Below are positions 1 through 64,000 of a stretch of 64,000 nucleotides of DNA, in pieces. Under the pieces are notes generated by a model. The model did not search any database and was not told the DNA's origin. It saw nothing but the letters and a program-made list of their open reading frames with translations. The stretch is from Staphylococcus phage SPbeta-like, in sequence record KT429160.1. One strand, 5' to 3'. The translations under genes and the position numbers were made by a program. Each line of letters opens with the position of its first letter. The stretch's first letter is position 1.

Positions 1-45
1 ACCTACCGAACAAAATTAAATTGACAACTAAAGATAGGTGAAATT

Positions 46-930
46 ATGGCAATAAGAAAAAAAGCTGAAAAGAAATTAACTTGCATGTGCTGTAATAGAA
101 ACCTCACTCTTGATTTGAACTATTATCCATTGAATGATAACAACCCAGCATTTCCAAACGGATATTATCCAATATGCAAAGATTGTTGTGCTGATATGTT
201 AAAAGATGAGGAAAACGGTTATAAATCTTTCATTCAATTATTAAGAGTATTAGATTATCCGTTTAGATATGAAGCATTCGAACAGGTTAATTTTGATTAT
301 GTACGATACATGAATAAAGCTTCAATAAGACGTAACGCTTCTTTCATCGACTCAGACGCTCTAGTTAGTTCTAAAAGTGAAACATTAACTGAAGAGAATA
401 TCATGAAACTTACTCCAGATGAGTTAAGACAATGTAAACTTTATTGGGGTGAAGGAGATTATACTGAAGATGATTATATTTACTTAATCAGTAGATATGA
501 GAGTTACTGTAAGACATATGATGTTGATAGTCCAACCTTTGAGAATATCATCACTCAAATATGTCAATTAGAGCTAGAAATTCGTAAGAAGCGTACTAAA
601 GGTTCACAAAGCACTAAAGAAGAAACTAATTTAATTCTTAATTTAATGAAGAGTGCGGGTATCTCCCCTAACCAAGAAAAAGAAAGTAAGACTAATGATA
701 AAGAAACTTTCGGTGTTTGGGTTAAACGTTGGGAGAATGATAAACCTGTACCCGAACCTTTAGAAGAGTTTAAAGACGTGGATGGAATTGAAAAATACGT
801 TCAAAATAACTTCTTATCACCTATGAGACGCTCACTTGATTTAGATGACAATTTCCATGACCAGTATCAAGAGCATATCGACAAATATGGTATCTCTACT
901 GAAGAATTGTTAGGTGTTGAAGATGAGTAA
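46..930 (+). CDS. putative terminase small subunit / zinc-finger DNA-binding protein
   Basis: 294-aa ORF with RBS aggtga upstream; overlaps the TerL ATPase ORF by 17 nt; N-terminal Cys cluster (CMCCN...CKDCC) suggests a Zn ribbon; role inferred from position only. Confidence 0.35.
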   Translation: MAIRKKAEKKLTCMCCNRNLTLDLNYYPLNDNNPAFPNGYYPICKDCCADMLKDEENGYKSFIQLLRVLDYPFRYEAFEQVNFDYVRYMNKASIRRNASFIDSDALVSSKSETLTEENIMKLTPDELRQCKLYWGEGDYTEDDYIYLISRYESYCKTYDVDSPTFENIITQICQLELEIRKKRTKGSQSTKEETNLILNLMKSAGISPNQEKESKTNDKETFGVWVKRWENDKPVPEPLEEFKDVDGIEKYVQNNFLSPMRRSLDLDDNFHDQYQEHIDKYGISTEELLGVEDE

Positions 931-1624
931 GTTTGTTAACTCTAATAGTCCTTATAAAAATACTATTGATTTATTCAAACTAAGACGTAATAAACGTAAT
1001 ACTAAGTCTCGATCAGAGCAAACAATGGAAAACATTGCTGTTTGGATATCTTTTTATAGAGAGAACCCACATCGTTTTGTTCTAGACTTTATGAATATTA
1101 ACCTACGTCCGTTCCAATGTGTATTACTTTGGGCAATGATCCATCATCAATATTTCATGTTCTTAGCGTCAAGGGGACTTGGTAAGACTTTCTTATCTGC
1201 TGTATATTGTTTAACTCGTTGTATTTTATATCCGGGTACTAAGATAATTATTACAGCTCCTACCAAGTCTCAAGGTATCAATGTATTAGAAAAAATTGAA
1301 AACGAATTACTCTCCCCTCTTATTCACAGAGAAATTGAGTCTATAAATACTGGAAACCAGAAACCTATGATTGCTTTTCATAATGGTAGCTGGATAAGAG
1401 TAGTAGCTTCTAATGATAATGCTCGTGGTCATCGTGCTAACCTATTATTAGTCGATGAGTTCGTTAAAGTTGATGAAGATTTAATAGATACAGTATTCAA
1501 GAAAATGTTAACCTCTCAACGTGAACCAGCATTCTTACATAAGGCTAAATATAAAAATTACCCTCGTGAAGAAAATACTCAAATGTATTTATCATCTGCA
1601 TGGATGAAATCACACTGCTTATGA
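914..1624 (+). CDS. terL: terminase large subunit, N-terminal ATPase part (frame-broken)
   Basis: Walker A-like SRGLGKTF and Walker B LLLVDEF motifs typical of TerL ATPase; ends 4 nt before the nuclease-domain ORF in another frame. Confidence 0.75.
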   Translation: MLKMSKFVNSNSPYKNTIDLFKLRRNKRNTKSRSEQTMENIAVWISFYRENPHRFVLDFMNINLRPFQCVLLWAMIHHQYFMFLASRGLGKTFLSAVYCLTRCILYPGTKIIITAPTKSQGINVLEKIENELLSPLIHREIESINTGNQKPMIAFHNGSWIRVVASNDNARGHRANLLLVDEFVKVDEDLIDTVFKKMLTSQREPAFLHKAKYKNYPREENTQMYLSSAWMKSHCL

Positions 1625-1628
1625 CTCA

Positions 1629-2720
1629 ATGCGTTCGTTTACCAGACAAATGCTCAAGAAGAAAAGTGAAGATGACTTAAAGTCATTTGTTTGTCATATC
1701 CCCTACTATACAGGTGTTATGGAAAAACTTTATTCTCATAAACAAATGAAAGCCGAAGCTCAAGCAGAAGGTTTCAATAAGATGAAATTTGCTATGGAGA
1801 TGGAAGCAGTTTGGTGGGGAGAAACTGAGTCAGCTTTCTTCAATTTTAATACGATTGACTTTAATAGAAAGCTTAGTCAAGCATTCTATCCTAAAGAAGT
1901 TTTAGTTCAAGCAGATATAAATAACCCAATCAAAGAGCCTAAAGAGAAACGTCTCTTAGCAGTCGATGTTGCCCGAATGGGTGGTAACTCAAATGACGCT
2001 TCTGTGTTCAGTTTGATTAGATTATTACCTAAGGGAAAACAACAATATGAACGTCAACTTAACTACATGGAGGATATGGAAGGTATTGACTTCCAAACTC
2101 AAGCAATAAGAATTAGACAATTATACGATGATTTTGATTGTGATTATATTGTACTTGACTTAAAAAATGTTGGTGCTGGTATCTTAGATAACTTGAGAAT
2201 ACCTTTAACCGATATTGATCGTGGTGTTGAATATGAGCCACTGAACGTTTCTAATGATGATGATTTAGCTTCTACTTGTAAATATCCAGAAGCACCAAGA
2301 GTTATTCACGTTATTAACGCTACTAATGAACGTAACATGGAAATGGCTAACTTATTAGCCGATAACTTCATGCGAGGCAAATTTAGATTGTTAATTCGTG
2401 AAGAACAAGCTGAAGAGTTATTTAGACAAGATAAGAAACTTAAATACCTCAATCTCAACCCTTCTACTCAAGCTCTACTTAAATATCCATATCGACAAAC
2501 TGAATTATTTATCAGTGAGGTCATGAACTTAGAGCAAGTAAACATGGATAATGGAGCATTTAAACTCGTTACTTCTGGCAGAGCACGTAAGGATAGATAC
2601 TCTTCTGTTTCTTATGGAAATCAATTCGCTACTATTCTTGAAAGAGAATTAGCTCGTCACACAAGAAACATTGATTTCAAACGTTTTGGATCAGTCAGAA
2701 AACCTAAAAATATTATATAG
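1629..2720 (+). CDS. terL: terminase large subunit, C-terminal nuclease part (frame-broken)
   Basis: 363-aa ORF directly continuing TerL; frame open from 1608; 236+363 aa gives a canonical ~600-aa TerL; Asp-rich nuclease-like segments (LAVDVARMGG, DYIVLDLKNVG). Confidence 0.7.
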   Translation: MRSFTRQMLKKKSEDDLKSFVCHIPYYTGVMEKLYSHKQMKAEAQAEGFNKMKFAMEMEAVWWGETESAFFNFNTIDFNRKLSQAFYPKEVLVQADINNPIKEPKEKRLLAVDVARMGGNSNDASVFSLIRLLPKGKQQYERQLNYMEDMEGIDFQTQAIRIRQLYDDFDCDYIVLDLKNVGAGILDNLRIPLTDIDRGVEYEPLNVSNDDDLASTCKYPEAPRVIHVINATNERNMEMANLLADNFMRGKFRLLIREEQAEELFRQDKKLKYLNLNPSTQALLKYPYRQTELFISEVMNLEQVNMDNGAFKLVTSGRARKDRYSSVSYGNQFATILERELARHTRNIDFKRFGSVRKPKNII

Positions 2721-2737
2721 AAAGATGTGATAACACG

Positions 2738-4300
2738 TTGGAAGATAAAAAAGCTCCAGTAAATGAAGACTTTTTAAATTACATCAAAAACTATGCCGAT
2801 GTAAGAAACATACCTCTTTCAAGACGTAAGATGGCCTCGTTGTTTCACACTTCTAAAACTGCAATTGATGATGTCTCACAAGAAAAACTAAATACTTGGT
2901 TACGAAAACCTGATAAGTTTTACGTGAATATTATCGAGCTTTCGAAAGACTTATATTACAAGTCTGGTGAATATCGTAGCTTACTTAATTACTTTATTGA
3001 TATGGCTCGTTTCTATTATGTGATTGATCCATTGTTTAGCAGCGATAGTAAGATGAGCAAGGAGAAAGTCAAAAAAGACCTCTCTAAAATATCTTTACAA
3101 CTTAATAAAATGAATTTAAAACATGAGTTAGCTAAAATTTACAAAACATGTGTACTTGAAGATATTTTCTTTGGTTATGAAATCGAAGATAAAGACAATT
3201 ACTTCATGTTAAAACTTGATCCAAAGTATTGTAAATTAGTTGGTATCTCTGACGGGATGTATACATATGCTTTCAACCTGTCCTATTTTGACGGTAATTT
3301 AGATTTATTAAAAACATTCCCAGAAGAGTTTCAAAGAGCATATTTAGAACGCTCTATTGATAAGCAAGCTGACTTAAATTGGTTTATTCCAGACTTCACT
3401 AAATCAGTTGTTTTCAAAATTAATGAAGACGATCCTACTATTTTACCTCCATTTTCTACAATGTTTGAACCCCTATTAGATTTAAACGATTATAAAAAGC
3501 TTAAAAAAGCTGGAGCTAAAATTAATAACTACATGTTATTACATCAAAAAGTGCCAATGCATGATAATGCAAATAAAGATTATCAAGCTGATAACTTCGC
3601 AATCTCAGCTGAGGCAATGGACTACTTCAGCGAGTTAGTTAACGAAAACTTACCAGATGAAATTGGTTCTATCGTTTCCCCTATGGAAGTTAACCCTATT
3701 AAATTAGATAGAGATGATAAAACTGATAAGGTACTTGAAGCTACTAGAGATGTTTATAACGCTTCTGGTGTTTCTTCATTTATCTTTAACAATGATAAAA
3801 ACTCTACTGGTGGTTTAACTTACTCAGTTCGTAAAGATGAGTTATTCGTAATTAATTTCTACCGACAAGTTGAGAGATGGTTAAATCGTAAAATCAGATA
3901 TGGCAATATCGTAGCCAAAAATCAATGGAGAATTTCTCTATTAAATGTAACTGGAATGAGTGAAGATACTTACTTAGAGCAATTAACTAAGTCTGGTACA
4001 TTCGGTTTCTCAGTTAGAGGACGTATTGCTGCATTACATGGTTTAGATTACCATACATTATCTCAAAGTTTAGAATTAGAAAACAATATCTTAGATTTAG
4101 ATACTAATTTAATACCTCTTGCTAGTTCTCATACTGGTGGTTTAAATACTGCTGTTGAACAAACAAAAGGAAAAATAGAAGACTCTGGTGGCAGACCTAC
4201 TAAAGAAACTAAAGACTTGTCTGATAGCGGACAAGCAAATCGTGACTCTAGTAATTCTGAGACAAAATCTTTAGAAGGTGGTGACACTAATAATGAATAA
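2738..4300 (+). CDS. portal protein
   Basis: 520-aa protein immediately after TerL; acidic/Ser-rich C-terminus; TTG start (Met-32 at MASLF is an alternative start). Confidence 0.65.
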   Translation: MEDKKAPVNEDFLNYIKNYADVRNIPLSRRKMASLFHTSKTAIDDVSQEKLNTWLRKPDKFYVNIIELSKDLYYKSGEYRSLLNYFIDMARFYYVIDPLFSSDSKMSKEKVKKDLSKISLQLNKMNLKHELAKIYKTCVLEDIFFGYEIEDKDNYFMLKLDPKYCKLVGISDGMYTYAFNLSYFDGNLDLLKTFPEEFQRAYLERSIDKQADLNWFIPDFTKSVVFKINEDDPTILPPFSTMFEPLLDLNDYKKLKKAGAKINNYMLLHQKVPMHDNANKDYQADNFAISAEAMDYFSELVNENLPDEIGSIVSPMEVNPIKLDRDDKTDKVLEATRDVYNASGVSSFIFNNDKNSTGGLTYSVRKDELFVINFYRQVERWLNRKIRYGNIVAKNQWRISLLNVTGMSEDTYLEQLTKSGTFGFSVRGRIAALHGLDYHTLSQSLELENNILDLDTNLIPLASSHTGGLNTAVEQTKGKIEDSGGRPTKETKDLSDSGQANRDSSNSETKSLEGGDTNNE

Positions 4301-5672
4301 ATCAAGTAATTCTATTCCAATGTCTACTCAACTTTTAGAAGAATACACTTCAGAAGATGGTGATATTCGCTTCACGAAAGTTAAGTTATGGCTTATGCAT
4401 ACTGGCCTAAATTTAAATGGTTCAGTCTTCAACAAAGACGTAGTAGAAAAAGCAATTCCTACTTTAGCTAACACACCTATTATGGCAAGTGTTTCTTATA
4501 ACTTTGATGGAGAAAAAGACTTCGAAGGTCACGAAACTGATATAGAGATCACTGAAGACGGTGAAATAAAATTAATAAATTCGACTGTACCTTTTGGAGT
4601 TATCCCTGAAACAAATAATGCAAAATTTGAAACTCGTCTTGGGGACGATATGGTTGAGCGTGAATATCTGACTTGTGAAGGTATTTTATGGAACAAGTGG
4701 GATGACGCTGTTGAAATTTTGCAATCTAAAGGTGGAGTAACTGGACAATCTATGGAAATTTCACCTAATTATACTGGTTATTTTGATGGTGAAAACATGA
4801 TATTTGAGACTTTCAGTTTCTATGGTGCTTGTCTATTAGGTGATGATGTTACACCAGCTATGAAGAACAGCACAGTAGAAATTAAGTATGCAGCTAAGAC
4901 TGATGAATTAATTAAAGAAAAGCTACAAGTGTTTAACAATATTGTTTACGCTAATAAAGGAGGAAATGAAGTGCCTAAAAAAGACACAACTGTTTTTGAC
5001 GAGCAAGAAACACATGTAAATGTTCAAGGAGACTCTACTACTGGGAAAAATGTAGAAGGAGAGCCTAAAGCAAATGCAAATGAAGCTTCTACTAAAGAAG
5101 AAAAATCTCTTGAAACTGATGGACAAGAAGGACAAGAAAGAGAAGAAAAAGCTTCAGAAGAAACTATTATTGACTCTCCCCTAAGTGCTGAGGAGCAAGT
5201 TACAGTTCAAGTTGAAAATGTTGAAGATATTATCGACACTCACAAAGAGGTTAAAGAAGATATCGACAATTTGCCTGAAGCAGTAGACATGATTACTGTT
5301 GCTGGTGTTGAATATTCAGCTGAAGACATTGCTGCAAAACTTACTGAGTTAGCTTCTGTTAAATCTCAATTAGCAGAATATCAAAGCAAGTTTGAAGCAT
5401 TACAAAAAGAAGTACATGCTGAAAAAGTTGAAAAACTATTCTCTACTCATAAAGATAGCTTATCTATTGAGTCTATTGAGAAACTTAAAGCTCAAGCTGA
5501 TGGCATTACATTGTCTGAACTTGAAACATTAATCTTTGCTGAGATTGGTAGACAAAATTATTCTGCTAAACCAAAAGCTGAGACTAAAGCTACAAACTTT
5601 TCACAAATTGCTATTCCAGTAAACAAAACTAGTAACAACTCTTTAGAAGATATCGTTGCTAGTTGGAAATAA
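4290..5672 (+). CDS. putative prohead protease / scaffolding protein
   Basis: ATG at 4290 overlaps the portal stop (AATGAATAA); N-terminal globular domain followed by a highly acidic coiled-coil C-terminal half typical of scaffolding proteins; between portal and capsid genes. Confidence 0.45.
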   Translation: MMNKSSNSIPMSTQLLEEYTSEDGDIRFTKVKLWLMHTGLNLNGSVFNKDVVEKAIPTLANTPIMASVSYNFDGEKDFEGHETDIEITEDGEIKLINSTVPFGVIPETNNAKFETRLGDDMVEREYLTCEGILWNKWDDAVEILQSKGGVTGQSMEISPNYTGYFDGENMIFETFSFYGACLLGDDVTPAMKNSTVEIKYAAKTDELIKEKLQVFNNIVYANKGGNEVPKKDTTVFDEQETHVNVQGDSTTGKNVEGEPKANANEASTKEEKSLETDGQEGQEREEKASEETIIDSPLSAEEQVTVQVENVEDIIDTHKEVKEDIDNLPEAVDMITVAGVEYSAEDIAAKLTELASVKSQLAEYQSKFEALQKEVHAEKVEKLFSTHKDSLSIESIEKLKAQADGITLSELETLIFAEIGRQNYSAKPKAETKATNFSQIAIPVNKTSNNSLEDIVASWK

Positions 5673-5699
5673 ATATAAAATCTTTGGAGGATCATATAA

Positions 5700-6140
5700 A
5701 TGGCAAAATTAAATTTAGACCGTGTAAAAGGTCACTACGTTGAAACAATTAAAGCTGACAAAGAATACGAAAACGGTTCTTTAGTTGGTAAAGGTTTATT
5801 AGAAGATGGAGAAATTCGTCTTTACAAAGCTGCTGAAGCTACTGCTGAAAACTGCTTCTTAGTTTCTACTCCGGAACTTGATTTAGCTGCTAAAGCAAAC
5901 GGTCATGGTTCAATCGACTTTGTTAACCCTAAAGGTTCAATCATGCGTGCTCATCAATTAGAAGTTGGAGATACATTTACAGTTGAACAAAAATTACATG
6001 GTACAGGTTTCGTTGCTGGTGAAGCTTTAACTGTTACTGATGGGAAATTCGCTAAAGGTGAAGGTGCATTCGTAGTTGAATATGTAACTACTATTGGTGC
6101 TGATCGCCGCCCTGCTTATTCAATTCGTAAAGTTAAGTAA
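5700..6140 (+). CDS. hypothetical head protein (scaffold/decoration candidate)
   Basis: 146 aa; strong RBS tggagga 9 nt upstream; lies between protease/scaffold and capsid genes. Confidence 0.3.
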   Translation: MAKLNLDRVKGHYVETIKADKEYENGSLVGKGLLEDGEIRLYKAAEATAENCFLVSTPELDLAAKANGHGSIDFVNPKGSIMRAHQLEVGDTFTVEQKLHGTGFVAGEALTVTDGKFAKGEGAFVVEYVTTIGADRRPAYSIRKVK

Positions 6141-6178
6141 TAAATTATAATAACACAAATGTATGGAGGATAACTTAA

Positions 6179-6538
6179 ATGCCTAAATTTAGTAATGAAT
6201 TAAAAGAAGTTGCTATCCAAGCTGCTCATGGTGCAACTACTACTCAATTTTCAAATAAAGACTTATCGGACGCTGTTCGTAAAAAAATGATCGAGGAATT
6301 AGGTTCAGATACTTTAGATTATTCTACTTATCGCCGCCGCAAACATGATTTATTCGAATTCATCGAAGAAACTGTTGCCCCTATCGTAAATGAACGCACT
6401 GCTGAAATTTTCGGTCAGTTCGCTGAATACAAAAATATCGCTTTCGGTGATCAAAACAAATTCTTCATCGAAGATATTAAATTATTCCCTGTTGCTACTA
6501 TCTCTACTGGTAACGGAAACGTAAAACGTCAACGTTAG
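6179..6538 (+). CDS. major capsid protein, N-terminal part (frame-broken)
   Basis: RBS atggagga; 119-aa ORF ending at TAG 6536-6538; the -1 frame stays open from 6514 and continues into ORF 6562..7179; adding one A to the run at 6522-6525 fuses them (…GNGNVKTSTLDSQELVVPMHTIGAG…). Confidence 0.5.
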   Translation: MPKFSNELKEVAIQAAHGATTTQFSNKDLSDAVRKKMIEELGSDTLDYSTYRRRKHDLFEFIEETVAPIVNERTAEIFGQFAEYKNIAFGDQNKFFIEDIKLFPVATISTGNGNVKRQR

Positions 6539-6561
6539 ATAGTCAAGAATTAGTAGTACCA

Positions 6562-7179
6562 ATGCATACAATCGGTGCTGGTGTATACGAAGAGTTAGTT
6601 CGCTTTTTAGCTGGTCGTACTGATTGGGCTCGTTTAACTGCTCGTTTAGCTGAGTCATTTGTAAATGATATCGCTCAACGTATTGGTGACGCTCTTTACA
6701 AATCAGTTGACTCTGTTGGTTCTACTTACAAAGCTAACGTTAGTGGTAGTAACAGTGAACTTAAAACTAAAGTATTAGAAATCGCTGATCACGTTGAAGC
6801 TGCTAATGGTCAAGCAGTAATCGTTGGTACTAAAGCTGCTCTTCGTAAATTAAAGCCAGAAGATAGCTCAGACTTACAAAAAGGTGCTAAAAACGAAGTT
6901 GGTTACTTCGGTTTTGTTGATGGAGTTGAATGCATTGCTTTACCTCAATTCCACAAAGCTGGTACTGATGAGTTCGGTCTTAAAAACGATGTTATTTTCG
7001 TATTACCAAGCTCAGATGAAAAATTAGTTAAAGTTGTTCAAGACGGTCATTACATCGCTCGTGAAGAAGGCGGATCAGAAGGATATCGCACAGACTTACA
7101 AATGAGCTTAGACGTAATCACTCGTGTTGGTGTAGCTGTTGTTACTGCTGCTCGTTATGGTGCTGTTGAATTAAGTTAA
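6562..7179 (+). CDS. major capsid protein, C-terminal part (frame-broken)
   Basis: 205-aa ORF followed by a strong rho-independent terminator; combined ~333 aa fits an HK97-fold MCP; sits after portal/protease/scaffold. Confidence 0.5.
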   Translation: MHTIGAGVYEELVRFLAGRTDWARLTARLAESFVNDIAQRIGDALYKSVDSVGSTYKANVSGSNSELKTKVLEIADHVEAANGQAVIVGTKAALRKLKPEDSSDLQKGAKNEVGYFGFVDGVECIALPQFHKAGTDEFGLKNDVIFVLPSSDEKLVKVVQDGHYIAREEGGSEGYRTDLQMSLDVITRVGVAVVTAARYGAVELS

Positions 7180-7199
7180 GCTTAATATGATTAAAGTTT

Positions 7200-7228
7200 G
7201 CTCCCTATTAATTTAGGGAGCTTATTTT
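7200..7228 (+). terminator. rho-independent terminator after the capsid gene
   Basis: gctccct-attaattt-agggagc hairpin followed by ttatttt. Confidence 0.7.
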
Positions 7229-7253
7229 ATATGGAGAAAAAGGAGACATTTAA

Positions 7254-7805
7254 ATGGCTATTAAAAAAACTACAACTACTGAGAAATCTACTCAAAAAAC
7301 TACTAAACCTACTGAAAAGAAAACAACTCGTACTGCTAAACCAAAGCGTAAAGAGGTTGATTTATCTCAATCAGTATTAGTTATTAATATGACTCAAGGT
7401 TCATTAACTTATGTAGCTAAAAAAGGTACAGGTTATTTAGAATTAAGTGAATACTTAGATAGTGATTATTTAACTGTTGAAGAGTTAAAAATCATGAAAA
7501 GTTCAGCTAGAGGCATGTTTGATAAAGGTTGGTTGTTTGTTGATGATGAAGATGTAGTTGAATTTCTTGGAATTAAGAAACAAATGGACGCTATCTTATT
7601 ACCTGATGAGTTAGATGACCTATTCGAACTTCCAGCAGATGAACTTAGAGAGCGATTAAAAAGCTTATCACCTTCAGTGAAAGAAACAGTTCATTTAGCT
7701 ATGAAGAAAAAATATGAAGATGGTGAACTAGCAAACGCTCACGTTATTCGTGCTATCGAAGAGTCAGTGAATATTGATAATAACGTTTCAATTCTAAATA
7801 TCTAG
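7254..7805 (+). CDS. hypothetical protein with basic low-complexity N-terminus
   Basis: 183 aa; RBS aaaaaggag upstream; Thr/Lys-rich N-terminus (KKTTTTEKSTQKTTKPTEKK). Confidence 0.35.
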   Translation: MAIKKTTTTEKSTQKTTKPTEKKTTRTAKPKRKEVDLSQSVLVINMTQGSLTYVAKKGTGYLELSEYLDSDYLTVEELKIMKSSARGMFDKGWLFVDDEDVVEFLGIKKQMDAILLPDELDDLFELPADELRERLKSLSPSVKETVHLAMKKKYEDGELANAHVIRAIEESVNIDNNVSILNI

Positions 7806-7822
7806 TTGGGAGGCAAATTCTC

Positions 7823-8257
7823 TTGACAGAATTTACTTTAATTTATGACAAATTTTTATCTAAACTAACAGATTTTTCTTTAGCGAGATTAGATAAAGAC
7901 GTTTTAGAGTCAGATTTACAAGAACGGTTAATAACTGCTCTTTCAGATTTTGCACAGTTACCCGAAGAGAAAACTGAAGTTGATTTAAGTACAAAAACTT
8001 TTACTAATGGTCTAAGTGTAGAAGAACAAAATATCATCGCAACTTTAATGGTTATCAATTATTTAGACAAATATATTTTGTCTGAAGATAATATGAGAAT
8101 TCTATTAAACTCTAAAGACTATAAACAGTATTCACAAGCCGCTTTACTTAAAGAGCTTAAAGCTACTAAATCTGAATATCAATCAGATGTTGACGCTAAG
8201 CTTAATAGTTATAGCTTTAGACAAAAATTCCGAAAGAAAAAGAAAGATGAACAGTAA
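7823..8257 (+). CDS. hypothetical head-tail joining protein
   Basis: 144-aa ORF with RBS ttgggagg upstream, in the head-tail connector region. Confidence 0.3.
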   Translation: MTEFTLIYDKFLSKLTDFSLARLDKDVLESDLQERLITALSDFAQLPEEKTEVDLSTKTFTNGLSVEEQNIIATLMVINYLDKYILSEDNMRILLNSKDYKQYSQAALLKELKATKSEYQSDVDAKLNSYSFRQKFRKKKKDEQ

Positions 8258-8564
8258 ATCTTATACTTTTTATCTCACGGAATTGAAAAATAGAGTTTTC
8301 AAAATATTGCCTTTATGTGAAGAAAAGAATGACTACATAGATAAGTATTTAGAGAATTTGATCATTGAACTCAAAGGGCTTCCTAAAGCATATCCTGAAG
8401 TGTTTGATAGTCAATCTGCTTGGTACGTTAGAGTGTTAAGCTCTTTATTTACTTTCTATGAAGACTTTTCTATCGCAGAATTACATAGTGTTGATGGAGT
8501 TCAAAGAGTAAGACGAATTATTCTATCATTAGTAAATTTGATAGATAAGGAGGTAGGACGTTAA
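8247..8564 (+). CDS. hypothetical head-tail joining protein
   Basis: ATG at 8247 overlaps the previous stop (GATGAACAGTAA); 105 aa; the track's longer 8187 start lies inside the previous gene. Confidence 0.3.
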   Translation: MNSKSYTFYLTELKNRVFKILPLCEEKNDYIDKYLENLIIELKGLPKAYPEVFDSQSAWYVRVLSSLFTFYEDFSIAELHSVDGVQRVRRIILSLVNLIDKEVGR

Positions 8565-8567
8565 ATA

Positions 8568-9233
8568 ATGGACTACTTTGAAAGATATAAAAATATTAAT
8601 ATGCCTTATGGCACAGATTTAAGTTCACATGTCATTAACGCAAGTAAAGACAGTGCTTTGAGAACATTTCTCTCTTCCCCTACTCTATCTGATATTTATG
8701 TTGATAGTATTCCTACTCAGTCAGTTGTAAGTAATTATTCTGGTGACTTTTTTGAGCGTACGTTCTTATTTGAGCCAGACTCAGACTTAGCTAAAGTAGG
8801 TAATTATATTGAACATAGAGGCTATACATACTTAACTATGAAAAGTAATGATGATGATATTTATCCTAACCTACACGCTAAGTTATGCAATGAAGATTTT
8901 AAACTTCCATTAAAAATTACTAAGAAGAAGGTTTCTACTGGTCGTGGTGGTTACACTTATGTTGATCAATTAGAGACCAAAGATATTCCTATTGTGGTTG
9001 ATGTTAAAGGTTACTCAATTGCGGATAATGCTATCTTACCTTTAACTGAAGGCCGAGTAATTATCTATATGAAATACAGTAAGGAATACTTAGAAAAAAT
9101 TAAACTTAACTATGAGTTTGAGTTATTTAATGATAGTTATAAAATCACTGATATTCAAACAGATAACATAATTAATCATCAAGGTTATATTGTATTATCT
9201 GCACAGAAAGTAGTTGAAACAAATGCAACTTAG
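8568..9233 (+). CDS. hypothetical virion protein
   Basis: 221-aa ORF with RBS aggaggtagga upstream. Confidence 0.3.
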   Translation: MDYFERYKNINMPYGTDLSSHVINASKDSALRTFLSSPTLSDIYVDSIPTQSVVSNYSGDFFERTFLFEPDSDLAKVGNYIEHRGYTYLTMKSNDDDIYPNLHAKLCNEDFKLPLKITKKKVSTGRGGYTYVDQLETKDIPIVVDVKGYSIADNAILPLTEGRVIIYMKYSKEYLEKIKLNYEFELFNDSYKITDIQTDNIINHQGYIVLSAQKVVETNAT

Positions 9234-9744
9234 ATATAAAACTTCTGGTCGTGGTGATATCTTACAGAAATTTATTAAGGTAATGGCAAATGATGAACAC
9301 TTATTAAGATTGCTTTACTACAACCCTATTGATGAGAATGGCAATTATATAGAGTTCACAGACGCTTCTTTACCTAATATCACTGAGATGGACGAAGAGA
9401 AAAAAGACCAAATAGTAAATGATTTGATTAGAACGTCTCAAAAGAGTGACGACATAATCGAGATGAAAAAGACAGTTATTTTTGTATTTTATGGTAAATC
9501 GAGACCTAAGTATAACAATCATACTCTTGTAGACAGAGAGATTATTTTTATGATCCTATCTCATAATGATTTCTCATTTGCTGATAGAATAGAGGAAATT
9601 TGTGATAGATTAGATACTTTGTTCGTTAATAAGCATATTGGTGGCATTGGTAGAACAAACATCGGAATATCATTCCCTGTTGAAGCTCCAAAAGAATACC
9701 TTGCTTTTGAACAAAAATACACTATCACTGATAAGCGGATGTGA
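9214..9744 (+). CDS. hypothetical virion protein
   Basis: 176-aa ORF overlapping the previous gene; the internal Met at MANDEHLL may be the real start. Confidence 0.25.
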   Translation: MKQMQLRYKTSGRGDILQKFIKVMANDEHLLRLLYYNPIDENGNYIEFTDASLPNITEMDEEKKDQIVNDLIRTSQKSDDIIEMKKTVIFVFYGKSRPKYNNHTLVDREIIFMILSHNDFSFADRIEEICDRLDTLFVNKHIGGIGRTNIGISFPVEAPKEYLAFEQKYTITDKRM

Positions 9745-9749
9745 TTTAA

Positions 9750-10622
9750 ATGGAAGAGTTATTAGAAAATCTATTTGATGATCAGAGTATTCAAGATAAA
9801 GTTATCTTGAATTTGCCTATCGAAAGTCCATTTGGTGAATTAAAACCACTGAGTATTCATGATTACATGCAACGACTCTCTTCTATTTCAGTAATATCTC
9901 TTAACAAGAAATACTTACTCGCTGAGTATGGTAAAGGTTATCAAGAAGAAACTGGTCAAACTGATAATGAAATTTTCACAATGTTGAAAGACTTGAATGA
10001 AAAATATTCATTATTCTACTTTTTAAGAGAGATGTTCCAAGACCTTCTCCACCACTACATTATTATAACCCGATACGTTAAGTTCTACGATTATCAATAC
10101 GATAAGAAAAACCCTCAATCTAGAAAAGACATTGATGAAAATAGTGATGACGATACACCTTTGAGTGAAAAGGAATTTACTGAGGCTATCTTAGAAAAAT
10201 GTATTCAATTTGTATTTTCATTAGATGATGATCAATTTGAGCTTTATCGTAAATACATATTACAACTTCATGGACAATCTGAACCTAGAGCTTTCTTAAA
10301 CCCTAAGCTTCAACGTAATGAAGAGAGATCTAAAGCTTCAAAGCTTAAAAAGAAGGACTCAACGCCAACTTTATCTACTATGGTTACAAGTTGTGCAGTG
10401 TACATGGGCGTTGATTACTCAGATATTATGAAATGGAATGCTTTACAATTACAACATTCATTCCAACGAATTTCACTATTCATTCAAAATAACGCTACAA
10501 CGTTGTTTGCTACTGTTACTTCTGAAGTCGATTTAGTTAATTGGTCAGAAAATATTACTGACAATGAGAAAAAAGAAGATATGACTTTAGATACTTTCAG
10601 ACAGAATGTAAGTGGAGTTTAG
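9750..10622 (+). CDS. hypothetical virion protein
   Basis: 290-aa ORF in the morphogenesis gene array. Confidence 0.3.
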   Translation: MEELLENLFDDQSIQDKVILNLPIESPFGELKPLSIHDYMQRLSSISVISLNKKYLLAEYGKGYQEETGQTDNEIFTMLKDLNEKYSLFYFLREMFQDLLHHYIIITRYVKFYDYQYDKKNPQSRKDIDENSDDDTPLSEKEFTEAILEKCIQFVFSLDDDQFELYRKYILQLHGQSEPRAFLNPKLQRNEERSKASKLKKKDSTPTLSTMVTSCAVYMGVDYSDIMKWNALQLQHSFQRISLFIQNNATTLFATVTSEVDLVNWSENITDNEKKEDMTLDTFRQNVSGV

Positions 10623-10660
10623 TTAGAATATATATAAATTATTTTAGGAGGAATTGGAAT

Positions 10661-11452
10661 ATGCCTTTATATATCCAAGACACTGCGGACGCAGTATTAG
10701 AACGTAAATCGGACAAATTTGTTATCGCTACTGGTACAACTCAAACTGTTACTTTGAAACAAAAAGTTGACGAAGAAACAGTTAAAGGCGGTATTGGTAA
10801 CGCTGCTCAATTCACAATCAAATCTAACAAAGAGTTAGAAATCACTATGGAAGACGCTTTATTCAACTTCCAATGGTTAGCTGCTACTCAAGGTGTTAAA
10901 GTTGTTAACGACAAATTAGTTGTTAAACGTACTGAGGTTGCTGAAGTAGAAGAAGGTGGAAAAGTTACTTCTGTTAATTCTAAATTAGCTGGTGAGTTAG
11001 TTGTTATCGACACTTATGGTAAAAACGTTAAAGGTAAGTTCACTGCTGGTTCTGCAACTATCTCTGACTTGTCTTCACAAGTTGGTAAAAACGTAACTAT
11101 CGTTACAGAAGAAGAAGTTCAAGGTGAAAAAGTTTCTATTCGTGCTGACCGTTTCGCTGAAAAGTATCGTTTACAATTATTCACTTATGCTTATGACCAA
11201 GATACTGAAGCAATTGCAAAAGACGTATTCTTGACATTCGATAACGTTTCTCCATCTTCTGAGTTTGACTTAAAACTTAAGGCTGGTGATCCATTATCTC
11301 CAGAATTACAATTGAAAGCTACTGCAAACCCAAAAACTAAAGAAATTGGTTCTTGGATGATTGTTGATCATAAAGAAGACGCTGGAGAAACAAATTCGGG
11401 TGCTGTTGTTGCTGGTAGAAGATCTGAAGAGTCAGGTTCACATTTAGGCTAA
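10661..11452 (+). CDS. major tail (tube) protein
   Basis: 263 aa; very strong RBS ttaggagg; rho-independent terminator immediately downstream; directly precedes the chaperone/TMP genes. Confidence 0.55.
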   Translation: MPLYIQDTADAVLERKSDKFVIATGTTQTVTLKQKVDEETVKGGIGNAAQFTIKSNKELEITMEDALFNFQWLAATQGVKVVNDKLVVKRTEVAEVEEGGKVTSVNSKLAGELVVIDTYGKNVKGKFTAGSATISDLSSQVGKNVTIVTEEEVQGEKVSIRADRFAEKYRLQLFTYAYDQDTEAIAKDVFLTFDNVSPSSEFDLKLKAGDPLSPELQLKATANPKTKEIGSWMIVDHKEDAGETNSGAVVAGRRSEESGSHLG

Positions 11453-11467
11453 TAATTTAGTCATAAG

Positions 11468-11498
11468 AGTGGGAGATTAGTTTCTCCCCTCTTTTTTA
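11468..11498 (+). terminator. rho-independent terminator after the major tail gene
   Basis: gggaga-ttagtt-tctccc hairpin followed by ctctttttt. Confidence 0.65.
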
Positions 11499-11535
11499 TT
11501 TATCCAAATTTATAGAATAAAAGGAGAATTTTATC

Positions 11536-12093
11536 ATGAAAATAAACGACAATAACGATAAAAATGTCGAACAAAATGCTGTTGTTGACTTAAAAAAGGT
11601 CTTAGAAATGGCTAAATCTTATGATGAAATTGAAAGATACACTTTATCAAACGGTGAAGACATTGAATTCTATCCCCACTTCTCTCGTACAAAGATTAAA
11701 GAAATCATTGAAGAGTATAAAGGATATTTAATTTCTGAAGATAAAGATGATATGAAATTCATGGATATGGTTTCTAAAGATGATGTAAGCTTAGTCCTTT
11801 TCTGGTACTTCTTAGCTGTTAAAAAATTCACTCATTTTGGTGAGTCTATGAAACGTATTAAGAAAGTTAAATCTTTAGCTCCTTATTACAATGCATTATT
11901 AGAAACGGGTATCTTAGAAGAAATTTGTAATGACGCTTTTGCTTATGAAGAGTTATCAAAAGTTACTGAAATGTTTGCAAAAGAAGCTGCAATTAATGTA
12001 ACTGCTAATGAATTTGTAAACAAATATGAAGATGAAATTGAAGTAGCTCGTGAAAAATTTGCTAACACTTATTTAAACAAGAGTGAAGATTAA
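11536..12093 (+). CDS. putative tail assembly chaperone
   Basis: 185-aa acidic protein (RBS aaaaggagaa) between the major tail and tape-measure genes. Confidence 0.35.
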   Translation: MKINDNNDKNVEQNAVVDLKKVLEMAKSYDEIERYTLSNGEDIEFYPHFSRTKIKEIIEEYKGYLISEDKDDMKFMDMVSKDDVSLVLFWYFLAVKKFTHFGESMKRIKKVKSLAPYYNALLETGILEEICNDAFAYEELSKVTEMFAKEAAINVTANEFVNKYEDEIEVAREKFANTYLNKSED

Positions 12094-12566
12094 TGCCTCA
12101 TTTTAGTGATTTACAAAGCCTTAATAACTATGTACTTAGAGCAATAACTGAAGTAATGAGAAATGAAGTTGCTGACGCAGTTAGACAAGAATGGATAGCT
12201 ATGATGGAAAAGAATGTGTATGGAACGTATCAACCCTGGTCATATGAACGTAGACATAAACAAGGTGGTTTAGCTGATCCAAGAAATATTCAAATCGTTT
12301 CAGAAAAAGTTGCTGCTGACTCTGCTGCTATCGTAATGGAGAACTTGACTAAAGGTCAAGGTTGGGATCATTACTATGGTGATTTAATCAATACGATGAT
12401 TGAAAGTGCAGACGGTTTTGCTGGTAATTCAGCTTTAGGAATGCCTAAACGTCCTTATACTGAAGAAGCAGTTGATTTCATGACAAAAGGAATTGGTAGA
12501 AATACTATATTGGACGCTCTCACATCAGGTTTAGCTAGAAGAGGTATTAATGTCAATATTAAATAG
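12093..12566 (+). CDS. hypothetical protein (second chaperone position)
   Basis: 157-aa ORF whose ATG overlaps the previous stop (TAATG). Confidence 0.3.
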   Translation: MPHFSDLQSLNNYVLRAITEVMRNEVADAVRQEWIAMMEKNVYGTYQPWSYERRHKQGGLADPRNIQIVSEKVAADSAAIVMENLTKGQGWDHYYGDLINTMIESADGFAGNSALGMPKRPYTEEAVDFMTKGIGRNTILDALTSGLARRGINVNIK

Positions 12567-12581
12567 AAAGTAGGAATTAGT

Positions 12582-13598
12582 ATGGCAATCGAGAAAAACA
12601 TGCTGAGAGAAAGAGCCAAAAAGCTTCCGACAATTACAGATGAAATGTGGGAAAAGGTACATCCTATTTACAAGGAACTTTTAAGTGAGTATTTAGGTTC
12701 AGTAGATTTATCGAGAGACACTAAAAAACAATATACTTCAGCATTGAAACAATTTGGTTGGTTTGTTGCTGATAGTTTAAACAATAAACCCCTATTCAAA
12801 TTAAAGAAACGTGACGCATTGCGTTATATGAACTATTTAAGAGAAGACCGTAAGATGTCATCATCTGGAATTAACTTAAAGAAATCTGCTGTATCTGCTT
12901 TCTGTCAATGGATAGAAAACTATATCGCTGATGACTATGAAGATGAAAATGGAGACCTAGTTTTTGAAACATTTCGTAATTTCATGACAGGCTTACCACC
13001 AGTTGTAAAAAATCAAGTATACGATAAGAAGAAAGTTACATTCGAAGAGTATCAAGAAATGATGAAAGCTCTAAGAAGTGATGAAGATTATTTAGGTATG
13101 GCTTGGTTAGCTACTGCATTTAATGTTGGTGCAAGACGCAGCGAAATTATACAATTTAAAACATCTTTATTCGATCATGAGTGGAATGAAGAAGGAAACT
13201 TCTTAATGTCTCATAACGTTCGTGGTAAAGGTCGTGGTGAAGATGGTAAGATACTTCAATTTATGATCAATGATGAAGCACTTAAATATATGAAGCTTTG
13301 GGTAGAAAAACGTGGATATGAAGACGAATACATCTTTACAGTTGGAAATGAGAACACTCATAGGCAAATGAGTAAGTCTTGGGCTGATTATTTCTGCGAG
13401 CATACTCTATCTCATATTTTAGGAAGACGTGTTAACCCTCATATCTTTAAAGCTAGTTGTGTAACCTATCTATTAGAAGTTAAAAAGGTTGATATTAAAC
13501 ACGTATCTAAATTAGTGGCACATCATGAGTCAGTTGAAACTACTCAAATATATGATTTAAGAGACTCTGAAGAAGAGAGAAATTCTATCTTTAGTTAA
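12582..13598 (+). CDS. tyrosine recombinase / integrase-family protein (XerC/D-like)
   Basis: 338 aa; C-terminal catalytic-domain motifs (GARRSEI, HIFKASCVTYLL, AHHESVETTQIYD with the terminal Tyr) typical of tyrosine recombinases; sits inside the tail module as yomM does in SPbeta. Confidence 0.7.
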   Translation: MAIEKNMLRERAKKLPTITDEMWEKVHPIYKELLSEYLGSVDLSRDTKKQYTSALKQFGWFVADSLNNKPLFKLKKRDALRYMNYLREDRKMSSSGINLKKSAVSAFCQWIENYIADDYEDENGDLVFETFRNFMTGLPPVVKNQVYDKKKVTFEEYQEMMKALRSDEDYLGMAWLATAFNVGARRSEIIQFKTSLFDHEWNEEGNFLMSHNVRGKGRGEDGKILQFMINDEALKYMKLWVEKRGYEDEYIFTVGNENTHRQMSKSWADYFCEHTLSHILGRRVNPHIFKASCVTYLLEVKKVDIKHVSKLVAHHESVETTQIYDLRDSEEERNSIFS

Positions 13599-13694
13599 TC
13601 TAGTTTTGAATTCTTGTGGGAATATTTAGTTCTCATAAGACTTGAATACTAGATTTTTTATAATGATTTCGAGAATAAAAGGAGTGAATATAGC

Positions 13695-16600
13695 GTGGCA
13701 AGTGATTTTAATATAGGTATATTATCTACCTTAGAGATAGACTCTAGCTCCTCAAGAAAGAAGATTAACGACACACTTAAAAATATTGAAGCAAATATTA
13801 ATAGCATTAAAGCAGACTTAGAAGTTTCAGATACAAAGAAATCAGAAAATAATGCTATAAAAAGTGCAAACAACGTAATCAGAAACATCAATTCAAACGG
13901 TAATTTAAAGAAATTAAATGTTGAACTAGATGTAAACTTAACAAAAAGTAGACAAAACATTCAAAGAGCATTATCTACTCTATCAAAAGATTTTAAGAAT
14001 AAGAAAATTGATATTGAAGTTAATGCTAAAGCTAATAAAAATTCAATCGGACAAGTTAAGAATTCTATTTCTAAAGGTGCAAGTCAGCCACTAGAAATTA
14101 AAGAGTCCCCTAGTAGTAGAAGCACTAGTAGAGATATTAAAGAACAGCAGTCTTTAATGACAGGTTTAGCAAATTCTTATAAGAACTTAGATGATTTAAC
14201 AAGAGCTTTAAATACAAGTACATTTGAAGGGCTTAGAAAAACTGTAAAAGAAATTAAGAACGCAGATAATTCTCTTAAAAGTTATCAAGTTACTTTAGAA
14301 CGTGTTAACCAAGAAGGTAAAAAATTAGGCTCTCAAAGATTTGATTATACCCCTTCTGCAAATGGTTTGAAGTTAAACAAAACTCAATTAACTGATCAAA
14401 CAGATAAAGCTCGTAAAGAAGAAAATGCTGCTATTAATAAATTATTAGAAAATGAAGTTTCTAAGTATGATCGTTTATTGAATAAAGGTAAAATTGATAT
14501 TAAACAACATCAAACTTTACTTCAAACTCTTAGACAAATTACTAATGAGAAATCAAAAGCTAACCAATTTAATAGAACTGATTTCAATAGAGTAGCAAAA
14601 GCTGCTGCTGATGAAGCAAAAGAATATCAATATCAAAATGATATGCTTCGAAAGAAATTAGCTTTAACTTCTCAAATTGAGCGTATTGAAAACAGAATGG
14701 CTGCTACAATTGATAAGCAACAAACAAATGCTTTGAAAAATCAATTGAATTCTTTAGGTAATAATAGAACACCATTCGGTAAAGAAGCAGCTTTCCATAT
14801 GAACCAAATTCAAGACAAGGTTCGTCAAATCTCTGCTGAAGCTGAAAGAGCAACTAGAACTCAGTTAAGTTTTGTTGATCAATTCAGAGAAGCAATGACA
14901 AAATTCCCAGTTTGGATGGGTGCTACTACCCTATTCTTCGGTGCCATAAATGGTGCTAAAGAAATGCTTGATGTAATTACTGAAATTGATGGAAAAATGA
15001 TTACTCTTGCAAAAGTTACTGGTGATGACAATGCACTTCAACAAACATTTATTGACGCAAATAATGCTGCTTCTCAATTCGGACAGACATTAGGAAGCGT
15101 ATTAGATGTATATGCAGAATTCGCTAGACAAGGTGTTAAAGGTAATGAGTTATCTCAATTCTCAAATGCAGCATTAATTGCTGCTAACGTTGGTGAGATT
15201 GACGCTAAACAAGCTTCTGAATATTTAACTTCTATGTCTGCTCAGTGGGAAACGACTGGAAACCAAGCTATGAGACAAGTTGACTCACTCAACGAAGTTT
15301 CCAATAAATATGCTACAACTGTTGAAAAGTTAGCACAAGGTCAAGCAAAAGCTGGCTCTACTGCTAAATCAATGGGACTTACTTTTGATGAAACTAATGG
15401 TATTATTGGTGCATTAACAGCTAAGACTAAGCAATCTGGGGACGAAATTGGTAACTTTATGAAAGCCACTTTACCTAAACTTTATAGTGGTAAAGGTAAA
15501 TCAACTATTGAAGGCTTAGGCATTAGTATGAAAGATGAAAATGGACAATTAAAATCTGCCATTTCTCTTTTAGAAGAAGTTTCTCAGAAAACTAAAAACT
15601 TAGAAAAAGACCAAAAAGCCGCTGTTATAAATGGCTTGGGTGGAACATACCACTACCAACGTATGCAAGTATTATTAGATGATTTATCTAAAACAGATGG
15701 CTTATATAAACAAATTAAAGAAAGTTCCGAAAGTTCAGCTGGCTCTGCATTACAAGAGAATGCAAAATACATGGAGTCAATTGAAGCTAAAGTTAACCAA
15801 GCAAAAACAGCATTCGAACAATTCGCATTAGCTGTTGGTGAAACATTTGCTAAATCAGGAATGCTTGATGGTATCAGAATGGTTACTCAACTTTTAACTG
15901 GTTTAACTCATGGAATTACTGAATTAGGCACAACTGCTCCGATTTTCGGCATGGTTGGTGGTGCTGCCTCATTAATGAGTAAGAATGTTAGAAGTGGTTT
16001 TGAAGGTGCTAGAAGTAGTGTTGCTAATTATATTACTGAGGTAAATAAATTAGCTAAAGTTAACAATGCTGCTGGTCAAGTTGTTGGACTTCAAAAAGTT
16101 CAAACTGGTACAGCTTCACAACTTCAGTTTAATAAAAATGGTGAATATGATAAAGCTGCTTCACAAGCAAAGGCTGCTGAACAAGCAACTTACCAATTCT
16201 CTAAAGCTCAAAAAGATGTATCAGCTAGTGCTATGATCGCTTCAGGTGCAATCAACAAAACAACTGTGGCTACCACAGCAAGCACTGTTGCCACTCGTGC
16301 TGCTACACTTGCAGTTAATGGTTTAAAATTAGCCTTTAGAGGCTTGTTGGCTGCTACTGGTGTCGGGTTAGCAATAACTGGTGTTTCTTTTGTACTGGAA
16401 AAAGTTGTAGGTAGTTTTAATGCTGCAAGTCAAGCTGCTGAACAATATAAACAAAAACAAGAGCAAACGAAGCAAGCAATAGCTTCTATGAGTAATGGTG
16501 AAATTAATTCACTTATTAGTAGTTACGATAAACTACAACAAAAAATGAATTCTGGTAGTGCATTTAATACAGCGGAAGCTGAGAAATATAAAGAAGTAAC

Positions 16601-19600
16601 AAGTCAATTAGCTAATATATTCCCCGATTTAGTTACTGGTGAAAACCGTTATGGTAAGGAAATGGCCGGTAATAAAGAAGTAATGAAACAGAAAATTGAG
16701 TTAATCAAGCAAGAAATGGAGCTTGAAAGACAAAAGAATGCTATCAAACAAAAAGAAGAGCAAGACGCTTACATCAAAGAACAAGATAGCTTAGCTAAGA
16801 AAAACAGAGGTCAAAAATGGTATCAACTTGGTCAAACACCAGAGTTGAAACTTCAGGAACAAGCACGTCCTACTACTGTTTCTGATAATAGTAACATTAA
16901 CAAAATTAATGCCACTATCCAAAAAGTGAAGAGTCAAGCCCAAGCTGAAAAAGCATTAGAACAAGTTGATAAGCAACTTGCTCAATCTCAAACTAAGAAT
17001 AGACAAAATGAAGTTCAGCACTTACAAAAAGTTAGACAAGCTTTACAAGATTATATTACTAAAACTGGTCAAGCAAATCAGGCAACAAGAGCTGCGGTAT
17101 TAACTGCACAGCAACAATTCACTAACCAGATAGCAACAATGAAAAAGCTTGGTACTACTGGTCAACAAGTGATGACTACTATTTCTAACTCAGTTGCGAA
17201 AACAGCAAAGTCTGGTAAAGCTGCTCAAGCAACCTTCAAGTCGTTTGAAACCTCATTAGTTAAAAGCTCTTCATTCAAAAGCAAGATGGCTAGTTATGAA
17301 GCTTCTGTTAAGAAATTTAAAAATGCTGCTAACCAATCTGCTAAAATTGCTGCTCTTAAAGACGTAGAACGTGATTACTCTAAAGTTGCTAAAGGTATTA
17401 TGCAAGCGGCAAAAGCGGCAAACATGAGTAAATCTCAAATGAAAGATTTGAAAAAATCTCTTCAACAAAATATACAAGCAGAAACAGGCTTTAGAGCTTC
17501 AGTAAGTAAAGCTGGTAAAGTTACTATTGATCAATCTAAGAAAATCAAACAGAATACTGCTGAAACAAGACGTAACTCAAGTGCTAAATTACAAAATGCT
17601 GACGCTTCAGACCAAGCTTCTGAAGAAAATAAAGAGTTAGCAGACTCAATGCGTGCTGGTATTGAAAGTTCTCAATTACTTGGAAAAGCGATGGGAGAAT
17701 TACAATCTCAAGGAACACTTAGTACAGAAACTTTAATTGAATTAACTGAGAAGTATGGAGACGAAATTTTAGCTGTTGCTGGAGATCAGGAAGCTTTAAG
17801 TAACTTCATCATGCAAAAGCAAAATGAAGAAACTGATAACTACAACAAAAACCTTAAAACTAAATTAGAAAACTCTTCATCATACTATAAGGCGGTAGCT
17901 GGAGCTGACTCTGCCCTATCCAACTACTTAATGGAAAACTATGGTATTGATACTAAAAACTATAAGAGTTTAACAGAAGTCAAAGCTAAAATTACAGACC
18001 TTTACTACAATGGTTCAGCTGAAGAACAAGCTAAAGTAGTAGACGCTATCGCAAAAGCTTACCATATTGACTTATCTAACTATGGCTCTCTGAATGAGAA
18101 AAAAGAAGCATTAGAGAACCAATTGATGAAAATCTTAGGTAGTAAGTGGAAAAAATATATTGGTAGCGTAGCTAAGGATATGAAATCTCTTGGTGTTGAC
18201 GCTGGTGAAGTTGGAGCAGATGGTTTTGATGACAGTAAAATGTTCAATCCGGGTGCTCTTATCGGTGCTAACAATTTCCAAAACGTTTCTAACCTAAGTA
18301 ATATCAGTAATGTATTCAACTCACTTAATGGTGCATTTAATGAAGCTAAGAATGAAGCTGCTGGTGTTAGTAGAGGCTTAGATGACGCTGCTAGTGGCTT
18401 AAAAGATGTTGGTGACAGTGCTGGCTCAGCTGGTAGTGGTTTAGGTAAAACTGCTAAAGGCGCGGATAAAGCGTCTGACAGTTTAGATGGTACTAATAAA
18501 GAATTAGAAAAAACTAAAGAAAAAGCTGAAGAAGCTGGTGTCACAGTTAAACAACTTTATAAGCAATTTACAGTTACTACTTATGTTGCTGATAAACTAA
18601 GTATGGCTTTAGATAAAATTAATAATAAGTTAGAGAAACAAAAACTTTTAACTGAAAAATACGCAACTTGGTCAAGCAGTTATCGTAACTCACTTAAAGC
18701 AGAAAATAAATTGCTCGATGAAAAGACCGCTAAGATTAAAAAACAAATCGAGTCAATGAAAGAACAAATCGCTCAAGGTAAAGTTATTGAGTATGGTTTA
18801 GTTGGTAAAGATATTAATGTTCCTTACTATGAATATACTGCAAATAATTTAGATGATGGAGAAACTGGTCGTATTTCTCGATATACCGGTAATTCAACTC
18901 AAGCTAAGGTTTGGAATTTCTTTAAATCTAAAGGGTTATCTGATCATGCTGTTGCGGGTATCATGGGTAATATGGAACGTGAGTCTAGATTTAAACCGGG
19001 AGCTCAAGAACAAGGCGGTACTGGTATTGGTTTAGTACAACTTTCATTTGGGCGTGCAAATAATTTAAGAAATTATGCTGCTAGAAGAGGAAAAAGCTGG
19101 AAAGACTTAAATACTCAACTTGACTTCATTTGGAAAGAATTAAATACTACTGAAGTTAATGCTTTACGAGGACTTAAATCAGCTACTTCAGTTATTGGTG
19201 CAGCAAACTCTTTCCAAAGATTATATGAACGTGCTGGTGTTGTAGCACAAGGAGAACGTAATGCGGCAGCTAAAAAGTATTACAGACAATTTAAAGGTAC
19301 TAATGGTTCATCTGGCTTCCTAAGTGGTGGCGTGGTCGCTGGAACAAATGGTAAACCACTTACTTCAGATAGAAACGCTTATATCTTAGATAGACAATTC
19401 GGACGATATAATGGTGGTGGTGTCCATCACGGAAGAGATATCACGAGTGCTACTATTAACGGATCACCTATTAAAGCTGCACGTTCAGGTATAGTTACTT
19501 TTAAAGGATGGACTGGTGGTGGTAATACACTATCTATATTTGATGGTAAAAATACTTATACATACATGCATATGAAGAACCCGGCAAGAGTGGTAAAAGG

Positions 19601-21968
19601 ACAACGAGTTAAAGCTGGACAAATTGTTGGTAACGTTGGTACTACGCATGATAGAAGATTAGGTGGCTTCTCTACTGGCCCTCACCTTCACGTACAAGTA
19701 AACTTAGGAAAAACTCCTTCTGGTACATTTATGAACACTTTCAATGGTGCTCATAGAGCAGTCGATCCTGTTAAATATGGATATACTAGAGTTTCTGGTG
19801 GCGGTAGTCTAAACTTAGGCTCGCTAACTTCTGGACATTCAGCGATGTCTGGTTCTATCAGTGCTGCAATGGCTGAAGACTTAAATGAAGCTGAACAAGA
19901 GCGTTTAAACAAAATTGAACAAGCAATTAACGCACATAATAAAGCTGAAGAAATGAAGCAAAAAGTTGATGAGCTTAGAAAAACGTTAATGGATAAACAG
20001 CTTGAAGAAGTTCAAACTGCTAAAGAAAAAAGTGAAAATCTTTATAACATCCAAAAATCTCACGTAGAAGAATATGATCATTGGAGAACATTACAAGAAG
20101 CACGATCTGCTAAATTAGAATACGAATTAAACAAAATCGAATTCGAAAAAGGTAGAAATACTAAAGAATGGCGTAATAAAAATAAACAACTTCAAGCTTC
20201 TAGACAACTTGAAGTTAATTTCGAAGACTCAAAAATACAATATATTAATAAAGCATTGAAGAAGAATGCAAATAAAATATTTGGTAAAAATACAGTAAAT
20301 CGTGATGAGTTTGAAACAATGAAGCGAGACGCTCAACAAAATATAAGAGATTTAAAAGCTGGTATTCAAACTGCTTCTGGTGAAATTGCTACTTCAATGA
20401 TTGATCAAATTCTTGATGAATATGAAGACCGTGTAGGTAAAGTTTCAGCTAAAATTGAAAAGATGGGTAAACAAAAAGAAAAACTTGATTTAGCCGATAA
20501 TAAACAGGCTTTGAAAAGTTCATCCCTAAGTAGACAACAAGCTAAAGACTCTAAGTCACTAGCTAGTTACATTAATTTCTATATCAAACAATTAGAACGC
20601 CAGTTAAAATTAACGGGTAAAAACCATGAATTACAACAAAAAGTAAAAGAACAAATTAAAGAAATGAAAGTTGCTTATGATGACGCTACCCTAGCCGCTC
20701 ATCAATATATTACTGAAGCTGCTGAAGTTGATACAGAAAGACAACTTCAATTAAACGCTAATCGTTTAAGAGACGCACAAAACGAGTTGTCTAAAGCTGA
20801 TTATAAAGCTGGTTTCATTTCACAAGAATATCAAATTGACCTATACCGAAAAAATCAAGAAGCTAAGTTCAAAGGTTACTTAAAAGAAAAAGAAGCACTT
20901 GAACAAAATAAATCAGAACTTCAAGACATGTATGAGATTTATAAATCTGTCCCTACTCAAGCTCAAAAAATCAAAGAAGCTCTAATTGAAACCAAAAATG
21001 CTATTAGAGATAATAATAAAGGTCTCTATGATTTGAAATATGATATGGCTAACAGTGTTATAAATCAAATTAAGGATATCTATTCAAAACAACTAGAGGT
21101 TGCCACGAAAGCGTATGATGATGAATACAAAGCATACGAAAAAATGATCAACAAAAAGCTTAAACTTATTGATGATGAACAAACTCAAGAGTCATTCAAT
21201 AAAGATGTCCGTGATAGAACTGAAGCAATGGATAAAATTAGAGATGAAATTGCTCAAAGAAGTGGTGACGATAGTTTAGCTAACCAAAAGAAACTTAAAG
21301 ATTTAAGAGAACAATTAAAACAACAAGAAGAAGACTATACGATGTTCATTAACAATAAAAATCGTGATGACAGAAGAAAAGCTTTACAAGATGAGCTAAA
21401 CGATAAAAACGAACAAATACAAGAACAAAAAGAAGATTTAAATAAAGCTTTCCAAGACTTAATTGGTGATACACGAAGATTTAATGCGATCCAAGAGTCA
21501 CTTATGGAAGGTCAAATTGATAAATATAAATCTCTAATTGCTGACTTAACTAAATACGTCAACGATAATATGAAAGAAATTGGACGTTCTACTAGTGAAG
21601 GAATATTAGATGGTCTTGCTGCTTCATTTAAAGGTTTGTCTTCTTTATCTAAAGAACTTCAGAAACAAGAAAAAAATAATTTGAACCCAGTACCTAATTC
21701 AAAATTAAAACCTACTAAGGTTGATGAAGCTACAATCGCTGCCATTAAGAAAGTTAATGGTTTATCCCCTACTACTATACTTCAAGGTTTAGATATCAAA
21801 CCTGTTAACCTTCCTAAAGATGTAAAACCAAGTAAAACAGTTACTAACAATAATAAAACGACTGCTAAAGCATTAGTTAACATTGAAAACTTCAACGGTA
21901 CAAAAGCTGAAGCAGATAAATTAGCTAATAACTTAGCAACTGCCATGAGAAAACAAGGCGTATTATAA
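13695..21968 (+). CDS. tail tape-measure protein with lytic transglycosylase and M23 peptidase domains
   Basis: 2757 aa; GTG start after RBS aaaaggagtg; long coiled-coil segments; a hydrophobic segment; lysozyme/SLT-like region (AVAGIMGNMERESRF…GIGLVQLS) and M23 motif (HHGRDI … GPHLHVQV) near residues 1740-2000; same architecture as SPbeta YomI. Confidence 0.85.
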   Translation: MASDFNIGILSTLEIDSSSSRKKINDTLKNIEANINSIKADLEVSDTKKSENNAIKSANNVIRNINSNGNLKKLNVELDVNLTKSRQNIQRALSTLSKDFKNKKIDIEVNAKANKNSIGQVKNSISKGASQPLEIKESPSSRSTSRDIKEQQSLMTGLANSYKNLDDLTRALNTSTFEGLRKTVKEIKNADNSLKSYQVTLERVNQEGKKLGSQRFDYTPSANGLKLNKTQLTDQTDKARKEENAAINKLLENEVSKYDRLLNKGKIDIKQHQTLLQTLRQITNEKSKANQFNRTDFNRVAKAAADEAKEYQYQNDMLRKKLALTSQIERIENRMAATIDKQQTNALKNQLNSLGNNRTPFGKEAAFHMNQIQDKVRQISAEAERATRTQLSFVDQFREAMTKFPVWMGATTLFFGAINGAKEMLDVITEIDGKMITLAKVTGDDNALQQTFIDANNAASQFGQTLGSVLDVYAEFARQGVKGNELSQFSNAALIAANVGEIDAKQASEYLTSMSAQWETTGNQAMRQVDSLNEVSNKYATTVEKLAQGQAKAGSTAKSMGLTFDETNGIIGALTAKTKQSGDEIGNFMKATLPKLYSGKGKSTIEGLGISMKDENGQLKSAISLLEEVSQKTKNLEKDQKAAVINGLGGTYHYQRMQVLLDDLSKTDGLYKQIKESSESSAGSALQENAKYMESIEAKVNQAKTAFEQFALAVGETFAKSGMLDGIRMVTQLLTGLTHGITELGTTAPIFGMVGGAASLMSKNVRSGFEGARSSVANYITEVNKLAKVNNAAGQVVGLQKVQTGTASQLQFNKNGEYDKAASQAKAAEQATYQFSKAQKDVSASAMIASGAINKTTVATTASTVATRAATLAVNGLKLAFRGLLAATGVGLAITGVSFVLEKVVGSFNAASQAAEQYKQKQEQTKQAIASMSNGEINSLISSYDKLQQKMNSGSAFNTAEAEKYKEVTSQLANIFPDLVTGENRYGKEMAGNKEVMKQKIELIKQEMELERQKNAIKQKEEQDAYIKEQDSLAKKNRGQKWYQLGQTPELKLQEQARPTTVSDNSNINKINATIQKVKSQAQAEKALEQVDKQLAQSQTKNRQNEVQHLQKVRQALQDYITKTGQANQATRAAVLTAQQQFTNQIATMKKLGTTGQQVMTTISNSVAKTAKSGKAAQATFKSFETSLVKSSSFKSKMASYEASVKKFKNAANQSAKIAALKDVERDYSKVAKGIMQAAKAANMSKSQMKDLKKSLQQNIQAETGFRASVSKAGKVTIDQSKKIKQNTAETRRNSSAKLQNADASDQASEENKELADSMRAGIESSQLLGKAMGELQSQGTLSTETLIELTEKYGDEILAVAGDQEALSNFIMQKQNEETDNYNKNLKTKLENSSSYYKAVAGADSALSNYLMENYGIDTKNYKSLTEVKAKITDLYYNGSAEEQAKVVDAIAKAYHIDLSNYGSLNEKKEALENQLMKILGSKWKKYIGSVAKDMKSLGVDAGEVGADGFDDSKMFNPGALIGANNFQNVSNLSNISNVFNSLNGAFNEAKNEAAGVSRGLDDAASGLKDVGDSAGSAGSGLGKTAKGADKASDSLDGTNKELEKTKEKAEEAGVTVKQLYKQFTVTTYVADKLSMALDKINNKLEKQKLLTEKYATWSSSYRNSLKAENKLLDEKTAKIKKQIESMKEQIAQGKVIEYGLVGKDINVPYYEYTANNLDDGETGRISRYTGNSTQAKVWNFFKSKGLSDHAVAGIMGNMERESRFKPGAQEQGGTGIGLVQLSFGRANNLRNYAARRGKSWKDLNTQLDFIWKELNTTEVNALRGLKSATSVIGAANSFQRLYERAGVVAQGERNAAAKKYYRQFKGTNGSSGFLSGGVVAGTNGKPLTSDRNAYILDRQFGRYNGGGVHHGRDITSATINGSPIKAARSGIVTFKGWTGGGNTLSIFDGKNTYTYMHMKNPARVVKGQRVKAGQIVGNVGTTHDRRLGGFSTGPHLHVQVNLGKTPSGTFMNTFNGAHRAVDPVKYGYTRVSGGGSLNLGSLTSGHSAMSGSISAAMAEDLNEAEQERLNKIEQAINAHNKAEEMKQKVDELRKTLMDKQLEEVQTAKEKSENLYNIQKSHVEEYDHWRTLQEARSAKLEYELNKIEFEKGRNTKEWRNKNKQLQASRQLEVNFEDSKIQYINKALKKNANKIFGKNTVNRDEFETMKRDAQQNIRDLKAGIQTASGEIATSMIDQILDEYEDRVGKVSAKIEKMGKQKEKLDLADNKQALKSSSLSRQQAKDSKSLASYINFYIKQLERQLKLTGKNHELQQKVKEQIKEMKVAYDDATLAAHQYITEAAEVDTERQLQLNANRLRDAQNELSKADYKAGFISQEYQIDLYRKNQEAKFKGYLKEKEALEQNKSELQDMYEIYKSVPTQAQKIKEALIETKNAIRDNNKGLYDLKYDMANSVINQIKDIYSKQLEVATKAYDDEYKAYEKMINKKLKLIDDEQTQESFNKDVRDRTEAMDKIRDEIAQRSGDDSLANQKKLKDLREQLKQQEEDYTMFINNKNRDDRRKALQDELNDKNEQIQEQKEDLNKAFQDLIGDTRRFNAIQESLMEGQIDKYKSLIADLTKYVNDNMKEIGRSTSEGILDGLAASFKGLSSLSKELQKQEKNNLNPVPNSKLKPTKVDEATIAAIKKVNGLSPTTILQGLDIKPVNLPKDVKPSKTVTNNNKTTAKALVNIENFNGTKAEADKLANNLATAMRKQGVL

Positions 21969-21989
21969 GATTGTGAGGAGATGAGATAA

Positions 21990-24071
21990 GTGCCAGATAT
22001 ATTCTCAATGGAATATACAGAGCTGAGAAATGCTCCCCACTTTATTTTTAACGGTTATCATACTCGTGATTTCAATGTAAAAAATGTACAAGTAGACAAC
22101 GGTTTAGCAAGCGACACGTTCCTTGCTGACCGTACGCCTACTATTGAAAAAACAAGGTTCAGTGAGAAGACTTATTTACTAGGTTATACTGAAGAACCGC
22201 TTAAATTTAAAGTTAGATTATTATTTGATGAACATAAATTCACATTGAATAATATTATGACGTTAAGACGAATGATTGACACTGCTGGCTTTAAAGAATT
22301 TAGATTTGACAATGAAGAAGAGTCTGCATTAAATATTGTAGTTTATGCAATGATTACTGGAGCTTCTAATTTAACTCATAATGTAATCAATGATGGTTAT
22401 GTTGACTTAGAATTCCAAACTAATAGTCCAAGAAGATATTCTGAAATCATGATTGATGAATATGACTTTAGTCGATCAGGTTCAGACAGATTAATTACTG
22501 AATTCAAAAGCGAATTAAATAGTATTGTTCAATTAGAAGAAACTTTCTCTCATGAAATTAAGCAATACACTGCTAGAACAAACTATGCAAATATTGAAGA
22601 ATTTTTTGAAGATAAGAATAAAGATAGTATTCCAGATGGTTGGAAAATTATCTCTGGTAATAAAAGTGGAATTGTTCTAAATAAAGACAAAAGTTTATCA
22701 TTAACTAATGTAAAACTTAGAAAACGTTTCTACCCTATTAATAACAGAAATTACTACATTAGATTTCATGGTAATGGTGGAAAGTTTAGAATTCATGAAG
22801 ATACTTATAAAATCACAGATGGTTTAGTCCATGAATTTAAATATAGAAGAAACCTTTTAGGCCATAGTGGTACTTTTGATTTAGATAGTTCTAGTGATGG
22901 AATTGGTGAAGGTTGGACTCAAAAAGGAGATAATGGTGCTTTTACTATTAATAAAGTAAGTGAGTTTCAGCAAATTACTGATGGTGGTATTTTAACCTCT
23001 CCTATTTCCATTCAAAAAATGCAAAAATATGTAGTGATTGCAGATGATTTAAATAAAAATTCTACTATCAAAGTTGGTAAAAACACAGTAACCAATACTA
23101 CTTCACTACTCACAAAGATGAAGTTTATTGGTAGCTTGTCAGATCATGATATTACTATCAGTGCAGCCACTCCAACTGATAAAGCAATGTTATCACATAT
23201 TCGAGTATTTGCAGTTACAGACGATGAATATGCAGAATTCGATACATTGACTGACCAGCAAATTAAAAATAAATACCCACATACTGACGCTCACGACTAT
23301 TTCGAATTAGATTTTCTAGATACAGCTGGAAAAATTAATTATATAGATATGTGGGAATTAAGTGATGTTAATAAAAAGAAATTAGATAAAGGAACTAAAA
23401 TAGAAGATATTATTTATACACCTTATAAGAAATATCTAGCATTCCTTAATAAATACAAAGCTAATTTCACTCGAATGAAGGTTGAATTACTTGATAACTT
23501 CGCTAAAGTAAGCGGAGATCCAACAATTAACTTCAGACCACTTCGGGATAAAACAACGATTTTATTGCAAAAATTCAATCTACTTTTACAGAGTTTATCA
23601 TTCGGTGACAATATGAAAAAGTATCAGTGGGCTGACTTACAACCATATTATCACCAAGTTTTATCAATCAAAGAGGAAACTGCGAAGCTTTTACCAGATT
23701 TGATCAGTTTCGTTAAACTGAATTCGAATAAGATTGATTTAATTTCAAACTTAGCTAACAGTAAAATTACAGTTTATAACTTTGGTGATAAACCTGTTTA
23801 CCCTACTTTTACATTTGAGTCAACAAATGGCTCAGATATATTAGTAAGAAACTTAGACACCAATCAACAAACAATCATCAGTGATAATCTTGCTGGTGAG
23901 ACAATCACTATGATTGGTGCAAGCGAACAAATTTATTCTTCTCGACCAGCTCCATATTTTAAATATGACGCACATGATGATAATTTTATCAGATTGGGTG
24001 TTGGAAGTAACGATTTAGAATTCGCTGGCAATTTTAAACTGAAAATTAAATATCAATTTGTATTACTATAA
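21990..24071 (+). CDS. distal tail protein (Dit)-like
   Basis: 693 aa immediately after the TMP; N-terminal region resembles the siphovirus Dit family (…HFIFNGYHTRDFNV…); long C-terminal extension. Confidence 0.55.
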   Translation: MPDIFSMEYTELRNAPHFIFNGYHTRDFNVKNVQVDNGLASDTFLADRTPTIEKTRFSEKTYLLGYTEEPLKFKVRLLFDEHKFTLNNIMTLRRMIDTAGFKEFRFDNEEESALNIVVYAMITGASNLTHNVINDGYVDLEFQTNSPRRYSEIMIDEYDFSRSGSDRLITEFKSELNSIVQLEETFSHEIKQYTARTNYANIEEFFEDKNKDSIPDGWKIISGNKSGIVLNKDKSLSLTNVKLRKRFYPINNRNYYIRFHGNGGKFRIHEDTYKITDGLVHEFKYRRNLLGHSGTFDLDSSSDGIGEGWTQKGDNGAFTINKVSEFQQITDGGILTSPISIQKMQKYVVIADDLNKNSTIKVGKNTVTNTTSLLTKMKFIGSLSDHDITISAATPTDKAMLSHIRVFAVTDDEYAEFDTLTDQQIKNKYPHTDAHDYFELDFLDTAGKINYIDMWELSDVNKKKLDKGTKIEDIIYTPYKKYLAFLNKYKANFTRMKVELLDNFAKVSGDPTINFRPLRDKTTILLQKFNLLLQSLSFGDNMKKYQWADLQPYYHQVLSIKEETAKLLPDLISFVKLNSNKIDLISNLANSKITVYNFGDKPVYPTFTFESTNGSDILVRNLDTNQQTIISDNLAGETITMIGASEQIYSSRPAPYFKYDAHDDNFIRLGVGSNDLEFAGNFKLKIKYQFVLL

Positions 24072-24131
24072 AGAGTCACTTTTGTGGCTCTTTTATATTT
24101 GAGTTTTTTAAGAATATAAGGAGGAAACAAA

Positions 24132-27100
24132 ATGACTTTAAATAACCATTTTGCATATACATTTGAGGAGAGACCTACCCCAAAATTATGGCTTTGTAAA
24201 CCAGATGGAACTAGAATTGAAAGAATTGCAGATTTTTCAAAACTTGGTGGAACATTCAAATTCACTAATGTGAACACTTTACATTTTGATTTGCCATTGC
24301 AAGTATTTAGTGAAGATACTAAGCAAATTGAAAGAAATAAAGTAGTTGATTTAGTAAAAAATAAATACTTAATTGATTATAGATATAACGGATATAGAGA
24401 TATCTTTGTAATTGATGATATTAAAAAATCTGCTAATGACTCTGATTTTATTACATTAAATTTAGACTCAAGAGCGTCTGAATTAAATAAGAAAGCTGCA
24501 AATGAAATTGAATTATTAGGTTCTACTATCCCTCAAATGATGAACAAAATCTTATCAGTTTATGCTCCACTATGGAAACTTGGACATGTTGATGGAAAAA
24601 TTATTGATGTTAAACGTGAGTTAACTGGTTCTAATACAACTGTTAACGCTCTTATTGATAATATTTGTTCTCTTTTTGACGCAGTTGCTATTTATAACAA
24701 CATTAATAGAACAATAAGCTTCTATCATAAAGACAATGTTGGTACTAATCGTGGTTTAAGAGTTAGGGAAAATAGTTATTTAAAATCATTTGAAGATCAA
24801 TTTGTATCAAAGGATATCGTTACTAGATTATATCCATTTGGTCAAAGTGGTTTAACAATTCAAAGTGTTAACCCAGCTGGCTCTTCTTATATTGAAGACT
24901 TCTCTTATTTCATGTCACCATTCAAACGTGATAATAACAGAAATGTATTACAACATAGTGATTATATGTCTGATGAATTATGTCACGCTTTGTTAGATTA
25001 TCAAGAGTTTTATGCTAGTAAGAAGGATCAAGCTGGTGAATTATCTAAACAATATAGTGCAATTCTTAAAGAGCATTCACAAGAAGACTTCAGATTAAAT
25101 CAATTAAGTGCTACACTTCAACGACTAAATGAGCGTGTTGAATTAGTTAAACCTAAATCAGAATATATTGACTTAGGAACAAAGGTTAAGAATTTCAAAA
25201 TCACTGTACCTAAATCATCATATTATTTAATCATGATTAGAAATGATGGTAGTTTCACTAGAATTAAATTCAATAATAAACAGTATGATATTCCAAGTGG
25301 TGAGTGGTTGTATATCAAACTTAAAACTGGTAAGTTTAATGACGCTACTAAGTTTGAGAAACAATTAGAATACCCTCTTGAAATATTAAGTGCAAACGCT
25401 AATTTAAGAGTGGTATATACTCGTTCTTCTGAAGGAGATTATGAAGAAGAAGATACTAAGACAATCGAAGAAAAATACAACTTAGAAAAATATAAAATTT
25501 TAGTAAAAGATCAAGAAAAAGTAGTCGCTTCAATCGAAAGACGATTAAAAGCTTTTGAAGACCAAAAAGCAAGTGTAATACGTTCAATGAATGCAAAGAA
25601 TTTCTTATCTGAAAAACTTTATAATGAACGTGAGTTATATGTTTTTGAGTCTGTTTGGACGGAAGAAAATCATACAGACGCTCAAGAATTATATGATGAC
25701 GCTGTAAAACAAATGAAGGAACAAAAGAAAATCAATAGAACGATTACAGTTGATTTAGTTAACTTCATTCAATCGCTTGACCATAAAGATGATTGGGATA
25801 AATTAAATGTTGGAGATAAAGTTGTTTTCCAAAACAAAATCTTCAATACTAAAATCAAAGCCTATATCACTGAAATGCAATTAGATTTCCAAACTAATCA
25901 AGTAAAAATTACTATTAGTGATATTTTTGATTACAAAGATTTAGACACAATCATCGCTGAAAAATTAGCCCAAACTACCTCTACTTCTTCTCAAGTTGAT
26001 TTCCATAAACAACAAATTAGAGAGCAAACCGGAAGAATTACAGATATGACTCGTCTTATCGAAGGTGAGTGGGACGCAAATAAAAAGCGTGTGATGGCTG
26101 GTAATGAAACAGTTGATATTGGTTCACATGGTGTTAAAGTCATTTCAAAAGAGAACCCTAACGAATTCGTAATCATGGTTGGTGGCGTAATTGCTATGAA
26201 TCGTGATAACGGTGAAACATTTAAAACTGGTATTACACCAGAAGGTATCAATGCTGAAATGCTTATCGGTAAGATGATCGTTGGTGAAACTTTAACTTTT
26301 GAAAATGAGTCTGGTACAGTTAAATTCGACAAAGATGGACTTTATGTTAACTCTAAAAACTTCCATTTAGTTTCAAATGATGGAGAAGAAGACTACTTCG
26401 ATAAATTAAAACGTGAAATGTCTGAAAACGCTAAACAACAAACAGACAGAATGTTAGAAGAGTATAAAAAAGAAGTTTCACAAACTATTTCTGAAGCTAC
26501 TGACGTTAGAAACATTGTTGATAATGCAGCAGATATTCTTCAAGCAGCTTTTGCTGATGGAGTTATCACAGATGTTGAAAAACGTTTGATTTCTGAAACT
26601 CTTGCTCAACTTGAAAAAGAAAATAGAGAATTCGAAGATAAAATTAACTTAGCTTTAAACCACCCTTACATCACTGAGGAAGATACTATTGAGTTAAATA
26701 ATTCTATCGTTGAATATAGCTCAATGTATGAAACACTTGTTATTTCTATTAATGAAAGTGTTAGTGACAAGATGATCACACCTCAAGAGTCTGAAGAAAT
26801 TAATCAAAATATTATAAACTTCAGAGAAGAGATCAAAGACATCTTATCATTAGTAGAAGAAATTATTGAACGAACTAAAAATGCTCAACTACAAGCTACT
26901 TTAGAAGAAGCAAAAGATTATACAACAAGAGTTCGTGACGATATTAAAGATGAATTAAAAGACTTAAATAATTCATTTAAATCTTTAAATAGTACAGTTG
27001 AAGAGTCATTACAAGATAATATTTTTGACGCTGCTGAATTAGAAGCTATTAAAACAGTTGTATTAGTAACTAAATCAGAATATCAAGATATTACAAATAG

Positions 27101-30100
27101 ATATTCTTCAATGTCTGCAAATACAGATTTAAAATCGGAAAGTAAATTAGATTTAACAAAATCTTATAAAACTTTAGATACTAGCTTTAATGACTTTGTT
27201 AAATATATTGACGAAATGACAATGGATAGAATTGCAGATGAGACTGAGAAAGTTAATTACAAAAAGAAATATGATACTTTACAAAAGAACTTATCAGATT
27301 ATATGAAAAAATATGATAACTGTATTTTGGAAATATCTAAAAAGTATTCTAATGACGCAGCAGATAAAGTGTTAGGTGACTTCACAGCTATTGCTACTGA
27401 ATTACAAAATGATTTCCAAGATGTTAAAGACAATTGGGCTGAATTCAAGCAAACTACTCTTGAGTCATTTAAAGATGGTATAGTAACTGAGGCAGAAAAA
27501 GCTCGACTAAGAGTACAATTAGATATGCTTGATCGTGAAAGCATGGATATTGAAGAACGATATAAAAGCTTACTTGCTAACCAATATACTAATACTGATA
27601 TTAAAAATCGCTTAACTGCTTCACGTTCTCCTTACTTATCAGTTCATGCTAGTTTAAGAAAAGTAATTGAACAAATAATTGCTGACGGAAAAGTTGATGA
27701 AAGTGAAAAAACATTAGCTAATAATTCACTTAATACATACAACACAACATTAACTGCTTATTCTAAAACAATTCAAGAAGCTCTAAATACATTATCACAA
27801 ATCATCTCTTCTGATGTAGCAAGTAAAAAAGTTGAAGAATTCAATGGTGTAATAACTACAATTTCTTCAGACGTTGATACAATCAAGAAACAAAGAGATG
27901 GTGCAGTAATCACTTATTATTATAGCGGTGTACCTACATTATCTAACGATCCAGCTAAAAGTTGGACGACTAATGATTTAAAAGACTTACATATTAAAGA
28001 TATGTATTTAGACACTAAATCTGGTTATGCATATACTTTCACTAAATCTGGTACTAGTTATTCTTGGAAACCACTTACTGACCAAGTTATTGTTAGCTCA
28101 TTGAAACAAGCAAAAAATGCACAAGACACAGCGGACAATAAACGTAGAGTTTTTGTAACTCAACCTATTCCTCCTTATGATCAAGGAGATATGTGGACTC
28201 AAGGTTCACAAGGAGATATTTATGTCTGTGGAACTTCGAGAGCTACTGGCTCATTCGTAAGTAGCGACTGGGTTAAAGCGAGCAAATACACTGACGATAC
28301 AGTAGCTAAACAGGCAGCAAAAGATTTAGAAGATTATAAAGTCAAAATGACTAAAGACTTCAAAGATTTAAATGACGGTGTATCTACTTTTAAAACTGAA
28401 GTGGTTAAAGATTTCAAAGATGGAATTGTAACTGAAGCTGAGAAAACTAGATTACGTGTTCAATTAGATATCTTAGATAGAGAAAGTCAAGATATCGAAG
28501 AAAGATATAATAGTATCTTTAACAGTCAATATGCAGATACTCAAGTTAAAACTTCTATTTCTAACGCACGCTCTACTTATAATAACTCTCTTACTAAGTT
28601 AAGAAACACTATTCAAACCGTGATTGAAGATGGAAAAGTAACGCCTACTGAGAAAACTACTGCTAATCAAACTTTAACCGCATATAATAATGCTTTAACG
28701 AGTTATTCAGCTGCTATCCAAGAAGCATTAAATAGCATGTCAAAAGTAATTGCTCAAAAAGAAGCTACTAGTCAAGTAAATCAATTCAATGAAGTTATCA
28801 AAAATATAAATACAAATATTACTGATATTCAAAAACAAGTTGATGGTGCAATTGAAACTTTCTATTACAGTGGAGTACCAACACTTACTAATATCCCCGC
28901 TTCGTATTGGACAACTGCTAGTAAACGTGAAGCTCATTTAGGTGATTTATATTTAGACACTGCTACTGGTGTTGCTTATCGTTTCTTAAAAAAAGGAACA
29001 ACTTCCCCTACTTACTATTGGTCTCCAATTTCTGATCAAATTATTACAGACGCATTGAATAGAGCAAAAACAGCTCAAGACACCGCCGATGGAAAAAGAA
29101 GAGTTTTTGTAAATACACCTGTTCCACCATACGACACTGGTGACATGTGGACGCAAGGAGCTAGTGGTGACATCTTAGTTTGTAAAACACCTAAAGCTAA
29201 AGGTGGTATTTACTCAATAAGCGACTGGGTAAAAGCTAGTAAGTATACAGATGATACAGTAGCAAACAGTGCTGTTCAACAATTAAATGAATACAAACGC
29301 ACTAATAATCTTGATATCGCAGACCTAAAGAGAAAAACTAGTGACTTCGAAAAAACAGTTGTAAATGCATTTGACGATAGAGTCATTAGTATTTCCGAGT
29401 CTTCATCTATTAAAGGACAACTTGCTCTACTTAATCACGAAAAAGATAGATTAACTAGACAATACGAAAATATAATCAGAAATTCTAATCTTGTTGGAGC
29501 AGAAAAAACTAAATTATCTACTGCATATTCAAATATAAATACTAAGCTTAGTGATTTAAGTACAACTATTAATAGTGCAATTGTTGATAATAAAATTGTT
29601 GACGCTGAAAGTAAATCTGTAACTTCAAAATTTGAATTGTATAAAGCTTCAGTTAATGAATATCAAATCGCTTTTGATAATGCTCTAAACTCAATTATTA
29701 GAGAAATCGCTTCTTCCCAAGCTAAAGATAGATTAGATGAATGGAAACGTACAGAATTTAGTACAGACTCAGACGGTATTATTGAAAGAGTAGCTGGTGC
29801 TAAGTTTGACTCAAAATGGACTGATACTTGGAGAAATACAGTTAACCCAGCTATTCAACAAGTGAGTAATATAACATATGGAAGTGAAAACCTATTACTT
29901 AATAGCGAAAGTCGAAGTGACGGTGCTAATACCACGACTCACTCTTTTATAAGATACTACCTGACACGCCCTTTAGAAACAGGGAAAACTTATACTTTAA
30001 AAGCTAGTGTTTTAACAACTGATGAAAGACAAAGTGGACAAATTAGTGTTTATCCATACTCCCCTAACGGAGCAAGAGAGACAGTAAATATTAAAGACGG

Positions 30101-32177
30101 TAAAATTACTTATACATTTACTGCACAAACTGAAAGTACACAATTTCTTATTTATAAAGACGTGGCTGGTCAATCTGATGTAGACTTAAATGTAACAATC
30201 GAGAAGGCTATTTTAGTCGAAGGAAATAAAGTTACAGGGTGGTCTCCAGCACCAGAGGAGACTTCTTCTGCTTTACGAGATTATAATACTCGTATCTCCT
30301 CAGCAGAAACATTCATTGAGAAAAACAAAGAAAAGATTTCTCAAATTGCTACTAAATCTGATGTTGACGCTTCACTTAGTAAAGTAGCTACTTATGAAAC
30401 TCAATATAATGTTTCTAGCGGAACTAACTATCAAATTCCTCTTCAAGAATACAATGGTTCATTCTTTACCGACAACTACACTTATGAAGTTGTAGCTAAA
30501 AATAACTCTTTAAGTTCTAACAACGTAGCAACTGCTATATTCGTAAGTAAAGGTTCAAACAATGGTTATGAATTGGTTGAATTAGACAACATGTCTAAAA
30601 CTGGTGCTAACCCTAGATTTGTTTTAGACAGTAAAGGTAGACCTTCTATCTCTACTTTCTCCCCTCAATCTACTACTCAAGATATTTCAGTTATTTACAC
30701 TAAATATTTAGGTAGTGCTTCAGCAATCAATACAACTAAATCATTGATTGAGCAAACTGCTAGTTCTATTGAATTACAAGTTAAGAAACTTACTGCTGAG
30801 ACTGAATACAACAACATATTATTAAATTCAGACTTCTCTTCTGGCTGGGAAGGTTGGATAAATGTTGATCCTCAGTATAGTATTGTTGATAAAAATACTT
30901 TTGGTATCACTCTTCCTGACGCAATCACTAATAAAAATAAGAAATATAATACAGTTAAAATGACATACAATAAAAATACAAATTACCCTTCTGTATTTTC
31001 TAATTTTATTTCTGTTGGAAAAGGTCAAGAGGTAGCTATTGGTGAACATTTAACACTAACTTGTTATGCCTATATCCCTTCTTCATCTAAAGGTAAATTA
31101 ACTGGTAACATATATATTGAATTCGCTGGTTACTATGAAAAAGACCAAAAATCAAACCCAATGATTGCTAGACATGAAATATTACCTAAAGATTTTGAAT
31201 ATAATAAATGGTTCAGAATGACAGCTAGTACTGCTATTCCTTCTACTAACTCTGAGGGTAAAAAAATCAATTATATTAGAGCTTGTTTACGTTATGACGG
31301 TAAAAATCAAAGCGTAAATAATAGTGCTATATTCTATTATGCGTTACCTCAATTAGAGCGTGGATCAAAACCAACCGAGTGGTCGTTATCAAGACTTGAC
31401 GTATTTAGCACTGAACAATTGGCAGCTAAGATTGCCTTAAACCCAGAGAGTGTGGATATTATCGCAAGAAATATTGATTTCAATACTGACTCAATGAAGA
31501 TTTATAATTCTAACGGTACATTAAACATTTCTGGAGATACTTTAACAATTAGTAACAACAATAGTTCTAATGAAGTAATTATAAATCCAAAAGGTTTTAC
31601 ACTTAAAAAAGATGGTGTAGTTAAGTTTAAAAATGGACTAGACACAAGCGATTATAGTGTCCAAGCTTATGAACCACAGTTTAGTTCATGGAATAATATT
31701 AAAGCTACTGATCCCGCTGCTAAGAGTAAGTATAATTACATTCGACATATTGAGCCGGGGATGAATGGTTATTACACTATAAATACTGGTGTTTACAATT
31801 TTGCAGTACAACACAAACAACTATTAGAGGTAAATAATACAAAAAATGCGAGAGTTAACAGGTATACATATCTTTACAACAAAAGGTATTTAAAAATACA
31901 AATGTCTGCTTCTTCTCGAGGTAAAAGTAAGCTTTATATAATATTCAAGACAAAAACTGGAGATACTACACTCCATCAAGAAATAGTTAGTTCTAGTTCA
32001 ATGGTATACCCAGATATAACAATTGACTTACAGGCTAAATTAGGTTATCCGCCTAACAATTTGCCAGACTTTTTTGAATTACAAGCTGGTATTGCCTATG
32101 GAGAAAATAATTCTATTGATGGTTTCTTTAGAATTAGACGTATGGCAATGACAGATACACCAAATGCGGAGGTTTAA
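24132..32177 (+). CDS. tail-associated lysin / tail hub protein (Tal-like)
   Basis: 2681 aa; RBS taaggagga; N-terminus resembles the prophage tail endopeptidase N-domain; position after Dit; internal ~315-aa tandem duplication. Confidence 0.6.
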   Translation: MTLNNHFAYTFEERPTPKLWLCKPDGTRIERIADFSKLGGTFKFTNVNTLHFDLPLQVFSEDTKQIERNKVVDLVKNKYLIDYRYNGYRDIFVIDDIKKSANDSDFITLNLDSRASELNKKAANEIELLGSTIPQMMNKILSVYAPLWKLGHVDGKIIDVKRELTGSNTTVNALIDNICSLFDAVAIYNNINRTISFYHKDNVGTNRGLRVRENSYLKSFEDQFVSKDIVTRLYPFGQSGLTIQSVNPAGSSYIEDFSYFMSPFKRDNNRNVLQHSDYMSDELCHALLDYQEFYASKKDQAGELSKQYSAILKEHSQEDFRLNQLSATLQRLNERVELVKPKSEYIDLGTKVKNFKITVPKSSYYLIMIRNDGSFTRIKFNNKQYDIPSGEWLYIKLKTGKFNDATKFEKQLEYPLEILSANANLRVVYTRSSEGDYEEEDTKTIEEKYNLEKYKILVKDQEKVVASIERRLKAFEDQKASVIRSMNAKNFLSEKLYNERELYVFESVWTEENHTDAQELYDDAVKQMKEQKKINRTITVDLVNFIQSLDHKDDWDKLNVGDKVVFQNKIFNTKIKAYITEMQLDFQTNQVKITISDIFDYKDLDTIIAEKLAQTTSTSSQVDFHKQQIREQTGRITDMTRLIEGEWDANKKRVMAGNETVDIGSHGVKVISKENPNEFVIMVGGVIAMNRDNGETFKTGITPEGINAEMLIGKMIVGETLTFENESGTVKFDKDGLYVNSKNFHLVSNDGEEDYFDKLKREMSENAKQQTDRMLEEYKKEVSQTISEATDVRNIVDNAADILQAAFADGVITDVEKRLISETLAQLEKENREFEDKINLALNHPYITEEDTIELNNSIVEYSSMYETLVISINESVSDKMITPQESEEINQNIINFREEIKDILSLVEEIIERTKNAQLQATLEEAKDYTTRVRDDIKDELKDLNNSFKSLNSTVEESLQDNIFDAAELEAIKTVVLVTKSEYQDITNRYSSMSANTDLKSESKLDLTKSYKTLDTSFNDFVKYIDEMTMDRIADETEKVNYKKKYDTLQKNLSDYMKKYDNCILEISKKYSNDAADKVLGDFTAIATELQNDFQDVKDNWAEFKQTTLESFKDGIVTEAEKARLRVQLDMLDRESMDIEERYKSLLANQYTNTDIKNRLTASRSPYLSVHASLRKVIEQIIADGKVDESEKTLANNSLNTYNTTLTAYSKTIQEALNTLSQIISSDVASKKVEEFNGVITTISSDVDTIKKQRDGAVITYYYSGVPTLSNDPAKSWTTNDLKDLHIKDMYLDTKSGYAYTFTKSGTSYSWKPLTDQVIVSSLKQAKNAQDTADNKRRVFVTQPIPPYDQGDMWTQGSQGDIYVCGTSRATGSFVSSDWVKASKYTDDTVAKQAAKDLEDYKVKMTKDFKDLNDGVSTFKTEVVKDFKDGIVTEAEKTRLRVQLDILDRESQDIEERYNSIFNSQYADTQVKTSISNARSTYNNSLTKLRNTIQTVIEDGKVTPTEKTTANQTLTAYNNALTSYSAAIQEALNSMSKVIAQKEATSQVNQFNEVIKNINTNITDIQKQVDGAIETFYYSGVPTLTNIPASYWTTASKREAHLGDLYLDTATGVAYRFLKKGTTSPTYYWSPISDQIITDALNRAKTAQDTADGKRRVFVNTPVPPYDTGDMWTQGASGDILVCKTPKAKGGIYSISDWVKASKYTDDTVANSAVQQLNEYKRTNNLDIADLKRKTSDFEKTVVNAFDDRVISISESSSIKGQLALLNHEKDRLTRQYENIIRNSNLVGAEKTKLSTAYSNINTKLSDLSTTINSAIVDNKIVDAESKSVTSKFELYKASVNEYQIAFDNALNSIIREIASSQAKDRLDEWKRTEFSTDSDGIIERVAGAKFDSKWTDTWRNTVNPAIQQVSNITYGSENLLLNSESRSDGANTTTHSFIRYYLTRPLETGKTYTLKASVLTTDERQSGQISVYPYSPNGARETVNIKDGKITYTFTAQTESTQFLIYKDVAGQSDVDLNVTIEKAILVEGNKVTGWSPAPEETSSALRDYNTRISSAETFIEKNKEKISQIATKSDVDASLSKVATYETQYNVSSGTNYQIPLQEYNGSFFTDNYTYEVVAKNNSLSSNNVATAIFVSKGSNNGYELVELDNMSKTGANPRFVLDSKGRPSISTFSPQSTTQDISVIYTKYLGSASAINTTKSLIEQTASSIELQVKKLTAETEYNNILLNSDFSSGWEGWINVDPQYSIVDKNTFGITLPDAITNKNKKYNTVKMTYNKNTNYPSVFSNFISVGKGQEVAIGEHLTLTCYAYIPSSSKGKLTGNIYIEFAGYYEKDQKSNPMIARHEILPKDFEYNKWFRMTASTAIPSTNSEGKKINYIRACLRYDGKNQSVNNSAIFYYALPQLERGSKPTEWSLSRLDVFSTEQLAAKIALNPESVDIIARNIDFNTDSMKIYNSNGTLNISGDTLTISNNNSSNEVIINPKGFTLKKDGVVKFKNGLDTSDYSVQAYEPQFSSWNNIKATDPAAKSKYNYIRHIEPGMNGYYTINTGVYNFAVQHKQLLEVNNTKNARVNRYTYLYNKRYLKIQMSASSRGKSKLYIIFKTKTGDTTLHQEIVSSSSMVYPDITIDLQAKLGYPPNNLPDFFELQAGIAYGENNSIDGFFRIRRMAMTDTPNAEV
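27468..29295 (+). repeat. tandem duplication of a ~315-aa module inside the Tal-like gene
   Basis: DFKDGIVTEAEK(A/T)RLRVQLD(M/I)LDRES…YYSGVPTL…DTADNKRRVFV…GDMWTQG…SDWVKASKYTDDTVA occurs twice in tandem (about 27468-28411 and 28412-29295) at roughly 50% aa identity. Confidence 0.75.
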
Positions 32178-32179
32178 AA

Positions 32180-32554
32180 ATGGAAATCATAAAAACTTAT
32201 GACTCACTCATTAACTTAGAAAATGGAGATTATTACACGGATCGCTATGTATTAGCTGTTCCATACACTTCTATTGGTGAGGATGGAAAAATATTCGGTG
32301 ATTACTCTTTTGGCTCAACCTTTCACACGGTTGTTCCTTGTGCTACTTTAATTATTGACGAAAATACGCATAATCAATTAGAAAGTTTAAGACTTAAAAT
32401 TATTGATGGCGTATATAAATTAGTAGCACCAGATGGTTATAAATTCATAACTGTTGAAGAAAATGAAAGCGAAGAAGACCGTGAAATTCGTGAATTAGAA
32501 GAAATGTTAGCAAAATTAAGATCGAAAAAAAGGAGTTTAAATAATAATGAATAA
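32180..32554 (+). CDS. hypothetical tail protein
   Basis: 124-aa ORF starting 3 nt after the Tal stop. Confidence 0.3.
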   Translation: MEIIKTYDSLINLENGDYYTDRYVLAVPYTSIGEDGKIFGDYSFGSTFHTVVPCATLIIDENTHNQLESLRLKIIDGVYKLVAPDGYKFITVEENESEEDREIRELEEMLAKLRSKKRSLNNNE

Positions 32555-32714
32555 AAATGATTTAAATTTACAAATACAAAGATTACAAGCACAAAATGAG
32601 AAGTTATCAACTGTTGTTGGAAATCAAGCAAATTATATTGCTGAGCTTGAAGTGACGAATGAAATGTTGTTATCTCAAATTCAAAATAATGATGAACAAG
32701 AAGCTCAAGGTTAA
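32547..32714 (+). CDS. small coiled-coil protein (55 aa)
   Basis: Below the track cutoff; ATG 32547 with RBS aaggag; MNKNDLNLQIQRLQAQNEKL…; hand-translated. Confidence 0.3.
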   Translation: MNKNDLNLQIQRLQAQNEKLSTVVGNQANYIAELEVTNEMLLSQIQNNDEQEAQG

Positions 32715-32755
32715 TACCTTGAGTTTTCTTATGTAGAATACAAGGAGTGTTTTAA

Positions 32756-35425
32756 TTGTCATATTTTAATAATGTCTATACGTTAAAATTAGATATCAAG
32801 CAACAAAACCCTAACCCAGTAATTCGTATTGTTCAATATGACTCAGCTGTTTTTAAAATAGAGTTATATGATAATGGACGAAAAATAGATATCAAAGATG
32901 GCGAGAGATTTACGGTTAGTGTAGAACATGAGGCTACTGGTGAAACTCATTCTGGTATCGCTAAATACGATGGTGAACAATTTGTTGTTTATGATTTAAG
33001 AAAAGCTGATATGAAAAATATTGGTACATATAGAGCAAGATTTGCCTCTTATAAAGATAGAAACCGTGTTTCTTCACTAATGTTCAGATATGAAGTTTAT
33101 GAAGATTATGAAACTGTTGGAGACGCTAGTGAATTAACTATGCTCCAAGAACTATTCCAAGAAGTTGAAGAAGTTGGAAGAGTTACACAACGTCAAGGTG
33201 AATATGCTGAGGATCGTGGAGATTATGCTAATGCAGCTGGTGACTATGCAAACCGTGCTGGAGACTCTCAGATTATGAAATGGCTACCTTACGTTAAGAC
33301 CTTAGCTGAAAGAAATAAACTATATCCAAACCCGGAAAACGGCGATACTGTTTATGTTATTGATGAAAATAAAGTATTCAGGTATGACGGAATTGACGCA
33401 TTAGACTGGGAAGCAATTTCTGGATATGACACTTCAGTTATTCAAGACATTTATAATACTAAAGAAGATAAAACAGTTGTTGCTAAATTAAGAGAAGATT
33501 TAAATTCATTAACTATTGGTGCTAGAAACTTACTCACAGGTACAGATTTCGAAAAACCTATGAATTTAAAATATACCTCACCTACCTTTACTTTCACTCA
33601 AAATAAATCAGACTCATCTATGACATTAGCCCCTACTGATAAATACGTTTCAACTTCTGCTGTATACTTTGATTTAGAAAAAGAAGCTCTCGAAAATAAT
33701 TTCTTTACCCTTTCATTTAACGTAAAAGTATTAAGTGGTAGTGCTACACTCAAGTTTAAAGTTGGTGACGCTGCTTATTCTGAGCCTGTTACTGTAAAAG
33801 CTTCATCTAATTACCAACGTGTAGTATTAACTGCTTCAACTCAAGATTTAAAAACGAATAAAACTAACCTTTTATTGCAAACTACAAGTGCTATTGCCAT
33901 TGAAAAAGAAAGCTTTAAAGCAGAAATCGGTAATAGAGCAACTACTTGGACACCTTCTTATCTAGATGTAAAAACAAAACTGGATGACTATGGTACTAGA
34001 ATTAAAGGTTTAGAAGTTGAAATGAACACAAACGTAGTTAAGAAATCGGTCTATGAAGCTGATAAATCTAAAAATGAAGAGAAGCTCAGTAAGATTATAC
34101 AAGACGCTAATAGTTTAACATCTATCGTTTCTAAGAAAGTTGATAAAGGTCAAGTTAAATCTATGATCAACCAAACTGCTGAACGTATCAAAATTAAAGC
34201 AAGTAATATTGATTTTGATGGAGTAGTTGTATTCAAAAACAGAAACAATAAGATTGATCCTAACGCTTTTGTAAGAATTAACGGTGGAGAATTAACTGCT
34301 AAAGGTTACTACCGAAGAGTATGGCGTGATGGTAAAGCTCGTAACCGTGTTCAAGTTGTTCAACTTACAGACGGAATGCTAAGAATTTCCGATCCAAAAG
34401 GTGACTTAGTTGACTCAACAAAAGATAGAGACTATCGCTATGATATTGATGTTAATGGTAAGAAAGTTTATAGTACAGTTCGTTCTCTTTACTATTCTTC
34501 AGATGGTGTCTCTACTTACCGTGACGGTTCTGGTAAAGCATTTAATAAAGAAGGTAAAGTAGTTTCTTCTGGTACTATCGAATTCTTCTCACATGAATAT
34601 TCTAGAAGTCGTGGTTTAACATTATATTCTGCTGGTGGTGCAATTGGTTTACAAGCAGCTAACAATGCTATTCATATTGACGCAGCGGCTACTTTATATA
34701 ATCGTTCAAGACAAGCTAATGTAATAATTCGACCTCATGAGAACGTTCGTAAAGGTATCAACGACTTCAAATTTGGTATTAGTGCTGATAATACAGGTAG
34801 ACTTGTTTATGGTGATGAAAGTAAACGTTTAGGTGTAGGACTTAGATTTTCTAAATCATCTAAAAACAAAGTAATTACAGGTATTGACTCAACTGGACGT
34901 GCTAGTTCAGATGTACGTTTGGAAATTGGTGAAGTAAGAGCTAACAAAATTTTATCAAGAGATGGTAAGGAAACAGTTTACTTCAACAATGCTGGTAGTG
35001 GTAACTTAACTCAATCAGCTACTTTACGTGCTGGCGGTATCAAAACTAATGCAACTAACTTCTATGTTGGTGTACGTGGTGAACTACGTGTTACTAATAC
35101 TAGAGGTGCTAACTTTGGTAAAGGTATTGGTTACATGCCTGTAAGAGCAAGTAAATTTAACTCTGTATCTAGTAGAAAATATAAAACAAATATTAAAGAT
35201 TTAGAAATTAATTCTTTAGATGTTTTGAATTCTACTGATATTAAACAATACAATCTTAAATCTGATTTAAATGACGGTATCGACAAAGTTAAATATGGTG
35301 TGATCCTTGAAGACTCTCATGACGCTTTAAAAGAAGGAGACGCAATTGACGTTTATACTATGACTTCTATCCTTTGGGATGTTGTTAAAAAGCAACAAAA
35401 AGAAATCGAGCAATTGAAAAAATAA
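32756..35425 (+). CDS. tail fibre / receptor-binding protein with C-terminal S74 intramolecular chaperone domain
   Basis: 889 aa; GDYANAAGDYANRAGD repeats; C-terminal ~110 aa resemble the self-cleaving chaperone domain of endosialidase-type fibres (…DGIDKVKYGVILEDSHDAL…TMTSILWDVVKKQQKEIEQLKK). Confidence 0.55.
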   Translation: MSYFNNVYTLKLDIKQQNPNPVIRIVQYDSAVFKIELYDNGRKIDIKDGERFTVSVEHEATGETHSGIAKYDGEQFVVYDLRKADMKNIGTYRARFASYKDRNRVSSLMFRYEVYEDYETVGDASELTMLQELFQEVEEVGRVTQRQGEYAEDRGDYANAAGDYANRAGDSQIMKWLPYVKTLAERNKLYPNPENGDTVYVIDENKVFRYDGIDALDWEAISGYDTSVIQDIYNTKEDKTVVAKLREDLNSLTIGARNLLTGTDFEKPMNLKYTSPTFTFTQNKSDSSMTLAPTDKYVSTSAVYFDLEKEALENNFFTLSFNVKVLSGSATLKFKVGDAAYSEPVTVKASSNYQRVVLTASTQDLKTNKTNLLLQTTSAIAIEKESFKAEIGNRATTWTPSYLDVKTKLDDYGTRIKGLEVEMNTNVVKKSVYEADKSKNEEKLSKIIQDANSLTSIVSKKVDKGQVKSMINQTAERIKIKASNIDFDGVVVFKNRNNKIDPNAFVRINGGELTAKGYYRRVWRDGKARNRVQVVQLTDGMLRISDPKGDLVDSTKDRDYRYDIDVNGKKVYSTVRSLYYSSDGVSTYRDGSGKAFNKEGKVVSSGTIEFFSHEYSRSRGLTLYSAGGAIGLQAANNAIHIDAAATLYNRSRQANVIIRPHENVRKGINDFKFGISADNTGRLVYGDESKRLGVGLRFSKSSKNKVITGIDSTGRASSDVRLEIGEVRANKILSRDGKETVYFNNAGSGNLTQSATLRAGGIKTNATNFYVGVRGELRVTNTRGANFGKGIGYMPVRASKFNSVSSRKYKTNIKDLEINSLDVLNSTDIKQYNLKSDLNDGIDKVKYGVILEDSHDALKEGDAIDVYTMTSILWDVVKKQQKEIEQLKK

Positions 35426-35468
35426 TCTCTAAGGTGGCTATTTATTAGTCACCTATCTTCTTTATAAG

Positions 35469-35933
35469 GTGGTGATAACCATTAGAAAGCTAAATGAGTT
35501 AAGAGAACTTCTCAAGAAAAACTTATTACAGTTGAATATAGCCACAATTGGTTTTGACGTATTAATCATAAGTACAAGTATAATTGGTATGATCAAATCA
35601 ATAGAATGGATCAATAAGAACACTAGTGAATTAAAAAATGCTTCTGTATTCTACTATAATATCTCTGAAGTTGTTGATATACAGATAATGGGATGGTTGC
35701 TTTTAGTATCATGTTTAATATTATTAATTTCAGTATTCATTAGAACACCAAATGAATTCAGACTTATGATTTTAGGTGGCTTGGTATCAGGCTTAGTTTA
35801 TTTTGCATTTGGCATTCTTGCAGTGGATAACGCTTCTTTATACGCAACATATTACAATAATCTTATCAATGGATGGGTTCAAATATTAATAGCAGGAATG
35901 GGTGCAATTGGCATATGGAAAACGAAAGTATAA
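35469..35933 (+). CDS. membrane protein (4 predicted TM helices)
   Basis: 154 aa with four hydrophobic segments; GTG start; directly precedes the XhlA-like/holin genes. Confidence 0.35.
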   Translation: MVITIRKLNELRELLKKNLLQLNIATIGFDVLIISTSIIGMIKSIEWINKNTSELKNASVFYYNISEVVDIQIMGWLLLVSCLILLISVFIRTPNEFRLMILGGLVSGLVYFAFGILAVDNASLYATYYNNLINGWVQILIAGMGAIGIWKTKV

Positions 35934-36427
35934 TCGAGGTGCAATTATCTGGTATTAAGGAAGATGTAACAAAACTACAAGAAGATCATGACAAAACAAA
36001 AGAGCGTCAAGATAAACTTGACACCAAAATTGAAAAAACTTTAGATAAAATGCAAAAGTATCAAGATATGAACAATGAAAAGTTTTTACAGTTAAGTATA
36101 AACAATGCTCAAATGTTAGAGATGACTAAAAATGTAGAAAAAAATACTGAAAGAACTGCGGATATCATGGAGAAAATGGTTGAAGAAGATAAAGAAACAA
36201 AGGCTTCAATTGATAAAAAGTTTGCTGAAGTCGATGACGATATTAGTGACTTGAAATCAGAAATTCATACTAAAATCAATTCTATTGAGACTACTAGTAT
36301 TAGTGAAGATGGAGAGTCGAGAATATCTGGTAAGACTTGGGGTACAATTTTGATTGCCCTTTTTGCACTTATGGAAACAATGATTAAGGTAGTAGCTCCC
36401 CTACTAGCTCCATTAATCACAAAATAA
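35915..36427 (+). CDS. XhlA/BhlA-like holin-associated protein
   Basis: ATG at 35915 (MENESIIEVQL…); long coiled-coil N-region plus one C-terminal TM helix (WGTILIALFALMETMIKVVAPLLAPLI); immediately upstream of the holin, as xhlA/bhlA in PBSX/SPbeta. Confidence 0.4.
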   Translation: MENESIIEVQLSGIKEDVTKLQEDHDKTKERQDKLDTKIEKTLDKMQKYQDMNNEKFLQLSINNAQMLEMTKNVEKNTERTADIMEKMVEEDKETKASIDKKFAEVDDDISDLKSEIHTKINSIETTSISEDGESRISGKTWGTILIALFALMETMIKVVAPLLAPLITK

Positions 36428-36448
36428 ATTTAAAGGAGATAAAATATA

Positions 36449-36778
36449 ATGATTAAACTTGATAAAGGATCACTTGTTAGAGGTGTTTTAGGTTTACTTG
36501 CTTTCTTAAACGTAGCTTTAGAATTGTCTGGTCATAACCCTATTCCTATTGATGAAGGTGCAATTAATACATTTATTACTCTAGCCTTCTTAGGTGTTAC
36601 AACTATTCTTGGTTATTATAAGAACTTCAATGTAACTCAAGAGGCACATGTTGCTCAAGCTAACTTAAACGCTTTGAAACAACAAAAGAAATACGCACAA
36701 AACACAGGTGGAGTAATCTCAGCAGCTATGGCTAATGAAGATAGTCTTCCTAACAAACATTTAGATCAAACTATTTAA
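36449..36778 (+). CDS. holin
   Basis: 109 aa; two TM helices (VLGLLAFLNVALEL, FITLAFLGVTTILGYY); polar/charged C-tail; RBS aaaggagat; terminator downstream. Confidence 0.55.
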   Translation: MIKLDKGSLVRGVLGLLAFLNVALELSGHNPIPIDEGAINTFITLAFLGVTTILGYYKNFNVTQEAHVAQANLNALKQQKKYAQNTGGVISAAMANEDSLPNKHLDQTI

Positions 36779-36784
36779 TCTAAG

Positions 36785-36813
36785 CCGAGTTATCTATTAA
36801 CTCGGTTTTAATT
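36785..36813 (+). terminator. rho-independent terminator after the holin
   Basis: ccgagtta-tctat-taactcgg hairpin followed by ttttaatt. Confidence 0.6.
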
Positions 36814-36829
36814 AATAAGGAGTGCAATA

Positions 36830-39223
36830 ATGAGAAGAAATTTAATTAATAATTATCGTTTCTTAGAATTCCCACAAGAGACTTCTATTGAAATTAAACA
36901 AGGTGACTTTACTCCTATCTCTGTTAAATTGGACTCTACTGAGATGATTAAAGATGATGGTAAAGACGCAAAAGTTATTTTAATCAACACTGATAATGAA
37001 AAAGTATTTGAAACTAGCGTACCAGCGAAAAATAGAATTATTGAGTTTGTTATCAATAAGAACTTACCTAAAGGAAGATACTTTTTAGAAATCGTTTATA
37101 ATCAAATGAAGTTTCCTTCTAGAGATTATAAAACTATCATTATTAATGGATCAGCTTCATTAGGTAGTTTAAAAGAGATTAATATCATTAGTTCAGATGA
37201 TATTAAAAATAGATTTATTTCTGAAGCTAAAAAAGAATTATCAGCGGATATTGATCAACTAGTTAGTGAGAAACTTAATAAGTATGTCATTGAAAATCAA
37301 GAAGATTTAAAAGGTCAATCGATATCTATTGCTAACCACGAATTCGATGAAAAAGGTAATCTAAATATTACTTTTAGCGATCAAACATTTATTCAGATAC
37401 CAAAAGGAAAAGATGGCCACAACGGTGAAGATGGTCGAGATGGCTTGAACGGAAGAGATGGTCAATCTGTAACCACTATCACTGAACGTGGAATTAGTAA
37501 TAATAGCAGTGGTATCTATGTTCGTACATACAAAGTTGATCATGAAGGTATTAAACAAGATTTAATCAGTGAAACTTTCGTGTCTGATGGAAAAGATGGT
37601 AAAGATGGAACGTCAGTTGAAATCGACCATACTGAAGAAATTGACAACGACCTCAAAATATACTTTACAAATGGCAAATCTTTATTCTTACCAAAGACAA
37701 AAGTTGTAGAAACTAATACCTCAGCCAGCACAGAAATCTCACAACTTAAAGATTTAGTAGGTGTGTTTATTGGTGATAGTATTACTGAAGTTAACTTACG
37801 AACAGAAAAGAACTACCATCAATTTATTGCTGATCGTACTGGGCTTAAAAATATTAACTTAGGTCATAGTGGTACAGGTTATCAAGATAGAAAAAATGCT
37901 TTCACTGAAATAAAAGAGGCACCCGATTTCATCACCGTGTTCTTGGGAACAAATGACTATGGTTTAGTTGGTGGAAAAACTAGAGAGTTAGGAACTGCGA
38001 AAGAACATAAAGCTGGAACAGTTGCGGGTAGTATTTATTATACATTATTACAACTTTCAAACTCATTCCCTACTACGCCTATTGGTGTAATGACTCCTAT
38101 TCCTAGAGCTGAATGTAACCCGTTCAAAGAAGTTGCTAACTCTAAGGGATATACTTTAGGCCAATTAACTGAAGTAATTAAAGAATTGGCTAGTTCATTC
38201 TCATTCCCTGTTTTAGATTTGTATAATGAAAGTAATCTAAGAGTTTGGAATGAAACTGTTAATAAGACTTTCTTTAGTCTTTCAAATGGTTCATACGATG
38301 GTTTACACCCTAATGCTAAAGGTCATGAGTATTTATCTTATATGATTGAAAGATTTATTGAAGATAAATTAGTTGTGGGTACACGATTTGATTACGAACA
38401 TGTTGATACTACTCCAACAAGTCTAGGTAATGATGTCTTTAAAAAAGCTATTAAACCAGAAGGTATGTTTTGGAATACAACCCAAAGCCTCATTATTAAT
38501 GTTACTGCTAGTGACATTGATTTAGATAAGTTTAAATTGCTGAAAATAAAATATAAAAACTATAAAATTATTGATCCTAGTGGTATATTAAGTGGTTCTC
38601 CTTATTGGTACACTTTACCTAACTACGCTGATAAAGATAAGTTTAATAGAACTTCAGATGTCACTGAGTTTGTTAAAGGTTTTGAAGTTATGGATATTAC
38701 TGAAAGTCGTGGTAATGAATATATGCCAGATTATGTAGAATTCATATACACTCTCAAAACTAATACAGATGTTGTAGCGGATATTAATAAAGATTACGTC
38801 TTGAAGTCTGCTGCACAACCGACTACACCTTCTACTTCAACACCTACTTCTCCAACAACAAATACAAAAGAGAAAGTAACACCAGTTGATAATGGTGATG
38901 GAACATTTACCGCTACTATCACTCCAACTAAGATTTCTTGGAAGCAAGATCAAAGCTTCATGATTAACACAGATGGAGAACAATTAGATTTAACTGGTAA
39001 GCAAGTTAAAAAAGTAGAGTCTGGTGATTATTCAATTCTAAACCCAAATACAACTGCTTCTAACTACTTCTTCTGGTATTCTGTTCCTACTTCTACTGAA
39101 GGTACTATGTTCAATAAAACACCAGACATTAATAAATTCGTTGCTGGCTTAACTGTTGATAAAACTGAAGCTGATGGAAGAATAGTATATAAACTTGTAC
39201 CAGTAAAAATTACATACAAATAA
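36830..39223 (+). CDS. tail protein with collagen-like repeats and SGNH/GDSL hydrolase domain
   Basis: 797 aa; Gly-X-Y runs (GKDGHNGEDGRDGLNGRDGQ, DGKDGKDGT); GDSL block VGVFIGDSITE with downstream GTND and HP(N) motifs of SGNH esterases; Thr/Pro-rich linker. Confidence 0.55.
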   Translation: MRRNLINNYRFLEFPQETSIEIKQGDFTPISVKLDSTEMIKDDGKDAKVILINTDNEKVFETSVPAKNRIIEFVINKNLPKGRYFLEIVYNQMKFPSRDYKTIIINGSASLGSLKEINIISSDDIKNRFISEAKKELSADIDQLVSEKLNKYVIENQEDLKGQSISIANHEFDEKGNLNITFSDQTFIQIPKGKDGHNGEDGRDGLNGRDGQSVTTITERGISNNSSGIYVRTYKVDHEGIKQDLISETFVSDGKDGKDGTSVEIDHTEEIDNDLKIYFTNGKSLFLPKTKVVETNTSASTEISQLKDLVGVFIGDSITEVNLRTEKNYHQFIADRTGLKNINLGHSGTGYQDRKNAFTEIKEAPDFITVFLGTNDYGLVGGKTRELGTAKEHKAGTVAGSIYYTLLQLSNSFPTTPIGVMTPIPRAECNPFKEVANSKGYTLGQLTEVIKELASSFSFPVLDLYNESNLRVWNETVNKTFFSLSNGSYDGLHPNAKGHEYLSYMIERFIEDKLVVGTRFDYEHVDTTPTSLGNDVFKKAIKPEGMFWNTTQSLIINVTASDIDLDKFKLLKIKYKNYKIIDPSGILSGSPYWYTLPNYADKDKFNRTSDVTEFVKGFEVMDITESRGNEYMPDYVEFIYTLKTNTDVVADINKDYVLKSAAQPTTPSTSTPTSPTTNTKEKVTPVDNGDGTFTATITPTKISWKQDQSFMINTDGEQLDLTGKQVKKVESGDYSILNPNTTASNYFFWYSVPTSTEGTMFNKTPDINKFVAGLTVDKTEADGRIVYKLVPVKITYK

Positions 39224-39294
39224 CATATAAAAATCTCAAGAACTAGTTAAGGTACTGACCCCCTTAAACGGGAACTTAATAAAAACACTATGTT

Positions 39295-39771
39295 CTAGGC
39301 TGCTAATTCTCTGTATTTTACAGGAGATAAGTAGCCTAGTTTTTGTTGAATTCGATTATTATTATAGTTTTTAATGTATTTTTCGACAATATCTATTACA
39401 ATATGATTAGAGCTATTAAGCTGATTATTGATGTAAAAAGTTTCAGACTTTAGCGAGGAATGAAAACTTTCTATCGGGGCGTTATCAGCAGGTGTTCCCT
39501 TTCGGGACATACTTCTGATAATGCCTTTTTCTTCGCATAATTGATAATAAGCATAAGATGTATAAACGCTGCCTTGATCACTATGTAATATACACCCCTC
39601 GGGTATATCGATTTGATTTAATGTATCATTAACTAAACTTTGGTCTTGTTTATCATCTATTTTATACGCCACAATTTCTCCGTTATAAATATCCATTATC
39701 GAAGATAAATACACATAGAATGACCAAATGGTAAATAAGTAATATCGGTTGTTAATACTTCCATGGGACAA
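39295..39771 (-). pseudogene. IS3-family transposase OrfB, DDE catalytic core part
   Basis: YLSSIMDIYNGEIVAYKI…HSDQGSVYTSYAY…GTPADNAPIESFHSSLKSE matches the IS3/IS150 integrase core; separated from the N-part by stop/frameshift in 39772-39818. Confidence 0.6.
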
Positions 39772-39818
39772 CTCGCTTTAAATTGTCTTTGTAATAAATT
39801 GTCAGTTTATAATACGGT

Positions 39819-40133
39819 TTACCTATCCTTGTCGTCTTTTAGGTCTAACTCGGCAGTCAAATGATGCTTCTGCATAATTCTCTGTACTCTCTTATGATTA
39901 ATTGGTGATGTATAACATTGATTAATCAGTGCTGTAATCTTACGATAACCGTAGGTATAGTGGTTAGCTTCACATAATTCAATAACTTTTTGTGTTACAG
40001 TATCATTTTTATAGGTTTTGTTTTTCCATCGGTAATATGTTGATTTAGGTATGTTTAATACTTCTAGTATCAATTTGATTGAATATTTTACTTTTAATTG
40101 ATCCACTAAATCTATGACTACTGCTGGTACCAC
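39819..40133 (-). pseudogene. IS3-family transposase OrfB, N-terminal part
   Basis: -1 frame relative to orfA; ends at a TAA at 39819 while the downstream catalytic part continues in another frame. Confidence 0.55.
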
Positions 40134-40432
40134 TTCCTTTCCAATGCCTTGTACTTTTTTAAAATATCCAATTCTATATCTTTTCTCTTATTTTCTAATT
40201 TTAATCGTTCTATTTCTGACAATTCTTCTAATCCTTTACCGTAGGTATATTGTTTCCCAACGTGTTGTGAAAATCTATAACTTTCCTCATTTCGATACCA
40301 TCGCCACCAAGTTTCCACTTGTGTTCTATTTTTAATATTTAATTCTTTCATAATTTCTTTTGTCGAAAAACCAGCTATTTTCATTTCAACTGCTTTATAC
40401 TTTGTTTCTACTGAATAAGAAACTCTTTTCAT
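40118..40432 (-). CDS. IS3-family transposase OrfA (HTH)
   Basis: 104-aa protein with HTH and leucine-zipper-like end typical of IS3 OrfA; -1 overlap with orfB. Confidence 0.75.
   Translation of the reverse strand: MKRVSYSVETKYKAVEMKIAGFSTKEIMKELNIKNRTQVETWWRWYRNEESYRFSQHVGKQYTYGKGLEELSEIERLKLENKRKDIELDILKKYKALERKWYQQ
40154..40160 (-). promoter_or_regulatory. A_AAA_AAG -1 programmed frameshift heptamer of the IS3 transposase
   Basis: Minus-strand AAAAAAG (plus ctttttt) in orfA codons Leu-Lys-Lys, 12 codons before the orfA stop; orfB is in the -1 frame. Confidence 0.6.
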
Positions 40433-40570
40433 AGAAAAAACACCTCCGCATGATTCATTTTATTATGAATTCAACGAAAGTGTTTTTATATAATTCCCAC
40501 TAATTGGGGTCAGTCCATTAACGCTAGTTCTTTTTTTTATTACATAAATTTAACTAAGGAGTGTTGTTCT

Positions 40571-42073
40571 TTGAAAACTCAAAAACAAGTTGCTGAAAGA
40601 TTACGTGCTTACGTTAACGGTACTGTTGATAGTCCATATCGAGTTAGAGATTGGACTCATTATGATGATGATTTTGGAACAATGGAACCGGGCTGTATTG
40701 ATGTTGATCGTAGCTTCCATGCTCAATGTATGGATCTCGTAATCGACTATTGTTTATGGATATCTGATAATCAATTTAGAATTCGTGGTAATGCAAAACA
40801 AGCTATCGACAACCCTCTTCCAAAAGGCTGGAAAATTATTCGTAATGAAAGAGCCACAGTGCCGAAACAGGGCTGGATAGGTGTTAATACAAGCACATAT
40901 TATGGTCATATTTGGCTCGTTGATAAAGGTGCTACTCAAATGACTATGCCTGTTATTGAGCAAAACTGGAATTCGTTAGCGAACTTAAAACCAAAACGTA
41001 GACTTGATTACTACTATGGTTGTACTCACTTTATCGTTCCGCCAATTAGTTCAAATAATGCTATTGTGAGAGCTGCTAAGAACGTTTTACCTAGTCCTAA
41101 ACCTATGAAAGTATTACTTGTAGCTGGACATGGTAAAGGTGCTTATTCAAACGATCCTGGTGTAGTAAATACTGAATTAGATATTTGTGAAAGAGACTTT
41201 GTTAGACAAAAAATCGTTCCTAATGTTGCTAAGTATCTTAAACAAGCAGAAGTAAATGTTCAGTTGTATGGTGGTTCTACTATGAACCAAGACATGTACC
41301 AAGACACTAGATATGGTGTTAATCTTGGAGATACTAAGAGATATGGAATGTACTGGGCTGCTCGACAAGGTTTCGATCAAATTGTTGAATTCCATTTGGA
41401 CGCAGCTAGTCCACAAGCTTCTGGTGGTCATGTAATTATTGATAATAACGTATATCAAGATAAGATTGATGAAAGACTTCATAAAGTTATTGATAAATAC
41501 GTTGGTACAATTCGAGGTATAGACAAGCGTGATAACTTATTGAATGCTAACGTATCTGCCGACCTAAACCAAAATTATAGATTAGTTGAATTAGGTTTCA
41601 TTACTAATAAAACTGATGTAAGAAATATCGAGAGACATCTTGAAGCTTTCACTAAAGAAATGGCTGAAGCTATTGTTGGTAATGTTATCGGTAATAACTT
41701 AGGTTCTCAAGATATAAAGCCTTCTACTAAAAAAGGTACTAAATCTAAACCTTCTAAGAAAAAACCTGAACCTCAACAAATTGAGTGGAAGTGGTCTGGC
41801 ACTTTCTACCCTAATACATCGATCAAAGTTAGAAGAAACTGGGGGCTTAACGGTGAAGAAGTTCCTAGAAAATTCTGGCTTAATGGAGAAAAAGACTGGG
41901 TATATATCCATTCAGTTATCAAAGATACTAAGAATAAATTATGGTGGGCTAAGATGACTTATCCTCAAAACAAGGAAATTAAATACTTCTATTGTGCTTT
42001 AGGTAAAATCACTGATAAAGAAGCCAAAATTAAAAAAGAAAAAGAATTATATGGTAAAATTAAATGGAAGTAA
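40571..42073 (+). CDS. endolysin (CHAP peptidase + amidase_3 + SH3b)
   Basis: 500 aa; N-terminal CHAP-like Cys/His region (…HAQCMDL…GHIWLV…); central amidase_3 block (KVLLVAGHGKGAYSNDPG…EFHLDAAS…NYRLVELGFITN); C-terminal SH3_5-like (WKWSGTFYPNTSIKVRRNWGLNGEEV); strong terminator after. Confidence 0.8.
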   Translation: MKTQKQVAERLRAYVNGTVDSPYRVRDWTHYDDDFGTMEPGCIDVDRSFHAQCMDLVIDYCLWISDNQFRIRGNAKQAIDNPLPKGWKIIRNERATVPKQGWIGVNTSTYYGHIWLVDKGATQMTMPVIEQNWNSLANLKPKRRLDYYYGCTHFIVPPISSNNAIVRAAKNVLPSPKPMKVLLVAGHGKGAYSNDPGVVNTELDICERDFVRQKIVPNVAKYLKQAEVNVQLYGGSTMNQDMYQDTRYGVNLGDTKRYGMYWAARQGFDQIVEFHLDAASPQASGGHVIIDNNVYQDKIDERLHKVIDKYVGTIRGIDKRDNLLNANVSADLNQNYRLVELGFITNKTDVRNIERHLEAFTKEMAEAIVGNVIGNNLGSQDIKPSTKKGTKSKPSKKKPEPQQIEWKWSGTFYPNTSIKVRRNWGLNGEEVPRKFWLNGEKDWVYIHSVIKDTKNKLWWAKMTYPQNKEIKYFYCALGKITDKEAKIKKEKELYGKIKWK

Positions 42074-42096
42074 TAAATTAGAGTTATTATAATTTA

Positions 42097-42138
42097 TCCC
42101 CTCTGACTATTTTAAATAGTTGGAGGGGAATTTTTTTG
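42097..42138 (+). terminator. rho-independent terminator after the endolysin
   Basis: Near-perfect 15-bp palindrome cccctctgactattt/aaatagttggagggg followed by aattttttt. Confidence 0.75.
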
Positions 42139-42148
42139 TGCATATATC

Positions 42149-42349
42149 TTATACTAGCTTTAAATTTATTGTTTGTGCCATCAAACACTTAGTTACTATC
42201 GTACTTGTTTGTAAATCAGTTAGTCTTATAGTATAAGAACCTTCTTTAGTTCTTATAACGATCATTACATCTTCAATTTTTTCCGTCTCGATATCTGGAA
42301 TAATTAGTCCTTGTGCAGCTTTACCAATAAAATTTACGTTCATCTCCAT
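42149..42349 (-). CDS. small hypothetical protein (66 aa)
   Basis: RBS GGGAGGA 9 nt upstream of the ATG on the minus strand; in the AT-rich accessory island. Confidence 0.4.
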   Translation of the reverse strand: MEMNVNFIGKAAQGLIIPDIETEKIEDVMIVIRTKEGSYTIRLTDLQTSTIVTKCLMAQTINLKLV

Positions 42350-42728
42350 TCAAACTTTGTCCTCCCAATTATGCTATAAACGTAATAAAAATGCGAAACT
42401 ATTTGTAACTATGTAAACTCTTTTTGATAATTAGTTGATAATTCTTAAATAAATAATAAGAACTCGTACAAGAAAAATAAATAAGTTATTTAACTTATTC
42501 TAAAGCAAAATGTTTATATAATTACTAATGTCATTAATTCGTTTCCCAATTATAATTACTCTTATTTATATTTCTTAAAATAATAATACAAAAATAAATA
42601 TATCACGATTATAATATTTATAGTATAAGTAATATTTACATAAAATTTATAAAAGTATCTTAAATGTAGCAAAAGTATTTCTTTTATTCAAAATTTTTAT
42701 ATTTTTTAAACATTTCTTTTTCAAGCAT

Positions 42729-42905
42729 TTATATTTCTTTAAATTGTATATTAAAATCTTTTGTACTTTTTATAACTATTGTTCTCCCCTCTTCATTTGC
42801 TCTAAGAACTGTAACTACGTCAAAAATATTTTCATTAGAAAATTGTAGCAACTCCTCTTCTGTGAAATCTCTCTCACCTTCAATTACAATTCGATATTTT
42901 TTCAT
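42729..42905 (-). CDS. small hypothetical protein (58 aa; MKKYRIVIEGERDFTEEELLQF…)
   Basis: Below the track cutoff; hand-translated; RBS aaaggatga upstream; plus-strand stop tta at 42729-42731. Confidence 0.3.
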   Translation of the reverse strand: MKKYRIVIEGERDFTEEELLQFSNENIFDVVTVLRANEEGRTIVIKSTKDFNIQFKEI

Positions 42906-43043
42906 AGTACATCATCCTTTCGCAAAATTTAAATATGAGAACGTTTGTTCGGTATTTATATTAAGTTATTATTAGAGTGATGTCAACAAAAACAAAAAAG
43001 CTCAATGGTAAATAACCAAAGAGCATACTAGATATTTGTACTA

Positions 43044-44690
43044 CTATGACTTATCTTCCACCAAATATTCAACTGGAATTTTACTAAGTATTAAATCTTT
43101 TGACAACTGTTCATCGTATTTAATAATAATCAGTTTCACATCATTTTGATCACATAGTTGTTGCTTACGCTTATCTCTCACCTGTTGTTTCTTTAGACTT
43201 TCTTCTCCTCCCCAATGTTCAACTGGCTTATAGTGTTGAACACCATTATATTCAAAACCAATTTTCAATTCCGGTACATAAATATCTATTTCTAAACCTT
43301 CAAGAAAGTTTGGTCTACAATGACGTTCGCATTCATAATTTTCAAAGATATCTTCAACAATTTTAAACATCATAGTTTCAGATATCCAACCTTCTCCTAT
43401 TTTAGCTACACCATATTCTTCTCTTAGAATATTTTCAGCTTCTTTTCCATAGATATCGTTATCTAAGTCGTTTTCTATTTGAACTTGATCAATATACCAA
43501 CCATGATACTTTCTAAATTTACTATCATTACTTGAGTATATGCGATTAGGAGTTGTTTTATTACATCTAAAGCATATATTATCTTTGAATTGAATGTCAT
43601 CAACTATGTTAGTATTATCATCATTTAGATATGCTTTAATAACTGGAGGTAAATATACTTTTACATTTAGTTTATTTACTTTTAATTTATGTAAAGCTTT
43701 TTTAGTACAACTACACATATATGGCTCTTGATCGAATGAGTCTCTAAATGCAAAGAATTTTGTTTCATGTTCTAATGGATAATAAGTTATATATGCTCTA
43801 TTGTCATCATTTAATACAAAATCAAAACTATTTCCATAGCTATAATTTAATATTCTCTTAATTCTATTTTCGGCATGTGATACAAATTCTCTATATTCAA
43901 TTAAATATTTTTGGTATAGTTTCTCTTCTAAATAAATTTCTTTATTTTTCCAATTCTTAATTAAAAAGAATATGTTTTCAATGTCATCTCTATGTTCAAG
44001 ATATTCCATATCGCTAGTTACTTTTATACTATATTTATTATCTTCAAATTCAAAGTTATCGAAACGCTTCATTAAATTGATTGCAGTCTCGAAATACTTC
44101 GATTTACTTTTAGATATTGTAATTCTTAATAAATCTTTTTCTTTATTCAATTCGTCTAATTCATCTATGTTAGGTTTGTATTGATTAGGGTTATCTAACA
44201 AAAGTCTGTCTAATGCTCCATAATATTTACCATTTATCTCAACTTCCTCAAAACGATCATTCAAAGGATGTAGCTCTGGTCTATTATCTACAAGAACCTC
44301 TTCAATTATATTATGGATATGATTTTGAGTATCTCTGCCTCTCTCAATGATATTAATAATTTCTTTAGAGTCCTTTATAGTTCCAATACTGATATAATTT
44401 GTGAAACTTTTATTGTTGTCACCATAAGTTATTCTAATAGGCTTATTTCCTAATGTTTCATCTAATTCTATTTGAATAACATCTTTAAAGGGAATTTTAT
44501 ATGCGAAATCTTCTACTTGATTTACCATATAAATTGAATTAATTGATAAATAAAATGAACAGTATATATTTCTGTATGTGCCATCGAAGGTATACTCGAA
44601 GTTACAAACAGTTTTATAATAAATTTCAACATTGCCAAACTTTTTTTCAAGATATTCATCGTTCATTTTTAAATCAGAATAAAAGTCCAT
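43044..44690 (-). CDS. hypothetical protein with C-terminal DUF559/PD-(D/E)xK-like nuclease domain and zinc-ribbon
   Basis: 548 aa; RBS taggagaaatagga; C-terminal GLEIDIYVPELKIGFEYNGVQHY…RDKRKQQLCDQNDVKLIIIKYDE fits the DUF559/Vsr-like endonuclease pattern (D…E-x-K… G-x-x-H); CxC and CxxC pairs (CSCTKK, CFRCNK); no homolog recognised for the N-terminal ~330 aa. Confidence 0.5.
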   Translation of the reverse strand: MDFYSDLKMNDEYLEKKFGNVEIYYKTVCNFEYTFDGTYRNIYCSFYLSINSIYMVNQVEDFAYKIPFKDVIQIELDETLGNKPIRITYGDNNKSFTNYISIGTIKDSKEIINIIERGRDTQNHIHNIIEEVLVDNRPELHPLNDRFEEVEINGKYYGALDRLLLDNPNQYKPNIDELDELNKEKDLLRITISKSKSKYFETAINLMKRFDNFEFEDNKYSIKVTSDMEYLEHRDDIENIFFLIKNWKNKEIYLEEKLYQKYLIEYREFVSHAENRIKRILNYSYGNSFDFVLNDDNRAYITYYPLEHETKFFAFRDSFDQEPYMCSCTKKALHKLKVNKLNVKVYLPPVIKAYLNDDNTNIVDDIQFKDNICFRCNKTTPNRIYSSNDSKFRKYHGWYIDQVQIENDLDNDIYGKEAENILREEYGVAKIGEGWISETMMFKIVEDIFENYECERHCRPNFLEGLEIDIYVPELKIGFEYNGVQHYKPVEHWGGEESLKKQQVRDKRKQQLCDQNDVKLIIIKYDEQLSKDLILSKIPVEYLVEDKS

Positions 44691-44756
44691 TCCTATTTCT
44701 CCTAATTTATTAATTTAATTATCTTATATTTTACAATACTTTTAATAATAATAAAT

Positions 44757-44800
44757 ACAAAAAATAACCCCTTGATTAAGAAATCAAAGAGTTATTTTGG
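44757..44800 (-). terminator. rho-independent terminator after the LPXTG gene
   Basis: aaccccttgatt-aagaa-aatcaaagagtt hairpin (10/12 bp), followed on the minus strand by a T run. Confidence 0.5.
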
Positions 44801-44832
44801 AGTTTAGATTTTACGAATATGATACTTATAAA

Positions 44833-45438
44833 TTATTTAGAATTAGAAGTACGTCTAAATGCTAATAATGAACCAGCTGCTAATAATACTGAAGCGATGA
44901 TTGTTGCTAAACCAGAGTTAGATTGTTCGCCTGTTTCTGGTAAAGCTTTTGTTGTTTGAGCTTCTTTAGTTTGAGTTGATTGTGTATTGTTTTCTTGAGT
45001 AGAAACATCGTTATCAGTTGTAGCAGTAGTAGTGTTGTTATTTGTTGCTGCTTGATTATTGTCAGTACTTTGTGTATTGTTTGGTGCGTCAATTGTTAAT
45101 ACATTGTTTGCGTCTCTAGGAGTCTGAGCTTCAATACGTCCATCTTTATAAACTTTTGCAGCACCTACACCGTTGTCTTTTTCACCAGAAAAAATAACAG
45201 TATAATAGTCACCATTGTCTTTTACTCCATTGTCTTTATCAGTAACGCCACCACCATGTCCTCCAATTGATACAGAACCCGCTTCAGTATATTTTGAACC
45301 AATAGCATTTTTAGCATAATCTCTAACATTTGAGTCATTTACATAATCAGCTGCATGTGCATTATGTGTAGCTCCTACACCTGTAAATAATAATGCTCCC
45401 GCTAATGTAGTTGTTGCTAAAACTTTAGATTTTTTCAT
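44833..45438 (-). CDS. LPXTG cell-wall-anchored surface protein (moron)
   Basis: Start moved to MKKSKVL (RBS GGGAGG 8 nt upstream); signal peptide …GATHNAHA/AD; Thr/Asn/Gln-rich low-complexity region; C-terminal LPETG then hydrophobic helix and RRTSNSK tail (sortase A signal); own terminator. Confidence 0.65.
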   Translation of the reverse strand: MKKSKVLATTTLAGALLFTGVGATHNAHAADYVNDSNVRDYAKNAIGSKYTEAGSVSIGGHGGGVTDKDNGVKDNGDYYTVIFSGEKDNGVGAAKVYKDGRIEAQTPRDANNVLTIDAPNNTQSTDNNQAATNNNTTTATTDNDVSTQENNTQSTQTKEAQTTKALPETGEQSNSGLATIIASVLLAAGSLLAFRRTSNSK

Positions 45439-45590
45439 TTTTATTTTCCTCCCAAAAAATAATATGTAATCACGGTTTAAATATTCGACACGTGTATATC
45501 TAATGTTAAACATCAGAATGGACATATAATGTCCTTGTCTAAACAATTTAGATTTATTTTAATTGTCTAATGTAACTCAATGAGAATAAA

Positions 45591-45632
45591 AGAAACTCTT
45601 TGATCGCTATTTTTTGATCAAAGAGTTTTTAT
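45591..45632. terminator. bidirectional rho-independent terminator
   Basis: aactctttgatc-gctatttttt-gatcaaagagtt 12-bp perfect stem with T runs on both strands; downstream of the serine recombinase. Confidence 0.65.
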
Positions 45633-45700
45633 CATACTCAAATTATTTAAAAATCTAATTTCAATCAATTTAGAAAAATACTTGTATTCTTTGTTATAAC

Positions 45701-45832
45701 GGGGATAGGACAACTTTTGGTACTTGATTATATTTCGACTTAATTAAGTACAGTTCCACCTAGAGATAGACTAAATAAAGTATTATTATAATTAAGTTCC
45801 TTTTCCAAAAGTCTCTTTAAAGTCCTATCCCC
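45701..45832. repeat. 11-bp perfect inverted repeat ggggataggac / gtcctatcccc flanking ~110 bp; right arm abuts the serine recombinase stop
   Basis: 45701-45711 ggggataggac and 45822-45832 gtcctatcccc are exact reverse complements. Confidence 0.5.
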
Positions 45833-47371
45833 TTAGAGAAAATTTACTTTTATTTTTGCTTCATTTTCGTCTGTTCGATCAACTATTATTTCTTTTATAA
45901 GAGTTTTATAGAAACGATTTATTTCTTTTTCTGACTCAGCTGATTGAACATCACTTAGCAATCTTTCAATTTTAGTTTTCTTAATGCTGTTATTTACTGT
46001 TTTAGCATTATCAATTTTCATTTTTATTGCTTCTATTTCTTTTTCTTTTTCATCAATTTCTTTTTCTTTTTCTACTTTTAATTCAATAGAGTCTTGTTCA
46101 TCATATAGTCCAATTAAGAAACCTTGAACAATTCTATTCTTTGCTTTCTGAATTGTTTCAAGTTCATCTTCTTTTTTCATTAATTCTTCTTTTAATTCTT
46201 CTACTAAATCTTTATTTTCATTTTGGTCTAATACACTATCAAGATAATCTTTAACTTGTAGAATAACTTCTTTAAGTGTCTCATAGACAACATTATATGA
46301 TATACCTTTATAAATTGATGAGTCTCCATGTTTGTTTTTCTTAGGGAAAAGATACAAGTCATCATCTGTACCTTTTTTACCTTGTGTTACTCTCATTGTC
46401 TTTCCGTCTGGTGTCTTACATAAACCAGTTAACGCATATGTTCTCACTTCTGATCCTTTGTGAGATTTCACGTTACATTCAAAGTATTGTTTTATTCTAT
46501 CAAACTCTTCTTTTGAATATAATGGTTGATGAGCATTATAAACTCTTCTCCACTCTTCTTCTGGCAATCTTCTGTAAGGTGTTGTAACTCTAGTTTTACT
46601 CTTTGAAGGTTTTTTATTTCCAACTGATTTATTATAAACAATATTACCAACATAGACTTCATTTTGAAGTATATTTGCTATTGATGATGATCTCCATTCA
46701 GTAGCTCTTCTTGGTTTGATTTTACGTTTATTCAATTCCCAAGCGATATCAGATGTTGATTTACCTTCAAAGAAAAAGTCCTTAATCATTATTACTACTT
46801 TAGCTTCTTCTTCCGATGGTGTTAATTTTTTAGTGGTCTTATTTACTATATATCCATAAGGTGTTACAGAGTTTACCCACTGTCCTCTACTTTGAGCTAA
46901 CTTTTTACCTTCTCTCATACGTTTATTAATTTGTTTGAATTCAAATCTAGCAAAGAAACCTTTAAATAGAATTATCTCTTCATCTGACTCATTGTTAGCG
47001 TCCAATACTTGATAAGGAGACTCAACAACAATTAATGTCTCTGACACTTTCATAGAGTATAGTATTCTATCGTTATCTGTACCATTACCTCTAGATAATC
47101 TGTCTAAGTCTACAACTAATACAGCGTCATATAAATTCTTCTCAACATCAGTAAGTAGTTTTTGCATTACTGGACGATCATCAATAGTTGAACCTGAACC
47201 AATTTCTTTATATAACTCATAGCTCCAATTATTTAATTCACATCTATTTAATAATCTAGTTTTATGGTTATCTAACTCACTTTCATCTTCTCCCCTAGAT
47301 AATCTTAAATATACAGCAACATGTTTGATTTCTTCTTCTATATTATGGAAGTTATGTTCATTAGTTCTCAT
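45833..47371 (-). CDS. large serine recombinase (phage integrase)
   Basis: 512 aa; N-terminal resolvase catalytic domain with VAVYLRLSRGEDE (active-site Ser); recombinase domain; Cys-rich zinc ribbon (CKTPDG…); coiled-coil C-terminus; architecture of SprA/phiC31-type integrases. Confidence 0.85.
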   Translation of the reverse strand: MRTNEHNFHNIEEEIKHVAVYLRLSRGEDESELDNHKTRLLNRCELNNWSYELYKEIGSGSTIDDRPVMQKLLTDVEKNLYDAVLVVDLDRLSRGNGTDNDRILYSMKVSETLIVVESPYQVLDANNESDEEIILFKGFFARFEFKQINKRMREGKKLAQSRGQWVNSVTPYGYIVNKTTKKLTPSEEEAKVVIMIKDFFFEGKSTSDIAWELNKRKIKPRRATEWRSSSIANILQNEVYVGNIVYNKSVGNKKPSKSKTRVTTPYRRLPEEEWRRVYNAHQPLYSKEEFDRIKQYFECNVKSHKGSEVRTYALTGLCKTPDGKTMRVTQGKKGTDDDLYLFPKKNKHGDSSIYKGISYNVVYETLKEVILQVKDYLDSVLDQNENKDLVEELKEELMKKEDELETIQKAKNRIVQGFLIGLYDEQDSIELKVEKEKEIDEKEKEIEAIKMKIDNAKTVNNSIKKTKIERLLSDVQSAESEKEINRFYKTLIKEIIVDRTDENEAKIKVNFL

Positions 47372-47954
47372 CTATAATTCCACCTCTTATTCCATTCTTA
47401 TTCAAAGTAAATGTAACTGATAAATCTATCTCATCTTCAATATCAACATCTGTTGCTATCCATTGATTTTTATTTACAGCTTTTACGTTATATTTATTTA
47501 ATACATCATAAACACTTTTATTTGATAAATTAGTAAGTTTCACAATATCAGAAGTAGCATGTGTTTTTGCTAATTCAATTATTCTCTCCTCAATCTCTTC
47601 TGTAATCTTACGTGTAGGTCGATGTAAATCTAATTGAAATAATTTCTTCTTAATAGAAGTACGTGACCTTCTAGGTAATAGTTTCATTAATTCTGGCCAC
47701 TCAATATCATAATTATCTTTTAGTATTTGTTCCTCTTCTTCTGACCAACGTTTAGAAGGTTTAACGTGTTTCTTTTTTGTTTTAAACATGTAGTCATACT
47801 TTGCACGTACTTGTTTATTTGTTCTATTTGGAAAGAAGTCTGCTATATCATTTAAAGTAATATTTTTTTTGTATAATTTTTTAAGTAGTTCTTCTTCTGA
47901 AGAAGTCCAACGATTAAATGTTCTTTTACTTTTATCACTCATTTTATAATTCAA
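47361..47954 (-). CDS. Myb/SANT-like DNA-binding protein (candidate recombination directionality factor or regulator)
   Basis: 197 aa; overlaps the serine recombinase start by 11 nt; two W-spaced SANT-like repeats (RWTSSEEELL…, RWSEEEEQIL…). Confidence 0.4.
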   Translation of the reverse strand: MNYKMSDKSKRTFNRWTSSEEELLKKLYKKNITLNDIADFFPNRTNKQVRAKYDYMFKTKKKHVKPSKRWSEEEEQILKDNYDIEWPELMKLLPRRSRTSIKKKLFQLDLHRPTRKITEEIEERIIELAKTHATSDIVKLTNLSNKSVYDVLNKYNVKAVNKNQWIATDVDIEDEIDLSVTFTLNKNGIRGGIIDEN

Positions 47955-48143
47955 CCCCTATTCATAATATATATTTATATTATACCCTAAATACAAAAGA
48001 AAACCACCTAGACAGGCGGCTTAATTTAATTTATTATATTTTAATTCCATTGAGTGTATGTATTTGTTCTTGTGTTACGTTAATATGTATATTTTTAAGT
48101 TTATCCTTCACTTTCTTGGAAAACTTTACTGATTTTGTTTTAC

Positions 48144-48749
48144 TCATATTTTCTTTTCCTTCCATTTACTACATGAGTACATAAGAGTACCTTCATCGAG
48201 TGAAATTTCTTCTTGTATTTTATTTTCTAATGCTTTCTTTAGAATAGAACATGATCCACTTCTATACCTTGTACATCTTTGACAACCTTCTAGGAAGTCA
48301 TTATATTCGTCTTCCTTATCAAAAATTCCATTCCAACCAGTTTGAGTGAAAGTTAGCTCTACTCTAGGGTTGCTTGGTTCAATATATACTCTATTAAATC
48401 TAGGTACTACTTTCTTATCATTGTCAAACACTAAGCCAGAAGCTTCTATTGAGTCATTTAAAGTCTTCAACGTGTTATCTAAGTCAACATTAACTCTAGT
48501 AACATATGCTTCTATATCCATATATATGTAATGATCCTTAGTATATTCATAGTCCCAATCAATATTGACAGGTAAAGACATCTGACGTTCAACGTTAATC
48601 ATAATGTCCTCTCTATTTTCCTTACCAGCTTTAGACAAGATTTTCTTACCTGTAAAACGTCCTCCAGAAAACTGTTGTACATAAAGTTTATTTAATGAAG
48701 TAGGTAATGGTAACGATAATCTACATTGTAAAGGCATGTTTATCACCAT
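48144..48749 (-). CDS. rusA: RusA-family Holliday junction resolvase with C-terminal Cys-rich extension
   Basis: LPLPTSLNKLY and VDLDNTLKTLNDSIEASGLVFDNDKKVV match the RusA LPxPPSxN and DxDN…DD motifs; extra CQRCTRY…YSCSKW zinc-binding-like tail. Confidence 0.6.
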   Translation of the reverse strand: MVINMPLQCRLSLPLPTSLNKLYVQQFSGGRFTGKKILSKAGKENREDIMINVERQMSLPVNIDWDYEYTKDHYIYMDIEAYVTRVNVDLDNTLKTLNDSIEASGLVFDNDKKVVPRFNRVYIEPSNPRVELTFTQTGWNGIFDKEDEYNDFLEGCQRCTRYRSGSCSILKKALENKIQEEISLDEGTLMYSCSKWKEKKI

Positions 48750-49149
48750 TTTTAGTTAAGTTCTCTTTAATTTGCCTAGATAAATCAAAGTTAGCATTAG
48801 CTACCTGTTTATTACTTAAAATATTTGTTGTACTTCTATTTAAAGGGGTTTGTTTCATACCATTTCTTGATCGTTCAATTTCAGAAGTAACTTTATTAGC
48901 AAAGTCATCTTCACCTAACGGTCTTCCTTTATCTATGTCAATGCCACGCATATCATCTTTAAATGTAACTTGTAAGTTAATAGTTTTAGTACCATGTAAA
49001 CCTTCAGTATATGTATGTATTACTTCTTTAATATAAATATCAGAATTAAGAGCTAAAGACTCGACTGAGTCAATAGCTAATCTAATTTGTTCTCTTTTAA
49101 ATTTATCAGAATTCATATTAATAACCTCTCTTACGTTTTGCTGCTTCAA
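48721..49149 (-). CDS. hypothetical protein
   Basis: 142-aa ORF; the real start may be MNSDKF. Confidence 0.3.
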   Translation of the reverse strand: MKQQNVREVINMNSDKFKREQIRLAIDSVESLALNSDIYIKEVIHTYTEGLHGTKTINLQVTFKDDMRGIDIDKGRPLGEDDFANKVTSEIERSRNGMKQTPLNRSTTNILSNKQVANANFDLSRQIKENLTKNGDKHAFTM

Positions 49150-49864
49150 TTTGTCTATTTAATTCTTTTTCGATAAGAGGCTCTGGTTTATGGTTTGCTT
49201 CCCAACCAGCTGGTTTCATAATTTTCTTAGTAACTGGATCAATAATTGGTTTACCAGCTTCTCCAAGTTTTGACATATTAGCTTTTTGAATGATTTCAAA
49301 GATAGGCTTAGGGTTCACACCAGTTTCTACAATCGAACCATAGTTAATGTAGTTAATATCATTAAGAGCGTCTGTTTGATTTAATAGAATTTCTTCCTTA
49401 GGGAATTCTCCTTTATTGAAACATTTATTCTTAGCTTTATGAATTGAGTGAATTAATTCATCAACTAATTTCTCTGTTTCATGCTCATTACCAGCCACAG
49501 ATGACCATAAGAATTCTACTAACTCTTCCACTAAGTAATCAGCTCTTTGTACTGCTCTCTCTTTACTGATTGGTTGAGGTACTTCTGCTACTGGGTGTCC
49601 AAATGTCTCATGGAATTTCTTTACATCAAAGTATGGAGCATAAGGTTTTTTCTTTTCATTAGATGGTTTGAATGGTCTAGCATTCATAATTGGTACTTTG
49701 ATCAATTTAGTAGTACGTGTATTATCTTCCTTGTTTTGATTAACAATAACTTCTACTAAAAGTTCTACACCTTTGGCGTTTTTAAACTCTCTTCCGATTA
49801 CTTTTCCATATTGCTTAGTTACTGTGTCGATTACGATTTGTCCTTTTTTAATTTGTTGAAACAT
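49118..49864 (-). CDS. putative MazG-like nucleotide pyrophosphohydrolase
   Basis: 248 aa; C-terminal all-alpha region with EE/DE motifs (VEELVEFLWS, LVDELIHSI) resembling phage MazG/HisE-like NTP-PPases; tentative. Confidence 0.3.
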   Translation of the reverse strand: MFQQIKKGQIVIDTVTKQYGKVIGREFKNAKGVELLVEVIVNQNKEDNTRTTKLIKVPIMNARPFKPSNEKKKPYAPYFDVKKFHETFGHPVAEVPQPISKERAVQRADYLVEELVEFLWSSVAGNEHETEKLVDELIHSIHKAKNKCFNKGEFPKEEILLNQTDALNDINYINYGSIVETGVNPKPIFEIIQKANMSKLGEAGKPIIDPVTKKIMKPAGWEANHKPEPLIEKELNRQIEAAKRKRGY

Positions 49865-49876
49865 ATGAATTCTCCT

Positions 49877-50116
49877 TTATTGTTTATAAATTTGTTGATT
49901 GTGTATTTTTAAATATAAATTTCTTAGCTTTGCTTTGTGATATGCTTTAAAACACATATTCTTAATTCCTTCTAATTCGTTCAATTGCTTGATTGCATAA
50001 AATATTTTCCTATCCAATATTCTTACTGATATTTCATCAAGCCCGTGAGTACGTTTGTCGTACTCATAGGCAATGAATATTCCTTCGATAATTTCTTTCA
50101 GTTTATTTTTTTCCAT
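49877..50116 (-). CDS. hypothetical protein
   Basis: 79-aa ORF. Confidence 0.3.
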   Translation of the reverse strand: MEKNKLKEIIEGIFIAYEYDKRTHGLDEISVRILDRKIFYAIKQLNELEGIKNMCFKAYHKAKLRNLYLKIHNQQIYKQ

Positions 50117-50131
50117 GATATGTATACTTCC

Positions 50132-50380
50132 TTATTTGTTCTGCTCTTCGTCTACAAATTTCATAATTTCACCTTGACCAACTTTAGTAGCAACTTTCTG
50201 ACCATTAACGAACTTAACCATAGTTGGTGTTGACATAACCATATGCTCTGCTGCTAATTCTGGGTTCTCAAAAACATCTTTATATTCAAATTCAAAGTTC
50301 ATTACTGGTAAAATTCCTTTTAAGTTTTTACATGGCATACAAGTTGGTGATCCAAATAATAAGTATTTTGTTTCGTTCAT
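50132..50380 (-). CDS. nrdH: NrdH-like glutaredoxin/thioredoxin-fold redoxin
   Basis: 82 aa; CMPC (CxxC) active site near the N-terminus; adjacent to the nrd genes. Confidence 0.55.
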   Translation of the reverse strand: MNETKYLLFGSPTCMPCKNLKGILPVMNFEFEYKDVFENPELAAEHMVMSTPTMVKFVNGQKVATKVGQGEIMKFVDEEQNK

Positions 50381-50420
50381 AATAGAAATCTCCTTTAATA
50401 TATTAGTTTATTATTATAAT

Positions 50421-51023
50421 TTATTTCTTTAAGATAAATTCTTTTAAAGCTTTCACACGTTCCATACACTCGTCTTCATTAGTATGAGTAGTAGTAATAG
50501 TGTAATCTGCTTCAAATGTATCTATATAGCCTTCAGTTTCATGAGTTAAATCTGTAATATCAAATTCATCATTAATTGCTTCCATTCTTTGAAGTCTTAC
50601 TGCGTCATCACATTCAACCTTAACAATGATAAAGTTATTATCCTTACAGAATTGATATTCATTAGGTTGTCTTAAATCTGTGATAACATTGATCGCATTC
50701 TTAAATAGAGAACTAAAGCTTTTACTACGGTTAATATTATCTGCTGCCATTCTTACCCAGATGTCCTCATCTTGAGTTCTCATAGTTTGTCCAAACCATT
50801 GATATAAATGTCTAGGCTTTTGACCATCAGTAAATTTATTAGGGAATAACTCTTGTGCATATTCCTTTAATGCGTCTCCAAAACCAAACATTACTACTCT
50901 TGTATCGCTATCGTCTTCAAAAGCTTTTATTAATTGTTTTGCTACTGTATCTTTGCCCGAACGCATTTTACCTGTTAGGGCAATATTAATAGTCTTGTTG
51001 TCAGTTGGTTGTAATAAAATCAT
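50421..51023 (-). CDS. putative deoxynucleoside monophosphate kinase
   Basis: P-loop GKMRSGKDT close to the phage dNMP kinase signature (T4 gp1/T5 type); 200 aa; next to RNR genes. Confidence 0.45.
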   Translation of the reverse strand: MILLQPTDNKTINIALTGKMRSGKDTVAKQLIKAFEDDSDTRVVMFGFGDALKEYAQELFPNKFTDGQKPRHLYQWFGQTMRTQDEDIWVRMAADNINRSKSFSSLFKNAINVITDLRQPNEYQFCKDNNFIIVKVECDDAVRLQRMEAINDEFDITDLTHETEGYIDTFEADYTITTTHTNEDECMERVKALKEFILKK

Positions 51024-51050
51024 GGTTTTATTCCTCTCCTATTAATTACC

Positions 51051-52073
51051 TTATTGTAAGAATTTGTTAGATAACTCGTATGAAATAACATTGTTGAAAT
51101 CAAAGTCTTTATCACGTAAAGGTACTTGATTTAATGCTAATGTATAACCGTCACCTTTAACTGAGAAGAAGTCATGGTTAGTTGTATCTGTTCTCAAACC
51201 ATTTTCTACAATAGGGTTAAATGGCTCTGGGTTAAATACTGTCTCCCAACCTAAGTTCATTAAAGCACGATTACCGTTATATTGAATGTAACGAATAACG
51301 TCTTCAGTTAAACCTAACTTATCGTATAATGAAGCTGCATATTCAACCTCATTGAAGTAAAGTTGATCAAATAGTTCCATCAACTCTTTACGAATATCCT
51401 CTTGCTCTTCTTTACTGAATTTATCAAAGATAACTTGAGCTGCATATCCTGTACCACTACCATGAATAGTTTCATCTAAGATAATCTTACGAATGATTTC
51501 TCCACTGTGAACCATTTTACCTTGTCCAGCTAAATACAATGGATAGTAGAAACCAGAGAAGAATAAGAATGACTCTAAGAAAATTGATGAAGCCATTGCT
51601 ACATAAATTTCACGATCAGTAGGGTTTGGTTTAAGTAATTTATAATAGTTAGTTGTAATCAATTTTGTCTTTTTGTTTAGATATTTATTTGCTGGTACCC
51701 ACTCTTTTAAGTAGTAATGAGTATCTTTTCTCTCAAGTAGTGAAGTAAAGATATGTGAATACGACTTATGATGAATATTCTCCATCATAGACATAAATGC
51801 AAATACTCCTCTCCAAATCTCTTCGGGATAGTGGAAAGCCAATAAAGGCATTCCTTCAGTTCCCTGTGTTGTATCTAAACCTGTTAAACCTGATAGTGCT
51901 TTAACATAAGTTTCTTGTTCATCCGCAGATAATGTCTTCCAAACACTTAAATCTTTAGAAGGTTTGAATTCCTCTTCAGTCCACATTTGTTTTACATTTT
52001 GTTTCCAATAAGTTAACGCTATTGAATTATCTTTGTCCCAGTTTGTTGCTCTTGCTTTAATTTCTCTTGTCAT
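51051..52073 (-). CDS. nrdF: ribonucleotide reductase class Ib beta subunit
   Basis: 340 aa; ferritin-like di-iron ligand spacing (…MENIHHKSY…, …ESFLFFSGFYYP…, …DETIHG…); immediately downstream of nrdE. Confidence 0.8.
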   Translation of the reverse strand: MTREIKARATNWDKDNSIALTYWKQNVKQMWTEEEFKPSKDLSVWKTLSADEQETYVKALSGLTGLDTTQGTEGMPLLAFHYPEEIWRGVFAFMSMMENIHHKSYSHIFTSLLERKDTHYYLKEWVPANKYLNKKTKLITTNYYKLLKPNPTDREIYVAMASSIFLESFLFFSGFYYPLYLAGQGKMVHSGEIIRKIILDETIHGSGTGYAAQVIFDKFSKEEQEDIRKELMELFDQLYFNEVEYAASLYDKLGLTEDVIRYIQYNGNRALMNLGWETVFNPEPFNPIVENGLRTDTTNHDFFSVKGDGYTLALNQVPLRDKDFDFNNVISYELSNKFLQ

Positions 52074-52118
52074 TATATGTATATCTCCTTATTAGGTAGT
52101 TTTTTGTTTTAATATGTA

Positions 52119-52328
52119 TTAGACTGCACAACTTGTACATTCAGCGATACTGATAAGTTTGTTTCTTGTGTAATAAAGTGATTTAAGTCCTCTATCATGT
52201 GCATATGCATATAATCTTGCTAGTTTGTTTGTCTCAATTTCACTGTTAACAAATAAGATTGTTGAAACACCTTGATCTATCCACTTCTGAGCTACTGCCG
52301 CCACATTTATGATATGTCTTGAGGAATA
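52119..52328 (-). CDS. nrdE: ribonucleotide reductase alpha subunit NrdE, last coding segment
   Basis: …AAVAQKWIDQGVSTILFVNSE…LKSLYYTRNK…ECTSCAV: radical-transfer YY pair and C-terminal CxxC tail of class I RNR alpha; in -1 frame relative to exon 2. Confidence 0.75.
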   Translation of the reverse strand, partial: YSSRHIINVAAVAQKWIDQGVSTILFVNSEIETNKLARLYAYAHDRGLKSLYYTRNKLISIAECTSCAV

Positions 52329-52483
52329 TCAAATGCAGTTGGTGAATAGAACCACATTGTTTCTGGTGATAAATAAGGCATTGGATAATAAGTTTCTGAG
52401 TTACCATATTTACGTTTCTCTACAACATCTACAACTGGTGTTAATGCTGAAGAACAGTTTGTTATATAACTTATTGATTGTGT
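52329..52483 (-). CDS. nrdE: NrdE middle coding segment (exon 2)
   Basis: Hand-translated TQSISYITNCSSALTPVVDVVEKRKYGNSETYYPMPYLSPETMWFYSPTAFD aligns with the conserved NrdE IAP-TGSISY…ERTYGNSKTYYPMPG…WFFYKEAYD region; joins exon 1 …SIAP at a U/G-bounded splice. Confidence 0.7.
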
Positions 52484-53648
52484 CCTTTATGTTCAGTTAA
52501 GGTCGTTAATCTTAACCCGTCAATTTTGACAGCTTATACTTTCATATAAGAGCAGACTATATCACAACTTACTTTGAAGTAAGCCATCTCCCGCTTCCAC
52601 TCACTTGAGTGTACTTCCCGCAACGGAATAGTCGTTGAACTCTCCTTTTAAATGTATGATGTAATTAATAATTAAAATAAATTCTAGAATATTCTTCATG
52701 ACTTAATTTCTCGATTTTATGTATATTATATTTTCTTAATAAATGAGGTAATTGGTTGACTAGAACTCGCTGAGCTTGTGAATGTGTTAAGTCAAACTCT
52801 TGAGCATAAGTTTTGATAGTATCATAATATTTAATATCGTTATTCTTATATGTTATTTTATAAGGGTTTAAAAACTGATAATCTATTTTATGATCAAAGG
52901 CTATTTTTCCTACAATCGTATCTTTCGGTATTTCTTCTACTATTTCTAGATTTAATATATTAAGAAAGCTACCTGATTTAACATCTTTTTCTGCCCTACT
53001 TCTTCCTATTTTAAAAGCTTTAGCCATCTTTGAACATGAGCCATAATAGCTGTACAACTCTCCATTTGGAAATGAGGCTTTAATTATTTTACTAGCCTTA
53101 CTAACTGAAGCTCCTATATGATATCCATGTTTAGTATTATATGAGATTGTTACCCACTCCAGATTTGATACATCATTGTTGTCTTTTATATTATCTTTAT
53201 GGTTTACAACTGGACAGTTAGAAGGGTTAGGAATAAATGTTTCTGCCACCATTCTATGTACTCTTGCAGTCGTTAATGTTCCATTCAGATTAGTTAAGCC
53301 TACTATCAAATATCCATCTTTATCTTTTCTAGTTTTTTTATTGATCCAACGATTATGACCACCGTGCCATCCTCTTATTCTTCCAAGATTACTTACTAGG
53401 TAATTCGGGTTATTAGGATAACTCAACCATAACTCGTTTAATTTTAATTTCTTACCTTCATGTATTATTGCTACTGGTTTCAAATTCATTTACATCATCC
53501 TTTTTAAGTATTTCATACACTTAAAAGGCTTAGCTGCGTATTACCCAATCTTTAAGATTATTACGCTTCGGTACTTAAAGCTCTAAGGGTTTCTTCGCAA
53601 TTCAAGAGATTTATCAATAATATTAATTTATTATCGCCCTAATCAATA
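52484..53648 (-). other. group I intron in nrdE carrying an HNH homing endonuclease ORF
   Basis: 1165-nt insertion between conserved NrdE codons (…IAP | TQSISY…); exon 1 ends in U; insert ends in G (omega-G) right before exon 2; contains a free-standing HNH ORF. Confidence 0.7.
52665..53489 (-). CDS. HNH homing endonuclease (intron-encoded)
   Basis: 274 aa; NUMOD/AP2-like N-terminus; HNH_3 motif (…ARVHRMVAETF…VVNHKDNIKDNNDVSNLEWVT…) typical of phage intron HEGs such as I-HmuI and SPbeta YosQ. Confidence 0.75.
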   Translation of the reverse strand: MNLKPVAIIHEGKKLKLNELWLSYPNNPNYLVSNLGRIRGWHGGHNRWINKKTRKDKDGYLIVGLTNLNGTLTTARVHRMVAETFIPNPSNCPVVNHKDNIKDNNDVSNLEWVTISYNTKHGYHIGASVSKASKIIKASFPNGELYSYYGSCSKMAKAFKIGRSRAEKDVKSGSFLNILNLEIVEEIPKDTIVGKIAFDHKIDYQFLNPYKITYKNNDIKYYDTIKTYAQEFDLTHSQAQRVLVNQLPHLLRKYNIHKIEKLSHEEYSRIYFNY

Positions 53649-56552
53649 AGGTGCGATTGACAATCTATATGAGTTATATAAACCATTCTTATCAACTTCT
53701 CTAGCTAACCGTTGCCAGTCTTCTTTAGTAGGAATGTAAATACCTTTAAAAATCTCTTTAACTTTCGGAGTAATTGGTTCTACATTCTTAGTTACACGAT
53801 TGTTTTTATAGAAGTATTCTCCAAACTCTTTTCCATCTTTAGCTTTATAATCTGTTTGATCAAAGCCATAGAATTTGTCATTTCTTTCAACTGCAATCTT
53901 CATTGACTCGTCTAATGAATAATAGTCCATCATCATGCAGTAAACATTTAGCAAATCAAGTGACTCTTCTGAACCATATCTAATTTTGTTTTTAGCACAC
54001 ATACTATGGAATGACATTACACCTAAACCAACTGCTCTATTGTTTTTATTTGCTTTATGAACTGTTGGTAAGTGTTCGATACGTGAATTGTTAGCTACAA
54101 ACGTTAAAGCTCTCATTCCAGTACGAATTGACTCTTCAATTTCTTTCTCTTCGATTGATTTAACCATATTAAGAGAAGCTAAGTTACAGATAATATCTTG
54201 ACCTAATTCATCTGGTTCGTAGTAATCTTTGATATCTGAAACATGCATGTATTGGAAGATCTCAGTACAATTTCCTGTCACAATTCCATTGAAGATTAAT
54301 GAGTGATAATCTTCTTGTGTGGTATCATAAACATCTTCTTTACCAATATATTTAATTTCAGTAATTTCGGCAGTAAAATCATGTTTCGGTTTTCTACTAT
54401 TTGGTCGCAATGTTAAGTTAAAAATCATTGCTTTATGTATATCTTTAGGTTTCAAAGCTACTTCTTTCATAAACAAATCTCTTGAGCTTCTGTCTTGAAT
54501 GCTAATTTTATATGTATTTTGAACTTTGTACTCTTTCATGCCGCCATTACCATCTGGTAATAAGCTTATCTCTCTCTCACTTTGATATATTGATGAATAC
54601 ACACCGAGATTTAACAGTTGCATTTGAATATCTCTTGCTAATTCTTCACTGATTGTTGTCAATTCGATGCTCATTGCTTTATATTTTTCATTTGTATTTA
54701 CGCAAGCATCCATTTGATATAAGCCAGATAAATAAGCAGTTATTGTATTTTTTGTAGCATTTTTTAATAAGTTTGGAAATCTCAATTTAGTCTCTCTGTT
54801 AAATCCAAATCTAGATAATATTTTGTATAGCTCAACACTGCTAATTGTTAATTTTTGTAGTTCTTTATTTTCAACAAATTTAGGATGTAAGTTTGCACTA
54901 TGATGTAAAAACTCATTTTTATTTCTATATTTATCTATAATATAAGCTACTAATTCTTCAATAGTTTCTTTAAGATATTGCTTCTCGTGATATAGATAAA
55001 TTTTAACTGAACCGTCTCTTCCAAATGTCCCATCTCCAGCGATAAGCCCCATCAAGAATGCTAATTTTGGATCATGAAAATCTCCATAACTTCCATTACC
55101 AGATTGAACTAATAGCTTATCTCCTACCTCTAATTGATTTAACTGAACTTTTTCAATTGAGTCGTTTATTTTTCTATAATATTTGTGCCATTCGGTAGAT
55201 TTAATTTTAAACCCTTGTTTAGTAGTAATTTCATAAATTTCAGCTTGTTTAGCTGTAAGTTGCATTGGAATAGCATTTACGATATCAGTACCTTTATTGT
55301 TAATATCATAATTCTTAGTTCTATTATCAATTACTACTTTCAAATCTTCTTGACTTTCATACAAGTCTTTGGCTTTCACATAACCTTTTTCAGTTAATAA
55401 CTCAGTGTCTCCAGTAACACATAAGTTAGACATTTTGATTTCACCAAGCTCATTTAAAGCATGGTTTTTGTTTGCGTTATCTTTATACATGATATAAGGA
55501 TAACCAGATTGTAATTGAATTTGAGCGATCAGATTTAACATTTCTCTAGCATTAATTTTATGTTTGATAACATTTTCATTCTCAACGAACTTGTCATACC
55601 AATCATTAATATTAATGTCATCTAAGATTACATCTTTACCGAATTCTTCTTGAATTGAGTATGGTTCAAACATATATAAGTCTTTGTCTTCTTTTGCTAA
55701 ATCAAAGAATAATGAAGGAACAATTAAACCGATTGAAAGTGTAGCTAAACGTGTATCTTCATCTGCATTAACTTTCTTAGTGTTTAATAACTCAATTACA
55801 TCTGAGTGGAAAATGTTTAAGTAAGCAGCACCAGCTCCAGCACGTTGACCTAATTGATCAGCATAACTAACTTCACCTTCAATTAATTTAGCAACTGGTA
55901 CGATACCTTTACCTACATTCTTAACACCTTTTAATGTAGCACCACGACCTCTTAATCGTGTTAAGTTAACTGCTACACCACCAGCAATCTTACTAGCTTG
56001 TGATACTTGACTTCTAATGAAGTTGATAGAGTTTAATGTGTCATCCATTGTGAATAAATAACAAGAAGCTAATTCTCCTCGTTGCTTACGACCAGCATTT
56101 AAATATGTTGGAGTTGCTGTTTGTACTGTTTGAAGTGTATGTGCTTTAATGTATCTTTTAGCTAAATCAACATCTCCACCAGCTAAGTACAGAGAAACGA
56201 TTACGTTATGTTGTTCAAAGTCTTCAAGCCATTGCGACTTATCTCTAGTTTTTAATGCGTATGTATCATAGAATTTGCTTGCTGCCATGAAGCTTTGGAA
56301 CTCAAAGCCGAATGAATAAGCATAATCTAAAAGCTCTAATAATGTTTCTTCACTGTAATCTTTAAATACATCAATATAGTAATCTTCTTCTACTAAGTAA
56401 CGTAATCTTGCAATCTGATTTGAGAATTGCTTTGTTTTACTCTTAATGTGTTCTAAATATAACTTAATTGCTTCTTTGTCTTTTGATAAGCTAAGCTGTC
56501 CTAACTCATCTCTTCTCATGATTTCATTGTTTTTTTCGATCCATTTACTCAA
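53649..56552 (-). CDS. nrdE: NrdE exon 1 (includes in-frame intein)
   Basis: TTG start with RBS GGGAGG; class I RNR alpha motifs; catalytic-site SNL-C-TEI split by an intein; ORF runs into intron-encoded …Y* after IAP. Confidence 0.8.
54270..55421 (-). other. intein (384 aa) with LAGLIDADG homing endonuclease, inserted at the catalytic Cys of NrdE
   Basis: Extein KMSNL | CVTGDTELL… … HSLIFNGIVTGN | CTEIFQ: Cys at intein position 1, C-terminal GN followed by +1 Cys; two LAGLIDADG motifs (LMGLIAGDGTF, LSGLYQMDACV). Confidence 0.8.
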
Positions 56553-56573
56553 ATCAATCGCCTCCCAATATTT

Positions 56574-57020
56574 TTATATTTCATTTCTTAAATAATTTTC
56601 AAATTCTTCTTCAGACATTAACCTAATTCGTTTAACGTCCTCAATAAATTTTCTTCTATTCTCGTTCATCTTATCTAGAAGTTGATCAATATCTCTCTTC
56701 TCAGCTAAACCATCTAGATAATCAGATACTTGTTGATTTACACTAGGCTCTTCATCAGTAGCTAATAAACCAACATTACCGCCAGTGTAATCTTTATCTA
56801 CTGTTTTAGTAGTTGTACTTGTAGGCGTGATTACTTCATATGAATTACTTTGATCCAATAGTTTCATACTATATAAGAAGTAAAGCGTCTGAGCAGCTGC
56901 CTGTAAATCTTGATGTCTATTTCTCTTCCTTAAATTGTCTTTAATAATATCATCTTGCATATCAAAGACTATTCCAAATTGTTTATCGAACATATCATTA
57001 ATTGTTTTCTTATGTTCCAT
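56574..57020 (-). CDS. hypothetical protein
   Basis: 148-aa ORF between nrdI and nrdE. Confidence 0.3.
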   Translation of the reverse strand: MEHKKTINDMFDKQFGIVFDMQDDIIKDNLRKRNRHQDLQAAAQTLYFLYSMKLLDQSNSYEVITPTSTTTKTVDKDYTGGNVGLLATDEEPSVNQQVSDYLDGLAEKRDIDQLLDKMNENRRKFIEDVKRIRLMSEEEFENYLRNEI

Positions 57021-57445
57021 TACATCACCCTTCCTTTAATATAATCGACTAATTTATTTACATCGACCATATTTCCAGCTAGTTCATACTTTCCGATCAA
57101 CTCTACGTTAAATCGTTTCGAAATCGTATCTCCAGCTATTGCAAAATTAGTTCCCCAATTACGATTGCTAGACGACATAACTGCAATCAAATTGTTTTGG
57201 TTTGTTTCATTCTTTAGAAAAGTTTCTACTGGTGCTGGAACCTCTCCAAAATCATATGTTGGTGTAATTAACACATATGAATTATTTATTTCTAACGGTT
57301 CATCTTTTATTCTATGCACATCTATTTGAATTTGTTCCAGAACTTTCTCCATAAATCGTTCCGTTTGTCTTGTGCGAGAATAATAAGCAAGTGATAGTTT
57401 ACTAGGTACTGAAATGCTTTCTCTTTTATCCACTGCACTATTCAT
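57020..57445 (-). CDS. nrdI: NrdI flavodoxin-like protein
   Basis: 141 aa; LITPTYDFGEVP and SSNRNWGTNFAIAG blocks typical of NrdI; directly upstream of nrdE. Confidence 0.7.
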   Translation of the reverse strand: MNSAVDKRESISVPSKLSLAYYSRTRQTERFMEKVLEQIQIDVHRIKDEPLEINNSYVLITPTYDFGEVPAPVETFLKNETNQNNLIAVMSSSNRNWGTNFAIAGDTISKRFNVELIGKYELAGNMVDVNKLVDYIKGRVM

Positions 57446-57633
57446 CTTCCTTTTATTATATTTTATTTCTTATCATAAAAATTGTAATCGAGATTTTCTA
57501 AGAAATCTTCTGTTGTATGTATAGCTTCATTGAAGTCTTGTGTATTATCATATGTATCATTGTCTTCCAAATAATCGAATGTTACGTTTTTGTATGCTGC
57601 TTCTAATGCGTTCATTAAATTTTCCTCACAGTA

Positions 57634-58335
57634 TCAAATTATTTTAACTTCAACTTCTTTTTCGTTCTCATGTGCATAGTTTAATAAGAATTGTAATTTA
57701 TATCCATCAACGGTTACTTCTTCACCATCAAATTTGCCAGACATTTGTTTCAGAAAAATACTTTCCACTGTTTTTTCAACTAACTCAATATCTATACGTC
57801 CTTCTTCATCACTCGGAATTGAGTCTTGATATTGTTCCTTAGTCTTTTCATCAGTGATAGCAATAACTACTGCTCCATCATACATATTACGTTCAGCTTG
57901 AACAGTCAGCACTAAGTTTTCACTACTAGTCACTCGATCAGCAATATATTTTTCATTTCCTTCTTTAATTGCTCCTAAGATTTCAATTACTTTATCAAAA
58001 GCAATAATCGAAGCTACATTAACTGACTTGATCATATTATCAATTAATTCTTTTAATGGTTCAAATTCTAATGGCTCATTATTACCATATGAGTTATATT
58101 GAACTCTTCGAAATACCTTACCTTCATGACTTGGGCTATCCAATTGAATATGAACTTCCTTGTCATTTAAACCTGTTGCTTGAAGGTCAAAATCTCCTTC
58201 TTCCCACTCTTTAACTGCGTGTAATTTCTCATACAATTCTCCAATTGGAGTCTCAGTATTCAAAGTGGTTTTAAACCAATCAATTGCCTCTTGCTCATTA
58301 TCAAATCTTAAACCTTCATTTGTATAAACTGGCAT
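57634..58335 (-). CDS. hypothetical protein
   Basis: 233-aa acidic ORF. Confidence 0.3.
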   Translation of the reverse strand: MPVYTNEGLRFDNEQEAIDWFKTTLNTETPIGELYEKLHAVKEWEEGDFDLQATGLNDKEVHIQLDSPSHEGKVFRRVQYNSYGNNEPLEFEPLKELIDNMIKSVNVASIIAFDKVIEILGAIKEGNEKYIADRVTSSENLVLTVQAERNMYDGAVVIAITDEKTKEQYQDSIPSDEEGRIDIELVEKTVESIFLKQMSGKFDGEEVTVDGYKLQFLLNYAHENEKEVEVKII

Positions 58336-58346
58336 TTAGCTTCCTC

Positions 58347-58856
58347 CTATTTAATTAAGATATTCTGTTTTACTTCAATTTCAGCATAATCAATAGCTTC
58401 CTGTTCTTCAGTTGATAAACCATTGTAGTATTTCTTGAATGCTGCTTTATCAACTTTCTTCTCAACTTTTTCGGTGATGTATTCTTTAGGTAATTTGCTT
58501 TCATCTTTGATATTCATAACTTTACTATTTCTAATTGAAACAGTTAATGTTGGTGAAGCAACTTTCTTCATATCTAAGCGTGACATTTGAACTAAGCCAT
58601 ATTGTTTTAAGTTATCAATATTTCGTTCAGCTTTCTTCTTGAGTTCATCAAGTGCTTTCTTACGCTCATTAATGACTTTAATATCATCTTGATACTTTTG
58701 AATTACTTTACCGATGTTGATGACTTTACCTTCTGCACTTTCTTGAATAGACTCTAAAGTGTCTTTCATTTCCTCAAAAGAATAGTCATTTTCTTCCATA
58801 AAGTTGATCAAGTTTTGGTATTGATCAGCGTAATCGTATAACTTCATATCTTCCAT
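58347..58856 (-). CDS. Sipho_Gp157-family protein
   Basis: 169 aa; N-terminal MKLYDYADQYQNLINFMEE resembles the Gp157 family start (M.LYEL…Y..L); coiled-coil. Confidence 0.4.
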   Translation of the reverse strand: MEDMKLYDYADQYQNLINFMEENDYSFEEMKDTLESIQESAEGKVINIGKVIQKYQDDIKVINERKKALDELKKKAERNIDNLKQYGLVQMSRLDMKKVASPTLTVSIRNSKVMNIKDESKLPKEYITEKVEKKVDKAAFKKYYNGLSTEEQEAIDYAEIEVKQNILIK

Positions 58857-59115
58857 TTTGTTCTCTCCTTATTAAACATTGAGTAAGGAGTTGTAGATTA
58901 ATTTACATAAAATTTACGCTCAATTAATCTACTTCATAATAATACTTCCTCGCTTACTCAATGTCAACTGTTTTTTATATTTTATTTCTTATTTTTTGAG
59001 TAAACTTTTGCTAATATAAAACATGTAAGTAATAAACAAATATTAGCAACTTCTGTAATTATAATATGTATAGAAACACCTGTTAAACTAAAGATAGTTA
59101 CTAGCAATGATAAAC

Positions 59116-59577
59116 CTATTGCAAAGAATAAATACAGTAACGGGTTAGCTCCTTCACTTGTTTTCTTTCTAATAAAGTGAATGATTTGATCAATGTAGCT
59201 AACACAATTGAAACTGTCGCCACTGTCTGACTTACTTCCAATGATAGATGACTAAAGATTACAAGTGCTAATAGTATGTATAGTAATGAGAATATGATCG
59301 CAATTGGCTTTTCCAATCTCTTAAAGTTGAGCCAAATTACAATAATGAGTGCTACACCAGCGTTAATAAACTGTCCTAAATAGATATACCATTCAGCATT
59401 ACCAGTTCGTAGTACATTTAATAAGCTAAACAAAGTTGAAAAGCTTACTAAGTACCAAAACATAGATGATATTCCTGTAAGATTTTTGGAATAAAATATT
59501 GATTTTAATTGATTATAATACGCAGTCACAAATATCAAAACTACTAGTAAATTAAGGGTTAAAAGTAAAGCTGCCAT
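59116..59577 (-). CDS. membrane protein
   Basis: 153 aa with 4-5 hydrophobic helices; ATG overlaps the upstream stop (TAATG). Confidence 0.35.
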   Translation of the reverse strand: MAALLLTLNLLVVLIFVTAYYNQLKSIFYSKNLTGISSMFWYLVSFSTLFSLLNVLRTGNAEWYIYLGQFINAGVALIIVIWLNFKRLEKPIAIIFSLLYILLALVIFSHLSLEVSQTVATVSIVLATLIKSFTLLERKQVKELTRYCIYSLQ

Positions 59578-59807
59578 TATTGTCCATGCTCCTCTAACGT
59601 TTGTTTCGCTACTTTGTTACTTAATAGCAACGTAGTTAAGACACTATATCCAATTATTGATTGATAAATTACTTCTTTTTGAGAGATAGCAGTCTCTACT
59701 AAATTTGTTCTTATCAACATAAAGATTTCAAAGAAACCAAATGTTAAAGTAAAGAATATAGCTCCAAAGAATATTGAACCTATGATTGTTAAACAAAGTC
59801 TTTTCAA
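59577..59807 (-). CDS. small membrane protein
   Basis: 76 aa with 2 TM helices; may be the frame-shifted N-terminus of the downstream membrane protein. Confidence 0.3.
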   Translation of the reverse strand: MKRLCLTIIGSIFFGAIFFTLTFGFFEIFMLIRTNLVETAISQKEVIYQSIIGYSVLTTLLLSNKVAKQTLEEHGQ

Positions 59808-59820
59808 AATTAATTCTCTC

Positions 59821-60003
59821 CTATCTATATAAAATTGTTCCGTTATAACCTGTAAATACTTTTGCGTTCTCTTGAATATGATTGTACATAACTTCGAATG
59901 CTGGGTTTGGTACTAGTTGAATAACTTTATTGTTGTTGGTTTGTACTGCTGTCATGTGGCTATTTTTCTTGTATTTTAATCTTACTAATTGTTCTTTATC
60001 CAT
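59821..60003 (-). CDS. hypothetical protein
   Basis: 60-aa ORF. Confidence 0.25.
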   Translation of the reverse strand: MDKEQLVRLKYKKNSHMTAVQTNNNKVIQLVPNPAFEVMYNHIQENAKVFTGYNGTILYR

Positions 60004-60005
60004 TG

Positions 60006-60374
60006 CTAATTTCCTTTCAAGAATTTCTTAATAAACACATCTATTTGATTGGTTCTTCTTCGTTTATCTTCTTGAATATGATCCATTTCATTATTACGCT
60101 CTTCTAATTGCTTTTTGATTTCATCAAGATAATATGTATTAAAGTTGATATTCTTCTTCATTAATTTAGATACAATACCATTTGTCATAACAATACTTAC
60201 TGGCAACTCACATTTGGTTGTGAAATCTAAAGTAACTTTACTTTTATATTCATTAATATGTACTCGTGATAAATTCCATTTCTCATTGATAGGATAATCA
60301 TTTTTGTATTCTGTCATTAATTTTTCTACTGCTTCATAAAATAGTTCCAAATTCTTCATTTGTCTACCTCTCAT
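60006..60374 (-). CDS. hypothetical protein
   Basis: 122-aa ORF. Confidence 0.3.
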   Translation of the reverse strand: MRGRQMKNLELFYEAVEKLMTEYKNDYPINEKWNLSRVHINEYKSKVTLDFTTKCELPVSIVMTNGIVSKLMKKNINFNTYYLDEIKKQLEERNNEMDHIQEDKRRRTNQIDVFIKKFLKGN

Positions 60375-60391
60375 TATTATATTTTATTTCT

Positions 60392-61399
60392 TTACCAATT
60401 AAATGCTTTTTTCAACGATAAGAACACTGTTTTAAGATGTAACTGATTGATCACTCCACCTACAACATCATAAGCTGTACTAGGTTTGAAGTTACATGCC
60501 TCGACATGTTTATATAATTCATCTGGCATTTCTTGTAATCTCCAATATTCTCTAGGAGAATAGAACCTTAATACACCATCATTTATTGTTCCTAAAGTCT
60601 TACCACGCATGATTGTTTGACAAGCTTTAACCTGTACTCGTCCTCTTCTAGCTTTAGAAGTAACATAAGCTAAGTCAATTCCGTCTCCATTATTTGCGTA
60701 TAAATATCCTTTCTTAGTACCATTTTTAATTTTATAACCGTTCTCATCTTTACCAAGTATAAGATGACTATGTATATGTTCGTTTGCGATATCTGGTTGA
60801 TCATTATTTTCTAAGTATGTTTCTAAATGTTTAGGTTCCCTTGTTAAATCAAGAAACTCAAATTTACCATTGTCTATATCTTTTCTAATAGATATTGAAA
60901 ATAAACGTTTTCTCTTTTGAGCTGAACCTAATTCATGTGCATTTAGAACTTTATAATATGTATTGTAATTTAAGCTATCAAGCTCATCCATATAATTTTG
61001 GAAGTTAGGCATGTTTTTTCTACTTATTGCGTCTGGAACATTTTCCCAAACTATCCACTTAGGCTTACATTCTTCCATTATCCTGACTGCTTCCCACATC
61101 AGAGCTGATCGAGTATCTGAACCTTTAAGTCCTCCACCTTGCTTACCAGCCCTTGTGAAGCTTTGACATGGACTACCGAATACTAGTAAGTCTACATCTA
61201 AATCTTTTGCTGAGACGTTTCTAACATCTCCAAGATTTTCGCTTTCTTTTTTATTATGTAATTTACAAAATAGTTGAGTAGCAGTTTTTCTTGTTTCACT
61301 AAAACCAACAATTTCATGTTCAATTCCTAAAGTGTTTAGGGATATTGAGAAGCTGCCTACTCCACTAAAAAGTTCTAATACTTTAATCAAGTATGTCAT
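60392..61399 (-). CDS. DNA C5-cytosine methyltransferase-fold enzyme (candidate carboxymethyltransferase)
   Basis: 335 aa; motif I LFSGVGSF (FxGxG), motif IV GSPCQSF (catalytic PC), motif VI WENV, motif VIII QKRKR; C-terminal motif-X region reads AYDVVGGVI rather than canonical GN(S/A)V. Confidence 0.8.
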   Translation of the reverse strand: MTYLIKVLELFSGVGSFSISLNTLGIEHEIVGFSETRKTATQLFCKLHNKKESENLGDVRNVSAKDLDVDLLVFGSPCQSFTRAGKQGGGLKGSDTRSALMWEAVRIMEECKPKWIVWENVPDAISRKNMPNFQNYMDELDSLNYNTYYKVLNAHELGSAQKRKRLFSISIRKDIDNGKFEFLDLTREPKHLETYLENNDQPDIANEHIHSHLILGKDENGYKIKNGTKKGYLYANNGDGIDLAYVTSKARRGRVQVKACQTIMRGKTLGTINDGVLRFYSPREYWRLQEMPDELYKHVEACNFKPSTAYDVVGGVINQLHLKTVFLSLKKAFNW

Positions 61400-61404
61400 C
61401 CCTC

Positions 61405-62100
61405 CTACTTAACTGCAATTATTCCTACAAAGTTGTTCCATTTAAACCAAGTATCTATATCCTTAAAACCAGCTTTTTCAAGCATTCTTTTATTTTGTTT
61501 TAAGGTTAAAGGCTTTAATACTCCTCTAATTGATTGAGATTTCTTGATCACTTCTTCATAGGTCAAACCATTCTCAAGTTTAAAATCATGATATATTTGG
61601 TTCATGATTTCGTGTGATTGTACAAATTCTCCATTTACTTTCTCAACAAGGATAAATGCTCCACCTTTATTCAAGCCTTGATAAACATTTTTTATTGTCT
61701 TTTCTCTATCCTCAATATTTATAAATTGCAAAGTTAAAATAGAAGTAATGTATGAAGCGTTTGTGAATTTAAAATCTTGCACGTCTTCAGATATTATTTT
61801 GATATTATCACTATCAGCGTCATTCATTGCCACTTGGTTCATATAAATAGAATTATCAATTCCAATATAATTAGCATTACGTTTTAGAATATTGCTCATG
61901 CCTTTTAATAAATTACCAGTCGAGGAGCCTATATCATAGACATTTGTATTTTCCTCAACGAAAAAACCGCCGATAATTTTAACAATCTTATGTATCTCTT
62001 TATAGAATGGTACAGATTTTTCTACGTGTTCATTAAATTCATTAGCTGTTTGCTCTGATTTAAATGTCCACTGAAAAGGGTTATAATTCATCTTCCTCAT
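61405..62100 (-). CDS. cmoA: CmoA-like carboxy-S-adenosyl-L-methionine synthase (class I SAM-MTase fold)
   Basis: 231 aa; near-collinear to E. coli CmoA as recalled: WTF…FNEHVEKSVPFY (CmoA [22 protein letters not shown]), VYDIGSSTGN (VYDLGCSLGA), YIGIDNSIYM (IIAIDNSPAM), ILTLQFINIEDREKTIKNVYQGLNKGGAFILVEK ([35 protein letters not shown]), C-terminal …YHDFKLENG…MLEKAGF…WFKWNNFVGIIAVK. Confidence 0.6.
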   Translation of the reverse strand: MRKMNYNPFQWTFKSEQTANEFNEHVEKSVPFYKEIHKIVKIIGGFFVEENTNVYDIGSSTGNLLKGMSNILKRNANYIGIDNSIYMNQVAMNDADSDNIKIISEDVQDFKFTNASYITSILTLQFINIEDREKTIKNVYQGLNKGGAFILVEKVNGEFVQSHEIMNQIYHDFKLENGLTYEEVIKKSQSIRGVLKPLTLKQNKRMLEKAGFKDIDTWFKWNNFVGIIAVK

Positions 62101-62272
62101 CTCCGAACCAAGCTTGTAATATTTCTAAGTTTTCTGTATCAATGTACAAATTTAAATCATGATATGTATAATGTCCTACAACATTTCTATCTGGAAAACC
62201 TAAGTCTTCTCCATTCCAATCTGCTTGCCAGTGTAATTTACTCCAGTCAAAGTCCTCTGGATTATCAAACAA
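62081..62272 (-). CDS. small acidic hypothetical protein
   Basis: 63-aa ORF overlapping both neighbours; operon-style packing. Confidence 0.3.
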   Translation of the reverse strand: MFDNPEDFDWSKLHWQADWNGEDLGFPDRNVVGHYTYHDLNLYIDTENLEILQAWFGDEEDEL

Positions 62273-62876
62273 TTAGGCCACTTCCAAACAAATCTAATCT
62301 ATGTAAAACTTGATCCCAAGTAATAAAACCTTCACCATTAGTAGCTTCCAGTACCATTCCATATACAAATTGGTTAGTAGAGAATTCAGCACGGTCTGGA
62401 TCAGTATAAGGTTTTCCGTGTCCTTGTCTAATATCTGAACAGTAACATAGAACTGTTTTATTTAAGATTTTTTCTTGCTTGTAGATTTCGTCTTGAATTA
62501 AATCATAAGCTTCTGTTTGATCTCCATATACATCATGTTTTATTTCTTCAGATAAGACACTCAATCTATCAATTGTTTTTTGAGCTTGTTTCTTCATTCC
62601 AATAATAATTCCGAGCTCAGAAATTGTTCCTAAACCTTCATTTAAAACATCAAGAACATAGATATCTGATTTTTCCATTGCGGTAAAATCATTCTTTAAA
62701 ATTCTCTCGGCCAAACCTTCTTGAACTGCATTAGACTTATCATTAATAGATTTGTCTTGGTGAGGGCTATAAGGTTTTACTCCCTCAATTGCTTCAACTT
62801 GGTTATGTTGTTTTTCTCTATAATCAACCATTGCTTCATTAAGAATATGGCCAGCTAGATAAATTACTTTCTCCAT
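62265..62876 (-). CDS. nucleoside 2-deoxyribosyltransferase-family protein (NDT/Rcl-like)
   Basis: 203 aa; N-terminal KVIYLAGHI and central DIYVLDVLNEGLGTISELGIIIGM match the NDT-family blocks (…IYFGAG…, …DI.L.V…ED.G.G.ELGYA…). Confidence 0.5.
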   Translation of the reverse strand: MEKVIYLAGHILNEAMVDYREKQHNQVEAIEGVKPYSPHQDKSINDKSNAVQEGLAERILKNDFTAMEKSDIYVLDVLNEGLGTISELGIIIGMKKQAQKTIDRLSVLSEEIKHDVYGDQTEAYDLIQDEIYKQEKILNKTVLCYCSDIRQGHGKPYTDPDRAEFSTNQFVYGMVLEATNGEGFITWDQVLHRLDLFGSGLIV

Positions 62877-62890
62877 AAGTTCTCTCCTTT

Positions 62891-63073
62891 TTAATAATAT
62901 GCTTTTTTATTGTTTCCACCTAATATGTACTCAATACTACTTTCATATATGTATCTGATAAGTTCCTTTCTATCAGCGAATAAATCTCCATTAAGTATGT
63001 ATATCTTTTGATCCTGATAAAGTGGTGTTCCATAATAACTAATGTCGTAAATTTCTTGCGTTAAGATTTCCAT
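62891..63073 (-). CDS. hypothetical protein
   Basis: 60-aa ORF. Confidence 0.25.
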   Translation of the reverse strand: MEILTQEIYDISYYGTPLYQDQKIYILNGDLFADRKELIRYIYESSIEYILGGNNKKAYY

Positions 63074-63324
63074 TAGTCTTCATCACTTTCACTCTCTAAG
63101 AATTCAATTTGTTCTTTAAGTTCTTTATTCTCCATTCGAAGATATCCATAATCTACTGATAAAGCATGATACTTGTCTTGATATGTACCAACATCTTCTT
63201 TTTTAAGCCATTCAATATCTTCAATCAGTTCGCTAATAGTGTCTATCTTGCCAATAGCTTGCATAATTTTTAATTGATCAATAATATCTTGTAAATTTAA
63301 TGGTCTATTGTATTTAACCTTCAT
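63073..63324 (-). CDS. hypothetical protein
   Basis: 83-aa ORF; ATGA overlap with the upstream gene. Confidence 0.3.
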   Translation of the reverse strand: MKVKYNRPLNLQDIIDQLKIMQAIGKIDTISELIEDIEWLKKEDVGTYQDKYHALSVDYGYLRMENKELKEQIEFLESESDED

Positions 63325-63329
63325 ATTAA

Positions 63330-63662
63330 TTACCTCTTTTTATATATTATTTTTTTCTTGAAATCAAGCTGCTCAAAAGTAATATCTCCAGTTGAACTTT
63401 CTATTAAAGCGTATCTTAGGAAGTCATGAATACAAATAGTGTAAACATTTTTCTCTACATCTGGATATTGTACAACTTCTTCAATATCTATATCATCTAC
63501 TGTGATATTATCCAACTTCTTAATTGTTTCAGCGAGAAGTTTTTTGTTTGATTGGTTCCAGTAATGCTCTGGCAATCTTGCTAAAAGTCTTCCCATTTGA
63601 TTTGTTTCAACAACAAATTCTTTAATACCTTGCTTATTTAGGTTCGGTAACATCTTTGTCAT
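63330..63662 (-). CDS. hypothetical protein
   Basis: 110-aa ORF. Confidence 0.3.
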   Translation of the reverse strand: MTKMLPNLNKQGIKEFVVETNQMGRLLARLPEHYWNQSNKKLLAETIKKLDNITVDDIDIEEVVQYPDVEKNVYTICIHDFLRYALIESSTGDITFEQLDFKKKIIYKKR

Positions 63663-63921
63663 TATCTCCTTTTAATTCTTTAATCTGCTCATCTAAATCT
63701 GCAATCTCTTGTGTCATGTCAGTAATGATTTGCTCTGATGAAATTCTTGAAGAGATTAATTCAAAGATGAGTTTTGAAGTAATTTCTTTATCCCACTCTT
63801 TTTTAGTTAGTGAGGTATTGTTTTCTGTATAAACAATGTCTTCAATGTTATTATCTTCCTTTGAGATATAAATTTTAAAGTTGATCAATTCAACTACATA
63901 AGTGTCTTTTTCTTTATGCAA
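63634..63921 (-). CDS. hypothetical protein
   Basis: 95-aa ORF; TTG start with RBS GGAGGAG. Confidence 0.3.
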   Translation of the reverse strand: MHKEKDTYVVELINFKIYISKEDNNIEDIVYTENNTSLTKKEWDKEITSKLIFELISSRISSEQIITDMTQEIADLDEQIKELKGDNDKDVTEPK

Positions 63922-64000
63922 TTACTTTCTCCTCCAAACGTTTAATCTTAATGTTATTTGTCTTTAAGATTTCGTTAATACCTTCTAAGTCAAAGTCATC
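63914..64000 (-). CDS. partial CDS (3' end only; gene continues beyond the window)
   Basis: Minus-strand frame open from the window edge (…DDFDLEGINEILKTNNIKIKRLEEKVIA*), ending at TAA 63914-63916. Confidence 0.3.
   Translation of the reverse strand, partial: DDFDLEGINEILKTNNIKIKRLEEKVIA

Follow-up and report, generated by a model that had tools for sequence, protein, structure and literature searches.

A CmoA homologue and a glycine-type C5-cytosine methyltransferase as a candidate 5-carboxymethylcytosine module in an SPbeta-like Staphylococcus phage

Does a temperate Staphylococcus phage carry its own means of writing 5-carboxymethylcytosine (5cxmC) into DNA? The question arises from a 64,000-nucleotide stretch of Staphylococcus phage SPbeta-like (KT429160.1; hereafter the window), in which a homologue of CmoA, the carboxy-S-adenosylmethionine (Cx-SAM) synthase, lies beside a C5-cytosine DNA methyltransferase (MTase) homologue. 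A sequence-only reading had proposed that the two form a natural 5cxmC system and that such a pair would be genuinely novel. The novelty does not hold, since Yang et al. (Nat Commun, December 2025) described a phage CmoA and a C5-MTase homologue, CmoX, that write 5cxmC, together with an amide ligase, CmoY, that extends the mark (PMC12783734). There the pair yielded 5cxmC in vitro, in E. coli and in virions, and 5cxmC blocked HhaI cleavage (PMC12783734). For the pairing itself, this phage precedent and the genomic linkage described below speak in favour, and the absence of the arginine that CmoX uses for Cx-SAM speaks against.

Direct reading of the sequence reproduced four open reading frames at 60392-62876 with unchanged boundaries, all on the minus strand and as tightly packed as had been described: a nucleoside 2-deoxyribosyltransferase (NDT)-like gene, a small acidic ORF, a full-length cmoA homologue and the C5-MTase gene (Table 1). 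The small ORF overlaps the NDT-like gene on one side and cmoA on the other. Only 5 nt separate the cmoA stop codon from the MTase ATG, and this spacer lies within TAGGAGGGATG, which contains a strong ribosome-binding site; as read, the junction implies that translation of the two genes would be coupled. A scan of the four-gene cluster found no terminator-like sites inside it, and a promoter scan was uninformative (26 sites versus 24.8 expected). The apparent absence of the module from the sibling Staphylococcus phage SPbeta-like 2 (MT955612; 30% query coverage) was rejected as an assembly artefact, because three 100-N scaffold gaps sit exactly over the locus. Taken as a whole, the evidence is best explained by a DNA-modification module made up of cmoA and the MTase gene and carried by a temperate SPbeta-like phage (prophage), which we consider likely.

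Table 1 Features of the cmoA-MTase locus in the window
Feature	Position	Strand	Evidence
C5-cytosine DNA MTase homologue, 'GG' clade; predicted DNA cytosine-C5 carboxymethyltransferase (non-canonical CmoX)	60392..61399	-	PF00145, AF2 model, clade linkage
Codons of Gly314-Gly315, motif X 'GG'	60455..60460	-	Alignments
Codon of Arg265, target-recognition domain (TRD); hypothetical stand-in cation for binding the carboxylate of Cx-SAM	60605..60607	-	Clade invariance
Codon of catalytic Cys78, motif IV GSPCQ	61166..61168	-	Aligns with M.HhaI Cys81; clade-invariant
Junction of cmoA stop codon, ribosome-binding site and MTase start codon	61397..61407	-	TAGGAGGGATG, direct sequence reading
cmoA homologue, predicted phage-type Cx-SAM synthase	61405..62100	-	TIGR00740, PDB 4GEK, phrog_4752
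Codon of CmoA Arg192, shifted Arg typical of phage CmoAs	61525..61527	-	Alignments
Small acidic ORF, 63 aa, pI 4.05	62081..62272	-	Overlaps both neighbours; conserved in relatives
NDT-like gene, co-transcribed neighbour	62265..62876	-	PF05014, phrog_1817

The NDT-like protein matched Nuc_deoxyrib_tr (PF05014) over its N-terminal 97 residues only (E = 9e-9, 35.9 bits, above the gathering threshold of 28.8) and phrog_1817 (E = 2.7e-77), and profile searches returned no family match for the small acidic ORF. Homologues of the small ORF adjoin NDT at loci L035, L037, L040 and L041 and in the complete phage vB-SscS-F1 (F1), where both genes are found ~20 kb from cmoA. NDT is missing from the flanks of L006, L036, L039 and L042, and at L039 the small ORF adjoins the MTase gene without NDT. 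The NDT and the small acidic ORF are a separate conserved pair, and the small ORF probably lies outside the core CmoA module. The NDT-like protein, which had been counted as part of the system, was rejected as a pathway member since its linkage is not conserved.

The CmoA homologue (231 aa) bore out the collinearity claimed for it. It matched E. coli CmoA (PDB 4GEK) over residues 10-231, collinear along its full length (E = 5e-34), and phrog_4752 (E = 5.8e-81). Its match to TIGR00740 spanned profile positions 14-239 of 239 (E = 2.8e-45), with a score of 154.9 bits that falls below the NCBIfam equivalog cut-off of 193.3 and thus counts against the carboxymethylation reading; the runner-up family, BioC, reached only E = 3.5e-10. 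Relatives begin at the second ATG, at 62091, which is therefore probably the true start. The residues that contact the SAM moiety in E. coli CmoA (Y39, D62, G64, S66, D89, D117 and F137) are all conserved, as Y33, D56, G58, S60, D82, D106 and F126, and K187 is also kept among the cofactor contacts. In E. coli CmoA, Arg199 forms a salt bridge to the carboxymethyl carboxylate (PMC3663124). The corresponding residue in the window is Ser188, with Arg192 four residues downstream. The same shifted arginine occurs in 10/10 CmoAs linked to MTases of the window type (the GG clade, below) and in 71/80 other phage CmoAs, and the biochemically validated SpCmoA has Glu at the 199 position and Arg at +4 (PMC12783734). 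The departures from the E. coli enzyme (Ser in place of R199, Arg at +4, Ile in place of N132) are common to the highly active SpCmoA and most phage CmoAs, and the homologue appears intact and full length.

The MTase homologue (335 aa) matched DNA_methylase (PF00145; E = 1.3e-50) and TIGR00675 dcm (E = 1.1e-48). It contains FSGVG, FGSPCQ, WENV and QKRKR, the canonical set of motifs I, IV, VI and VIII (FxGxG, PCQ, ENV and QxRxR) that had been read from it. Motif X aligned as GGVI in place of the canonical GN(S/A)(V/I); this deviation, also reported earlier, proved the most informative feature of the locus. At the site of Asn304 in M.HhaI, Asn374 in M.MpeI and Arg350 in SpCmoX, the window MTase has Gly315; the canonical Asn of motif X lines the methyl pocket. 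The AF2 model (pLDDT 91.6) was closest among solved folds to M.MpeI and M.HhaI (TM 0.76-0.79, Foldseek), and SpCmoX (8YF3) ranked 21st with a TM of 0.63. It should be noted that both published CmoX signatures are missing: the window MTase has GSPCQ instead of SPPC (S95 P96 P97 C98) and Gly instead of Arg350. A crystal structure and an R350N mutant identified Arg350, which touches the carboxylate of Cx-SAM, as key to Cx-SAM use (PMC12783734), and saturation mutagenesis of M.MpeI N374 likewise identified a cation at the motif-X position as key. Both the absence of this cation and the retention of the PCQ glutamine, a serine in SpCmoX, count against carboxymethyl transfer by the window MTase.

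The glycine in motif X defines a group of enzymes, the GG clade, comprising 36 full-length protein clusters with at least 54% identity, all with YDV[VI]GG.IN..H. All relatives with an identity of 49% or below show the canonical GNS motif X, and motif X assigned from alignments is GN in 64/64 of the nearest relatives outside the clade. Gly315 is invariant in 39/39 clade sequences, as are Cys78, Glu119, Arg163, Arg165 and the cofactor-binding FxGxG across the clade. By these alignments the GG clade is a discrete, hitherto undescribed branch, a lineage separate from the published CmoX. Species-representative genome contigs, searched first with CmoA and later with the alignment of the GG clade, yielded distant MTases from archaea and clostridia but no member of the clade, and were uninformative on host range.

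The co-occurrence survey gave a sharp contrast. CmoA was adjacent to the GG MTase at 13/13 loci examined. These loci represent 10 different protein clusters, more than one phage backbone and three gene orders, although part of this co-occurrence reflects shared ancestry rather than independent events, which counts against the linkage argument. In contrast, neither CmoA nor CmoY was found near the nearest canonical (GN-type) relatives (0/28 loci). CmoY was intact at 7 of the 13 GG loci, from 6 clusters (L001, L006, L036, L037/38, L039, L040), and split at one (L035); in the CmoX family a CmoY-type ligase is a common but not an essential companion. The genome of phage F1 contains CmoA, a homologue of CmoY (E = 6e-34 against SpCmoY) and a single C5-MTase, of the GG type. 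In F1 and its close relatives the PP-loop of CmoY reads SGGNGS and is non-canonical, and the case for a CmoY in need of a 5cxmC supplier is the weaker for it. L006 and L037/L038 possess a second MTase, so that another enzyme could be the carboxymethyltransferase in those phages.

If the motif-X arginine is missing, what could bind the carboxylate of Cx-SAM? Arg265, in the TRD, is invariant in 39/39 GG-clade sequences; GN relatives have Thr, Cys, Gly or Ala there, and an Arg-type sister clade (the SR clade) with the same TRD scaffold has Gln. The two positions covary in three classes: motif-X Gly with TRD Arg (n = 39 sequences), motif-X Arg with TRD Gln (n = 24; linked to CmoA/CmoY at 3/3 loci) and motif-X Asn with TRD Thr, Ala, Cys or Gly (n = 69), in a regex-based table that mis-parses a few sequences (e.g., Perkons, L057) and whose main classes match the alignments. 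Like Arg265, His321, Asp311 and Val312 are invariant and clade-specific. We hypothesize that Arg265 may replace the missing motif-X arginine as the carboxylate binder. In M.HhaI, the transferable group is surrounded by Gln82, Tyr254 and Asn304, and the N304A mutant binds AdoMet and methylates less well and is more favourable to bulkier groups (PMC3526304). MAFFT placed Arg265 on M.HhaI L251, and phmmer and ungapped extension placed it near F259/A260; equivalence to the Tyr254 loop is suggestive only. Arg37, at the position of M.HhaI Asp42 and Arg in 90% of the clade, was rejected as the prime compensating cation because three clade members carry Leu and the site is at the adenosine end of the pocket.

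In the mechanism that we propose, the CmoA homologue would make Cx-SAM from host SAM and prephenate, as expected from its homology to validated enzymes. The adjacent, translationally coupled MTase would flip the target cytosine, Cys78 would attack C6, and the carboxymethyl group would be moved to C5, a step suggested by the linkage and the pocket changes. The change of the motif-X Asn (Arg in CmoX) to Gly would open space, with Arg265 as the putative carboxylate binder, and the resulting 5cxmC in phage DNA would shield it from host restriction. A tblastn search of the 64-kb window found no CmoY homologue, either between cmoA and the MTase gene or elsewhere. Since CmoY is absent, 5cxmC is probably the final mark in this phage and not a group to be extended by amide hypermodification. 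The full proposal, that GG enzymes are independently evolved natural DNA carboxymethyltransferases with a Gly-opened pocket and Arg265 supplied by the TRD, and that bare 5cxmC is terminal in CmoY-less staphylococcal prophages, is a tentative one, whose chances we place a little short of even.

The MTase could instead be an ordinary SAM-dependent m5C enzyme with a degenerate motif X, and CmoA could have another purpose, for example turning SAM into Cx-SAM so as to disable SAM-dependent host defences, or be unrelated cargo. Such an enzyme would fit the lack of Arg or Lys at the Asn304 position, the retained PCQ, ENV and QxRxR and the fold nearest to M.HhaI and M.MpeI, and SAM depletion by CmoA has been raised as a possibility (PMC12783734). 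However, the presence of CmoA beside every GG MTase and none of the GN relatives argues against it, as do the linkage to CmoY, a 5cxmC-specific ligase that needs a carboxymethyltransferase, and phage F1, which has no other C5-MTase. The Asn-to-Gly change would also suit a SAM enzyme in a SAM-depleted cell poorly, given the effect of N304A on AdoMet use. The missing arginine speaks for this alternative, part of which the sequence-only reading had offered, and the linkage makes it unlikely. We regard as similarly improbable a promiscuous enzyme whose Gly-enlarged pocket is not specific for Cx-SAM and yields both 5mC and 5cxmC, in proportions that follow the SAM:Cx-SAM ratio created by phage CmoA. 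Space-opening mutations admit bulkier groups and do not abolish methylation (PMC3526304), wild-type M.MedI (Asn) already carboxymethylates weakly, and engineered K and R variants are still SAM-active. However, SpCmoX takes Cx-SAM only (PMC12783734), and the invariant, clade-specific Arg265, His321, Asp311 and Val312 suggest a pocket shaped by selection and not mere loosening.

The remaining explanations separate the two genes or deny catalysis. Phage CmoA homologues are annotated as 'tRNA methyltransferase' in PHROG and RefSeq, as would suit a CmoA that, like the E. coli enzyme, feeds the synthesis of cmo5U34 in tRNA, with an unrelated MTase. However, a search of the window, the complete genome of F1 and the GG loci turned up no CmoB homologue, and Gram-positive bacteria make mo5U with TrmR and SAM in place of cmo5U (PMC6599085). 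This leaves no tRNA-side consumer of Cx-SAM and favours DNA carboxymethylation; with the predicted coupling of cmoA to the MTase gene, it makes a tRNA role extremely unlikely. A catalytically dead MTase homologue acting as a DNA-binding or regulatory protein would account for the altered motif X, yet the invariant catalytic and cofactor-binding residues and the confidently predicted fold render it very unlikely. That the CmoA homologue and the GG MTase together write 5cxmC is the best explanation, and we think it probable.

If this prediction holds, 5cxmC is not limited to the Arg-type CmoX of 2025, and surveys based on SPPC and R350 undercount its writers. The Gram-positive phages so missed would include prophages of the clinically relevant Staphylococcus haemolyticus, S. 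chromogenes and Mammaliicoccus, and if the genes are expressed in lysogens, 5cxmC could also mark the chromosome of human-associated Staphylococcus. The Gly-opened pocket with a TRD charge would be a second structural means by which nature recognizes Cx-SAM, of direct use in the engineering of DNA carboxymethyltransferases for methylome sequencing (DM-Seq, CMD-seq) and occupancy mapping, and the GN, SR and GG sister clades on one TRD scaffold would form a natural mutagenesis series for cofactor selectivity. Among the restriction barriers of staphylococci are modification-dependent type IV enzymes, which attack DNA carrying 5mC. Repeated loss of CmoY would provide natural cases in which the carboxyl "handle" is the end product, and CmoY-less phages would allow evasion of staphylococcal restriction by bare 5cxmC to be examined.

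Among known systems, the CmoA-CmoX-CmoY cluster of Synechococcus phage S-B43 (PMC12783734; CmoX PDB 8YF3) resembles the window in having a shifted-Arg CmoA beside a C5-MTase homologue, and the window's relatives in having an Asn-synthetase-like CmoY of equal size (271 aa); the expected product, 5cxmC, and a role in restriction evasion are also alike. However, the window MTase shares only ~17-27% identity with SpCmoX, which targets GC, and with GSPCQ and Gly in place of SPPCS and Arg350 it would be missed by the published SPPC + R350 filter (PMC12783734). Furthermore, S-B43 is a cyanomyovirus with CmoY, whereas the window comes from a temperate SPbeta-like phage of a Gram-positive Staphylococcus without it. 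ORF138 of Psychrobacillus phage Perkons (47% identity) shares length, motif order and a homologous TRD with the window MTase, but differs in its GNS motif X, in Cys at the Arg265 position and in having no CmoA or CmoY nearby.

Closer in context are the SR clade (L057; Lederbergia citrisecunda prophage L137) and the 'GR' enzymes (L006 MT1, L138 MT1) of Bacillota phages, found in CmoA/CmoY clusters like those of the window's relatives. Their CmoAs are 48-49% identical to that of the window, and the SR clade shares the TRD scaffold RRGR...T[LI] with the window MTase. Unlike the window MTase, SR and GR enzymes have Arg at the Asn304 position and Gln at the Arg265 position; lacking SPPC, they too are probably missed by the published filter.

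The M.HhaI variant Q82A/Y254S/N304A, sterically engineered to transfer extended groups (PMC3526304), resembles the GG clade in that a smaller side chain at Asn304 opens the pocket and disfavours methyl transfer, and by this analogy the Asn-to-Gly change appears to be a natural equivalent of the N304 shrinkage. However, that variant uses synthetic propargylic cofactors and has no charge-pairing residue, and the window MTase retains Gln82. The engineered carboxymethyltransferases M.MpeI N374K, M.MedI N377K and M.CviPI Y205K/R (PMC12015181, PMC13288465) share with the GG clade an altered motif-X Asn. Many GG members also have Asp at the ribose-binding Glu position, comparable to the activity-enhancing E45D of engineered enzymes, whereas the window MTase keeps Glu. 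The engineered enzymes owe their gain of activity to a cationic side chain at the motif-X position itself, whereas the GG clade combines Gly at that position with an invariant TRD arginine.

The gene for the C5-cytosine DNA methyltransferase (C5-MTase) homologue is one of a long series of minus-strand genes in the window, whose GC content is low (about 30%). Read 5' to 3' on that strand, the order is NDT-like (nucleoside 2-deoxyribosyltransferase-like) gene, 63-aa acidic ORF, cmoA and MTase gene, with neighbours overlapping or almost abutting, and no terminator-like hairpin was found within this four-gene cluster. The cmoA stop codon and the MTase ATG are both held in TAGGAGGGATG, a strong Shine-Dalgarno sequence, implying translational coupling of the two genes. 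It should be noted that the mechanically called cmoA start (ATG 62100, MRKMNYN) probably lies 9 nt upstream of the true one; since homologues begin at the residue matching the second methionine, the start is probably ATG 62091, which is preceded by GAGGAAG.

Coordinates of genes and gaps in the window, in related loci (L numbers; L001 is the complete phage vB-SscS-F1, or F1) and in a public phage record
Feature	Location	Strand	Matches or remarks
NDT-like protein gene	window 62265-62876	minus	PF05014 E=9e-9; phrog_1817 E=2.7e-77
63-aa acidic ORF	window 62081-62272	minus	pI 4.05; no family match
CmoA homologue	window 61405-62100	minus	TIGR00740 E=2.8e-45; E. coli CmoA (4GEK) E=5e-34
C5-MTase homologue	window 60392-61399	minus	motif X GGVI
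Class Ib ribonucleotide reductase, large subunit	window 53643-56552	minus	Intein_splicing E=1.3e-10; LAGLIDADG_3 E=1.4e-14
100-N scaffold gaps	MT955612.1 13372-13471, 13820-13919, 14075-14174
CmoY homologues with SGGNGS	L001:5700-6515, L006:3496-4296, L037:7183-8001, L040:7186-8001, L035:7185-8001
Paired C5-MTases	L006:4319-6187, L138:2146-4474, L037:8001-10906
Small-ORF homologue	F1 59475-59639
CmoA homologue without adjoining DNA MTase	L058 5956-6750

A close relative of the window is the temperate Staphylococcus phage SPbeta-like 2 (host S. haemolyticus), with identities of 99.9% across window 1-25000 and 97.6% across the matched 60% of window 39001-64000. Three scaffold gaps in its record (MT955612.1, L055) fall exactly over the MTase/CmoA/NDT locus, so the one public record of a closely related phage neither shows nor annotates the module. 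Elsewhere in the window, the ribonucleotide reductase gene contains an intein in frame, which has a LAGLIDADG homing-endonuclease domain; the same gene in L035, L042 and F1 is interrupted by free-standing HNH endonuclease genes instead.

A CmoA-CmoX-CmoY system was published in December 2025 for Synechococcus phage S-B43 (Yang et al., Nat Commun; PMC12783734). In this system, the phage CmoA (SpCmoA) produces carboxy-S-adenosylmethionine (Cx-SAM; kcat 2.33 s-1), the C5-MTase homologue CmoX (SpCmoX) transfers the carboxymethyl group onto cytosine C5 in GC motifs to give 5-carboxymethylcytosine (5cxmC), and the Asn-synthetase-like ligase CmoY (SpCmoY) converts 5cxmC to a glycine amide (PMC12783734). 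Arg350 of CmoX, at the position of M.HhaI Asn304, binds the Cx-SAM carboxylate in the crystal structure (8YF3), an R350N mutant was inactive, and a survey filtered on the SPPC motif and R350 gave 5,615 candidate CmoX sequences (PMC12783734).

The alignment of the window CmoA with E. coli CmoA spanned the whole protein, but its score against TIGR00740 (154.9 bits) was below the equivalog cut-off of 193.3. All SAM-contact residues of the E. coli enzyme (Y39, D62, G64, S66, D89, D117, F137; PMC3663124) are kept. The position of E. coli Arg199, which forms a salt bridge with the carboxylate (PMC3663124), is Ser in the window CmoA, with R192 four residues downstream in the sequence; the validated SpCmoA likewise has Glu followed by Arg at +4, and this Arg was found in all 10 CmoAs linked to MTases of the window type and in 71 of 80 other phage CmoAs. 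Judged by these alignments, the residue changes look like the norm for phage CmoAs rather than a sign of a different function. A tRNA role for the window CmoA is unlikely, since no CmoB homologue was found in the window, the complete F1 genome or any related locus, and Gram-positive bacteria make mo5U via TrmR and SAM rather than cmo5U (PMC6599085). A CmoA homologue with the phage-type shifted Arg, 43% identical to that of the window, was also found in L058 (IMGVR_UViG_3300029483_000193, 2980-11669), beside two saccharopine-dehydrogenase-like proteins, polytopic membrane proteins, two ICMT/PEMT-like membrane methyltransferases and two ABC exporters. Such a gene set resembles a bacterial pathway for small molecules or lipids that employs Cx-SAM, and its assignment to a virus is probably a binning error.

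Alignment with M.HhaI, SpCmoX and relatives placed Gly315 of the window MTase at the M.HhaI Asn304/SpCmoX Arg350 position and GSPCQ where CmoX has SPPC(S); the window MTase is without both published CmoX signatures. The observations of the sequence-only reading, which had noted a deviating motif X of GGVI, were right in every factual respect. In an AF2 model (pLDDT 91.6, pTM 0.90), GGVI lies in the loop preceding the C-terminal helix. The closest folds were M.MpeI and M.HhaI (TM 0.76-0.79), and SpCmoX ranked only 21st (TM 0.63, 17% identity), indicating that the window MTase belongs to a different lineage. Searching 5.8 billion proteins delimited a discrete clade around it, denoted GG: YDV[VI]GG[VAML]IN..H was present in 36 of 36 full-length clusters at ≥54% identity to the window MTase, and every relative at ≤49% identity had the canonical GNS (GN type).

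At all 13 GG loci examined (the window, L004, L005, F1/L001, L006 and L035-L042; 10 distinct protein clusters, with counts that are phylogenetically non-independent), a CmoA homologue adjoined the MTase gene or lay one gene off. An intact CmoY homologue was found at seven (six distinct clusters); it was broken into two ORFs at one and missing from five, in three lineages (window type, L041 and L042). Gene order (CmoA-CmoY-MT, CmoY-CmoA-MT or CmoA-MT) and backbone (SPbeta-like with PolC and ligase, Sextaecvirus, or PolA/RecJ type) both varied, so the linkage has outlived rearrangement. Neither CmoA nor CmoY was found in the 5-8 kb flanks of 28 GN-type loci (Psychrobacillus phage Perkons, L007-L030 and L043-L045). 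The complete 90-kb genome of F1 has just one C5-MTase, of GG type, together with CmoA and a homologue of CmoY (35% identity to SpCmoY, E=6e-34). When the search was turned round and a CmoA profile was run on IMG/VR, nearly all of the 80 loci recovered matched the published type: of 70 neighbouring MTases that could be classified, 69 had SPPC...GR and none was GG. Some CmoA clusters had two C5-MTases side by side: Arg-type and GG-type in L006, GR-type and SR-type (described below) in L138, and GG-type with a GN-type about 1 kb downstream in L037/38. Such pairs suggest that one phage may recognise several targets, or may combine 5cxmC with 5mC marks.

In M.HhaI, the residues around the transferable group are Gln82, Tyr254 and Asn304, and N304A opens space, weakening AdoMet/AdoHcy binding and methyl transfer and favouring larger groups (PMC3526304). 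Saturation mutagenesis of M.MpeI N374 found cationic side chains best for Cx-SAM use, which E45D further improved (PMC13288465, PMC12015181). At this position, GG enzymes have a space-opening substitution and no cation. In less likely readings, the window MTase may be an ordinary m5C enzyme beside a CmoA that acts as a SAM drain, or a promiscuous enzyme writing both marks; a catalytically dead homologue is a further rival. Against the ordinary enzyme stand the CmoA found at every GG locus examined and the CmoA-free flanks of the GN type; from genomic context and sequence, we infer that the GG MTase probably uses Cx-SAM.

For Cx-SAM use by the GG clade, a candidate recognition residue emerged from comparing 39 GG with 64 GN sequences, in which Gly315, Asp311, Val312, His321 (first turn of the C-terminal helix), Ala124 and Arg265 were invariant and GG-specific. 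Arg265 is in the target-recognition domain (TRD), three residues past a conserved T[LI], in a loop whose alignment to M.HhaI is ambiguous. A sister lineage, SR, reached via the closest non-GG CmoA (L057), has the TRD scaffold in common with the GG clade. Its residue aligned with Arg265 is Gln (BLASTP, ungapped there), its motif X, RP[SA]R[SG]V, contains Arg, and all three of its loci examined (L057, L137, L138) were CmoA/CmoY clusters. Among sequences with this scaffold, motif X Gly occurred with TRD Arg in 39, Arg with Gln in 24, Asn with Thr, Ala, Cys or Gly in 69, and Asn with Arg in two. The Gly/Arg versus Arg/Gln pattern fits the expectation for a carboxylate-binding Arg that has been relocated, and Arg265 may represent an alternative Cx-SAM recognition mechanism. 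The SR clade (the same three loci and proteins P0121-P0146, from Bacillota (pro)phages, e.g., of Lederbergia citrisecunda) has the Arg and GFPCQ without SPPC, and would probably likewise escape the published CmoX filter.

The NDT-like enzyme had been proposed as part of the system, which the related loci contradict. The NDT-like gene and the small ORF are side by side in L035, L037/38, L040, L041 and F1, in the last about 20 kb from cmoA, and neither gene is present in the flanks of L006, L036 or L042. Homologues of the small ORF (L035, L037, L039, L040, L041 and F1; 42-71% identity across staphylococcal phages) are almost always beside an NDT-like gene; L039 has the small ORF without NDT, beside the GG MTase. 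The two genes are a separate conserved pair, whose adjacency to CmoA/MTase in the window reflects SPbeta-like staphylococcal phage synteny.

In the proposed mechanism, CmoA would convert host SAM and prephenate to Cx-SAM, the translationally coupled MTase would put 5cxmC into DNA, and 5cxmC would be the final mark in the window lineage. No CmoY was found in the window. In L035, which is syntenic with it, the copy is broken, and L040 has an intact one in that place, so loss of the ligase in the window lineage is probable, with 5cxmC as what remains. Since 5cxmC by itself blocks HhaI cleavage (PMC12783734), it may plausibly protect the DNA. In CmoY homologues of the staphylococcal group, SGGNGS replaces the canonical PP-loop SGGxDS, losing the Asp, and SGG[TV]DS is kept in L036, L039, L057, L137, L138 and SpCmoY. 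Together with the split (L035) or missing (window, L041, L042) copies, this suggests that the ligase step is decaying or that its chemistry is altered.

The interpretation of CmoA and C5-MTase as a 5cxmC system was right in substance, yet such a natural pair, first regarded as genuinely novel, was already known in kind from Yang et al. (PMC12783734). That paper makes no mention of Staphylococcus phages, non-Arg variants or NDT, and a search of the literature library found no later paper on phage DNA carboxymethylation. What is newly described is a CmoA-linked C5-MTase clade in staphylococcal temperate phages without either published CmoX signature: beside the published type, GG enzymes form a small and separate solution that occurs in phages of Staphylococcaceae and related hosts.
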